From NCBI GenBank assembly GCA_052426225.1, contig JBNJNM010000021.1, forward strand, positions 1,054,001 through 1,118,000: a stretch of 64,000 bases of DNA. Direction: 5' to 3'. The notes under the pieces were generated by a model. The model was not told the origin of the DNA. It made no database searches and saw only the letters and a program-made list of their open reading frames with translations. Below, in pieces: positions 1 through 64,000 of this stretch. Made by a program: the position numbers and the translations under genes. Each line of letters starts with the position of its first letter. Positions within the stretch are counted from its first letter, which is position 1. The DNA comes from Zancudomyces culisetae HAW-14-8. Lineage: Eukaryota; Fungi; Kickxellomycota.

Positions 1-1298
1 TTTGTACAAGATGTCAAAACCTGGGCTGCTACTTGCCAATCAAAATATGGAAAATACAACAATCTCACATTTTGGTTTGATTTAGATGTGGAAGTTTTTT
101 GCTGGAGGGCCATTTAATATGCCACATAAAACCAAAGTTCGCCAATAACAGAGTGATTACTGGACAAACTTGGCACATGTGTACACATATAGCAATGGTG
201 ATGAGATTTCAGGCAAGAGAAAAGCGGGATGTATGTATTTATTACAACGGTTTTGATAAAAAAAACTATAGGAGATACGCTAAACATTAAAAGTTGTTAC
301 CAGATGCACCATTCTACTATCTGATTTGTATGAACTGCCCATGTACTTCTGTTAAGAGGGTGAACACTGCTGTCCCAGTGGAACTATATACTGAACAGGT
401 TTTGATGCTCTAAATCAACTATTTGTCTACACATGCGCACTTTTAAATATAAATAAATACAATCTATACATCAATCACAAGAAGAAGAATATCGACAACA
501 TAAAATAGCGATATGTTGTTGTAGCTACACTCTGGGAGCAGTCATTTTTGATATGGGACGCAAAGTACAGAGTTAAAATGCAGATTTACTGGTGGTCATC
601 TATCATGTGGTGGGGGTTAGTTGTAGAATGGGTTTTTCAGAAAATAAAAAGTCATATCAGCAACATAACTAGCAAAAGTATTACGCAAACAATCGGTCGA
701 TATTTGTATTAGGGAATTGTAAGGATATTGATGAAGTATTCTAGAACTTATAAATGACATGAACTTTTTTTTTACGATTTATTTATATAGTGTTGAACCT
801 TTGGAAAAGCGAGTGCAAAGTCTTGCTGATAAAGAGAACCTTAGCTAAATCCATGGTAGCAATATAAATGAGGCTAAAGTATTGCGTGGGGAAATTCGAT
901 TGAAGGCTCAAATAGCAATTCATATAATCACCATATTTTTAATTTGCGAAGAGGATCATAGAAAAAATGTCAAAATGAGCAATTAGCGACCCGAGATGGG
1001 ATATAACTTGAAAAGATGGGATATAACTAAATAAGCTGCTTAGCAACATGGGGCAAATAGGCAAAGAAAAAAATTTTTTTACCTTGGAATTTTCTGGACT
1101 CTAATACCAAATTCCAAACATTTAAAACAATAGACAAACCAATTAGGAGAGCAAAATGCAAAAAATGTGAATCGAAATAAATGACAGGAAAAGAGCAAGT
1201 ATGGGAAAAGCTGGAAAAGTATGCACAGGAGATGAAATTAGAATTGGATATCTAAAGAAAATGTAAAAAAATCCTCAGAAAATCAACAAACCTTACAA

Positions 1299-3716
1299 AT
1301 GTCAGTTGTGTATTGCTTTATTTTTTATATTGTTGGGCCAGCTATATATTTGAATTAAAATAGTAATCAGATCTGAATAAGCATATAAATAAATATATAG
1401 CCGATTCATTTAAAAAAAAATCTGAAAAGTAAACAACCGAAAAATAAAAAGGGATAAAAATGAGTCTCGAAGAAAAAATGAGCCAAGTAAAGGTAGATTC
1501 TGCCAAACCAGCCAAAAAGAAGGCAGCTAAGGGAGGAGCCAGCCAAAACCTTGTCGTAAGTAGAATCAGAGTATATAGTGATTATTGCAATAATAAAACT
1601 CCAAAACGTAATGACAATAAAGATTAAACCTAAAACTAATAAATAGTTGGTAGAGAGGCCAGAATTCATCGACAGAAGAATTGAAATATTTGAAAAATTG
1701 AAAAAGATCCAGGACGAAGAAATAGCTTCAAGACCCAGAGTTCCAATCAAAATAACTTTGGCAGATGGCAGCGTTCGGGACGGAGTGTCATATGAAACCA
1801 CACCAATGGATATTGCCAAATCAATTTCGGTGTCACTTGCCAAACGATTGGTTATAGCAAAAGTTAATGGAGAATTGTGGGATACTCTGAGGGCATTTGA
1901 ACAGGACAGCACCTTGGAGCTACTGGACTTTGAGAGCAACGAGGGTAAGAAGGTCTACTGGCACTCAAGCGCACACGTTCTTGGAGAGGCAGCTGAATTG
2001 CGATTCGGATGTAGTTTGTGTATTGGTCCACCAATCGAAGAGGGCTTCTATTATGAATTTGGATTGCCAGAAACACACGAAGGAGGTGTCTCTGAGGCAG
2101 ACTATGCGCCACTTGTATCTTTGGCACAGAAAGCGATCAAAGAGAAGCAGCCATTTGAAAGATTGATTGTAACTAAAGAGCAATTGTTGGACATGTTTGC
2201 ATACAACAAATACAAGGTACAGCTGATCAGCTCAAAGATTCCTGATGGGGAAAAGACCACAGTCTATCGTTGCGGACCATTGATCGATCTTTGCAGAGGC
2301 CCACATGTTCCAGACACAGGAAGAATTGGTTCTTTCATGATTACCAAAAACTCAGCATCTTATTTCCTAGGAGATGCGGCCAACGACTCGCTACAGAGAA
2401 TGTACGGAATCTCGTTCCCAGACAAGAAGCAGATGGCTGAGTACCTAAAGTTTTTGGAAGAGGCCAAACGACGTGACCACCGTAAAATCGGTAGAGAACA
2501 AGAGCTGTTCTATTTCAGCGAATTGAGTCCCGGTTCAGCATTTTTCCTTCCACATGGCACCCGCATCTACAATGCGCTAGTTGGCTATATCCGCGAGTTG
2601 TACTGGGAACACGGTTTCCAAGAAGTCATGAGTCCAAACATGTTCAACTCCAAGCTCTGGGAGCAGTCTGGTCACTGGCAAAACTACCGCGATGATATGT
2701 TTTTGCTTGACGTCGACAAAGAACAGTTTGCGCTCAAACCAATGAACTGTCCAGGCCATTGTTTGCTTTTCGACATGCGTGAGCGCTCATACCGTGAGCT
2801 TCCTCTACGGTTTGCCGATTTTGGAGTGTTGCATCGCAATGAAGCATCAGGAGCCCTCACTGGTTTGACTAGAGTGCGCCGATTCCAGCAAGACGATGCC
2901 CACATTTTCTGTGCTCCCAACCAAGTAGAAAGCGAAATCTTGGGTCAGCTGCAGTTCCTGCGAAAGGTTTACGACGTCTTTGGCTTTACTTTTGAACTTG
3001 TTTTGTCTACCCGCCCCGAAAACTATGTTGGTGAAATTGCAATTTGGGACGATGCTGAAAGGCAACTGGCCAGTGCCATGGATACATTCGGTTCCAAGTG
3101 GGAATTCAACCCCGGCGACGGTGCCTTCTACGGACCAAAGATCGACATCACCATTCGCGATGCCCTCAACCGCCGTCATCAGTGCGCCACAATTCAACTC
3201 GACTTCCAGCTCCCCATCCGCTTCAATCTGCAGTACAGAGCCCCTGCTGATGCGGCCGCAGAATCCGACCCCGCCATTTCTTCCTCTCTACTGCGCCCCG
3301 TCATTGTTCACAGAGCGATTCTCGGTTCCGTCGAGCGTATGATTGCTATTCTTATTGAAAACTTTGCCGGAAAATGGCCATTCTGGCTCTCCCCACGCCA
3401 AATCATGGTTGTTCCTATCTCACCAAACTTTAACGACTACGCCGAGCTCGTTCGTTCTTCTCTTCATGCCGCCTCTTTCTATGTTGAGGTCGACTTGTCT
3501 GGTCTCACTCTTAACAAAAAGATTAGAAACGCCCAGCTTGCCCAGTACAACCTTATTTGTGTCGTAGGTGCCCAAGAACAAGCCGAACGTTCTGTCAATG
3601 TCCGATCCCGTGATGACGCTGATAGTGCTAGAGGAAGCACCATTACCCTTGATGACTTTATCGAAAAGGCTAAGCAGCTAAGAGATTCCAAACAGATTTC
3701 AAATTCTTTTAATTAG
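1299..3716 (+). CDS. THS1: Cytosolic threonyl-tRNA synthetase. Main exon 1647-3716; upstream exon 1497-1555; tentative micro-exons 1299-1307 and 1401-1428
   Basis: TGS domain, editing motifs HSSAH and DLCRGPH, catalytic [39 protein letters not shown], anticodon-binding domain. Intron 1556-1646 reads GTAAGT...ACTAAT...TAG. The start and first two exons are a tentative in-frame model. Confidence 0.95.
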
Positions 3717-4104
3717 TCTATCTTTTCTTGTTATATTCTTCCTCTCTATACTATTCAACATATTATTTTTCTTTACCTTATTAAAATATCATTAAACTGA
3801 TTTTCAACATTATCTTTCAAAGTAATGTGGTTTGATAGCACCAAGCCCCAGTAATTCCACTTTGGTTCTATTATTTGTTACCTATTCAATTTAACACGCC
3901 TCCCCCCTCCCATATTTACAATTTTATTTTATTTTATTTGTCTGTTTTGATGTCAATTGATATATGATATTTTACAACTATAAAAACAAGTTCGAGGGCA
4001 TAGAAACGATAAAGCGCTATACAGTAAACAAAAAAAAAAGCTTTCCCAGAGCACTAAGGTCAACATAACAATGCTACTCGCAGAATTTTTGAACTCCTTG
4101 GCAA

Positions 4105-6812
4105 TTAAGCAACTTTAAAATTTTTTAAAACACCATCGCTACTACTATTAACCACATTTCCAACACTTGTCTTGCTCTTTTTTGTTTGCAGTATTTTTCC
4201 TAGCTCGTAGGAGCCCTTTTTATCAATAGTATCTAGTCTTAGATTTTGTAATACCGGTGTTGGAAAGTCATCGAACCCTACGCCTAACTCGTGTTGTTCA
4301 AGCTGGTTTTTATCATCCTGAGTGTCTGTACTGTGGTTAACAAAGCTTTCGTTGCTGGAAGAGCTCACGTTACTATTATTTTCCATATACTCCATATCGG
4401 TAAAGAACCCTGATGTCCCTTGCGTATCCATTTGCTTGTTTATCTGCTCCGAATCCTCACCTACTATTTTCTCAGCTTTACCTTTAGATTCCGCCCTCCG
4501 AACGCTTTGTTTCATTGGTGATCTTGGGCCAGAAAATGTATCTTTTATTTTTGAGATACTTTTATTCAAAATCGCGGGTTGCAGTTTCTGAATTCCTGAA
4601 CTGCTATTTATGCCGACCCTGCTCCCGTTGGTTGCGATACTTTCGTCATTTATCTTGAGAATGGTGCTAATGTTTGAACTACTATTATCGAACGTCACAT
4701 TCGCTTGAGTTTCTTTGTCACTCGGAATCTCTCGGGATTTTGTATTGAGCCCATTGTATTCTTGACGCGAGTCTACAAGACCAAGATGCATGGGCTTTTT
4801 TTCATATTGGCCTCCGTTTCCAATAGGGGCTGTGTTAGTATTTTTAAAAGTGTACACAAGTCCATGGTTCAGGTTAGTACACATAACACTTTTCTTATCA
4901 TCCACTCCTGTTGCATTGTTTGTTTTTATCCGCGTTGAACTATAATCTCTTTTGTAAGACTCGGATTTGATAGTTTTTGACATTGGACTATTTTCAACAC
5001 TTTCGTTTACAGAGTTCCCATCGCTATTAATTCGTGATGCTTCTAGATTTGTCCATGCGTTCGGTAGCTGGAGGGGCGGTGTACGAAACAAGCATGCTAA
5101 CGGGAATGTTCCCTCTTCATCAGTGTTTGTGTTTTTGCCTACCGCCCACCCATCATCAAATGCTATCTGCACCAACACTTTTTCACCAACTTTTAATCCT
5201 ATTTCGTCTTCGCGATTTGCAAAAAACGTGCTGTGTACTTCTCTAGGTTTGCCTACACATTCCAAAAACATGTCAACAAAATCATATTCCAGAGTCTTTT
5301 CGTTTGAATCCACGTTTTTGAGGTCCACACCCTTTGTACTATCCAAATAGCCAATACCACCTTTTAACATTTTTTCTTGCGCTCCACTGTAATTAAAAGC
5401 ATTGTCAGTACCTCCCAGTACTGGCTTTTTTCCCCACATGTATAAGCGGTTTAACATTTTGTTGTTCTTTCCACCACCCCACCGGCGAAGTAGCCACATG
5501 AGGATCAATAAAAAAACTAAAAGCCCTAGAAACACTCCCAGTACAATTGTTGCATCTCTATAACCCTTGGCGTTCTTGTCTTGGTTACCTTCCAAGTCTT
5601 CTGTTTCAGTTCCTCTATTTTTTATGTTTGCTTTGGGTATACTGCTTTTACTTTTACGTTTTCCAAGGACTTCGCCATTAAAAAATGAATCAGAAAGGCT
5701 GTGCAAATCTGCTTGAGCGCATTCAGACCTGAATTCTTCGGAGTATTTGCAATAACTGCACCAGTCTTCCACATACCGATATCCTAATATCCATTATACG
5801 CAATGTTAGTTGCATTAGTAAAAAAAAAATAGTGATAATGAACTTGACCTAAATACTATGCTCTCATCACCTACTCCATGCACCACCCTTTTCGTTGAAT
5901 TGTATAAAAAAATACCGACGTTATGGATCTAAAAGGTAAAATTATTTTTATCGTATGGCTTACCACATGTGTCCACTTCAATTTCATCACCAGATACGCA
6001 ATTGTCTACCCCATTCAACGGATACACTTTACAAGTATCATAGAATCCCTTCATTGCCAAGTCTATACCAAGTGTGTTTGTCGACTGACATAGAGTCGTG
6101 TTTTTCGCTATGGTGCTTAAGCTATCAACCCAATCCATGCATGTCTTCATGCAAAGTGGTTTAGGGGTAACAAAGCCTTGTCTTTTACTAAATATAGTTT
6201 TTTTATGTCTTGTTTCCCTCTTTTTGAGGGATGCATCCTCGTTTGTTTGGCCATCTTGATTTTTTTTAGATTCATCGTCCGCTTTTTGATCAAAAGAAAC
6301 TGGTTTTATTGCATCTTTTCCTAAATAACATTGACGAATGTTTTTTGCACTGCCAATTAGAGTAGAACATAACACACTTCGTCTATACTTTATTATAGAT
6401 AACCCCAAATCTGGTCGTTCCGAATCTTGGCTGGGTTTGTACCCCTCACATCGCATAAAAACCTGAAATTGATCGATATCTCTTTGACTTCCTATATATT
6501 TCAACAGAGCCGTGTCAAACGCCTTGACATCGTTTTCTGGATACCATGTAAATAAATCTACAGACCTTGTGCTAACAAAGTCGTCTTTATAACCAGGACA
6601 TGCCTGTGAATCTATAAGTAGACACGTATATTAAAATGTGCTAAATTCTGCAAGCAAGTCAAGTAATGTAAAAGGTAAAAGATAAATAAAAATAAAAATA
6701 GAGCCATACCTTTCAATGATAAGCATTCCCCGCTTGCCATTTCTATGTATGCACTTATAAAGCTACACACAACCAAAGACCTTGCCTTTTTACTCAGTAA
6801 GCATGAATACAT
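4105..6812 (-). CDS. Single-pass membrane protein: N-terminal signal-like segment, Cys-rich ectodomain, TM helix, cytoplasmic SH3 domain, disordered tail. Exons 6812-6710, 6611-5964, 5783-4105
   Basis: GT-AG introns 6709-6612 and 5963-5784 join in frame (CLSLK/DSQACPGY and DTC/GYRYVEDWC). TM segment ATIVLGVFLGLLVFLLILMWLL. SH3 signature REDEIGLKVGEKV...FDDGWAVG...EGTFPLACL. Confidence 0.8.
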
Positions 6813-7387
6813 TTCCTTTATATGTTTTTTTCTACCTGAAGGGAAGGAATTTTGTATACTTTGGTATGATTTACTCGCTGCTTGACAATGGTTTAAATAG
6901 GAAAGGTAGGTGCAGTCTAAGGGGGTTTTTTTTTTCGTACTACTGATTTTAAAAGAGTGTAGGTTTGTATGGTAGTATCTCTAAAAGTATTGATATTCTA
7001 ATCAGTTCATACACAGGGTTGTATGTATGTGTGTGTATTACTGATTTAAATAATACGTATACCAAAAGTAGTGTGTTACGGGTATTTTTTAGCTTATAAA
7101 TACAGTAACAGCAAAATTTGCAATAGGAAAAATACAATTACTGTTAAACGAATTACCGGCCCCATTAGATATTATATATAACCGCATTGTGTGTTGATGG
7201 TATTTCAGCAAAAAAAAAGTATGATTAAACGCCATTCCTTCCTTCTACTATAGACAGTTCTATTCCATAAGTGGTAAATTGGTATCAACCAGCTGAATGT
7301 AGCATTATAATTATCATTTCTGGTCTGAACAATATAACCAGACAATTGCTTTTTTTCTCATTTTTTTAATACATCATTAATTAAGTA

Positions 7388-7487
7388 TGGGTTTGGACTT
7401 TGATTTGAATTTAAATTTAATTTGAATTCGAGTTTGGGTTTGGGTTTAAGTTTGAGTTTGGGTTAAGTTTGGGTTAAGTTTGGGTTT
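7388..7487. repeat. Degenerate low-complexity (TTTGGG/TTAAGTTTGGG)n tract
   Basis: Visible tandem degenerate units in intergenic DNA. Confidence 0.6.
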
Positions 7488-8644
7488 ACACTGACCGTAA
7501 AAAAGTGAACAAGTTACCGAGGTATATAAAAAAAATAGAGTGCGAAGAAAAGTGTTATGGTGCGGGTGAAATGGGCATACAGGTGAAAAAATCAACTGGC
7601 ATTTGTGTTTGTGGGTCTTGAGTCTTCTTATTATGAATCTATTGTTATGTTATTTTTTTAATTCTTGTATCTTTCCTGGTTAGACTGAGAATACCTGGTA
7701 TACTAAACTACTGATTATTCTATGTATCAAACACTTCCAAAGGTAGTGGTAAATACAAGTTAAAGCGTAGACATAATGTGTTAAGCCTCAGAAAAATTAA
7801 ATTGCCTTGATAGCATAACCTCTTTTGCTATAAAAAGAAAGGACAAGACATTACAAACGAACAATACCATTAATCAAAGAAATACTATAGCACAATAGTA
7901 ATGAGGCATAATAGATAAAAACCAAAGAAATTGTCTTTTTCGGGTTTTGGTAATTGAATAAAGGCTTTAGTACACAGCATACATGTATACCATATAGTTG
8001 GGTAATGTTTGGCTATAATTATTATATTAGTGGATACAAGTGGAGATGATATTTAAATAGATCACAAGTATCATATCTGGATTGTTTTTGGTCGACAAAA
8101 AAAATTTTATTGAGTTTGTATATTTTGAATTGGAGTTTTAATTGTCTAATTCTCTTTTTTTTTACAAAGATAATATAAATATGAAGCTGAACCACAATCA
8201 AAAGCCTCATTTTCAACAATGTACCTTATTATACCTTAGTTCCGAAGTTCTAATTATTCACAATATTAACAAGGCCAAATTGCAAAAAAAAAAAAGAGGT
8301 TCAAGCATATTTTTAGATTTGTTTAGTAAACGGAAACCAACCCAGAGTGATGAAAGCTCAAAGGCTGTTTATTTTCCAGCAAGAGAGAGGAAATAAAAAA
8401 AAGAGGCTGGGAGAAAACATTCCAATTTAAAGATAACATAAAATATACACATGTTAATAACAATTTTTTGCATTTGGAGGTAGGTTCCCCCCAAGTTTTG
8501 CTAAAAAAAAAAAAGTGCTAGAGTACTTTAAATATAATTGGAATCTACAAGCTATACATATCTTTGATGAAAAAAGTATATTCAAATTGGCTAAAAGTCT
8601 AAGGTAATATATCACACATTCTCTAACCCATCTTGCTAAAAATT

Positions 8645-10502
8645 TCAGTGACCGCCAATTTTAATGGTCTCTATCAATATTGTTACCAAGCCCAAAACAA
8701 TCTCAACGCCTAATATCAGTTTTATGGAGATTTTATAGCGAGCTTTAAAGTATGATATATTAAATCTTAGAACAGTAAATTAGAATTTAAACTTACCAAT
8801 GAGAATAATAACTATCCATTCGAGAAACTCACCTACATTATTGAAGTCAACTCATAGTTAAAATGGGGGGTGGTTCATTCCACTTTGAAAAAGTAAAAAA
8901 AAAATACTTACCATGATGGCCATTTAGATGATTGTTCAACATCTCTAGCAAATCGCTGATCACGGAGACGCGATGATTCAGTACCTCTATTCTCTGAGGA
9001 ATTTCCAGGTAACCTATATTTTGAAATATTAAATAAGCAACCAGTAAATATATTTTTATATAAAGCTCTTACTTCGTAGGGCATCGTAAATCGGCTGTAG
9101 ATTTGGTTCGGACCAGAATATTTCCGGAGTATCCAAGATGTTGCTTACAAGATTAACGTTTACTCTCATAATGAACAGCTATCAAATATCATTTTGGTAA
9201 AATTTTTGTTGCGTCTGAGTAGATGAGAGGGGTTCCATATTAGTATGGTAAGGGATAATGATGCTATCGGTGTTAATGTTAATAATACCATTTCCCTGAT
9301 GATAAATATAAAATATAGGTAAATACCTGTCCAATCTTTTTCGAAATCGCATTTCTACTGAGCTTTACCAATCCCGTTTTAGCCATAGTCTGCGGTATAT
9401 GTCTTGTTTGCTCAATAGAAGTTTCTACAAGTTCCTCAAATAAAGAAATCTTCGAGGATTGCGCCAATGCATGCGAAATAGACATTCTTATAAGATGGTT
9501 ATTCTGACTCCTGAGTGTAATGACGTCGTTGTATATTCTATAAACCGAATTTATAAATATAGTATTCTACCGTTTTTATCTGAAACAGCTTCAGCGTGAT
9601 ACAAATAAAGAGGAATAAGAATAAAAACATTTAATGTCTAAAGTACCTGGGTTGAGCTGAAAAATCGTAAAAAAAGTTGAAATCTTCACACTGTTGATCT
9701 TCTTCGTCCAACATTTCAAGTGCAAATTGCGATATATTGTGTAAAAACTCGTTCTCCATGGTCTCAGTCATACCCCAAAGGACTGCAACTCCATAATCAA
9801 ACAAAAAGGCTTCATTTCGTATCAGTATATCGTTTTCATGACATTCGGCTGATTTTCCTGTCGATTCGTGAAAGGTCAAGTTCGCAGATTCATCCTTGTG
9901 TTGGATTATAAAATGTTCTGGGTATGCATTTGGTAAATACAGACTATCACAACAAGGTTAAGATAATATTAGTCGTTGAACTAAACTGTAAATATAGCGT
10001 ATAGCACTTACCATTCATCATAGATCATTGATTTAGTGTTCAGTGATTTGGATAAAAACCATTTAGACATCTCTCTGATTTTGTACGAACTGGCAAAGCA
10101 ATATGCAGTTAACCTTGGAAGAGGATTCTTATCGCCTCTTTTAAATCGATTAATATCATCTTTTAATCTCGAAAATCCTTCTGGATCCTCTTCAGCGGAT
10201 AAATACCCTCTTTCCTGGGTATCAACATCAATTGGCAGTGTCTCTTTTTCGTCAGGCAACATTTTTAACTTGTGCCCGGCCTTTGTAGTTCTAAAAACTG
10301 GGCGAGGATTTTTGTTTTCATCGCTATTTCCCTCAGTTTGATATGTTCCGCTTGGTTGAAAAACAATCTCTCTTTGCAGCTTTGGTGCAACCGAGGAGGA
10401 ATCAGCGTTTCCATTTTTTCCACCAACGCTTTTTTTTAGCCCTCGCTTGGCCATTTCGGTTATTGACTGCGAATTCTTCTTAATATCTTTGTTGGTGCTC
10501 AT
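8645..10502 (-). CDS. RMD1: RMD1/RMD8 (DUF155) family protein. Exons 10502-10012, 9943-9647, 9537-9327, 9178-9073, 9013-8912, 8832-8797, 8709-8645
   Basis: Motifs RLTAYCFASSY, FLFDYGVAVLWGM, QPRIYNDVITL, SISHALAQSSKISLFEE, YLEI and HGEFLEWIVIILIGVEI; canonical GT-AG introns keep the frame. Confidence 0.88.
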
Positions 10503-12286
10503 TGGGGAATCGAGGAATTTGGGCTAGTCTTGTACAGGCAGCTGTCCATGTCAATCTAGATGCAAAGCGATCTAGGGTTTAGTCTATATGTTCAAGAGTT
10601 GAGCCTGCGTTTTGGTTCTATTTATTTTGCCATTTTTTTTTGCAAAAATTTTAGTTACCATTAGGGTGGGAAGTAAAAATGACCTGAACCTCTGGTTGGT
10701 GATAACCCAACTCTTCAAAAGTGAGAGGGGGAGAATATCATAAATAATGGATTCTACAGGTGAACAAGTTTTTCTTCTGAAATATAGACGTATTATTGGA
10801 TAAAATTCTACAAATCAACCCTAATTATGTAATACATTTTTGTTTAGTGTTTATCACAATTGGGGGGCCAAGTTGAGTTAAAAATAAAGCTCAATTTGAA
10901 AACCAAATGAAATGAGGTTTCTGTAAGAGGAAAGGCAGCAACCTTCATACTTTAGTGTTAGAGAAAAAACATTAGTATTCATCCTAGTAGGGTAAATACA
11001 TGACTATGGTTTTGGGTACAATGATCGGCATGGAAAAATGGAACAAGAGTGTTGCACAGATATAAACATATAACACCAAAACATATACCACCCAATCCTC
11101 ACAAAAATAGTGGCGCTTCAGGATGCAAAAATGACCATAGCAAAGGGCTTCTCATTTCTCAACAAGTTATTTTTTGAGGGTAGCTTTGGAGGTTGTAAAA
11201 AAAATTACAGTATGAGTTCTTAGTAATGTGCTGGTATCATATTCCTCAATATATTTATTTTCAACAATGTACATACTTGGTTTTAGGAGGAGCTGGGTAT
11301 GGCTTTTGTACACATGACCAAACGAATAAATATTAACTCATCAAAAATCCACAATCAACACATCATTAAATACACACAATGTTGGCGCAGATTACCACAG
11401 GATCGGACATTTCGTCCATTAAGTATGCTTTTCTTTTACGATTTCTTGATCCCAACCTGTAGTAATTTTGCTTGTTTTGCGTTGCCGCGGCTGAGTACAG
11501 AAGCGTCATAATATATTTCCTTCCCTTTTCATGTTTTTTAAAAAAAGAGAATAGCTAAATGAATCTTATTATTTGCATTTTAACAACATAGAAGTTATAC
11601 ATTTAAAAAAAAACTGGGGAATAGGTTTTAGGATAATAGAAAAAACCCATAATGAGGTTTGGTTGTTTAAAAGTATTGGTAAAAGCCGTCGCCAATCACA
11701 CCCTCTAGTAGAACCGTACTCCACAGATCAAGTGCAACGCATTTTCTTTCAAAAATTTGTGCATTGGCCGTAAATAATGAACGCTAGAATATAGGAGCAA
11801 AGGCTTATCTCAACAGTTACCAAACTAATAAGGCTACCTGAGGGTTTACGAACTGATTGGACAAAAAATCTATGGCTATAACTGAGATAGGGTACATTTA
11901 ATAAAAGTGCAGGGAATGTGTGGTAATATTTTAGTACAAAGGAAGCATCTTTTTTTCTATAACTATATGGCAACCAACATTGGGTTATCGCCTTCAGCAC
12001 GGTTCACCTGTGTCTATGCGCGTATAGAGAACATGAAAATTACAAATAATGTCACTAGTATTATTATTTTTAACACTAAGTTACGAGTGGATGGCTTTCA
12101 CACATGAAATACCCAGAATTGGGGAGCTTGGTGAGCATCAATTAAGATGAGTTACAAGATTTTTTTTTTAGATGAACATTATCCCAAGCACTCATACAAC
12201 CGCCCATATATAGATATGTAATAATAGTACCTTTTTATTTTCGTTGAGAATTGGCGTTTGTACGCCCTCATCTACACGGAACTCAC

Positions 12287-12674
12287 CGCCCCCTGGATTA
12301 GCAACGTGGATTTTGCTCAGCTATTTTTATTAGAAAAGAAGAGTTAATATATGGAACTGTTGTGATGCCTTTCTTTTCCTATTGAACTTACATCTTCGGC
12401 AATTATAGTGTCATCATCAGAAAGATTCCCAATACCCAGATGCACAGCGTGCTATTGTTGCATGAATTTAGTTAAATATGTATCGTCAGATCCAAATAAA
12501 TCAAGGTGTATACTCTGTATATGAATAGTGAGTCTATGTAGGGGAGAGGGGGTGGGTTGGATAAAGGGGTCTTACCGTAAAATTAGTAGGATTTCCTATC
12601 ATTGTCTTGTTTATTTTCCTCTTTGAACCTTTCGAACTCTCGTCAGATCCGAAACAGCTAGAAAATATCTTCAT
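12287..12674 (-). CDS. CDC42 small effector (SPEC/CDC42SE)-like CRIB microprotein. Exons 12674-12576, 12451-12392, 12320-~12287; 3' end unresolved
   Basis: Spliced translation MKIFSSCFGSDESSKGSKRKINKTMIGNPTNFT/HAVHLGIGNLSDDDTIIAED/LSKIHVANPGG: N-terminal Cys, basic cluster, CRIB motif IGxPxNFxHxxHxG. Donors GTAAG, acceptors TAG. Confidence 0.75.
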
Positions 12675-14619
12675 TTTATTCGCACAGGTTTCTTTATGAT
12701 ATCTTGGTTAAAATATAAGCAGAGTTTAAGTATTGTAGTCAAATTGCTAAGTAATACACTCGATTTTGAGAGGAAGGGGATAATATAAATGAAAATAAAA
12801 GGTCGAATTTATCTCTTTCGAATCCTAGTCTCAGTACTTTCTGGACTTAGTAGAATACATGAAAAATGATTTAGAGGTTTTAGAATACAACTACAAGAGA
12901 GAAGAAGCTAGTTCTAAATTCGTTTTCATTGTTTTATCTAGAAATAAACCTAGAATCTTTATTTTAACTATAAAAGTTTAGCACAGGAAATAGCCATCAA
13001 CCAGCAATTTCAGCATTAACTTTATTTAAAGCCGCATCTGGTATTTTTAAATTCTGCTTTGTTAGGGCAATCTGAGAGTATCCAATGGTTGTTAGGCATT
13101 AGGATCACAGTTTGGAAATTGTATTAAATTAATAATTAGCACGATTTTAACGCACTAATGGGCTAATAGCAACAACACCACAAAATAAAAAAATAAAAAA
13201 ATGCTTTCAAATCTGGCTCCTGGTTTGTAATTAAGCTTTGCTAATTTTAACCACATTTTATTTTCTTTGTTTTGTTTGCATTTTTGAATAAGGCGGAAAA
13301 CAGGGAACAGGATGGAGGCTGATGGCAAATAGAACAACCTAAACTGTTACAAACTTGTTGTAAAATAGTAAGAGAAGGGGGGGGGGAGTTTGTGGAAAAC
13401 TAAATGAAAACTGCAAACAGAATATTGGAACAAGTAAGTGTGAGCATAAAACCTAAAAAATAAAATGTAAAACGTAAAAAATATAAATGAAATAAAAATT
13501 CTCGTAAAACACCCTCTAACAATTTAAATAGCACCAAATCATTTTCTCTCAATTTTCGCTCGCTTTAAGGCTGCTCATATGCTAAAAACAAAAGTTGAAA
13601 GCAGCCTGTGGGTACATGAAAAAGCTCAAGTTCTGCCCCTTAACTGAACCCTTAAAGAAAATGTACTCACGTGGATAGTATCAAATGTATGGAGGAGGAT
13701 CTGCATTTTTTTTAGCTCTTGCCCGCCAAATTACATGGAACAAAAATGCTTTTAATTTACCTAGTTATGCTGGAAATAATAGACTTTGGGCTGAAAATGG
13801 CAAATCATTTATGGGAACATAAATCTCCTGATTTTTATCAAATGTTACTTGGAGCTCAGCGTTTTATTCTTGTTACAGGTATCACGAACTTACAGATAAA
13901 AAAACTGTGGAAAGTACTGTTATTTTTTGCATTTACAAGTTTTTCTCAAGAAATGCCAACAATAATAGTTTGAAAAATACACTTTTCCTATCTGTAAAGT
14001 AGCGAGAACAATTTTCAATGAAAATCTTGATAACAATGCGCTATTTAAATCTGCTCTGAAAAGTTGGGATTTTTGTGTACTATCTCTTTGCTATTGCACA
14101 AAGCCGAAGTTTAGAAAGCAATTAATTTTCTTTGCTTAAATTATGAGAGCATAGTGTTGCGTTTGAGTGATGCCATTACATAAAATAATCATTTGTATTA
14201 TTTTACAGCAAATAATCAACCACTAATATATGGTTAAGAGATGAACATTCTTATTTGCGTTCATAAAACCAGGCCAAATGTATGTGACTATGTCAGATTC
14301 AAGCAATAAAAGTCAAATTTAAGTTTGTGCTTTTTGTAAAAGTCAGACTATTTCACTACATATAACCCTAATCGGCCAACTTGAATACAGAGCCATAGCG
14401 TGATAAGTATATAGACTCACGATTGGTAAATATAAAGAAAAGCTCGGCAATAAATATATCCCTGTGATATGCTTTAAGGGTACTATCTATTAAAGCACAG
14501 TGAAGTATTTCAAAATTTAGCTATAGCTTTAAAAATCAAGTAATTAGATGTTAGATATGAAAAGTAGGTAGCAAATAGAAACAGACACTAGGATACATGA
14601 AGCTGTAATAGTGGCGGGT

Positions 14620-14676
14620 AGAGAGAGAGAAAGAGAAAGAGAAAGAGAAAGAGAAAGAGAAAGAGAAAGAGAGAAA
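14620..14676. repeat. (GA)n/(GAGAAA)n microsatellite
   Basis: Direct tandem hexamer repeat. Confidence 0.9.
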
Positions 14677-15998
14677 ATCAAGTACACTCATCTTCCAGCA
14701 ATCACACGTTTGCACTTTTAGTGTGTGTTTGTAAATAAACATTTTTCTTAGTAACAATACTTGTATTAAATCTGGTACCTTTTTTTCTCCCAAGGATAAA
14801 GTTCTTGATGTTTTAATTAAAAACACTACTTTTTTCTATTCTCATTGAATGTGTGATTTAATATAATTAATAAATAATCATGTAGAAATTAAACAAAATA
14901 GATATGAAACGTAACATTGATGCATCATGTAGTTTATTTTGTATAGCACAAAAAACAACTAGAGTACACAATCTTACAATATGTTCTCTGATAACCCAGA
15001 AAAATCCCATGGTGTAAAAAAAAATACCGTCAAATGAATGAAAAAATGTTTACATGTTATAATCACTACTAACTCATTTTCCATCACACCAACATAAACA
15101 TTTAGGCATTATTACCGCCCAGTACTTGTTAGTTGCAAAAAAAAAAAAGCCAATGTATATTTTCTTGAAGAATGGCTAAAACCGCAAGCCAATTCTCTCA
15201 AGCTGAAATAAACTAAAAGAACGCTCATCAGAAAACAGCTTCTACTAGAGTACCTTTACACTTACCATTTTTTTTCTTCACTAGGTATGCATTTTACTAC
15301 ATTTTTACCTCGTTTCAATATATTTTTACAATATAAACTAGAAATGTCTATTCTTTCATAACCTAGTTGAGAGAAATATATATAATATATATTTGCGGTC
15401 CTGACAGGATACAGTATAATAATATGGTCCTTTGCCATAACCAACCATATGTGACCCGATTCTTATAATGCCTTTTTTATATATCTGTTTTATTAATGTT
15501 TAATAAGAGCAAAAAAATGTTTTGTTCTTTCTAACGACCTGAAAGGGCATCAGTGTTTGAATTAAGAGCAAATACCGCACACTGTTTTGTATATGTTGTC
15601 TACCGCTGCTACCTGGAAATAGAAGCCATGTTTGGACTTGGGTAAGAGTTACAGAACTTTGTAAACCTTAGGTGAATTGACTGCAATGTCCCTAATACCA
15701 AGCCAATATTCCAGGAAAACATCACTATCTTTTTTTGCTGAATTTCTAGTTATTGTATTTTTAGTTTTGACCTATTCGCTATTGAGTCTTTTTCCAACAT
15801 TACCTTCCAACTAAATCAATCCAAAATTTTTTACACACATTAGAAGAATTGTTAATACAAATCCAAACCCAAGCACAAGTTCACAGCTAAACAAAATTGT
15901 TCCATCTATTTTTTTTTAACTTGCATTATTTTTACCTTTCAGGTTAAAGCAATCAGATTACTACATAAATAAAAGGATCGAAAAAAGGGAATTCAAAA

Positions 15999-16796
15999 AT
16001 GGTAAGATTTATTTCACCCCACTGCCTATGTTTATAATTTTCTCCTGTGCGGTGAGATTTAGCTGAATAATAACTTACAAACTGAGATTTGCCTCTTCGA
16101 ATAAATTAATGAATAGGACAAATTTGGAATGAACAATCAGACCGAGCATTGTAAGGCGTAATATTATGATTATAATGTTGTAAATATATAAAAAAATTCA
16201 AGCTTGTGCATTTTTTTTTTTTTGGTCTTGGCTTGGTAACTCAATAATAATCATTATTTCAAAATCCATACACATAGTTCATGCCAAGTACACAGGAACA
16301 GGAAATCCAGATATAACAAAGCAGTAAGTATTTTGACTCAAAGGGGTGGAAGGGAGTGGCAGAAAGGATTATATGGACATCAATTTTACCCTCGACATTG
16401 TTAATAATCATAAATTTATCCAAAAAACTTTCAAACAACAAATAGCGAATGGCTTACGAATCAACACAGAGATACCTATGCCTATATGATCTCGGATAGT
16501 GCACTGGCAAGCTATGTTTCGATAGCGGAGGGCGAGAGTATATCAAGAGTTAGATTTAATTGTTTAGAGGTAAGTTCTTGTATTTCGCTATCTTGGTGGG
16601 GCTATCCTAGTAATAAAAAAAATGATTTGGTAGAGAAGGATTTTAGTATATGTATATAAGGTACTACGGTGCACATGTACACGAACTGTACTTATGCTTT
16701 CCTGCTGCAAGTGGAGGAATTTGCGAACTAAAATATATATTTTTTGTGTGTATTTAGAGAATGTTACAACCATGTGGACCACCGCCAAAGCCTTAG
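15999..16796 (+). CDS. SF3B5: Splicing factor 3B subunit 5 (SF3b10/Ysf3), 81 aa. Exons 15999-16001, 16117-16150, 16278-16323, 16446-16569, 16758-16796
   Basis: Spliced product MDKFGMNNQTEHFHAKYTGTGNPDITKHEWLTNQHRDTY...IAEGESISRVRFNCLERMLQPCGPPPKP matches the family motifs KYxGTG, EWLxNQHRD and MLQPCGPP. All introns are GTAAG..TAG. Confidence 0.92.
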
Positions 16797-17584
16797 ATAC
16801 TACTATCGCTACATCCAGTGTCGAAAAACTCAGATTATCAGCAATACAATTTATTTTCTACAAAATTGTATTTGCTACCTCTGTGTTTGCTAACAAAGCT
16901 ACTTTCCCTACCAATTACCCAGGCTACATTCAACCTTTCTATATGGTTTTGAGTTTGAAAGTGTGCATCAAATAGTCCTCTCTCCCTATTATTGCTCGTT
17001 GAAAGAAAGATAAGGGGTCTTGGTGCAATGGTATAGTTGTTATAGTACCAAATTATAATAATTGAGACCAACATAAAGTCTTATTCTTTAACCCTTGTAT
17101 AATAAACATTTTTTAAGGACATTAGTTGATTTTAATCTACATTTGAACAGGGAACGTAAACATAAAGATTCAAAAACACAATATTTGCTCACAGTTGTGT
17201 TGATTTATGTTCACGCTCATTTTGAAAGCGAAATTAATAATGCTTTAAAAAACCGACATTCAGTTACTTTTAAAGTATGACTAGCTGAATTGGCTGAAGT
17301 ATTGTGCTAATTCCAGCTGTGAATACCAATGCCAAAACGCTGCCTTTTAGACACGACACTCCAATTTTCCATTTGAAAAAAGAAAAAAATTTTTTATCAA
17401 CCAATTTTGACCTATAATTCAATTCGATCCAAGCAGAAATAACTGGCAACAAACATTGACGATTACATCAATATACTAACATATTTATTCAAACTGGGCA
17501 AATTCTAGAAAAGATTTTGATGTAAATAAATTGTAATAGTAATTGAATAAGAATCAAGAAAAATCATTGAAGAGGGCAGAGATC

Positions 17585-20500
17585 ATGGCAAAAGTAAAAG
17601 TTGAGGCAATCTCAGGTGGCTGCAACAGAATTGCACATTGTTTGTCATTAAAATCATATTACAGCAAATGTGGGAGAAATGAGAACGAAAGCAAGAATTC
17701 GAGACATGATTTGGTTGTGTATGGTGTCGGAAATGCGGTTGCCGTAGCTGAACTACAAGTAAGGCAGTCGATCTCAGCCGGATCGTTTTAACACTTAATA
17801 TCGCTTTTGACAACCAGTAGAATTTCTCGTCGAGATTAAAAGGAGATATTGCTGTTTCATTTGAAAAAGCATCTTTAAATCTTAAAACAGACTAACACTG
17901 AGAATGAATTTGATCAAAAAAATAGGATTACAAAGGAATCAAGGTTACGCTTCAGGGACACACCGATCGAGTAAACTGCACATCTTTTTTTCCAAATGGT
18001 ATTTCCTCACAAATAATTAATCTCCGTGAACTCTAACGTTTGTTGATGTGGCAATGATATAAAATGTTTTTTTCTGTGAATGCTATAGAAAATGATGATA
18101 CAATTGAATTTTTGAGTGGCTCGACAGATTGCACGGCAAAAATGTGGACACGAAACGCTAATGGAGAGGTAAACCTTACCTTTTTTTGTTTTAGAAAGCT
18201 AATGCTATCATTTGACGGGGATGTTCTTTTTGACTAATAAATATCTTGATGATAGCAGAAATAAAATGTAGAAAAAAAAACTAAAGCTCAATAAATGAAC
18301 AAATAGTTTGAATGTGCTTTCACATTGGAAGGGCACGAAGGTCCCATAATATGTTCAAGTATTGTTGAAGTGGATTTTCAAGACAAGAGTGGGTGTGTTT
18401 CGCATATTATTGTAACCGGATCAACTGATGGGTCGGCTAAAGTATGGTACAGATACAAAAAAGGTATGTTTAGAGCTGGAGATGATAATTAAATAGTGTA
18501 ATTTGTATAGTTTTGGTAAAAAGGAAAAGGGAACTAATAAACGATCTATTATCATGTATCTCTAAAAAAAATATTACAAACAGGCGAAAGTTGTCAAAAT
18601 GTGCAGACACTAGGGTTTGGGAGACATAGCGCAGTATCAGTGGCTTTGGGAAGCTTACCGGGATATGAAACAAAAGAAGGAGGGCTATTCCTGGCTGCTG
18701 GGTGTACAGATAGCAAGATTCATCTGTTTTCATTTGATAGTGTAACAAAGGTAAATTTAATGATTGCTCATTTTATGCCAATTTATATATTTACTGCTAC
18801 AGGATAAATGAGCTGAAATTAAAACTAAATCTAAAATAGAGCTTTACAAAAAGTACAGAGTTGAAGGGTCATGAAGATTGGGTTACATCGATATCAACGA
18901 CACGGTTTGTAAAGAATGAAAACGGAGAGAATTCAGCGATAAAACACTGGAATGATGGGGATGTAATAATGGCTTCAGGATCTCAAGACTTTTACTGTCG
19001 ATTATGGAGATTTTCTGCTGTAAATGCATCAAGACAGAATAAAAACTCGCATGAGGATAGTAGTGATGGCTTTTCCGCGTTTGCGGGAGGAAGCTTTGAG
19101 AAGTTTAGTGTGAAAAAGCACTATATGAGAATTGGGTAAGTGATAGTTGCTATTATTACCAACGAACTTGTTCATTGTGGAAATCTGTTTGTATATCTAA
19201 TAAACAAAATTTGGATAAATTTGTTATAGGGACAAGGAATACTCTGTCGAATTAGAATCAGTATTATCAGGGCATGAAGGATGGGTTCATAGCGTAATGT
19301 TTCAACGCCCGGTGAGCTCAGAAGAAGACCTACAGCTAATTACGGCGTCTGCTGACCAGTCGATTCTGGTATGGAGGCCAGACTCACTTACAGGAGTTTG
19401 GAATAGCGAGCTGCGACTCGGGGAAGTAAGTACTGGCAGCTATTCATTTGGGTTTTATACTGGAATCTTGCGTGAGGACGGAGAGATGATTGTAGCATCT
19501 GGGTATCAGGGATCGCTTCATATATGGCGTAAGATAAACGCAGAACCATTGGTTACCGGTATCTCTTTGCCAGGATGGGAACAGGATGTAGCGCCAACTG
19601 GGCACTTTGGTGTAGTTTCTGACATTCAATGGGAGCCAAAAGGAAGATACTTGCTTTCTCACAGGTACGTTACATCATTTCCGTAACTCTCACGTTTTTT
19701 TTTTTCATTTTCTCTTATATTTTTCATATTGCTCGTTAATATGGAGACTTAATATAAAATAATGTTCTTGATATTCAATAGTTTGGATAAAACTGCAAGA
19801 ATATTTGGAGAGTGGAAATCATCAAACAAAGACTATGGATGGCATGAAATAGCGCGCCCACAGATCCACGGATACGAGCTTAATTGCGCTACATTCGTTT
19901 CGCCTTTATGCTATGCGTCTGGTGCAGATGAAAAAGTGGTGCGAGTATTTGACGCACCAAATCATTTTGTCGAAACTTTTGATACATTGTGTTTCAACAG
20001 TTCTGAAGGAGCCAACAGCCAAGAAGCCGTAAACGAGCTAAAGCTATCAACTGATATATCTACAGATACTACAGGAACCTTATCCATGAGACCTGCCGAG
20101 GCCAGTGTTCCCCCTCTTGGTTTATCAAACAAAGCGGTTTTTCAACACGAGCTTGATGAGGTTGAAGGTGATGAGAAAGATGCCAATCAAGACCACCAAG
20201 ACAGTATCAACAACTATGGCGGCGCAAGAACCCAGACTACGGTTGAAGCTCTTTCTGCATCAACGTCTATAACAGTTCCTAAATCAACTCTTCATCCATA
20301 CTGCCACCCCCCGCTTGAAGAGTCTTTGCGTAGGCGAACACTATGGCCAGAATCCGAAAAATTATACGGCCATCCATATGAGACATTTGCTGTCGCATCT
20401 AATTTGCTGAATGGCTCTTCATCCTGGCTTGCCGTAAGTTGTAAAGCCAGCTCAGCCAAAAACGCGAATATCAGGCTGTACAAAACCAAGGATTGGCGTC

Positions 20501-21297
20501 CACCACAACATTCAAACAATGGTGTTTTGGCTGCACATTCGCTTACTGTCACTGGAATGGCTTTTTGCCCTCGCCTTGTTAACCTGGATACTACCATTTT
20601 GAATGATCAAAGTGATCAAAACTCTTCGCCTTCAGCTTTAGTTCCCTGTCTCTTAATGCTAACAGTGGGTCGTGATAGAGGCGTTTCCTTGTTTTGCCAG
20701 CCGCAACCGCACATATCTCCAAATACTAGCAATTCTGACTCGGATATTGATCATAGTACATCATCTGATGTTCAACTGGATCCCCAATCCCCTGTTCTAC
20801 TGCTCCAACACTTTTCTAAAGTACATGCACGAATAGTTTGGGATTGTAGTTGGTCACCAGATGGTTTCATTTTCGGAACCGCCTCACGTGACAAGACAAT
20901 TAAGTTATGGGCTCCAAGCACATCAAACAAAGGTTTTAATGTGTTCCACACTATCAAACTATCTGAAGCCTCAACCGCTATTTCAATAACCCATCCCCCA
21001 AAATACAATACTGCCACATCTACTATCCGTGAATACTGGATTGCCGTCGGCTTTGAGTCTGGCTTGATTTCAGTAGTACACTGCGCTCTCGACACCTCCA
21101 AATTGGAGCAGTCTGGATATCTTCCATCCATTTCCCTCGTTACCAAACTAGATAGTACTTTCTCCCATAACTTGAAAGTAAACAAACTAAAATGGAGACC
21201 TCTCCAAAATGACAATGATCTTTACACAAATGATTCTAGACATTTGGCTTCTTGCTCCGATGATAATACTTTTAGGGTATATTCCATTTCAATCTAG
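17585..21297 (+). CDS. ELP2: Elongator complex subunit 2 (WD40), multi-exon
   Basis: Start MAKVKVEAISGGCNR; WD repeats GHEDWV, SGSQD, GHEGWV; hallmark WHEIARPQIHGY, SGADEKVVRVF, LGLSNKAV, TLWPESEKLYGH, HARIVWDCSW. Internal exon edges not all resolved. Confidence 0.93.
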
Positions 21298-21623
21298 TTT
21301 ATATTTCAGTTTTCCTAATCTTGTACCTACAAAAACCTGATCATTTAATTCTTCTTTTCTATTTTTAGTTGTCTGGTTGAATATTTTATATATTGGAAAC
21401 AACGATCAATAATAAAAGAATTATGCTATGATATAACCATAAATTGTATACTACCCTGTGCTCAATGATTTGGAGTAATCAAGTCATTGTATATTGATTA
21501 AAAGGTTTTGGAGTTGAATGCAAAATATTAAATGAAAAATACGATGTCACTCAACTTTATACAAATATTAAATCAAAATACAGAAATGGCATGTATTTCA
21601 AAATAATTGAAATATAAAAGAAT

Positions 21624-21696
21624 TGCCCACTTCCAGAATCGAACTGAAGACCTTCTGCTTACGAGGCAGACGCTCTGCCAACTGAGCTAAGTAGGC
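21624..21696 (-). tRNA. tRNA-Thr(CGT)
   Basis: Cloverleaf GCCTACT...AGTGGGCA; anticodon arm TCTGC-CTCGTAA-GCAGA; T-loop GTTCGATTC. Confidence 0.95.
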
Positions 21697-21702
21697 TATG
21701 TT

Positions 21703-22690
21703 TGTTGTGTGTTGCCATGTTTAACGTCCCATTTAGTGTTTTTTACACCAAATAACACACGGGACGGGTCATTTTACTTACCTTTTACTATATGCTGCGA
21801 ATTATTATACAGTACTTTGGATTTTGCAAAAGAGGACATTTATTTAGTTAAACAAAAATTTCAATTTTATACAATAAAATCTACAAAAAATCTAACTAAA
21901 AATTACAAAACACAATTAACCAATGGAAATGTTTCACCTATTGTAGGCATACAACACCTCCCCCCCTCAGCTTAAGTACAGGATTCCACCCGCTTTAAGC
22001 TTTACAATGTCTACGGACTAACAGTATCAGAGTTATATGTCCGATTTATGACTACAATGCAGATTCAACTTAGTTGAAACACTGCCAAAAAATATTGAAC
22101 ATTTGGTTCAATTCTAACAAGGACCGAAAATTTCTGATTCGAATCCTTAATATATGCAAAAAAAATCATTAGTTTTTTCTTCGAAAAACTGCATATACCT
22201 ACCGATTATCTTGGTTCAAATTCGTTTCTGGAGTCGTATGTGGCATTACCGATGCTCTAAACTGCTTCACGCTAGGATCTCTGTCCATTGTGGCGTTCTT
22301 CGCTCCCGTTTATCTTGTCGAACCTGTGAATCCTACGAATTATTTTTTGAATCCAAAAAATAATCTTCTAAAAATCGAGCTCCTAGCTCGGTCAAAGGAC
22401 CCTTCTCAACGGAGTGGGTCCTGGCTGGATCACCACTGTTGTGTGTTGCCATGTTTAACGTCCCATTTAGTGTTTTTTACACCAAATAACACACGGGACG
22501 GGTCATTTTACTTACCTTTTACTATATGCTGCGAATTATTATACAGTACTTTGGATTTTGCAAAAGAGGACATTTATTTAGTTAAACAAAAATTTCAATT
22601 TTATACAATAAAATCTACAAAAAATCTAACTAAAAATTACAAAACACAATTAACCAATGGAAATGTTTCACCTATTGTAGGCATACAACA
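21703..22690 (-). mobile_element. Element A: non-autonomous TRIM-like LTR element (988 bp)
   Basis: Two apparently identical 254-bp TG..CA LTRs (21703-21956, 22437-22690). PPT AGGGGGGGAGG (minus, 21957-21967). PBS TGGTGATCCAGCCAGGA (minus, ~22419-22435). 480-bp interior with no gag/pol. Flanks GTT / GTTT. Confidence 0.9.
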
Positions 22691-23088
22691 GTTTATGTCG
22701 TGAATTTTAATCACCACAATTTATAATTTTTTTCCACTGGGTTTTTAATAAATTGCTAAGATGGTTAGATTAAATTCACGTTACATTCCCGTAAATCCGC
22801 ATGACAAACCATTTCAGATGGATCGACAGTTGAGAAAATCATCCCCAACACGTTTATAAATTTTAATGACTGGATTTACAATTTTAGCTTATGTTTCATT
22901 TACTTGTTTCAGATTATTATTATTTCACATGTTATCATAAAATTTATATGATTAAAGTATTTTATTAGGATTATAATTTTTACAGAATTTATATATAAGG
23001 TTTAGTATTTCTAAAATAAAACATCAGTTCTCAAATACAGTTTTACTTATACTATATTTATATGACAGTTATATATATAATATAAATT

Positions 23089-26000
23089 ATGGTGATCCAG
23101 CCAGGACAAAACCCGAGCCAAACCAGACAGTCAAGTCAGACAATCAAGACAAGACAAGACAAGACCAAACCAGACCAGAACAGATCAGAACAAACAGAAC
23201 AAGCTGAAAAGCCAGAGCTGACAGAAAAGGCAGAGTACACCAAGGATATCAAGAAAATGATAGGGGTGAAGGAAAGCCAAGTCTTCAGGACAGTAAGAGT
23301 TAGTGAACCACCTGTATTTAACAACTTGCCGGACCAGAATGCAGCTATATGGATGAAGAAATTTGAGTTATTCGGCCGCAGCGAAAACTGGACAGCTGAA
23401 GATAAACTGGAATACATTGAGGTATATTTTGGAAATAGGATATACTTGTGGAATGAGAGGACAGCAGTCAAAGTCAACACTTGGGATGAGTATAAGACAG
23501 AATTTTTAAAGAAGTTTGATATCAAAGATTCTGTACTAAACTCGTGGCGTGCCTTACAACGGATAAGACAATACTCAATGGAGAGTGTGGAAGAGTTTGT
23601 AGCACGACTAGAAAGATTGTTCTCATCAGCACAAGTAAAAGATGACGCCATCATGTATCAATGTCTAATGACCGCTTTATTGCCGCAATACCAGACCGAA
23701 ATACTGAAAAGCAAGGTTAATAAGTACGACGAAGCCGTCCAACAAGCCGTTGAGTTTGAGGAGTTAGAAAAGTTCATACAGGATAATGTATACTCAGCCG
23801 GTCAGCAAAGAAACAGAAGGCAGCAAGAAGTACGACAAGACACAAGAGGTTCGGTACGCAATGATAACAGAGGGGGTTTACACGTTGTAAAACAAAAAGT
23901 AAAACCAGAATTCAAGACACCAGTAGAAGCTAAAGAAAACAGTGTAGAGGCAAGTTACTATCCCAAATATCCAAGAGTCACCTGCTATACGTGTAATGAA
24001 GTAGGACATATCAGCCCACAGTGCCCTATCAGAAACAATGCAAGTGGAAACCCGAATTACACCGATAAACTTAAGGACGTTAACGTAGTTGAGTTATATC
24101 AAGGAACTCAGAATGACGTTATAGCAGACCTAGAGCAGCGTTGGAGTGACCTGAGCATAATTGAGAAGCGCAAGCTCTTAGACGGCGATAAAGGAGAAGA
24201 CTACAAGAAAGTTAAACATAGTGTCAGTATTCCCGAAGCAATAGGCCAGGATAAGTTTAATATTATTAGTAAAGGTATAGTTTTAAATAATAAGGCAGAC
24301 CAGGAAGGGATGCAAAAAGATAATAACATAAACATTAATAAAGTATACGAGGCAAAATCAGAGAGACAAGAATACTCTGTTAGGAAAGATATAAAAACAG
24401 TAAAAGCAAACATCACCTTAGATCAATTAATCAGGGTATCGCCTACTGTAAGAGCAGAATTAAAAGAAGTATGGGAGAACAACCATAATGAAGAGCCAAG
24501 AGAGTTGGGAACTCTATTTCAAGCGCCCAGTACAAATTGTAGGGCAAAGATATGGCTATTTAACCAAGAATGTAAAGTCGTGATTGATACAGGAGCAGCT
24601 TGCAGCGTTGTCACCAACGCTTTAGCCACAGACCTCAAACTTTCAGTGGATAAGAAATCCCAGGAAATTATCATGACAGCTGATGGGAGCGTTCATCGCA
24701 CAATAGGGAAGGCATGGAACGTACCCATAAATATTAAAAATATTACCTTCCCTGCAGACCTGTTAATTATGTCTAGCAACAAGGAAACATTCGTGCTTGG
24801 AGTTGACTGGCTCAAAACGCACAACGTAGTTATAGACATCACCAATAATAAGGTGATGATACCACATAATAACTCCACAGTTTCATTAGAGATTTCAACG
24901 ATAGTTGAAGAACCCGAAGAGGTAGTCGGGTGGGCCAAGGAAGTAGCATTAGTTGAAAATAAGCCCAAAGTTGAAAACGATATTGCACAGTTATTGGTGC
25001 ATTATAATGACATATTTGCTTCATCACTAGAAGAGTTGACAAGCACAGACTTAGTCGAGCACTCAATCGACACTGGGGACCACAAACCCATTCGTCAGAG
25101 ACCTTATAGAGTACCTCAATCTATGCAGGTTAAGGTTAGAGAAGAACTAGCTACCATGCTAAAAAATGGTGTTATAGAAAGATGCCACTCGGACTGGTGC
25201 TCACCAGTGGTAACCATTGTCAAAAAGAATGGTAAATTAAGGGTATGCTCAGATTACCGCCAGTTAAACGCCATCACCAGAAGAGACAACTATCCTTTAC
25301 CTAACATTTCAGATATCTTTAACGCTCTAGCTGGAGCACAATTCTTTACGACGCTAGACGCCCTTAGTGGGTTCTGGCAGGTAAAAATTCGTGAAGCTGA
25401 TAAAACAAAAACAGCCTTTTCATTTCCTGGAGAAGGTTTATATTGTTATAAGGTCATGCCCTTTGGACTTAGCAATAGTCCCGCGACCTTTCAAAGACTA
25501 ATGGAGTCTATTTTACAACCTGTTTTATGGAAATCAGTGGTCGTCTTTATAGACGACATTGTAGTATTTTCCACATCATTCAGTCAACACTTATTAGACA
25601 TAAAAGTAGTTTTTGATTTAATTAAGGAGGCAAAAATAAAATTGAACGAAGAGAAATGCGTGTTTGCCCAACAGCGCATATCATATCTGGGCCACGCGAT
25701 TTCTAAAAAGGGGATTGAGACAGATCCATCAAAGTCGGCAGCAATTTCTAAGCTACCATATCCAAACAACATTAAAGAAATTCAAAGCTTTTTAGGCTTA
25801 ACCGGTTATTATCGCAGGTTTATAAGAGATTACGCAAGAATAAGTAAACCATTAACATTGATGTTGCGCAAAGACCATCCATGGAGTTGGAATGAAAGTT
25901 GTTCAGAGGCTGTGGACAAGTTAAAAGAAATGCTCAGTAAACCACCAGTGCTCAAACACCCAGACTGGGATAGAGAGTTTACCATATCCACAGACGCATC

Positions 26001-28128
26001 AAAACAAGGATTAGGTGCCATATTAAGCCAGTGTTACGATGGAAGAGACTGGCCAGTTGCATATGCCAGTCGTACTTTATCTAAAGCCGAAGAAAATTAT
26101 TCCATCACTGTCATGATCCAATCATGACATTTTGGGGAAACCCAAAATTATTTCGTTTTTGGGGCAAAACAAAAACGAAATCAATTTTGGGAAAAAACCA
26201 AAATAAAATTAAATTTGGGTAAAATCAAAATTAACCACATTTTGAGAAAAAGATAATTATCCACATTTTGGGTAAACCAAAATTGGTTAACATTCTTTTT
26301 CAATTTCCCAACCCCCAACTCATTATTAAATTACATTTAATATCGAGTTGTGCTGTTTGTTTCATGCCTAGTTATTTATTGTAGTTAAATTATATTTGAA
26401 TTTAAAGTGAGTTTTAAAACTATAAATACTTAGTGATTTTATTGTAAAGATCTTTAGCAATAAAATAACAACTTCTTTAACTATAGTTTTCGACAATAAA
26501 TTAAATAATAATATCACTCAGTTGTCAAGTCCTGACAATCACTCACTTAGAGGGGCTAGGTGTAGTTTGGGGAGTGACACATTTCAGACACTATGTTTTA
26601 GGACGCCCATTTAAGATCATTACTGACCACTCCGCTCTAATTAATATTTTTAAATCAAAAGAGCATACAGGTCGGCTAGCCCGCTGGGAAATTACTCTGA
26701 AAGAGTACGATTACACCTTAGAACACCGAAAAGGTGCTAACAATCCCGCTGACCACCTATCAAGATTTACCTCCAGTTCAATGGATAAAATGCACCAAGA
26801 CATTGAAACAAAAGCTTTATTTGCGATGAGTATTGTCAGATATGAAACTATAATGAAGTATTTAACTAACAGAGCTTATCTATCTGGGTTAAATGAGGAA
26901 GAAAAATTAGAGTTCAGAAAGAAGGCTAATTCATACAAAGTCAGCGACAATAGATTAGTATCAGTAAGCAAACGGTTTGGACAAAGAGAAGTACTCAATG
27001 AATCCAATGCAGAAGAAAAAATTCATGCTATTCACGACCAAGAGCATAGTGGAATAGGAAACACATGGGAAAGGGTCAAACTTTTATACACAGGTTCTAG
27101 AATATTTGATATTGTTAAAAGAGTTGTTAAGTTTTGTGTCCTTTGCCAAAGATTCAAAGGGCATATTAGTAAAGTGAACCCGCTGCATCCCATAGCTTCA
27201 GCAAAACCTTTTGAGATACTGGAATCGACGCCATGGGGCCGATCAATCCGGTATCTGCAAGTGGTAATAGGTATTTACTGACAGCTATGGATTACAATAC
27301 CAAATGGCCAATATCGCGAGCCGTACCTAACATAAGCACAGAAATAGTTGTAAATTTCCTAATTTATAATGTAGTTGCACTTTATGGAGTTCCTAAACAG
27401 CTGATTTCAGATAGAGGAGCTAATTTTATAAGTGAAATAGCAACAGAGTTCTATAAGTTTTTAGGTATAGAACATCGACCCACCACTGCATACCGACCAC
27501 AGGCCAATGGCCAAGTGGAAAGGTTTAACCAATACCTTAAAAATGTTTTGTCTAAATATTGTTACAAAGACAGACATAATTGGGATAAGTATTTATGGAA
27601 AGTCCTATTAACAATACGCTCTACTAAAAATCGAAATATTGGTGTGAGTCCTGCTGAAAGTTTATATGGTGTAAAATTAAACACACCTGTATATTGGAAC
27701 CCAAATGTGACTATTGAAAATGAAGAAGAGGCCACATTAGAGCGACTCAAGTTTATACGAGAAGAGTTACCAATTATTAGGGCTCAAGCGTACAACAATA
27801 TAGTTATCAACAAAAAGTATGAAAAACAAAAGTATGATAAAGCAGTTAAAGCGTATCAATATAAAGTAGGTGACAAAGTTCTTCGCATAGTAGCCGCACC
27901 ACAATCTAAGTTTTCTGATCGTTGGGAAGGTCCATTACCATTGTAAGAGTACTAGACAAGGGTACTTATATCATAATGGACGCTAATATGAACAAAGATC
28001 AAGTTAATGGCGATCGGTTGAAACCGTACCAAGAACGAGGCTATATGATTCCGGAAGTCGTGCCAAGTAGAATCAGAACTACGTTGCAGTACTACAAGCA
28101 AAGTAGTCAGTCAGACCGAGACGTCTGA
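23089..28128 (+). pseudogene. Element B gag-pol polyprotein (CCHC knuckle, protease DTG, RT FIDD, RNase H, integrase), disrupted
   Basis: ORFs 23089-26127, 26574-27281, 27233-27946 and 27922-28128 are collinear pieces; insertion at NYSIT/HLEG plus two 1-nt frameshifts. Confidence 0.9.
26109..26537. mobile_element. Solo LTR (429 bp) inserted in the RNase H of element B
   Basis: TGTCA...TGACA termini; 5-bp TSD ATCAC; removal restores NYSITHLEGL. Confidence 0.88.
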
Positions 28129-28520
28129 CATCAAGAGGGGGTCTGTCGTGAATTTTAATCACCGCAATTTATAATTTTTTCCCACTGGGTTTTTAATAAA
28201 TTGCTAAGATGGTTAGATTAAATTCACGTTACATTCCCGTAAATCCGCATGACAAACCATTTCAGATGGATCGACAGTTGAGAAAATCATCCCCAACACG
28301 TTTATAAATTTTAATGACTGGATTTACAATTTTAGCTTATGTTTCATTTACTTGTTTCAGATTATTATTATTTCACATGTTATCATAAAATTTATATGAT
28401 TAAAGTATTTTATTAGGATTATAATTTTTACAGAATTTATATATAAGGTTTAGTATTTCTAAAATAAAACATCAGTTCTCAAATACAGTTTTACTTATAC
28501 TATATTTATACGACATTTAG

Positions 28521-28774
28521 TGCTGTGTGTTGCCATATTTAACCTCCCATTTAGTGTTTTTTACACCAAATAACACACGGGACGGGTCATTTTACTTACC
28601 TTTTACTATATGCTGCGAATTATTCTATAGTTATTTTGATTAGGCAAAAGAGGACATTTATTTAGTTAAACAAAAATTTCAATTTTATACAATAAAAGCT
28701 ACAAATAATCTAACTAAAAATTACAAAACACAATTAACCAATGGAAATGTTTCACCTATTGTAGGCATACAACA
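28521..28774 (-). mobile_element. Older solo LTR of the element A family
   Basis: 254 bp, diverged copy of 21703-21956; flanks TTAG/TTTG (4-bp TSD with one mismatch). Confidence 0.9.
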
Positions 28775-28977
28775 TTTGTGTCTATGAATTCTGTAGTTTT
28801 ATTATTTAATATTTTATTAAGAGATTTTTCATTGACGTTTAAACTTTTAATATAAATTTCCAGTTCACCTAATTTTTAAGTATATACTATATGTATTTTA
28901 ATAAAGCGATTTCATTTCAAGCACAGACAAGATTTTCCACAAGAGGTTCATTTGTGTGCTATATAAAAGAAACTAAA

Positions 28978-29541
28978 TGTTAGGAATTGTTTTAAAATAA
29001 ATTAAATAATTTCATGTTTATTATAATTCTCCATGACCAAATCAAGTAGGTTACAAAATGAAATTGTAACCATATACAAATTACTATATTGTAACTAAGT
29101 ACAAATTAAATAAATGTAACTAAGTACAAATTATTAAATTAATCTAACCAAGTCAAGCAAAAATGAATTTCGCGATGAAATTTGATATAAAAATATTCAC
29201 AGACCATTTTAGGAAATAAGAAACCTAGAAAGAATTCCGAAACTAATAATCCAAAGAATCGTCAGAATAACATGAATGACGCAATCATTGACACACTAAA
29301 CTCACGGTAGTTAATCACATCAGTTACTCATAAGTTTAATAGTCAAATTTATAGTTTGATAGCAACTTTACTTAAGAAAATTTTATATGAAAAAATCTCT
29401 GGAGTAAAAGTATAAAAACCCTTTCGAAATCCATCGAAAGAGAACTTCAGAGAAAAATATCTTATTCACTATTGAATACAATATTTTTCTAAATAATTAA
29501 TAGTAATAAATAATTTAATCTTAAATATTCAAGTCTTAACA
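28978..29541 (+). mobile_element. Solo LTR of the chromovirus F family
   Basis: Near-identical to 54872-55436; TGTTAGG...CTTAACA; flanked by TAAA/TAAA. Confidence 0.93.
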
Positions 29542-29546
29542 TAAAG

Positions 29547-30200
29547 TTAAGGTAAATAAATATTAGCATATAAAATTATACTACTAATTTAAAATGAGAA
29601 ATTGTAAATATATAGAGTCATACGATGAAAAAATCCAGTGGGAAAAACGTTTTGACTCTCGAACAACGATAAGAATGTAAGTAACATAAACAACCAAAAT
29701 TATAAAAAACGTTCTTAAACAATGTATATTAATGTGTAGATTTAGCATGAATTATTAAGTTGTAGGTTTCATACAACATACATTGTTGCATAATTAATTA
29801 TTATTATAAAAAATACGAATTGACAAAGTCAATTCTGATATATTACTATATTAAAATTAGTGGAAAAATTGGACTCTTTTTTCCCTAACAATTTGAGTTT
29901 TTTTATTGAGCCAAGAAATTACAAAACAAAAATTGATAACACAAAAAAATTGAGATAACAAAATAGATGGAAAAAAAAATAGTTTATATATAAATTTTAT
30001 TTATAGTTTGGAAAAATAACTTTTAGGAATAACAACTTTTTAGCAATAAAAAATAAAGAATAATAGCCAAAATGCTAAACAAGTCTTAATAGTTAGTTAG
30101 AGTTTCGAACAAAACAAGTAGATAATTAACTTTTCTATTAAATTATAAACCAACTAAATAACGAATAACTACGACTACTAGGAAAAAGGGTCGAAAGTTA
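29547..30200. mobile_element. Degraded LTR remnants
   Basis: Shared LTR motifs: AATCCAGTGGGAAAAA (reverse of a B-LTR motif), TGTAGG..ATACAACA (A-like end at 29778), ATTGGACTCTTTTTTCCC (E-like). No clean TSDs. Confidence 0.4.
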
Positions 30201-30205
30201 ACAAC

Positions 30206-30572
30206 TGTCGTATAGTGCCAAATACGACTTTATTCAAACATTTTTAGTTATTTTAATACTTAGTTTTATTGGTTAATTGAAATAATATTTTTTAGGAATT
30301 TTATTGGTTTAATTACGTAACCGTAAATAAGTGAAATTATTTCGGTTTCGATTCAAAAATATATTTAGTATTTATTTTAGAGGAAGGAGAAAAGAGAGAG
30401 ATATCAGATTCGAGATATAACAATAAAAATGAGTTTTGGAAATTCAACGTATATATTGATTACGCGATTCAACGACTATATAGTATTTAAAATATAACGA
30501 TAATACTAGTTATTGAACAATTATATATATATATTAAACAAATAAAGTATAAATAAATTCATTTATACGACA
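30206..30572 (+). mobile_element. Solo LTR (367 bp) related to the element G LTR
   Basis: TGTCGTATA...TATACGACA termini; 4-bp TSD CAAC. Confidence 0.85.
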
Positions 30573-30577
30573 CAACA

Positions 30578-30908
30578 TGTCGTATGAAGATACGATTTTA
30601 TATAATTAGCTTTATTTATTCATTAGGTTTTTAGTTAATAGTTTTGAGATTGGACCTTTTTTCCCCCTGTGGTTTTTGTCCAATAGTTTAGTTAGTTATT
30701 TACATTATATTTCCTCATTAATTATATTATTATCTGGGGGTTAAAGCAACCGCCCACTTTGAATTAAATAAAAACACATCTTAACAAAATTTTAAGTTAA
30801 ACATATATAGTATTAAAAAGAACAATAATACAAAAATAATATACTTAGTAATAACATATAATACAATAAGAATATTGAATAATCATAGAATTGTGAAATT
30901 CTATAACA
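30578..30908 (+). mobile_element. Solo LTR (331 bp) related to the element E LTR
   Basis: TGTCGTATGA...CTATAACA; shares GAGATTG-ACCTTTTT-CCCC-TGTGGTTTTTGTC with E; 4-bp TSD AACA; ends 8 nt before tRNA-Asn. Confidence 0.88.
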
Positions 30909-30916
30909 AACATAAG

Positions 30917-30990
30917 GCTTCCATGGCGCAATTGGTTAGCGCGTCTGACTGTTAATCAGGAGGTTGCTAGTTCAAGCCTAGCTGGGAGCG
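30917..30990 (+). tRNA. tRNA-Asn(GTT)
   Basis: Acceptor GCTTCCA/TGGGAGC; anticodon loop CTGTTAA; T-run terminator downstream. Its 3' end is complementary to the PBS of element E. Confidence 0.95.
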
Positions 30991-32537
30991 AACTTTTTAT
31001 AAAAATATTTATATTTTTTCTCATATAATAGCGAACTAACCTCGAATTAAAAGTATAATTACTAATGAATGTTAATTCATTACATTAATATAACTATATT
31101 TGTAACTATTAATATTAACTTTCAGTGGATATATCTAAATCATATAAATATTTATACATCATTAGACTTTGTTAATGGATTTACTCAAATATACGTTTAT
31201 ATTTACTTATTTATTGCAATTATTATTATATTTATTAGTAATATCAGTGTTTTATTATTTTTTTACTATATTAACATAATTTAATTCATTACTAATTTTA
31301 CAAAATATACGTAGTATATGTAGTTTTTATAATCATACAAAATATGTAAAGCATATTCCAATATGATTGGCTAAAGATTTATTTTTTTGATTTCCGTCTT
31401 CTTTATATTAACATGTTAAGAATTTCAAACATGATAATACATTTAATTTTATATGATAAACTATCCGTAAATGGTTTCCAAACTCTCTTAAAAATTGCAA
31501 TTGATATGATAGCAATATGGTGTAGCCATTATCTACAAATGATACTCTTCAATTTTTTAATGTAATTGTATATTTAATATGATGTAAGTTTTATCTAGTG
31601 TATTATTTATAAACAAAATAATTTTTAATAGTTATGTTAACTAAGTTCGTTAGAAATTTCATTCCGGTTTTAATTTCTTGTATTAACTCGTTTACATACT
31701 TTTTATAATTAGCTAGCTATTTTTTATATGTTAATAATATTTATTTACTTTTAGATAGAGTATATTAGTGTCCTGAACAAAATAAATCAAATTTAAAGAA
31801 ATACTAGTTAAGTAAGTGTAACTAAATGAATAAACTGTTCATAGGGAGTGTATCCTGGAAATAGTTGAGAAATTCTTAGTAGATAAAAAATTCGTTTCGA
31901 GGATCTGTGGTTATTATTATTATTTTTTGTGTTTGAGGAGATTGTTGATGAAAAATTGTTGAAGAAATTGAAAATTGATAGGAGATTTATATAATGTTGG
32001 AGTGACATTTTTTTTTGGTCAATCAGGTTCAAATTCAAACAGGTTTTTCTCCTCATCATTGTTTTTGTTGTATACTTTGTAGTACATCCGCATTTATTCT
32101 TTCCATCTCAAGAATAGTTGAAATGCTTTGTAGTTTTTTTCTGATAGTGCAGCCTCAGTTCTCGCTCTGAATTATTCCAGATGGCTGATGCTAAAATATT
32201 TTTATGTCTTTAATACGGTGCCTAATTTTGTTGCATCCAGACATAATTTCTTCCCAATTGAAGTCGATTTTTTCAATTTACCAAATTTTTTTCAAGGTGT
32301 GATAGATCAATGAATGTTTTTTTTTAGATTGGAAATAATAAGGAAAAAACATTATTTCAAAAACACTTGATCTACTACTGTCAGAATCGCATTATTTACC
32401 CATAAGTTTTAATATTTATTTTTAATCATATTTAATTACCTTTGAATCCTAACTTGGGAACATTAAGTTTCCCAACTTAAATAAATTAGTTTCCTGACAT
32501 TTTGGGAAACTTCTAATTATTGGTTGAAGAGTTAATC

Positions 32538-33488
32538 ATGGTCCACCAATTAGATGAGATCGCAAAATTAGCTATGCAACAAGCTTTGCAAGAAAGTCAA
32601 GCTCAAGCCCAGGCTCAAGCCCAGACACCCGCCCAAGTCCCCAGTCAGTTGCAGAATTTGCCTGCACCAAATCCGCAGCCAAGGATTGATGGTATCAGAA
32701 TACCAGAAATCCAGAAATACTCAGGAGAATCAGGAAGGTTCCGAGCCTTCACCGCCGAGATCAAGCGCCAGTTCTGGGCCAGACCAGACGTGTTCCAGAG
32801 TGACCATAACAAGATATGGTTCATCAGTTCTCACCTTGCCGGTCATGCTGCCCTGTGGTTCGATAACCTTATCGATACCCAATCACCGTTGCTCTCAGAT
32901 TTCAAAGGGTTTGAGAATGAATTTCAAAAGAGATTCTCAGATCCTGGCCACCAAGCCCGAGCTATCACCCAGCTTCATAGTTGTCGCCAGTCCCAGCGTT
33001 CCGTCCTGGAATTTGCAACCGAGTTCAGAAACCTCGCCTCTCTCAGTGGATTCAACGAGCCAGCCAAAATTCACCTGTTTTACATCGGATTGGATACTAG
33101 CCTTGTCCAGCGCCTTGCCACTGAACCGCTACCAAACACCTTGGACCAGCTCATTGATCAGGTGATTGAGCTTGAGAACAGAATCAATGCCCGCAGTGCC
33201 TACCTGCCCAAGAGAAGCGTCCCATTCCGCAACTGGAGTACTCCGGCTCCACCGGTCTTCCCCCGTCCAGCCATGCCTGTCCCAGATCACCAGGCTCCTG
33301 AACCAATGGACGTTGATGCCGTCACCTCCCGTCCAAGAGCACCGCTAGATACAGCCGAACGTCAGAGAAGATTAGCCAATAATCTTTGTCTATACTGTGG
33401 TCAGCCGAACCACATTCTCCGTAACTGTCCGCTCCGCAGGCCAAGACCCCCTATACCTGGGGTGCCAAAAGACAGTGCTCAGATGTAG
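32538..33488 (+). CDS. gag: Element C Gag (capsid plus CCHC zinc knuckle)
   Basis: PEPMDVD and CLYCGQPNHILRNC motifs; first ATG at 32538. Confidence 0.9.
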   Translation: MVHQLDEIAKLAMQQALQESQAQAQAQAQTPAQVPSQLQNLPAPNPQPRIDGIRIPEIQKYSGESGRFRAFTAEIKRQFWARPDVFQSDHNKIWFISSHLAGHAALWFDNLIDTQSPLLSDFKGFENEFQKRFSDPGHQARAITQLHSCRQSQRSVLEFATEFRNLASLSGFNEPAKIHLFYIGLDTSLVQRLATEPLPNTLDQLIDQVIELENRINARSAYLPKRSVPFRNWSTPAPPVFPRPAMPVPDHQAPEPMDVDAVTSRPRAPLDTAERQRRLANNLCLYCGQPNHILRNCPLRRPRPPIPGVPKDSAQM

Positions 33489-36400
33489 TCCGGGAGTTAC
33501 TCCTGAGCGTAGCAAATAATTCTAATATTTCTAGTAATAAATTTCATATTAAAGTTGTTTTAAATAATCTACACGAACTTGTTGCATTAGTGGACTCCGG
33601 TGCTTCAGCCAACTTTATTCGTCAAGATTTATTAGAAAAACTAAACCTCCCAACCAAAGAAGCAGAAAAAACCATCGTCCTAGAAAGTGTTGATGGTCAC
33701 CAGATATACCCAGGGGGCATAAATGTCAAGGTTGATAATGCCCATATCAAGTCCGGTCCTAACCACTCTGAACACCTAGACCTTATCCCGATTCCAACCA
33801 ATCACGCTGACATTATTTTTGGATTACCCTGGTTACGCAAACACAATCCTAGTATAACTTGGCCAGACCTCCAGATCCACTTCGACTCTGACTTTTGCAG
33901 TACAAATTGTGTTGATACCCACTCCATCCAGGCCGTGTTCAAGTTACCTGATGAACCAGATCCAGATCCAGTAGAACAAAATATTAGCCAGAATACGTCC
34001 ACAAACCCAACTATCCTCCAAAGGGTGTTGAATAGATTATCAACTACCCTGCTTCCACACAGTGCCAAGTTGCTCGAATCGGTCAAGTTGGACGATTCAA
34101 ACACTGAAAATCAAAGATTTTCACCGCCTCCGTCTCCTGATCTCCCCAGCCCAGCTCCGTCAAATCCATACGCCAGAATTGAAGAGATTCTTCCTGTTCC
34201 TGTTCCTGCACCAGTCCAATCAGTCACTCCAGAACCTGAAACCCAAAGTTTGCCCAAACCCACCGCTATTGAGAATCGAGTAAATAACCATGTTAAGCAA
34301 ATTCCTGAGCCCCGTCGTCCAGTAACCCCTGTTCCAAAAGTACCACTCAGACCTGAACTTCCCAAAGCAATCCTGAAGAAAATTGAGCCAAGAGAACCAG
34401 TCGTCAGATCCCGGCCATTTCATAAAAATACCCCAGTCACCACCCCCGAGCCAGAATATTCCTTGGATCCAGATCCTGTAAATTTTGCCGTTTCTGAGTC
34501 CCCGCTAGAGTACTTGGAAGAATTTCCGCAACTTCCAGTAATATACTCTGAATTCAAGGAAGTGTTCAATCCCAAGTCTGCCGTTTCACTTCCTCCTCAC
34601 CGCCGTTATGACTGTCCTGTCAACACCAAAGAGGGTTACACCCCATACTGGGGGCCAATATACCCGCTATCTGAAGTAGAGTTAGAGTCTCTAAGAGGTT
34701 ACATCCGCGAAAACCTCACCAATGGCTTCATCAGACGCTCTGTCTCCCCTGCCGGTGCACCAATCATGTTTGTAAAGAAGAAGTCTGGAGACTTGCGCCT
34801 TTGTGTTGACTACCGCCGATTGAACGAAGCTACCATCAAGAATAGGTACCCATTACCTAGGATTGATGAGGCGTTCGATCGGCTGCGTACAGCCAAGGTC
34901 TTTACAAAATTGGATCTCAAAGGTGCCTACAACTTGGTGCGGATCAAGGAAGGTGACGAGTGGAAAACTGCATTTAGGTGCAGATATGGCCACTTTGAGT
35001 ACCAGGTCATGCCATTTGGCTTGACAAATGCTCCGGCTACCTTTCAGCACTTTATCAATGATGTGTTACGAGATGTATTGGATCTCTATGCAATTGCATA
35101 CCTTGACGACATCTTGATATTTTCCAATGACACTGACACTCACATCAATCATGTGAAATCTGTTCTGAAAAAGCTGCTTGAAAATGGTCTGTACTGTAAC
35201 GCCGAAAAATGTCACTTCCATATCAGGGAAGTTGAATTTCTAGGCCATGTTGTGTCTTCAGATGGAATAGCCACCGATCCTGCTAAAGTCAAGTGTGTAA
35301 AGGAATGGCTACCACCCACCAATGTCAAGGAGGTCCAGAAGTTTCTCGGTTTTGCCAATTACTACCGAAAGTTTATCCCATACTTCTCGCTGAAAGCCCT
35401 GCCAATCACAAGACTTCTGAAAAAGGATACACCGTTCGTTTGGAGTAAGGAGGCAGGTGAAGCCTTTAATACTCTTATCCAGGATCTCACCACTTCCCCC
35501 GTTCTCAGATACCCTGACCCAGGGAAACAGTTTATTCTGGAAACTGACGCCTCAGACTACGCCATTGGGGCTGCTCTGTCCCAAGAAGATGAAAACGGAG
35601 ATCTCCGTCCTTGTGCCTACTACTCTTACAAACTCAACACTGCCGAATCCAACTATAATATCTATGACAAGGAACTTTTGGCAATCATCAAGGCTCTCAA
35701 AGAATGGCGACATCATCTGGAAGGCTCCTCCATCCCGTTCAAGATTCTTACTGACCATAAGAATCTGGAGACCTTTAAAAATCTGAAGTCACTCAACAGA
35801 AGACACGCAAGGTGGTCACTTGATCTCAGTAGATTCAGCTTCATCATAACCTACAGGCCTGGATCTCAAGGAGGCAAACCTGACGCTCTTTCTCGTTTAC
35901 CCAATCACACACCTGATAAGGTCGCCAACAACAACATCATAGGCGAAGACCACTTCATAGACATTATTAGCATAGTGGACAGTGATTTTGCTCAAGAAAT
36001 CGCCAAATCCAGCAAAGCCCATCTAGAAGGATTATTGGATGCCGCAAGATACCAGAGCAGCCATAAGTCTAACGAGCCTGTAGAAGTTGAAGATGGGATT
36101 GTAATGCTTGGAAACCGTGTTGTCGTCCCCGACAAAATGAAGCCGCAAGTTGTAAGTTCTAGACATGACAGTGGCCCAGCCGGCCATTTTGGTGCTAAGA
36201 AGACATTGGAGCTCGTGGAACGAGACTTTTGGTTTCCAGGAATGCGCAAATTTATTAAAGAGTTTGTTCAAACCTGTGATACATGCAATAGATCAAAGGA
36301 CAGAAGACACAAAGTTTACGGTAAACTACTTCCGCTACCCGCTCCCTCAGGCCCATGGAAATCTATCACCATGGATTTCATAACTGATCTTCCTCCATCC

Positions 36401-37414
36401 AACAAGCACACTACTATTATGGTAGTGGTAGACAGGTTCACTAAAATGAGCCATTTCATCCCGCTTAAGAAGCTGCCATCCTCAGAAGAAACTGCCTCCG
36501 CCTTCTTTACCCACGTATTCAAGCTTCATGGACTTCCAGACGTCATAATCTCAGACCGTGGAACCCAATTCTCGTCCAAATTTTGGAGTTCACTATTCAA
36601 ACTGCTCAAAGTTGATACTAGAATGTCTACAGCCTTCCATCCAGAGACAGACGGTCAAACGGAGCGGGTGAATCAAACATTGGAACAGTATCTACGCTGT
36701 TTCATCAACTATCAGCAAGATAATTGGTTTGAACTGCTCCCAATTGCCGAATTTGCTTATAACAACACTCTCCACTCCAGCACTAATACTTCTCCTTTCT
36801 TTGCTCTATATGGTTACCATCCAAGATTTGATCCTCAAATCACTAAAAACGTTCACGTCCCCAGCGCTTCTGATAGGATAAAACAACTCAAAGAACTTCA
36901 ATCAGCCCTCACTTCCATACTTAACAAGAAATCTCAGGAATATAAAAAGTATGCTGATGTAAACCGATCTGAACATCCAAAGTATAAACTAGGTGACAAG
37001 GTTTGGCTATCCAGCCAAAATATCAAAACTCAAAGGCCTTCTAAAAAGTTTGACCATAGACTTCTAGGACCTTTCACCATCTCTAAAATTATCAATCCTG
37101 TTTCTGTCCGTTTAGACCTCCCGCCATCAATGAAAATCCATAACACTTTTCATGTCTCGTTATTGGAACCGTATATCGAACCCAGCAGTAACCGCAGATT
37201 AATAGACAGTCCTCCTCCACCCCTAATTATAAATGGAAATAAAGAATATGAAGTTAAGGCTATTTTGGATTCTAAGCTTGTACGGGGTAAAAAATATTAC
37301 CTAGTTGATTGGAAAGGCTTTGATATAAGTGAAAGAAGCTGGGAGCCGATTGAAAACATAAACGCGCCTCAACTATTGAAAAAATACTATAAGACATATC
37401 ACAACAAACCATAA
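33425..37414 (+). CDS. pol: Element C Pol (PR-RT-RH-IN-chromodomain), in the -1 frame relative to gag
   Basis: LVDSGAS, YLDD, ETDASD, HHCC and DDE integrase, chromodomain YEVKAIL..YLVDWKGF..SWEP. The frame is open from 33425, overlapping gag. Confidence 0.92.
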   Translation: MSAPQAKTPYTWGAKRQCSDVVRELLLSVANNSNISSNKFHIKVVLNNLHELVALVDSGASANFIRQDLLEKLNLPTKEAEKTIVLESVDGHQIYPGGINVKVDNAHIKSGPNHSEHLDLIPIPTNHADIIFGLPWLRKHNPSITWPDLQIHFDSDFCSTNCVDTHSIQAVFKLPDEPDPDPVEQNISQNTSTNPTILQRVLNRLSTTLLPHSAKLLESVKLDDSNTENQRFSPPPSPDLPSPAPSNPYARIEEILPVPVPAPVQSVTPEPETQSLPKPTAIENRVNNHVKQIPEPRRPVTPVPKVPLRPELPKAILKKIEPREPVVRSRPFHKNTPVTTPEPEYSLDPDPVNFAVSESPLEYLEEFPQLPVIYSEFKEVFNPKSAVSLPPHRRYDCPVNTKEGYTPYWGPIYPLSEVELESLRGYIRENLTNGFIRRSVSPAGAPIMFVKKKSGDLRLCVDYRRLNEATIKNRYPLPRIDEAFDRLRTAKVFTKLDLKGAYNLVRIKEGDEWKTAFRCRYGHFEYQVMPFGLTNAPATFQHFINDVLRDVLDLYAIAYLDDILIFSNDTDTHINHVKSVLKKLLENGLYCNAEKCHFHIREVEFLGHVVSSDGIATDPAKVKCVKEWLPPTNVKEVQKFLGFANYYRKFIPYFSLKALPITRLLKKDTPFVWSKEAGEAFNTLIQDLTTSPVLRYPDPGKQFILETDASDYAIGAALSQEDENGDLRPCAYYSYKLNTAESNYNIYDKELLAIIKALKEWRHHLEGSSIPFKILTDHKNLETFKNLKSLNRRHARWSLDLSRFSFIITYRPGSQGGKPDALSRLPNHTPDKVANNNIIGEDHFIDIISIVDSDFAQEIAKSSKAHLEGLLDAARYQSSHKSNEPVEVEDGIVMLGNRVVVPDKMKPQVVSSRHDSGPAGHFGAKKTLELVERDFWFPGMRKFIKEFVQTCDTCNRSKDRRHKVYGKLLPLPAPSGPWKSITMDFITDLPPSNKHTTIMVVVDRFTKMSHFIPLKKLPSSEETASAFFTHVFKLHGLPDVIISDRGTQFSSKFWSSLFKLLKVDTRMSTAFHPETDGQTERVNQTLEQYLRCFINYQQDNWFELLPIAEFAYNNTLHSSTNTSPFFALYGYHPRFDPQITKNVHVPSASDRIKQLKELQSALTSILNKKSQEYKKYADVNRSEHPKYKLGDKVWLSSQNIKTQRPSKKFDHRLLGPFTISKIINPVSVRLDLPPSMKIHNTFHVSLLEPYIEPSSNRRLIDSPPPPLIINGNKEYEVKAILDSKLVRGKKYYLVDWKGFDISERSWEPIENINAPQLLKKYYKTYHNKP

Positions 37415-37534
37415 GAGCAACATTATATTTTATTATTTAACCAATATTATACCTAAATACTTATCAAAAAAAACTATAAAAACAACCTAAAAACAACTAA
37501 AAAGCATAAAAAATTATAAAAGAAAAAATAAAAT

Positions 37535-37797
37535 AAAAATGAACTTAGGAGGGCGCTAACGTCTTGGGCCACACAATCACGTGATTCGAATTAACTGCTC
37601 GAGATCCCGAAGGAGTTATCGGAGAGGTGAAACGGTCCGGTACTAGTCCCGAAGGACGTTATCGCGCACATTGGCCCCGTGAAACATCACATCCACTCTA
37701 CAGCTAATTACTTCCCAATTACGGTCTTACAGCGAAGGATCGAACCAGGGTCCTGCAGAATACAAGTTCGACGCCTTAGCCACTCGACTATAAGCTC
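37535..37797 (-). ncRNA. Candidate Pol III transcript in the element C 3' UTR: degenerate tRNA-like head, structured domain, T-run
   Basis: A-box TAGTCGAGTGG (37790-37780); B-box GGTTCGATCC (37746-37737); two C(UUCG)G hairpins (37657-37646, 37614-37605) inside a GGGCCA/TGGCCC stem; TTTTT at 37539-37535. Confidence 0.55.
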
Positions 37798-40700
37798 ACA
37801 TTTTTGTCCAAGATATTATTTTTATATATTTAAAATATTCTTTGAAGGGGGGATAATGTCAGAATCGCATTATTTACCCATAAGTTTTAATATTTATTTT
37901 TAATCATATTTAATTACCTTTGAATCCTAACTTGGGAACATTAAGTTTCCCAACTTAAATAAATTAGTTTCCTGACAACTACAGTCAAAGTAGGCGTGTT
38001 TGATAGTTTCGGTTTCGTTTCTTATACAGATTTTACAAAATGAATTTTCTATCGATCCAGTCCAACTCGATAATGTTTTCCCGGTTACAATTGCCCCATG
38101 TAAGATTAAATAAAGGTGAGATTTAATTTTTTCTTCAACCTTAAACCTATTAATACTATTCCAACTATAGATTTTACTGTTATCTGAAACTATATCTAGT
38201 TTGTAATAGTTTGGGGGGATTTTCCCAGTGTCGTTATAATTAAAATTAATATTCCTTTTTAATTCTCTGTTCATTGCATACTCTTCTGAGATTCCGTTTC
38301 CAAGATTTATTAGCGATGCCTGCAGAAAGTAATTCGGGTTCGACTGAGGTAACTGTTGGAAATTTTTTCAAGACAGTATAAACTAATGCTGAATTGAGTC
38401 TCTTTTCCAAAGGCAGTACTAGTGTATACTGGTTCATCAGTTGTATTTGCCTCGTTGTTTACTTGTGATAATGACATTAAAAAGTCATACACAGTATTAT
38501 ACCCTTTCTTTTTTAGGTCTCTTATTTCTTTGTTAGTTAATTCTTTTCCAAAAACCAATGGTTGAATAAAGAATATACATCAATTAATAATTTCACTAAG
38601 AGGTAATGTATATATGTCCCTATCATCCACATTAAATAGAATATTCCATACTTCAATAAACTTTTTTACTGAAGGGTGAATATCTCTTAGATTTTTAATG
38701 CTATTATGGAGTTCCATCAGTTCAGTAGCTAAATGTGGACCATAATTTGTTGTATTATATTTAAATTGGTGGTATCAGTAGCTTCTAGATAGTGAAATCC
38801 AGTCGCTATTGGGATCACCGGTTATAGTTGATGCTATCGCTTTTCCATAGATTAAATCTACTTGAGTTTTAACATCAATTAGTCCAAGACCACAAAGTTT
38901 TTTTGATAATTCAAGGGTGGTAAGTTTAATATTGAACTTTTTATTTGCCCAGATAAACTTTGAGGCAAGTTTCTTCACCTTTGACAAGAAGATTTTGTCG
39001 AAAATGACAATATGTGCTTCAAAATGTATATTTGAGTATAGAAATACATTTGTCAGCAATACTCTTCCTCTCAGTGAGAGAGATCTAAGCCTCATGGATA
39101 TAATTTTATTTTTCAATTTAGCTAGTAAGAGTTCTTGGGTATAGTTGGTGTTAACACCTTTGTTATTAAACCATATTCCCAAGTATATAAAGTTTTCATT
39201 ATCGGCGACTAATGGAAACTTAGTGGAAATCTCTTGAGGATTCCCTACCTTTATAGCAATTGATTTTTCGATATTCACTCGAGCATTAGATGCTTTGCAA
39301 TGAATATCAAGCCATATTATTACTATGTTAATGTCATCACTATCTTTAATACCTATAGCAATGTCATCCGCATATGCTATTGTGTTAAAGTTAGCTCCAG
39401 GTAGTTGAATACCTGTTAGGTCTTTTTTCAAACCTAGTAATAAAGGCTCAATTACTAGGTTATACAACAGGGGTGATAGTGGATCACCCTGTCTAAGACC
39501 ATTGTTGATTTGAATTTTATCCGTAAATACGGAGTTGACATTTACTCTAGTCGTAGCACTAGTGTAAATTGATTTAAGATATTGAATAAACTTGGGGCCA
39601 AGGCCAAAAGCATTCAAGCACTTAATGATATAATCCCAGTCTACTCTATCATAGGCTTTTTCTTGATATAAAAGAATCAAGTGCCCATTATATTTATCTG
39701 GGTCCAGTTGACTAAAACCCAAATGGTTATTAGTCATATGGATATTATCAAAGATGCTACGATTTTTGATAAACCCAGTTTGAGACTGGTTAATTAACTT
39801 ACCTAATATATTCTGCAACCTAGAGGCTAGAATTCTAGCTAAGATTTTCTCGTCACAATTAGATAAACTAATATAAAGATAGTTATTATTCAGCCTCAGA
39901 TCGCCGGTTTAGGGAATCAAAAAGATTATCGAACCTCCCAGATGCTCTTTATAGTCCTGGAGGGGTGAATTGAATAATTCATGAAGAATTATTGTAATCT
40001 CTTTTTCAAAGTGCTTGTAAAATTCAAAGGTCAATCCATCAGGTCCAGGTGCTTTATTCCTGGGACATTTTTGGATTGTTTTTAAATTTTCTCCATAGTT
40101 ATTGAGCTATCTAGCACTTATGCCTCCAGACTAGTTAGCCTATTTGTTATGATATTTAGTAATAAATCATGAAAATCCACCACTATTGTTCCTATATTTA
40201 ATAGTTTATTAAATAATTTATAATTATGACTAGAAATTTCATTATGAATATAAGAAGTAGAGTTATCTTCTACAAATATTTCTTCAATTTATTTTCTCTT
40301 TTCACGAGACTTTAATAAATTGAAAAAGTATTTGTTACTTTGCTCTCCCTTTCCAAAGTAATTGGCACTACTTCTAATAGCCATACCTCGACACTTATTT
40401 TCTAATTCTTTTTTTTAGCATATATCACAGTGTCCGGATTTTATAAGCGTTATTAATATCGTTACTCTTTACACAATTTATTTTGGACTTAAGCAAATTT
40501 GCTTTGTTTTTATACACTTTTTTACTAAAATCAATAAAATAGTCTTTAATCATTGATTTCGCTGTAGACCATTCAAGTAAATAATCTATAGTAGGATTAA
40601 AACTGTCCAAAATACCTTTGATAGATTCACAGGCTTTGTCATTTTTTAAGTGACTTGAGTTAAGTTTCCAATTGTCGTGGTTCTTTTTAGGAGAATCACA

Positions 40701-43278
40701 ACTTATTGGATCCTTCCTGTAACAGACTTCAATATATCGGTGATCCGAAAATGGCCCTACCTCAATCCTGAAGTTGTGATAGAATTGTAAACTATAATTA
40801 CAAACTAGGATGTGGTCGATTATTGACTTACTTTTTCCATCACCGCTTTCAAAGGTATACTCATTCCCATTTTCTTTATAATTAAAAATATTATGTAGAT
40901 TTATAAGATTAAAATGTGATATTATTATTATACTCTCCCACACAGTAGGTTTAATATCGGAGAATTTTGGTCCAAAACATTGCTTTGTACCATATTAAAG
41001 TCCCCCATCATTATAATAAACATATTGAGTAGGATGTCATATTTTTTTATTATTATCTCAAGACAGTTAATAAAGTTTTGTCTTTAGTTTTTGGAGTCTG
41101 ATGGGAATTGTAAATTAAAGTTATAAAACTCCTCATCGGTTTTGAGCTGTTTCAATCTGGCGAATATAACACGGCCGTCTATGAAAACATCACTCTCCAG
41201 TATTTTAAATTCATTATTATTTATTAAGATATCAGTTTGTAGTGCCCAAATGCAATCACCTCCCCATTGAGATGACCAAAACTGCTCATCCTCAGAAACA
41301 AAATGTACTTTCTGAAGACAAATTATGTCTGAGTTAGACATAAATTTAAAATTTTAAATGCTTCGGACTGTTTTTGATGGCTCCGTATACCCTTAATATT
41401 AAAAGTAAAAAATTTAATCATATATTATTAAATGAAATCCTACCTTAACAATCCAAATTCATATTTGATGAATTAGATTGTTTTTTCTTACCTACTGTTG
41501 TAGGATTAGGTAATCCCACTGTACCTGGCACAGTCCTACTTCTCAACACCCTATCAGTAATAATTGGGTGTCCTGGAAAAGCAATTTTTTGAGTAATATT
41601 ACTCTTTATCGCTTTTCCAGGTTTCTTTGAAGCCTGACTGGCTGGACCTTGATTGGCTAAATTATTTTCAGATATATCAACCTGATCCTGAGTCAATTGG
41701 GGAGTGGACTCTTGGGTTTCAGTAGGTTCTGCGGTCCCAATTTCATCGACCACCATCCCGTTTCCCTCTGACTGTTCCTCCTCAATTTGAGGTTGCTCAA
41801 CTGTAGGTTGAGCAGGAACAGTCGGAGTCTCAGGACCATTCTCAATTTCCTTATTTCTTTCAGGCTCTTCCGGCTCTCGAGCAATAGCAAGTTCCGCTTC
41901 GATTCTTTTTCAATCTCGGCATCCTTTGCTTTCTGAGACTGCTCTAGCTCCCTATTTATTTTTTTCTGAGCTTTGGAAAGATTGTTATTAGTTTTATCGC
42001 CTGTAATTAGTTTACCTTTTTTATTTATGTTATATAGTAACTATTTTTATAATTTTTTTTAGATTTATTTAGCTTTAACTCTGAGCAATCTGACTTCCAG
42101 TGTTACAAGCTTGAGCAGAAGGTACAGATTTTTGAGCACCCTAAAAACACCATAGGGATTATTTGCTCTTCGATCACCAAGCAGTTTGAGATCTCGATAT
42201 CTGCACTCTTCTTTACAAACAGGATCTTCGTGTCTAATGGCGCCACTCCAAAACAGTCAGTTGATTTCCAAGCACCAATATCTTTAATCTCACCTAGCGG
42301 TGCAAGAACTCTATAGGCTTCCTCAACGACCGCTTTAATGTGGTCCACCCAAAAGTCAGGAATGTGAATGCACGTACCTTCTCGCCATATGTAGGAATGG
42401 CCAATTTCCGAAACATAATTTTTAGTTACAATTTGGCTTACTAAAAATTTAACCTATTTTATTATTTCATTTCCGGTTTTCTATTATGCCATACCGATAT
42501 TGGAATCAAGCTTAAAAAAATCAACATGTTATCTCTAGTTATTATTGGGATAATTTACAAAGAAAATATAAGATAATTTCCAATAATTATATCCAACAAA
42601 ATCCATGATAAAATTAGATAATCCAAATCCATGATAAAACCGATTTACAAAATCAATATTAAAATTGATATACAAAATCATTGTTTTAATTGATTAACCA
42701 AATTATGTTAAAATTAACAAATGAAAACTATAAGTTTAACGATAATTAGTTACCTTAATCTTGTTATGAATAGAAGGTATTTCTATAAGTTTATTTTATT
42801 TAATTTTATTTTTATTATTCTTAAATTTGTAAGTTGAATTTCCATTTTAGTAAAGTTCCATAAATTGATTTAGGTAAACATGAAATTAATTAATACCATA
42901 TCCATTTTCAATTAACTGATATTATTTAAATATACCAAAACAACTCAATGTTGAACTAAACGCTAAAATTGAAATCATGAAACTAATCAAAGGTCAAACT
43001 CCTTGTATGTTTATCAAAGTAAGAAATTTTTTTCTTCAATAAACAAGGTCTTGCGACCTTGGTTTTTTTCAGGAAATTTTTGCTGTCGAAAAAGTATATA
43101 AATTCAACGTAATTCGTTGTGAAAATCGTCATAGAAAAATTTTCTCTTTAGTTTAATAAAGTTAATATATTTTTTAAATCAAGTTCATTAAATAAAATAT
43201 ATCTAGTTCTAACACATTTATTATCTTTAATATCAATTATTACCATATTGTATTTTAATAACAATATTTTTAAAATAC

Positions 43279-46200
43279 ATGTGTATTCAAAACACTAACA
43301 AGTCGGGGCCAGTAATCAAACCAGCTACCCTAAGAGTTAGGAAGAAAATGGAAATTAGACTATCGGAGAACATTCAAAAGTTTTCGATAGGTTCAGAGTT
43401 GGATAAATTAAAACCAGATATTTCACTTGGTCAACTGTTACAGTCTTCACCCGAAATCAGGAAAGAGTTGGTCGATCTCTTTAAGAAGATAGAAGCCAAG
43501 GAGCTGAACACCATTGTAGAAGATAGGACAACCACCACAAACTGCAAAGCTTATATTGAAGTATTTAGAAAGCACCAGCTCACAGTTATTGATACAGGTG
43601 CAGCATGATCAGTAATCTCAGAGCAATTTGTAGAATGTTAGGTTTAAAAATTGAGCAAAAAGATCACTCAATGCTCATAACCGCTGATGGCACCAAGCAT
43701 GAGACACTGGGAATAATCAGAGATGTTCCATTTGTTATAGCAGGGTTCATCTTCCCAGGAGATTTAGTAGTTATGGAAGGAGGATTAAACAGGATGGTGT
43801 TGGGAGCAGATTGGTTACTGAAACACCAGGACAACATCGATTTGAGCAACATGGAGCTGCTCTTACCAACGGTAGAAGGGGACGTTGTAGTTTCACTGAT
43901 GATAACTGAAACAGATGGTCCAAAACAGATAAACGAGATTGAATACTACTCGATGATCAAGGAAGTCGATAACCGCGAACAGAAAGAAAAACTACCAGAA
44001 AATATTGCAGAAGTGCTCAAAGAGTATGCAGAGATATTCGTGGATGACTTGCTAGAACTCCAGCAAACAAATGTGTTGGAACACAGTATTGATACTGGAG
44101 ATTCAAACCCAGTAAGAGTGCGACCATACAGAATAGCTCACCACCTAAGGGAACAGGTGAGGGAAGAACTAAAAATTATGGAACAAAGAGGAATCATAGA
44201 GCCATGTCAATCAGATTGGTGTGCACCGGTAGTTGAAGTCAAAAAAAAAAACGGAAAACTTCGGATCTGTTCTGACTACCGCAAACTCAACATGATTACC
44301 AAAAAAGATCTTTATCCTCTACCCATAATTGACGACATACTAGCAGCATTCGGAGAAGCAGGAGTATTCAGTGTAGTCGATGCCATGAGTGGATTCTGGC
44401 AGGTACGTATGAACAGCGCGGATAAACACAAGACCGCGTTTGCATTACCAGGTGATGGTATGTATTGCTATAATGTAATGCCGTTTGGATTATGCAATAG
44501 TCCGGCAACATTCCAAAAGATGATGGAACGAGTACTGGCAAAAGTACTCTGGAAGTTTGCTATTGTGTTTGTAGATGACATAATCATCTATTCAAAGAAC
44601 ACAGAAGACCACACTCAACACCTTAGAGAAGTGTTTGAGTTATTGAAGCAACACAAGGTGCAGCTCCACAAAGAAAAATGTGAGTTTGCAAAGACCGAAA
44701 TCAAGTATCTGGGATATACGGTCTCTAAACATGGCATTTCTACCAACAAGGATAAAATAGAGGCCATGGAAAAAGTAACCGCACCAAGGAACGTCAAAGA
44801 GATTCAATCGTTCTTGGGGCTCACAGGTTACTACAGAAAATTTATAGAGGGATACGCATTGATAGTAAAGCCGCTTACAGAGCTATTAAAGAAGGACGTA
44901 CCCTGGACTTGGAGCGCAAGTTGTGAAGAGTCGGTTAAAACACTAATTAAAAAACTAACAGAAGCACCGACTCTGGCACACCCAAATTGGGAACAGGCAT
45001 TTATACTCACAACGGATGCATCTGGAATTGGATTGGGGGCAATTCTATCTCAAGTACAAAATGGGGAAGAAAGACCCATAGCATATGCTAGTAGAACAAA
45101 CAACAGGCATGAACAGAACTACTCAATCACACACTTGGAAGGATTGGCAGTAGTTTGGGGAGTCAAAAAGTTTAAGCACTACCTGTATGGAAAGAGTTTC
45201 AAGATTCGAACCGACCATATGGCATTGTTAAAAGTTTTTGATTCTCAAGAGTTAAATGGAAGAGTCGCTAGATGGGCCATGTTCCTAAGAGAGTACGACT
45301 TTGAATTGGAGCATTGCCGCGGTCCAAATAATCCTACTGATTATTTATCCAGGAACGTAGAGACCGGAGAAACGGAAAACAAGATAACAAAGTATGAGGA
45401 ACTAATGGTGATCGATGTCTTACATCATAAAGCCATTGAGAACTACCTCAGAGATTTCAGCTACCCGCTACGAGCTGATGAAGAGTTCAGAGCCAAGCTA
45501 AGAAAAAGAGCAAAGCTATATAAATTAGTAAACGATAAAGTATGCAAGTACTCTAGGGAATTAGGAATCCGAGAAGTGTTACACAGCGACAATGCTAAGT
45601 TAATGATAAGAGAAATTCATGAATAAGGACACGAAGGGATTCTAAACACTCTCAATAGAGTGAAAAATAAATATGTAGGAAGAGGCTTGCGTAAAATTGT
45701 AGAAGAAGTGGTACAAGAATGCGAACGGTGCCAAAAATATGAAGAAGGCGAATTTAGAAGAACGGAAATGCATCCGATAATTGCGCCTGCACCATTCCAA
45801 ATCATGGGTATAGATGTAGTAGAACCCATTAACCCTATATCAAAATCTGGGAATAGATTTATCATCACAGCGATAGACTATTTTACTAGGTGGCCCATTG
45901 CGGTAAAGTAACAAATTTCCAGTCAGAAACCATCGTAGAATTTCTGTTAAGTAAGGTAGTACAGGAGTTTGGAGTACCAACTCAGTTAATTTCAGACAGA
46001 GGCAGTTCATTTGTATCAGAAATAACCACGGAGTTATACAAGCAGTTGGGAATAAAACACACACCAACCACTGCTTTCAGGCCTCAGACTAACGGACAAG
46101 TCGAGAGATTTCATAGAACATTTAAGAATGTCTTAGCAAAAATATGCGTAATGGACAGAGACAACTGGGATAGTTATATTTGGAAAGCCCTACTGGTTGT

Positions 46201-46690
46201 TAGATCAATGAAAAACAGATCTACTGGGTTCAGTCCATCAGAGATGTTATATGGTGTAAAAATGCAAACACCATCAACTTGGATGCCGCCGGCTGAAATT
46301 GATAACTTAGAGGAAGAGATATTGCAGAGAATGAGAGTCGTGCAGATCAGTATTCCAAAGATGAGAGAAAAAGCTATGGAAAATAACGCAAAGTCAAAGT
46401 CAGTAATGAAGCAGAGATACGACAAAGTGGTAAAGCGTTATCAGTTCAAAGAAGGAGACCTAGTATTAAAAAGAATATGTGGACCTGGAGGCAAGTTTGA
46501 CCCAATCTGGGAAGGTCCTTAAGAAATCATCAAGTGTTACACGAAAGGCGTGTATTTGATCAAAGACCCAGACGGAAACATGGATACAGTGAACGGCAAT
46601 AGATTAAAGGCCTACAAGTATTCAGAGAGAATGGTCCCCGAAGTAGTGCCAAGTTATTTAAAAACTAAGATCAGAAGATACAGGAATTAA
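43279..46690 (+). pseudogene. Element D: 5'-truncated, decayed gag-pol of the B/E/G clade
   Basis: Protease IDTGAA followed by a stop, RT FVDD, RNase H, integrase with several stops and frameshifts; C-terminal MVPEV tail; probable 3' LTR start near 46720. Confidence 0.88.
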
Positions 46691-47316
46691 TCACGGCGCG
46701 AAAGCTGGATGGGAGACATTGATAATGCAAAAGCATTAACTTTAATTTACCGCTTTCATTGCAGCAAAATAGCAGAGAAATCAATTTTGAAAAAATTGTT
46801 TCCTGCGCAATTCAATTTAGAGTATAAAAATTATGACCATGTCATAAATTTTTGTCAATTTTACAGCCAATTTAATGTACAAATCGATTTATTTTTTAGT
46901 CGAATCGATTTTATACTTTATTAGTGTATTTATTATTAATCAATTTTATTAGTAAATTATTAGTATAAATTGCAAAATTTGTAAATCCGACCAAAACCAC
47001 ACTAAAAGTAAAAATAAACATATATAGAGAGGCGTAATAATAATTTTTTAGTGTAAGGAAAGGGCCATTTTGGCTATATTTTCCAGGTATTGGGAGGAAT
47101 TCTTGATATTAAAATTATATTTACCAAAAATTGTGGAAATTGTCCAGTTGTGTTCTTTCCGAGGGGGTTTTATAGATAGTGGTTAACTGGCTAGAAATGG
47201 TAAATCCTGTGTCAGTAATATCCACCCTTCTAGGGAATCGTGATTGACATTAGTGGAAGTTTTTTGGGATAATCCTATTGGACTAGTACTAAAAAATGAA
47301 AACGAATTCAACAAGC

Positions 47317-47680
47317 TGTCGTATAATATTTTATACTTTATAAAAATAGTGTATGGAAATTGAAGAAATTCAATGGAAATACGTAATCAAAATTATTTTA
47401 GAAATTGGACTCTTTTTTCCTTGGCAATTTTTGTTAGGTTTTTTTAGTGAGAAATTTCGATAGTAAGTTTAGGTTCTTTACTTATCTTTTTAGATAATAA
47501 ACAATATACTAAGAGTTTGCAATATTTAGCCATTAGTAGATATTTTTAAGATCATTTTAACGGATTAAGTGAGCCCATTAATCGAAGCCACAAGTAGATT
47601 CTACGCCAATTATATCCCTAATAACCAACATAACTATTAAATATACGGATTTTCTATATAAACATACAAATTCGTTAACA
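47317..47680 (+). mobile_element. Probable old solo LTR (end at 47663 or 47680)
   Basis: TGTCGTATA start with terminal hairpin; E-family motif ATTGGACTCTTTTTTCC; possible TSD AAGC/AAAC. Confidence 0.5.
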
Positions 47681-47686
47681 AAACGA

Positions 47687-48141
47687 TGTTATAGTGTGGC
47701 TAGAGCTACCTCTGGACATTATATAATATTAACTTACCAATTACATATTTATTTCTATTTATTAATATTTAGGTTTATCTCTTAATATAAGTTAATATGT
47801 ATTTAAGGTTATTTAGTATATTATGTGTTGCCTAGTTTTTTTAATCCTTCTGGATTTAATCTACAGCAACATTCTAGATTATTATTTTAATTAGTATAGT
47901 TTTAAGTTTAAAATATATTTAGGTTTTAAGTTTAATAGTTGTTTTAAAAAAGTATAAATATGATAGTTATTCAGATAGTTTAAACATCATCAAATAAACA
48001 CGTAAAATACAAGTTTGGTCTATTTATTAAAGTTATAGTTACTATAGTGAAAACTTAACAAAATTAGTACATATTTTAGTTTTTCTATCAAATAAATATA
48101 TTTTAAACATTTAGCGAACTGGAACCTGGAATTCACTAACA
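47687..48141. mobile_element. Solo LTR (455 bp) in the stack upstream of tRNA-Leu
   Basis: TGTTATAGTG...CACTAACA termini; 4-bp TSD ACGA overlapping element E's TSD CGAC. Confidence 0.72.
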
Positions 48142-48480
48142 ACGACTGTCGTATGAGAATACGACGATAGTTATTTTTAATTTAAATTATTGAGTTTTAT
48201 TAATATTCGTATAGTTAGCTGAGATTGTACCTTTTTCCCCTTGTGGTTTTTGTCAATCAATATTTTTAGTCATTAAGTAGAATAACATTTAGTTTTATTA
48301 TCGAAGATAATTCAGGGTATAGGAGAATGCCCTCAACAAAAATGAATAAAATAATCTTTTTAATCGCAAAAGATAATAATAAGTTATAATAGTATTAAAC
48401 AAATAAGAAAATACACAAACCATACTTATAAAAAAGATAAATAATAAACAAATATTAGAGTTTTATAGATTCTACAACAG

Positions 48481-48498
48481 TGGCGCTCCCAGCTAGGC
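48481..48498 (+). promoter_or_regulatory. Primer-binding site for tRNA-Asn
   Basis: TGGCGCTCCCAGCTAGGC is the exact reverse complement of the last 15 nt of tRNA-Asn 30917-30990 plus CCA. Confidence 0.95.
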
Positions 48499-50521
48499 GT
48501 TAAATAACCAAAATAGCTTAAAAATAAAATAAAAGTATTTGAACTCTACCTAAACAGAAACCGTTGCAAATGGATAGTGTCTCACGATTCGAAGCCACAT
48601 TGGGAATTGACCCGGAAGAGTGGTTAAAACAGTTTAGATTAGTAGCCAAATTAAGTAAATGGGATCAAGATGATTGGGTTGATTTAGTACAGTTAAAGTT
48701 AGGAAAACGTGAATTAATCTGGTATAGGAAAAACGTTTCGAGTTTTAGTGACTGGACCACATTCACAGTAGCATTTAAAGAAAAATTCTCAACTACGGAG
48801 GATGGTTAAATGAGCTATGATATACTGAAAGGGATCAATCAAAGTAATTACGAGTCTATTGAAGAATTTGAGTTTGCTATGGAAAATGCTTTGGAAAAAG
48901 CAGGAATAACAGAGGCTACAGCAAAGTACAACTGTTTAGTGAGTGCATTGTGTGAAGATGTGAAAAGTAAGGTCAGAGAAATGAGTTTGAATACGTGGGA
49001 CAAGGTTATCAAATGGGTGTTAGATAAGGAAAGACATGAGAGACGAGTCACAACACAAACATCTGACCAGGACTTTACCAAGAATTTGAATGCAAAACAT
49101 GAGTTAAATAGTGCTAAGGCAAATTCTGATAGTGGATATGACGCAATGTTGGAAAAGATGGAGGAATGGTCTTTAAATTTGTTGAGCAAAGTTGATGAAG
49201 CAGTTGAGAGGAGATTAAGCGAAAACAGGAGAAAAAGATATACCAATAATTATCCAAGAGTTATCACCTGCTTTCATTGCCGTAAGGAAGGTCACAAAAG
49301 ATATGAGTGTCCGCGTTTGAAGGAAAATGATGGTATAACAGAAACGAAACGTGCTAACAACGTGAACTTTTTAGAGGTAAGCCGAGAGAATGATCATTCT
49401 AAAGAAATATTAACTGTGCAGCGTAGGGGTACATCACCTAAACAGACCTCACCTTATTCCAGAGAAGAGTTCATTGAAACACCAAAGAAAGTGGGAAACA
49501 CAGATAGAATTAGGTATGTTAAAGCCGTAGATCAGCACATGGATGTGGAAGAGCAGAAGTCGGTAGACTTGAAAAAAACAACTGTCTCAAAACCGAGAGC
49601 GGGAATAAAAAGTAATAAACAGGTGGCTGAAGAAGAAAATATAGAAGAGGTAACAAAGCCAAAAGTTAAAACGGAATTGAAAATGGCTGAAGGAATACAA
49701 CCATTCTCGTTAGTAGAACAACTGGCTAAGTGGAACCCGACTATTTCCTTTCCTCAGCTCATGAGCGTGGCTCCTTCACTGAATAGTGAAATGATTAGCT
49801 TATGCAAGAAAACCAAGAAGCAAGAGATTAATGAAATTAGATTTGCAAAACCCCGTACAACAAATTGCAGGATAATCGTTTCAGTTTATAGTAAAGAAAT
49901 ATGGGCAGTGTTAGGAATTGTTTTAAAATAAATTAAATAAATTCATGTTTATTATAATTCTCCATGACCAAATCAAGTAGGTTACAAAATGAAATTGTAA
50001 CCATATACAAATTACTATAATGTAACTAAGTACAAATTAATTAAATGTAACTAAGTACAAATTAATTAAATGTAACTAAGTACAAATTATTAAATTAATC
50101 TAACCAAGTCAAGTAAAAAATGAATTTCGCGATGAAATTTGTTATAATAATATTCACAGACCATTTTAGGAAATAAGAAACCTAGAAAGAATTCCGAAAC
50201 TAATAATTCAAAGAATCGTCAGAATAACATGAATGACGCAATCATTGACACACTAAACTCACGGTAGTTAATCACATCAGTTACTCATAAGTTTAATAGT
50301 CAAATTTATAGTTTGATAGCAACTTTACTTAAGAAAATTTTATATGGAAAAATCTCTGGAGTAAAAGTATAAAAACCCTTTCGAAATCCATCGAAAGAGA
50401 ACTTCAGAGAAAAATATCTTATTCACTATTGAATACCATATTTTTCTAAATAATTAATAGTAATAAATAATTTAATCTTAAAATATTCAAGTCTTAACAT
50501 AATATTTTTCTCTCTTGAATC

Positions 50522-51508
50522 ATGTCCGAAGAACCAATCTTAACCAATGAGATGGTTCAAACTCTCATGAACCAAATGGCCAGACTCACAGAAGAAGTAG
50601 ACACGCTCCGCCAGTCCGCCAATGTCCAAAGAGGACTGATCCCAGAACCCAAGGTGCCATCACCAGAGAAGTTTTCAGGGTCCAGAAAGGACAATGTAAA
50701 AAACTTCTTATCCACAGTTTCCACAGTCTTCAAGCTCCAGCCTAGCCGTTTCCCGACCGATCACGTAAAAGTCCTGTTCATAGGCACGCTGTTGACCGAG
50801 GGGGCACAGACCTGGTTCCGAACCCTTCAAGAATCCCGTCATCCGATCCTGTTCCAGTACGATAACTTTGTGGCACAGCTTGACCGCACCTTTGGGGAAC
50901 CAAACGCGGTTTGGATAGCCCAAAACAAGTTAAACAACCTCCGCCAGGGGAAATCACGGTGCCTAGCGTTCACGAACCAGTTCAAGTCCATTGCCCTAGA
51001 GACCGACTATAATGAGCCTGCACTGCTCAAGTCTTATTATGAGGGTCTCAACGACGAAATCAAAGACGCCCTATCGACCCTAGAATCACACCCGCCAGGA
51101 TTTGAAGATTTTGCCGCACTCTGTATCCGGATAGATAACCGCATCTATCAGCGCAAAGCCGAGAAAATCAAGATAAAACCATGGATTCCGCCCTCTCACT
51201 TCTCCAACCGAGAAATAACCCGTATGGACGTAGACTCAATGGGGATCAAAAGAGTTTCCGAGTCCGAAAGAGATAACAGAAAGTATAACCGTCTCTGTTT
51301 CTACTGTGGTGGAGATAAACACACCGTCTCCACATGTCCACGCAAATTCCGCAATCAAGAAGCCATGAGTTCCAGAAGCAGTTCGCCCATCAGAAAGTTC
51401 AAGACCTCATTGCCGAACAGAAAGAAGCCCGGAATTATCAAGCTTCCGCCATTTGAATTAAAGGATTCAAAAAACCACAGAACTCTTCAGAAATCGGAGG
51501 GTATCTGA
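50522..51508 (+). CDS. gag: Element F Gag
   Basis: PEKFSG, MDVD and CFYCGGDKHTVSTC motifs. Confidence 0.9.
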   Translation: MSEEPILTNEMVQTLMNQMARLTEEVDTLRQSANVQRGLIPEPKVPSPEKFSGSRKDNVKNFLSTVSTVFKLQPSRFPTDHVKVLFIGTLLTEGAQTWFRTLQESRHPILFQYDNFVAQLDRTFGEPNAVWIAQNKLNNLRQGKSRCLAFTNQFKSIALETDYNEPALLKSYYEGLNDEIKDALSTLESHPPGFEDFAALCIRIDNRIYQRKAEKIKIKPWIPPSHFSNREITRMDVDSMGIKRVSESERDNRKYNRLCFYCGGDKHTVSTCPRKFRNQEAMSSRSSSPIRKFKTSLPNRKKPGIIKLPPFELKDSKNHRTLQKSEGI

Positions 51509-51527
51509 AGAACACAGCGGGACCCTC
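51469..51527 (+). promoter_or_regulatory. -1 programmed ribosomal frameshift signal (A AAA AAC plus H-type pseudoknot)
   Basis: Slippery heptamer 51469-51475 in gag phase; 8-nt spacer; stem 1 TCTTCAGA/TCTGAAGA; stem 2 GAGGGT/ACCCTC; the -1 frame is open into the protease. Confidence 0.85.
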
Positions 51528-54500
51528 AAGATCCACAGTTTTTAATACTTACTTTCTTAATAATACTAAATTTTCAAATAATTTTTTAATTAATATCAAG
51601 TTAAAATATAAAAATAAAAAGATACATACCACGGCTCTAGTTGACACTGGAGCATCAGGAAATTTTATAAGGAAAAATCTTATAACCAATCACAGTATCA
51701 TGATCCAAAGTTTGGATAAACCCATAGAAATAATTCTAGCAAATAACAAACCTGCTAGTCAAAGACTAATCACCGAAACCACAGTACCACTAGAAATCAT
51801 GATAAACAAACATCAATGTTCAACGACTTTCCTTGTGGTGCCAACACTCAGTTATCCTGTTATTCTAGGATTACCATGGTTAAAACAACAACAACCAATT
51901 ATCGATTGGAAAAATTTGAAATTAAGATTTAATTCTACTAATCCTCAAGCATTCATTCCTACAGAGATCAACAATATAACTTTAACTGAAAAATGTTTTG
52001 ACCCATATGAAGACTCTGACGATGAAGAGTTATATGAAAATCATGCCGAAGAAATACCCATAAAATACCGAGAATACGCCGATGTATTTTCCAAGAAGAA
52101 AGCAGATACTCTACCAGCACTAAGACCGTATGACTGTGAAATACCCTTAAAAGACCCAGAAGCCAAGATTCCGTTTAAGCCATTATACAACCTATCAGGT
52201 CCAGAGCTCAAAGCATTAGACGAATATATCAAAGAAAACCTACAAAAAGGGTTCATTAGAAGAAGCCACTCCACCGCTGGGGCTCCAATTTTCTTTATTA
52301 AGAAAAAAGATGGTGGTTTACGACCCTGTATTGATTATAGGGACCTAAATGAACTCACGGTAAAAGATCGGTACCCCTTACCCCTGATTTCAGAACTTTT
52401 AGATCACCTCAATGATGCCAGAATATTTACTAAAATAGATCTGAGAGGTGCATATAACTTAGTTCGCATGAAACCAGGCGAAGAATGGAAAACCGCCTTT
52501 AGATCCCGATATGGTCACTTTGAGTACTTAGTCATGCCGTTTGGACTCACCAACGCGCCCGCAGTTTTTCAGGCCATGGTCAATGACATATTCAGAGATA
52601 TGCTAGACATATCTGTAATAGTATATCTTGATGATATACTAATATTCTCAAGAAGCCAAGAGGCTCATGATAACCATGTGAAAGAAGTCTTGGAAAGACT
52701 GAGAACCCATGGACTATATGCCAAAATTGAAAAATGTCAATTCGACCAGAATTCAGTGGAATTCTTAGGATACGTAATCTCTGACAAAGGAATATCCATG
52801 AGCCCAGACAAAGTACAGACGATTACAACCTGGGAAACTCCAACAAACGTCAAAGGTGTAATGAGTTTCTTAGGCTTTGCAAATTTTTACAGAAAATTCA
52901 TTCTAAATTACTCAAAAATAGTCCGACCGCTAACTAATTTAACCAAGAAGGACGTCACCTTCTCATGGACCCAAGAATGCCAGGATGCATTCGAATACCT
53001 AAAGAAAACAGTAACCTCAGCACCGATACTCGCACATCCCAATCCAAAGTTACCTTTCAGTCTAGAATCTGATGCATCCGATTTTGCCATTGGTGCCGTA
53101 TTGAACCAACCAGTTTCAGAAACAGATCCAACACTCCACCCTGTAGCATTCTACTCTCGTAAACTAGTAGATGCTGAAATTAACTATGATGTTCATGATA
53201 AAGAATTACTAGCCATAGTAAATGCCTTTAAACACTGGAGACACTATCTAAGCGGTGCTGTGCACCCAATATCAGTATTTTCAGATCACAGAAATCTTAC
53301 ATTCTTTAGAACCAAGCGTATATTAAAACAAAGACATGCAAGATGGGCAATACTCTATCAGAATTCGATTTCAAGTTATGTTACAGACCAGGTGTATTAA
53401 ATCCCGTAGCAGACGCATTGAGCCGGAGGACCGACTTAATATCTAAGGAGGGGGGTGAGTATACAAACCCTCAAAACTATGAGACTACTCTACTTCCAGA
53501 CACAAGATGGATCAACACAGCTACCATTAATAAAAACACCCTTACTGAATCCGAAAAACTAGAAATCATTCAGACACGTCATGACGGATTAACCGCAGGA
53601 CATTTAGGTCAAAGAAAGACGTACGAACTCATAGCCAAAGATTACCAATGGAAAGGAATGAGAAAGTTTATTCAAGATTATATCAAGGGATGCGAAACCT
53701 GCCAAAGAAACAAAGTTCACAGACACAGAAAGTATGGACTCCTAAATCCATTACCAATCCCAGACAAACCATGGTCATGCATTTCAATGGACTTCATAGT
53801 CAAATTACCAGTTTCTCAAGGATACGACTCTATTCTGGTAATAGTATGTCGTCTCACTAAACAAGCACATTTTATTCCATGCAATGAATCAATAGACGCA
53901 GCCGGAACTGCTAAGTTGTTTATTAAAAACATATTCAGACTCCATGGGCTACCCCTAGACATTATATCTGACAGGGGGCCACAATTCAGGTCAAGATTTT
54001 GGAAAGAAGTCATGAATTCACTAGACGTGAAGATTAACCTAACCTCAGCTTATCATCCAGAATCTAATGGACAAACCGAAAGAGTAAACCAGACATTAGA
54101 ACAGTATTTAAGAAACTACGCCAATTACAATCAAGACAATTGGGCAGAACTACTTCCATGTGCAGAATTCTCATATAACAACTCAGTAAATGTTAGTACA
54201 AACAAGTCTCCGTTTTATTCTAATTACGGATTTAACCCAAGAGCAGATCACTTACATAACTCAAAGAACTACCAATCCAATCCAGCAGCTACAGACTTCG
54301 TAAAGAACATTCAAGATAACTTAACTATTATAAAAACCTCATTGCAAGAAGCACAGGAAAGATCTGAAAAACAAACAAACAAGAAAAGAAAAGAAACCAA
54401 GTACAAAATAAATGATCTAGTATGGTTAGATCGAAAGAATCTCAAAACTCATAGACCATCAAGAAAATTAGATAATCAAAGAATAGGACCTTTCAGAATA

Positions 54501-54833
54501 ATTCAGGAAATAAACAAAGTAGCGTACAGACTCGAGCTTCCTGACACAATGAAAATTCATAACGTATTTCATGTATCACTACTAGAACCCTATCATGAAC
54601 CAGTAATCAAAGGGCAGGCAAGAAAACCACAAGAGCCTATATCCATAGATGGTGAAGAAGAATGGGAAGTAGAAAAAATCTTAAAAGTCAAGAAAGTCAG
54701 AAATAAGGAATACTACCTTATCAAATGGAAGAATTTTACAGAAATTGAAAACACTTGGGAACCAGAAGAAAATTTAACAAACTGCCAAGAAGAACTTATT
54801 AAATTCAAGAATTCACTAATTACCAAATCATAG
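51475..54833 (+). CDS. pol: Element F Pol (PR-RT-RH-IN-chromodomain) with one 1-nt frameshift near 53350
   Basis: LVDTGAS, YLDD, ESDASD, integrase, chromodomain WEVEKIL..YLIKWKNF..TWEP; ORFs 51700-53400 and 53343-54833. Confidence 0.88.
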
Positions 54834-57800
54834 TACGATCTCCGAGACCTCAATCATAAGAAGGAGGGTGATGTTAGGAATTGTTTTAAAATAAATTAAA
54901 TAAATTCATGTTTATTATAATTCTCCATGACCAAATCAAGTAGGTTACAAAATGAAATTGTAACCATATACAAATTACTATATTGTAACTAAGTACAAAT
55001 TAAATAAATGTAACTAAGTACAAATTATTAAATTAATCTAACCAAGTCAAGCAAAAATGAATTTCGCGATGAAATTTGATATAAAAATATTCACAGACCA
55101 TTTTAGGAAATAAGAAACCTAGAAAGAATTCCGAAACTAATAATTCAAAGAATCGACAGAATAACATGAATGACGCAATCATTGACACACTAAACTCACG
55201 GTAGTTAATCACATCAGTTACTCATAAGTTTAATAGTCAAATTTATAGTTTGATAGCAACTTTACTTAAGAAAATTTTATATGGAAAAATCTCTGGAGTA
55301 AAAGTATAAAAACCCTTTCGAAATCCATCGAAAGAGAACTTCAGAGAAAAATATCTTATTCACTATTGAATACCATATTTTTCTAAATAATTAATAGTAA
55401 TAAATAATTTAATCTTAAAATATTCAAGTCTTAACAGGCAGTAGTCGATACGGGTGCTGCTTGTTCGGTGGCTACGCCCAGAATGATTGAAAATTGGGGT
55501 CTGGAAGTAGACGAGGAACATGACCAAGTGATAATCACCGCAGATGGAATGAAACATAATTCTTTAGGAACAGTTAAAGATGTACCTTTAAGGATTGGTA
55601 ACTGCAAGTTTGCCGCAAATCTGACAATAATGCAGAGGAAGGATAATAGCTTGATATTAGGCATGGACTGGCTAATGAGCCATCATGCACAATTGAACAT
55701 ACGGGATTCGGAGCTTAGGCTACCCTTAGAGAGAATAGTAATTATTGTACCCTTACACATGCAAGAAGTATCAGAGTACGAGGACTGTGATCATAGTGAA
55801 CTGTTTCTAATGATAAAAGAAAACATGCAAGTTGAAGATGAGTTGAGGTATAATGACTCTAGAATTGATGAATTGAAGTCAAATTATGAAGACATATTTG
55901 CAGACGACATTGAAGATTTGACTCAGACGGAACAAACTGAACATAGAATAGTGCTCAAGGACAAAACGCCAGTTAAATTGAAGCCTTATAGAATACCTCA
56001 CCACTTGTACGCTAAAGTCAGAGATGAACTACAAGTTATGGAACAGAAAGGCATAATATCCAAGTGCATTTCAGAATGGTGTTCCCCTGTGGTCACCGTT
56101 TGGAAGAAAAATGGTAAGCTACGGATTTGCACAGATTATAGGAGACTAAATTTGCAGACCAAGAAGGACACGTATCCACTGCCTACAATAGAAGATATTT
56201 TTATGGCAGTGGCAGGATCAAAAGTTTACTCTTCTCTTGATGCGCTTAGCGGATTTTGGCAAATCCGCATGGCCAAAGAGGATAGAGAAAAAACTGCTTT
56301 TTCGATTCCCGGTACAGGAAGTTTTTGTTATAACGTGATGCCGTTTGGGCTGACAAATAGCCCAGCATCATTTCAAAGATTGATGGAGAGAGTGTTAGAA
56401 CCAGTACTTTGGAAAACCGCAATAGTCTTTGTGGACGATATAATAGTATACTCTCAAACTATGGACGAGCACTTGAAACATCTAGGAGAGGTTTTTAACT
56501 TGTTGAGAGTAGGAAAGGTTCAGCTACATGGAGAAAAGTGTTATTTAGAAATGAAACAGCTAGAATACCTAGGTCACGTCATAACTACCGAAGGTGTTAA
56601 AACAAGCACAAAAAAAGTTGAATCGATCCTAAAAGCAAGGACGCCTACTACAGTCAAGGAACTGCAGTCATTCTTGGGATTGATCGGATTTTATAGGAAA
56701 TATGTTGAACAGTTTGCAACAACTGTAGCCCCGCTATTAAAGCTATTAAAGAAAAACACAGAGTGGAAATGGGACCAGAACTGTGAGCAGGCAATAAAGG
56801 AGATAAAAACAAAAATGTCAACTGCGCCCACACTAGCACACCCCGATTGGAACCGCGAGTTCATTGTTACCACAGACGCTTCGGTGACTGGAATAGGTGG
56901 CATATTATCTCAGCGTTTTGAGGATTCAGAAAAACCTATATGTTTTATTAGCAGGATAACAAATAAACACGAACGAAATTATTCGATATCACACTTGGAA
57001 GGGCTTGCTGTGATATGGTCGATACAGAAGCTAAAATATTATCTTTGGGGCAAGCACTTTACAGTGCGTACAGATCACAAAGCACTCTTGCAGCTTTTTG
57101 ACTCTAAGGAAATTACAGGGAGAATAGCCAGATGGGCTATGATCCTTCGTAATTATCATTATACTATTGAACACTGTCCCGGAAAAAACAATCCGGCAGA
57201 TGCGTTGTCTCGTTTAAATCCAGAAAATGCAGAGAATTCAGAAGACTTAACTAGAGAATTGAATATTTATTTACTATCAAGTGCGGAATATAATTCTATT
57301 AAAACATATATTAACAATTATACTTTCCCAGAAAATAGTTCAGAAAGTGATAAAAAAAGAATACGAAATAAGTCAGCTAAGTATAAAATAAGGGATAATA
57401 AATTGGTAAGAATTATAAAAGGAAACATTAAGGAAGTGTTACACGAAGATACGATGCGCAACACAGTTGAACGAGTGCACAATGAAAATCATAATGGAAT
57501 TGTAAACACGTGGGAAAGAGTTAAGGAAGTATATACTGGGGAAGGACTATTCGACACGGTTAAAAGGGTAGTAGAACAATGTCATGAATGTCAATTATAT
57601 AAAGGAAGTAGAATCAAGAGAAATGTTTTGCACCCGATTTATTCATATAAACCGTTTAGTGTCTTCGGACTGGATGCAATAGGACCAATTAGTCCTATCT
57701 CAAAGTCTGGAAATAGGTTTATTTTAACCGGTATAGACTACCTAACAAAATGGCCTGTAGCACAAGCGGTCGAAAACATCAAGTCGGATACAATAGTTAA

Positions 57801-58920
57801 TTTTATAGTCACTAACATCGTACAAAATTTCGGCGTACCAGACCAAATCATTACAGATAGGGGTGCTGGTTTCGTAAGCGAATTCACCTCAAAAGTTTAT
57901 GAATTTTTACAAATTAAACACACACCAACTACATCCTACCGCCCACAAAGTAACGGGCAGGTAGAGCGACTCAACCAAACACTAAAAAACATTTTAGTAA
58001 AACAATGTCGTCGGCACAAAGATAATTGGGATAAGTTTATTTGGAAGACTCTACTAGCAATTAGGACTATGAGGAATCGAACTACAAAGCATAGTCCTGC
58101 AGAAATGCTATATGGAGTTAAACTATCAACTCCTGCAATATGGATTCCACCACCCGAGATTAGTGACATTGAATTGGCCATAACAGAGAGAATCGAAGCT
58201 ATAAAGACGGATATACCTGAACTGCGAAACGTGGGATTGTGTAATAGTAATGCAGAAAAAGAAAAAGAGAAAGTTAGGTACGACAAGGGAGTAAAAATTT
58301 CAGTGTTTAAGGAAGGTGACGTAGTCTTAAAACTAACTAAGCAACCCATGGCAAAGTTAGAGCAAACATGGGAGGGACCTTACAAGGTCGATAGAAGACT
58401 AAATAAGGGAGCTTACATAATCTCTGATAGTGAAGGAAATAGGGATTTAGCCAACGGTGACATGTTGAAACACTATCACCAAAGTCAATATATGCTACCA
58501 GAAGTAAGTACAACACTAAAGTCAAAATTACTTCGCTTTAGAGAAACAAGACCGGCAGGTCCAATCTGGGGCCGGGGTTCTGTCGTATGAGAATACGACG
58601 ATAGTTATTTTTAATTTAAATTATTGAGTTTTATTAATATTCGTATAGTTAGCTGAGATTGTACCTTTTTCCCCTTGTGGTTTTTGTCAATCAATATTTT
58701 TAGTCATTAAGTAGAATAACATTTAGTTTTATTATCGAAGATAATTCAGGGTATAGGAGAATGCCCTCAACAAAAATGAATAAAATAATCTTTTTAATCG
58801 CAAAAGATAATAATAAGTTATAATAGTATTAAACAAATAAGAAAATACACAAACCATACTTATAAAAAAGATAAATAATAAACAAATATTAGAGTTTTAT
58901 AGATTCTACAACACGACACA

Positions 58921-59003
58921 GGTTAGATGGCCGAGTTGGTCTAAGGCGCCGCGTTAAGGCCGCGGTCTCTCCGGAGGCGTGGGTTCGAATCCCACTCTAA
59001 TCA
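58921..59003 (+). tRNA. tRNA-Leu(AAG)
   Basis: Acceptor GGTTAGA/TCTAATC; anticodon arm CCGCG-TTAAGGC-CGCGG; long variable arm. Confidence 0.95.
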
Positions 59004-59005
59004 CC

Positions 59006-59078
59006 GGGGAACTAGCTCAAATGGTAGAGCGGGCGCTTCGCATGCGTCAGGTACCGGGATCAATGCCCGGGTTCTCCA
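59006..59078 (+). tRNA. tRNA-Ala(CGC)
   Basis: Acceptor GGGGAAC/GTTCTCC with G3:U70; anticodon loop TTCGCAT; T6 terminator at ~59084-59089. Confidence 0.95.
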
Positions 59079-59719
59079 TATACTTTTTTATCTGAATAAG
59101 ATTTAACCACTATTTATTATGTTTTCCTAATTACGTTTAATTACTAAATATTTAATATTTTAAGATATTTTTATAATATATATCATATATTTTATCAGTT
59201 TAGTGCTTGCAATGTTTGTTTGCACTGAGTATGTCTGTTATACTCAGACTCGTAATACTTTACTATTTAGTCTGCCGTATGAAGAATGTTATAAATACAT
59301 TTATTATTGATATAATAATAATATAACACAAAGTAAACTATATTATAAAGGTGTATTATCAATTATTTAGTATTATAAAAGTATAGTAAAGTAAATTTTA
59401 GTTTGAATAATATAGAAGTGTTTATTTTTTGTTGTCCACTTCGCATATATTGACTGATCGTTTAGATATTCAACATTAATATTATAAATATTTAGATATT
59501 AAATAATTTCAATTAATTGGTAGATATATTATGCTAAAGTATCACTATTGATTCGCTTACAAAAAGTATATAGCCGTTATACTAAAATATATAGCTTGCA
59601 AGATTAGTTGTTAACTATAGATCAGTCATGGCAATTAAAGCATGCAAAATTATGTAGAGTTAAATCTATTAATAGATATTTAAATAAAAAATTATTATAA
59701 GATTCTATATTGCAAAATA

Positions 59720-59791
59720 GGGCTTGACCGGGGATTGAACCCGGGGCCTCTCGCACCCAAAGCGAGAATCATACCACTAGACCATCAAGCC
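59720..59791 (-). tRNA. tRNA-Pro(TGG)
   Basis: Acceptor GGCTTGA/TCAAGCC; anticodon arm CTCGC-TTTGGGT-GCGAG. Confidence 0.95.
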
Positions 59792-59799
59792 GTGTGTTT

Positions 59800-62700
59800 T
59801 GTCGTATAATAAAGAAATTTTATTTATACCTAATGTAAAAACAATATAATTTGTAACTCTAAGTAAGTATTATCCTTGATAACTAATACCACTTAAAGAT
59901 TAACTTGTACTGATATATTGAGTGATTAGAATCTAATATTTATTAATGTGAACCAAAAAATCTGATAGATAAAACTCTCACAAAAACTCTACCAAACCTT
60001 AAATAAAAACTAATTACGATTAAAGGGATTCAATTTTCATTGTTTTTCCTTTACGTAATTTTAGCCAATAAAACCTATCTAAAATAACTTTATAAAATTG
60101 AACTAAAAAATATACTAAAATAAACAAAACTAAACTAAAACATAGTACTATTGTACTATACGACAGCACTCCCCCTTTAGGCGATAATGCCCTCATTATT
60201 TTGAGCCTGTTTAAAGGTAAGTAACTTAGGTCGAAGTCGATTTGAAATTTCGGGAATCATAAATTTAGATTCATGGTACTTCTTTAGCAAGTCTCCGTTG
60301 ACTAAATCTCTATTTCCGAACTGATCTGAGATTAAGTAAGCCCCCTTAGTAAACCTTTTCATAACTGTATATGGGCCTTCCCATAAACTTTCAAGCTTTC
60401 CTCTTTCATACTCTACTAACTTTAACACTTTTTCTCCAACTTGAAATTTTGTAAATTTAACGGTTTTATTATATCTTACTTTTTCAGATTCTTTTGCTGC
60501 TACAGCTTTGCGAACCCCGATTTTTCTTATTTGCGGTAAGTTACTCTTCATTAGCTCCAATCTACTTTTAACTTGTTCAACTTCATCTTCAATTACACCA
60601 TTAGATTTCCAAGTCGAGGGAATGCACATTTCGGTTCCGTACATCATCTCGGCGGGTGTATAACCAGTACTCTTGCTCTCCATAGTTCTCATGATGAGTA
60701 ACACCTTCCACAGGTAACGATCCCAATTATTTTTGTCTTTCCTACATATCTTCTGTAACAAATTTACTAACGTCTTGTTCAATCTTTCACACTGTCCGTT
60801 GCTCTGCGGACGGTATGAAGTGGTAGGACTGTGGTCCAGCTGTAACCAGTTGAATACCTCGGTAGTAACGTTGCTGACAAAGCTCGAACCCCTATCTGTT
60901 ATTATCTTCTGTGGTACACCGTAGTAAGTAACGATATTGTTTATTATAAAGTCTACTATAGTTTCACTTAACAAGTTGTCTACGGGAATGGCTATCGGCC
61001 ATTTCGTGCAATAATCTATAGCTGTTAGAATATAACGATTTCCTGACTCTGAAATAGGATTGATAGGACCGATAGCGTCCATACCGAATATTTCGAACGG
61101 CTTGACTGCATGCACTGGTACCAACGGGTGTTTACGACTTCTTCCATCCTTGAAAACTTGACAAACATGACACCGCTTAACATAGTCCACTACCTGCTTG
61201 TACAATCCTTTAGCATAATGATTTCTGCTTACTCTTACCCAAGTGTTTTCGATACCCTCGTGTGTATCGTCGTGAACCTTCTTGATCATATCTATACTCT
61301 CTTCAGCCGTCAAAACTTCTTTTAATTGTCCCTTAACCCACCTGTATATTTTGCCATCCACCTGCTTGTATGACTTAGATTTTTTCTTTATTTTTTCAGC
61401 TAACTCTTCTGAAACGTCTTGTGGCAGTGTTCCATCTAATAAAAATTGCCTAACTAAATTTTCTTCGTTTACCCAAATGTTGTAGACTTCAATTGATTCT
61501 TCCTCAGTTGTTTCTATCAGACTACTTCGAGATAAATGGTCAGCAGGATTGACCTTCCCTGGTATATGCTCTATATCGAATTCGTAACTTCTAAGAAACA
61601 TAGCCCATCTAGCTAGCCTTCCACTTAATTCTTCGCCGTTAAACATATTTAATAATGCTTTATGATCGGTTTTTATTACAAACTTCCTACCATATAAATA
61701 AAACTTAAACTTTTTAACGGCCCAGACAACCGCCAACCCCTCCAAGTGACTGATCGAATAATTTTTCTCTGCATTACTGGTTGTTCTACTTGCATACTCC
61801 ACTGGTCTTTCTTTTCCTTCAATAACTTGTGATAGTATTGCTCCAACTCCACTAACTGCAGCGTCCGTCGTAACCACAAAAGAATAATCCCAATTTGGGT
61901 GCGCAAGCACTGGGGCTTCCGTCATCGCTTTTTTCAACTCTAAAAATGCTTCTTCTTGAGATTTTCCCCAGTTCCACTTTATTCCTTTCTTTAATAACGC
62001 AGTTAGTGGGTTAGCTATTATAGCATATTTTTCAATAAACTTACGATAATAACCTGTCATCCCCAAAAATGACTGAACTTCTTTTATGCATGTCGGTGAC
62101 TTTAACTTTGAAATGGCTTCAATTTTTGTTGAACTAGTTGCAATACCTTCACCCGAAATAACATGACCCAAATAATCAATTTCTGTTAACCCTATATTGC
62201 ATTTATCTTTATGCAACTGTATCTGGCCTTGTTTCAATAATTCTAAAACTTCCTTAAGATCTTCTACATGACTGCTTGCACTTTTTGAAAAGACGATTAT
62301 GTCGTCAACAAAAACAACTGCCTTCTTCCATAGAACTTTTTTCAACACAGTTTCCATTGTTCTTTGGAAAGTGGAAGGGCTATTTGTCAAACCGAAAGGC
62401 ATGACGTTATAGTGGTAACTCCCCCCTCCCGGCAACGCGAATGACGTCTTTTCTCGGTCTTCTTCTGACATTTTTATTTGCCAAAAGCCGCTGAGTGCAT
62501 CTAAAGTAGTAAAGATGCACGCACCAGCCAAGGCCATAAACAAATCCTGAATAATCGGTAGTGGGTATGAATCTTTGACTGTAACTGCGTTTAACTTCCT
62601 ATAATCTGCGCAGATGCGCAGTTTACCGTTTTTCTTCTGGACAACCACCACCGGCGAGCACCACTCGGAGTTACTAGGTGCAATTACATTTTGCTCTAAC

Positions 62701-64000
62701 ATCCTATCTATTTCTTTTCCTACTTCTTCTTGTAGACGAAACGGTATCCTGTACGGTCTTTGCTTAATTGGCCTGTTATCCGTGAGTACTATCCTGTGCT
62801 CGGCTACATTTGTTTGCTTTAACTTGTCGATATCATCTACAAATAATTCGTTATAGTCCTGGATCAAGGCCTCTAAACCTGCTACACCATCACCTTGGAT
62901 TCCTGTTGGTGATTCCGTGAAAAAATATAAATCCCAGGTTTCCTCTACAGTATGTGCTTCTTTGGTAGTAACTAGTGGTGTTACCACTTCTGCTCTATCC
63001 ACAGGTAATCTTAGTTCTGGCACTGCTAGATTTAGACTGGCTTTATGTTTTAAAAGCCAATCCATACCTAATATTATTGTTGGTGACATATTTCCCAACA
63101 CCACCAATGATGCTACGAACTCAATTTTACTAATCATAATTGGTACACCTGACACCACACCTAGAGTTTCATGACGTTTCCCGTCCGCTGTTATAATAAC
63201 GTGCGAACTCTTCATGTTAGGCTCCAAACCAATCTTGTTCAAAGCACCTGTAGTAATCACAGAGCATGCCGCCCCTGTGTCTACCACCGCTTTCCACTGT
63301 AACTGGTAAATCTCAACCGTCATACTACAGTTTGTAGTAGCTTTTTCCTGGATTCTTATCTCGTTTAGGGCGGTCTGCGGTGAAACTTCAACTATGTTTT
63401 TCCAATCCTGTGCAATTTTTTCCGAATTTTGAAGTAATTGAATCATGCTAATTTTTGGATAGACTTTCTCCAACTCTTCCCTCAAATTGAACTTTTTCAC
63501 TCTATCAATCGTTCCTGACTCCGGTTGGGTGACTCTCTCCGCCCGAAGCTCCTGTGCGTCCATGTCTCCCGTATTTCTAATCTTAGCTGGTCTTCCAACT
63601 CGACCAGCCGCATCCGTTGCTTTTCTTTTTTCTACCATAAGTACTTCGTCTACTTCAGTAGGTTCAGTACCTATGGATAAAAAATTGACTTTCTTTTCCT
63701 CGTGCTCCTTTTGAAACCGTGGACATTCAAACTTCCGGTGACCTTTCTCATGACAATAATAACACTCCCATGTGCTTGCACGTTCCACCTTTGCTTGACT
63801 TCCCCACTTTTTAGTTGAAGCAACCGTTTGATCTAACTTTTCCAAGAGGCTGACACTAAGCTCTTGAAAGGTTTTGAGAAACTCTCCAAACTGCCCAGCT
63901 TCCGTAGTCAATTCTTTTACCGACTTGCCTGACCGGGTAGCAGCGTTCTTAGTAGTTGGCTTACTACTCTTAATTGCTGCCTGTATATCCCTCCTACAAT
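59800..64000 (-). mobile_element. Element G: Ty3/gypsy LTR retrotransposon (tRNA-adjacent clade); 5' part lies outside the window
   Basis: 3' LTR 59800-60165 (TGTCGTATA..TATACGACA); PPT AAAGGGGGAG (minus); ends 8 nt upstream of tRNA-Pro. Confidence 0.93.
60177..63911 (-). CDS. Element G gag(C-terminal)-pol polyprotein in a single frame
   Basis: CYYCHEKGHRKFEC, VDTGAACS, FVDD, TTDAA, integrase DDE, WEGPY, MIPEI tail. Confidence 0.9.
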   Translation of the reverse strand: MTTEAGQFGEFLKTFQELSVSLLEKLDQTVASTKKWGSQAKVERASTWECYYCHEKGHRKFECPRFQKEHEEKKVNFLSIGTEPTEVDEVLMVEKRKATDAAGRVGRPAKIRNTGDMDAQELRAERVTQPESGTIDRVKKFNLREELEKVYPKISMIQLLQNSEKIAQDWKNIVEVSPQTALNEIRIQEKATTNCSMTVEIYQLQWKAVVDTGAACSVITTGALNKIGLEPNMKSSHVIITADGKRHETLGVVSGVPIMISKIEFVASLVVLGNMSPTIILGMDWLLKHKASLNLAVPELRLPVDRAEVVTPLVTTKEAHTVEETWDLYFFTESPTGIQGDGVAGLEALIQDYNELFVDDIDKLKQTNVAEHRIVLTDNRPIKQRPYRIPFRLQEEVGKEIDRMLEQNVIAPSNSEWCSPVVVVQKKNGKLRICADYRKLNAVTVKDSYPLPIIQDLFMALAGACIFTTLDALSGFWQIKMSEEDREKTSFALPGGGSYHYNVMPFGLTNSPSTFQRTMETVLKKVLWKKAVVFVDDIIVFSKSASSHVEDLKEVLELLKQGQIQLHKDKCNIGLTEIDYLGHVISGEGIATSSTKIEAISKLKSPTCIKEVQSFLGMTGYYRKFIEKYAIIANPLTALLKKGIKWNWGKSQEEAFLELKKAMTEAPVLAHPNWDYSFVVTTDAAVSGVGAILSQVIEGKERPVEYASRTTSNAEKNYSISHLEGLAVVWAVKKFKFYLYGRKFVIKTDHKALLNMFNGEELSGRLARWAMFLRSYEFDIEHIPGKVNPADHLSRSSLIETTEEESIEVYNIWVNEENLVRQFLLDGTLPQDVSEELAEKIKKKSKSYKQVDGKIYRWVKGQLKEVLTAEESIDMIKKVHDDTHEGIENTWVRVSRNHYAKGLYKQVVDYVKRCHVCQVFKDGRSRKHPLVPVHAVKPFEIFGMDAIGPINPISESGNRYILTAIDYCTKWPIAIPVDNLLSETIVDFIINNIVTYYGVPQKIITDRGSSFVSNVTTEVFNWLQLDHSPTTSYRPQSNGQCERLNKTLVNLLQKICRKDKNNWDRYLWKVLLIMRTMESKSTGYTPAEMMYGTEMCIPSTWKSNGVIEDEVEQVKSRLELMKSNLPQIRKIGVRKAVAAKESEKVRYNKTVKFTKFQVGEKVLKLVEYERGKLESLWEGPYTVMKRFTKGAYLISDQFGNRDLVNGDLLKKYHESKFMIPEISNRLRPKLLTFKQAQNNEGIIA

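Follow-up and report, generated by a model that had tools for sequence, protein, structure and literature searches.

The window analysed here is a stretch of 64,000 nucleotides from Zancudomyces culisetae, a member of the Harpellales, which are insect-gut symbionts. The threonyl-tRNA synthetase of the window shows 100% identity to that of Z. culisetae, followed by Smittium with 72-75%. The window contains an autonomous LTR retrotransposon of approximately 5.6 kb (32379-37977), hereafter element C, with the following components:

32379..32499, plus strand: 5' LTR of 121 nt (TG...CA), with the TSD ACTAC directly before it
32465..32475, plus strand: putative self-primer, an 11-nt LTR segment that matches, as its complement, what directly follows the 5' LTR, with an 11-bp pairing in the fold of 32465-32539
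32500..32512, plus strand: primer-binding site (PBS) without a TGG/tRNA signature
32538..33488, plus strand: gag ORF, with capsid and CCHC knuckle
33425..37414, plus strand: pol ORF (PR-RT-RNaseH-IN-SH3-chromodomain), 1329 codons, uninterrupted
37844..37853, plus strand: polypurine tract (PPT), as read from the sequence
37857..37977, plus strand: 3' LTR, followed by the TSD ACTAC

The domain order is that of Ty3/gypsy elements with a C-terminal chromodomain. Element C is intact and very young, since its two LTRs are identical (0/121 differences), and a 5-bp TSD is present on both sides. The exact sequences of its Gag and of its ATG-started Pol were absent from the protein collection searched. 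The PBS is complementary to a segment of the LTR instead of a tRNA (11-bp pairing), and the assignment of this putative primer follows the self-priming layout of Tf1/Tj1, in which the PBS pairs with an LTR segment (PMC4600332, excerpt). Because element C appears to prime itself through this 11-bp LTR pairing, it should need no tRNA primer, and a tRNA-like sequence would be dispensable in that role. The LTRs also harbor an inverted repeat (32449-32475 and 37927-37953), by which a PBS-like word in U3 can pair with the self-primer segment; at the 3' end of the element C RNA, this word could mask the second primer copy. The whole element sits inside a minus-strand LINE-like RT element (31900-32378 and 37978-41000), just after a CCHC-like motif near the C-terminus of the LINE.

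The 3' UTR of element C, after the pol stop (37414) and before the PPT, contains a GC island of 258 nt (37540-37797) with 50.8% GC, compared with 15.2% (37415-37539) and 13.0% (37798-37843) in its flanks. An earlier interpretation made from the letters of the DNA (the sequence-only reading) had placed a GC-richer cassette between the pol stop and the PPT, and this location is borne out. Read on the minus strand, the cassette and its surroundings comprise:

37804..37828, minus strand: upstream AT-rich flank, with a TATA-like word at -31 and a CAA at -9, both weak
37540..37797, minus strand: predicted Pol III RNA body, 258 nt, with +1 = 37797 by the tRNA register
37723..37797, minus strand: tRNA-Thr(UGU)-like head; anticodon, T and in-register acceptor stems broken; not called by ARAGORN or Rfam
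37791..37797, minus strand: 5' strand of the predicted closing stem (nt 1-7, the tRNA acceptor position), pairing with 37541-37547
37780..37790, minus strand: A box (nt 8-18)
37737..37746, minus strand: B box (nt 52-61)
37647..37685, minus strand: module 1, consisting of GTTTCAC, a 14-nt spacer, CGATAAC, G and TCCTTCGGGA
37605..37633, minus strand: module 2, the same three blocks as module 1, with a 5-nt spacer
37566..37677, minus strand: domain enclosed by GGGCCA/TGGCCC, with a pair probability of 0.99/0.70/0.05/0.96 in four energy models
37541..37564, minus strand: 3' arm of the terminal helix; its last 7 nt are the partners of nt 1-7, and a single A and the T5 come next
37466..37539, minus strand: array of nine T4-T8 runs, the first of which (T5, 37535-37539) is the predicted terminator and the others predicted back-ups

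A profile built from the five tRNA genes of the window matched the head of the cassette at E=5.5e-4, and the head was the sole non-tRNA among the 6 hits at E<=10 in the 64 kb. With an A+B-box matrix trained without the cassette, the head scored 24.0; the five training tRNAs reached 24.8-26.4, and no shuffled control exceeded 20.1. The A+B pattern, which was written after seeing the sequence, occurred in 45 of 200,000 shuffles. By these sequence comparisons, the tRNA likeness of the head is beyond chance, and the sequence-only reading was correct in describing a degenerate tRNA-like head with intact A and B boxes and broken anticodon and T stems. The promoter boxes are near-native, while all three non-promoter stems (acceptor, anticodon, T) are broken, and a test of the head as a tRNA gene, negative with ARAGORN and Rfam, revealed no cloverleaf with these stems paired in register. 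Nucleotide 54 is a T (T54), a register shared with tRNA-Thr and tRNA-Ala of the host, and TGT occupies the anticodon position; the Thr isotype is taken solely from this triplet, the pairwise scores to host tRNA-Asn and tRNA-Pro having exceeded that to tRNA-Thr(CGT). A 12-nt palindrome with a CACGTG core is present in the body of the cassette, and there is no second copy of the cassette within the 64-kb window. A PBS-like word in the cassette, TTGGGAA, was discarded as being at chance level (p=0.41).

A feature absent from the sequence-only reading is a predicted stem that closes the 5' and 3' ends of the RNA. The A-box register independently sets nucleotides 1-7, and these are predicted to pair with the 7 nt preceding one A and the T5 run; the outer pairs have a probability of at least 0.98 in all four energy models, and further short helices extend the stem to approximately 19 end-to-end pairs. 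A 7-bp closure exactly between +1 and the terminator was reproduced in 0.3% of 50,000 body shuffles, 19 end-to-end pairs were reached by 7/300 body shuffles, the duplex energy of the end pairing corresponds to p=0.008 (5000 shuffles), and 4/510 and 2/510 of the pol 27-mers pair equally with the first 30 nt of the cassette RNA, all of these p-values being post hoc and of modest to moderate strength. Since the partner strand lies approximately 180 nt beyond the acceptor 3' strand of a tRNA, the predicted stem would be a property of the long RNA.

The T5 run at the end of the cassette had likewise been described correctly, and the cassette lacks an internal T4, as do 32% of shuffles. Downstream, the nine T4-T8 runs fall within 74 nt; a density of nine T runs per 125 nt occurs in 3 of 5110 sliding windows (both strands, 64 kb), with none higher, and has p=0.07 once the composition of the spacer is taken into account. 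Retroelements commonly have A-rich sense strands; there are 7.2 sense A-runs per 100 nt in the spacer of element C versus 0-2 in other pol-to-LTR or LTR-flanking regions. On the other side of the cassette, the TATA-like word and CAA occurred together in 1.7% of flank shuffles (CAA alone in 8%, the TATA-like word alone in 19%), and upstream motifs of this kind have been reported to aid Pol III initiation (PMC13578239, excerpt). The observation of a CAA common to the cassette and four host tRNA promoters was dropped, as all four CAA words come from LTR ends or TSDs located 6-8 nt upstream. A plus-strand TGTC, identical to the start of the element C LTR, at 37804-37808 begins 7 nt upstream of the cassette +1; this is the same spacing as in tRNA-targeted insertions and might reflect chance or a relic.

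The duplication of the module, as claimed earlier, is supported by 24 collinear identical bases, a number that 1/5000 shuffles reaches, and TCCTTCG is present a third time directly after the B box on the minus strand. The two C(UUCG)G hairpins that were thought to form in these modules are mostly not predicted in the four energy models (Turner2004/Turner1999/Andronescu/Langdon), the ensemble probabilities being 0.01/0.13/0.82/0.12 for module 1 and 0.003/0.03/0.13/0.01 for module 2. Forcing both hairpins costs 5.4 kcal/mol, and in module 2, an alternative CCGA/UCGG hairpin is favored over the UUCG hairpin in all four models. One such UUCG hairpin arises in 109/20,000 shuffles, and the two count as one event because module 2 is a copy of module 1. 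As modeled, the UUCG hairpins are the weakest part of the cassette and not a robust prediction, so that the observation of the sequence-only reading stands with regard to the reality of the cassette but not with regard to the formation of both hairpins. The enclosure of the domain by GGGCCA/TGGCCC is intermediate: it is favored in three energy models but not in the fourth (0.05). The predicted fold of the whole RNA is no better than that of shuffles (minus strand z 0.19, 114/200 shuffles folding as well; plus-strand fold of the island z 0.33), and the module domain folds worse than shuffles (100-nt windows, z +1.2 to +1.8). The longest predicted uninterrupted helix of the cassette RNA has 10 bp (probability above 0.15), and the predicted helices include G-U pairs valid on the minus strand only.

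Parts of element C were found in 6 of the 8 sequencing runs listed, with low depths. A contig from run X5 spans 37387-37604 and joins the end of pol, the spacer and the 3' 65 nt of the cassette; its differences, i.e., three substitutions and one listed gap (of two), are all located in the A-rich spacer. A contig from run X1 covers 37554-37728 with one difference, and the eight listed gag-pol pieces of X1 contain 24 differing sites over approximately 2.1 kb. The sequence-only reading had pointed to other copies of element C as the place to look for the cassette; because the X1 and X5 contigs carry its 3' part, this part is not private to the present insertion. In other copies, the cassette was not significantly better conserved than the spacer or pol (Fisher p 0.55 and 1.0, respectively), and none of the contigs listed from four runs spans the tRNA head (37732-37803). 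Two loose ends of X1, at 37469 and 37839, were considered as the cassette in another context and rejected, as they consist of 18-21-nt AT-rich matches, both within a single unrelated contig.

BLAST searches of the cassette against 79 and then 174 loci of related elements gave no match at E<=1. The B-box pattern was found in 0/59 related loci with a pol end and the strict A+B pattern in 1/174 loci (L096, two sense hits beyond the PPT). The A+B matrix reached a best antisense score of 17.5, below the control maximum of 20.1, in the 114 of the 174 loci that have at least 200 nt after pol and are mostly 35-55% identical in Pol. The antisense unit is thus not a general chromovirus feature, because 0/114 related elements have one above the control. 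Weak matrix hits in L060 and L073 were abandoned after the tRNA profile had found nothing there. The module pattern had 0 matches in viral contigs and 0 in prokaryote contigs, and blastn against phages yielded one 31-nt match with E=0.9. Two unrelated autonomous gypsy elements have sense tRNA-like blocks past the PPT, within the LTR, namely, L096 (two blocks, 4832-4889 and 5008-5055) and L136 (approximately 3940-4020, with a perfect T-arm kept). A CTCG...CTCG-type motif directly before the PPT occurs in L001, L003, L007, L106, L110, L113, L114, and L116 and, judged by eye, is apparently missing there in element C. Loci L100-L174 are 75 eukaryote-type gypsy loci from records titled bacterial or archaeal genomes and likely represent contamination.

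Several known systems share individual traits with the cassette. Helenus elements (TRIMp3; Kojima 2024), whose fungal examples were aligned to tRNA-Thr, resemble element C in carrying a tRNA-derived sequence in an LTR retroelement, with the A and B boxes kept and the cloverleaf lost; they are non-autonomous, mostly <1 kb and contain the tRNA part inside both LTRs as a presumed promoter (PMC10886601, excerpt). Element C, in contrast, is an autonomous element of 5.6 kb with an intact gag and a 1329-codon pol instead of a short non-coding one, and its head (37723-37797) lies outside the LTRs (32379-32499, 37857-37977), with no second copy. Its unit occurs once, internally and in antisense orientation, with a terminator of its own and a body of 180 nt, and is unable to transcribe the element. 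Transcription of the element from a Pol III promoter in the LTRs of the non-autonomous Cassandra and Helenus has been shown for the former and proposed for the latter (PMC10886601, excerpt). The analogy to Cassandra drawn in the sequence-only reading is accordingly loose: a Pol III unit in an LTR retroelement is common to both, but that of element C is located outside the LTR, antisense and self-terminated in an autonomous element.

A closer likeness in layout, a Pol III unit in a mobile genome otherwise read by Pol II, is provided by viral noncoding RNAs, e.g., adenovirus VA, EBER, the MHV68 tRNA-pre-miRNA chimeras (TMERs), and the pre-miRNAs of BLV and foamy virus (Tycowski et al. 2015, PMC4378190, excerpt). 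The TMERs have a tRNA-like head with added domains, and BLV has a subgenomic Pol III unit in a retro-element (PMC4378190, excerpt). These are animal viruses with demonstrated transcripts, whereas the cassette, which at the sequence level also combines an internal A/B promoter with an oligo-T terminator, is a predicted unit and belongs to a fungal host. It further differs in being antisense to the 3' UTR of its genome and in offering neither an intact tRNA for RNase Z nor a long pre-miRNA hairpin (stems broken; longest helix, 10 bp).

With respect to element C itself, its self-priming relatives form a group that we take to be the Tf1/sushi type. Element C resembles these Ty3/gypsy elements in its chromodomain integrase and its PBS complementary to an 11-nt LTR segment (PMC4600332, excerpt) but differs in the Pol III unit of the 3' UTR, which was seen neither in the literature searched nor in the 114 related loci. 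According to Kojima, tRNA-like parts occur in "not a few" of the LTRs in Repbase (PMC10886601, excerpt). The open-access literature covered, including term searches of the accessible portions of PMC2864245, PMC5006619, and PMC5911963 and with subscription journals and Repbase entries outside its scope, described no autonomous LTR retrotransposon with a tRNA-derived unit that lies antisense in the internal 3' UTR and carries its own terminator. The accessible text of the crapaud paper contains 0 occurrences of "tRNA" or "pol III" (PMC10787394), and a supposed tRNA fragment in Skipper-2 was not borne out, with 0 occurrences of "tRNA gene fragment" in the accessible text of PMC5006619.

Position, orientation, boxes, register, T runs, end complementarity and the presence of the 3' part in other copies are all established in the DNA. 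The boxes, the terminator, the redundant T runs and the closing stem agree with the earlier proposal of an own Pol III unit of approximately 260 nt, which remains a prediction from sequence architecture. Transcription of the cassette by Pol III, with a start at or near 37797 and a stop at 37539, is probable. TFIIIC and TFIIIB would recruit Pol III, which would start at or a few nucleotides before 37797 and stop at 37539. The old 5' strand of the tRNA acceptor would now close the whole RNA of approximately 260 nt and stabilize the molecule, and the redundant T runs would keep the antisense transcript out of pol. In the weakest link of this chain, the cassette RNA or its Dicer products would pair with the genomic RNA, cutting translation, packaging or reverse transcription. 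Element C may thus carry an antisense tRNA-derived Pol III gene and use its product, which would be fully complementary to the genomic RNA, as a self-limiting brake. An RNA closed on itself would be less free to pair as an antisense, and transposons are usually under weak selection to repress themselves. We nevertheless prefer this reading, tentatively and with less than even confidence, because the genomic RNA upstream of the PPT would be the exact complement of the cassette RNA and because a Dicer, non-canonical and unvalidated, is listed for Z. culisetae (PMC12663654, supplement file 6, excerpt).

A close rival to this brake, which we hold to be somewhat doubtful, is a mere passenger: the element would have taken up a complete tRNA-derived Pol III gene of the host, AT-rich flanks included, which is maybe still transcribed without being of use to the element. 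The GC-rich body between AT-rich flanks, the TATA-like and CAA words and the terminator have the look of a captured gene, related elements are without the cassette, and decay may have had no time because element C is very young (0/121 LTR differences). However, there is no second cassette copy in the 64 kb, other copies keep the 3' part despite the 24 differing sites over approximately 2.1 kb of listed gag-pol pieces, and the element should bear some cost from a convergent Pol III unit next to the PPT. The function might also reside in the DNA: TFIIIC bound to the A and B boxes could form a barrier in chromatin, block Pol II, or tether the cDNA to clusters of tRNA genes, with the RNA being incidental. 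The boxes are the best-preserved part of the cassette, the body is not unusually stable as RNA and contains the 12-nt palindrome with the CACGTG core, and the chromodomain would imply insertion into silent chromatin. Such a role is nonetheless unlikely, as it leaves the end-closing stem, the terminator right after this stem and the 180-nt body unexplained.

The adenovirus VA RNA has a terminal stem, and the cassette shares with it the promoter class and the closed-end design. An abundant closed Pol III RNA could saturate Dicer/Argonaute or another RNA sensor and thereby protect the element; VA RNA is processed as a substrate by Dicer and can impair the biogenesis of small RNAs (PMC4378190, excerpt), and Dicer is listed for the host (PMC12663654, excerpt). 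Counter-defense of this type is improbable, since any small RNA cut from the cassette RNA would be a perfect antisense match to the RNA of the element itself and since a longest predicted uninterrupted helix of 10 bp is short for a Dicer substrate. Still less credence is given to a sense-strand cis element acting in the genomic RNA, i.e., in packaging, dimerization or 3'-end formation, for which the tRNA origin would be history. Its location adjoining the PPT, three CGAAGGA repeats, a palindrome of 12 nt that could dimerize and two AATAAA words just before the island would be in line with such a role, but the plus-strand fold is ordinary (z 0.33), the predicted helices rely on G-U pairs that hold on the minus strand only, and near-native boxes would be unnecessary.

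Highly improbable, and largely refuted for the known classes, are a retroposed SINE and a self-cleaving ribozyme, both of which had been considered in the sequence-only reading. A SINE2 is defined by a tRNA-derived head with an internal promoter followed by an unrelated body (PMC10886601, excerpt), and the cassette has both of these parts. It differs from SINE2 in its gene-like upstream flank and in its ends, which are closed by a stem, and the "captured SINE" fails on two further points. No TSD is present at the cassette edges, the only repeats being AT-rich 7-8-mers away from them, and the 3' tail is T-rich on the strand of the head instead of A-rich, simple-repeat or LINE-derived; similarity to the neighboring LINE, the only one compared, is limited to a 15/16 match (E=0.97). 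The interpretation of the terminal inverted repeat as a MITE was likewise rejected for want of a TSD. Short conserved motifs that recur in a domain with poor folding can be a sign of tertiary structure, as would be expected of a ribozyme, but the "novel ribozyme" found no support: the Rfam search proposed at the time returned nothing better than E=2, and there were 0 hammerhead CTGANGA cores and 0 hits of a custom HDV-like descriptor on either strand of the UTR. Judged by its sequence, the cassette resembles a type-2 Pol III gene carried by a mobile genome, yet it falls outside Helenus/TRIMp3, SINE2, tRNA genes, TMER/BLV RNAs and the known ribozymes.

Where Pol III promoters have been described in LTR retroelements, they act as substitute promoters and lie within the LTRs of tiny non-autonomous elements. 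A self-contained antisense Pol III gene in an autonomous element would represent a different use, with an RNA product as in animal viruses, and one B box would be a compact mutable handle on retrotransposon self-limitation or the countering of RNAi in early-diverging fungi. A more speculative and rather doubtful generalization is that autonomous fungal chromoviruses may encode their own Pol III regulatory RNA, for which a tRNA gene would have been remodeled into a closed molecule of 260 nt, lying antisense next to the PPT and selected to tune their own replication or host RNAi; this RNA would be the retrotransposon counterpart of VA, EBER, and TMER RNAs and possibly evolved repeatedly. If the cassette is a mere captured host gene, it would still point to an uncatalogued tRNA-derived RNA family in Harpellales.

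The remainder of the window harbors a second chromovirus (49909-55436) with LTRs of 566-591 nt, which is nested in a Ty3-like element and has a pol-to-LTR gap of approximately 38 nt with no cassette. At all four tRNA promoters of the window (Thr, Asn, the Leu-Ala pair, and Pro), an LTR end is located 6-8 nt upstream of the mature tRNA 5' end (positions 21703, 30578-30908, 58909-58913, and 59800), and 4-bp TSDs were seen for Asn and Leu. These insertions look like Ty3-type targeting in Harpellales; a term search of the accessible part of PMC5911963 gave 0 occurrences of "Zoopagomycota." The genes for tRNA-Leu(AAG) and tRNA-Ala(CGC) were called back to back at 58921-59078, with no spacer or terminator, and possibly give rise to a dimeric tRNA transcript.
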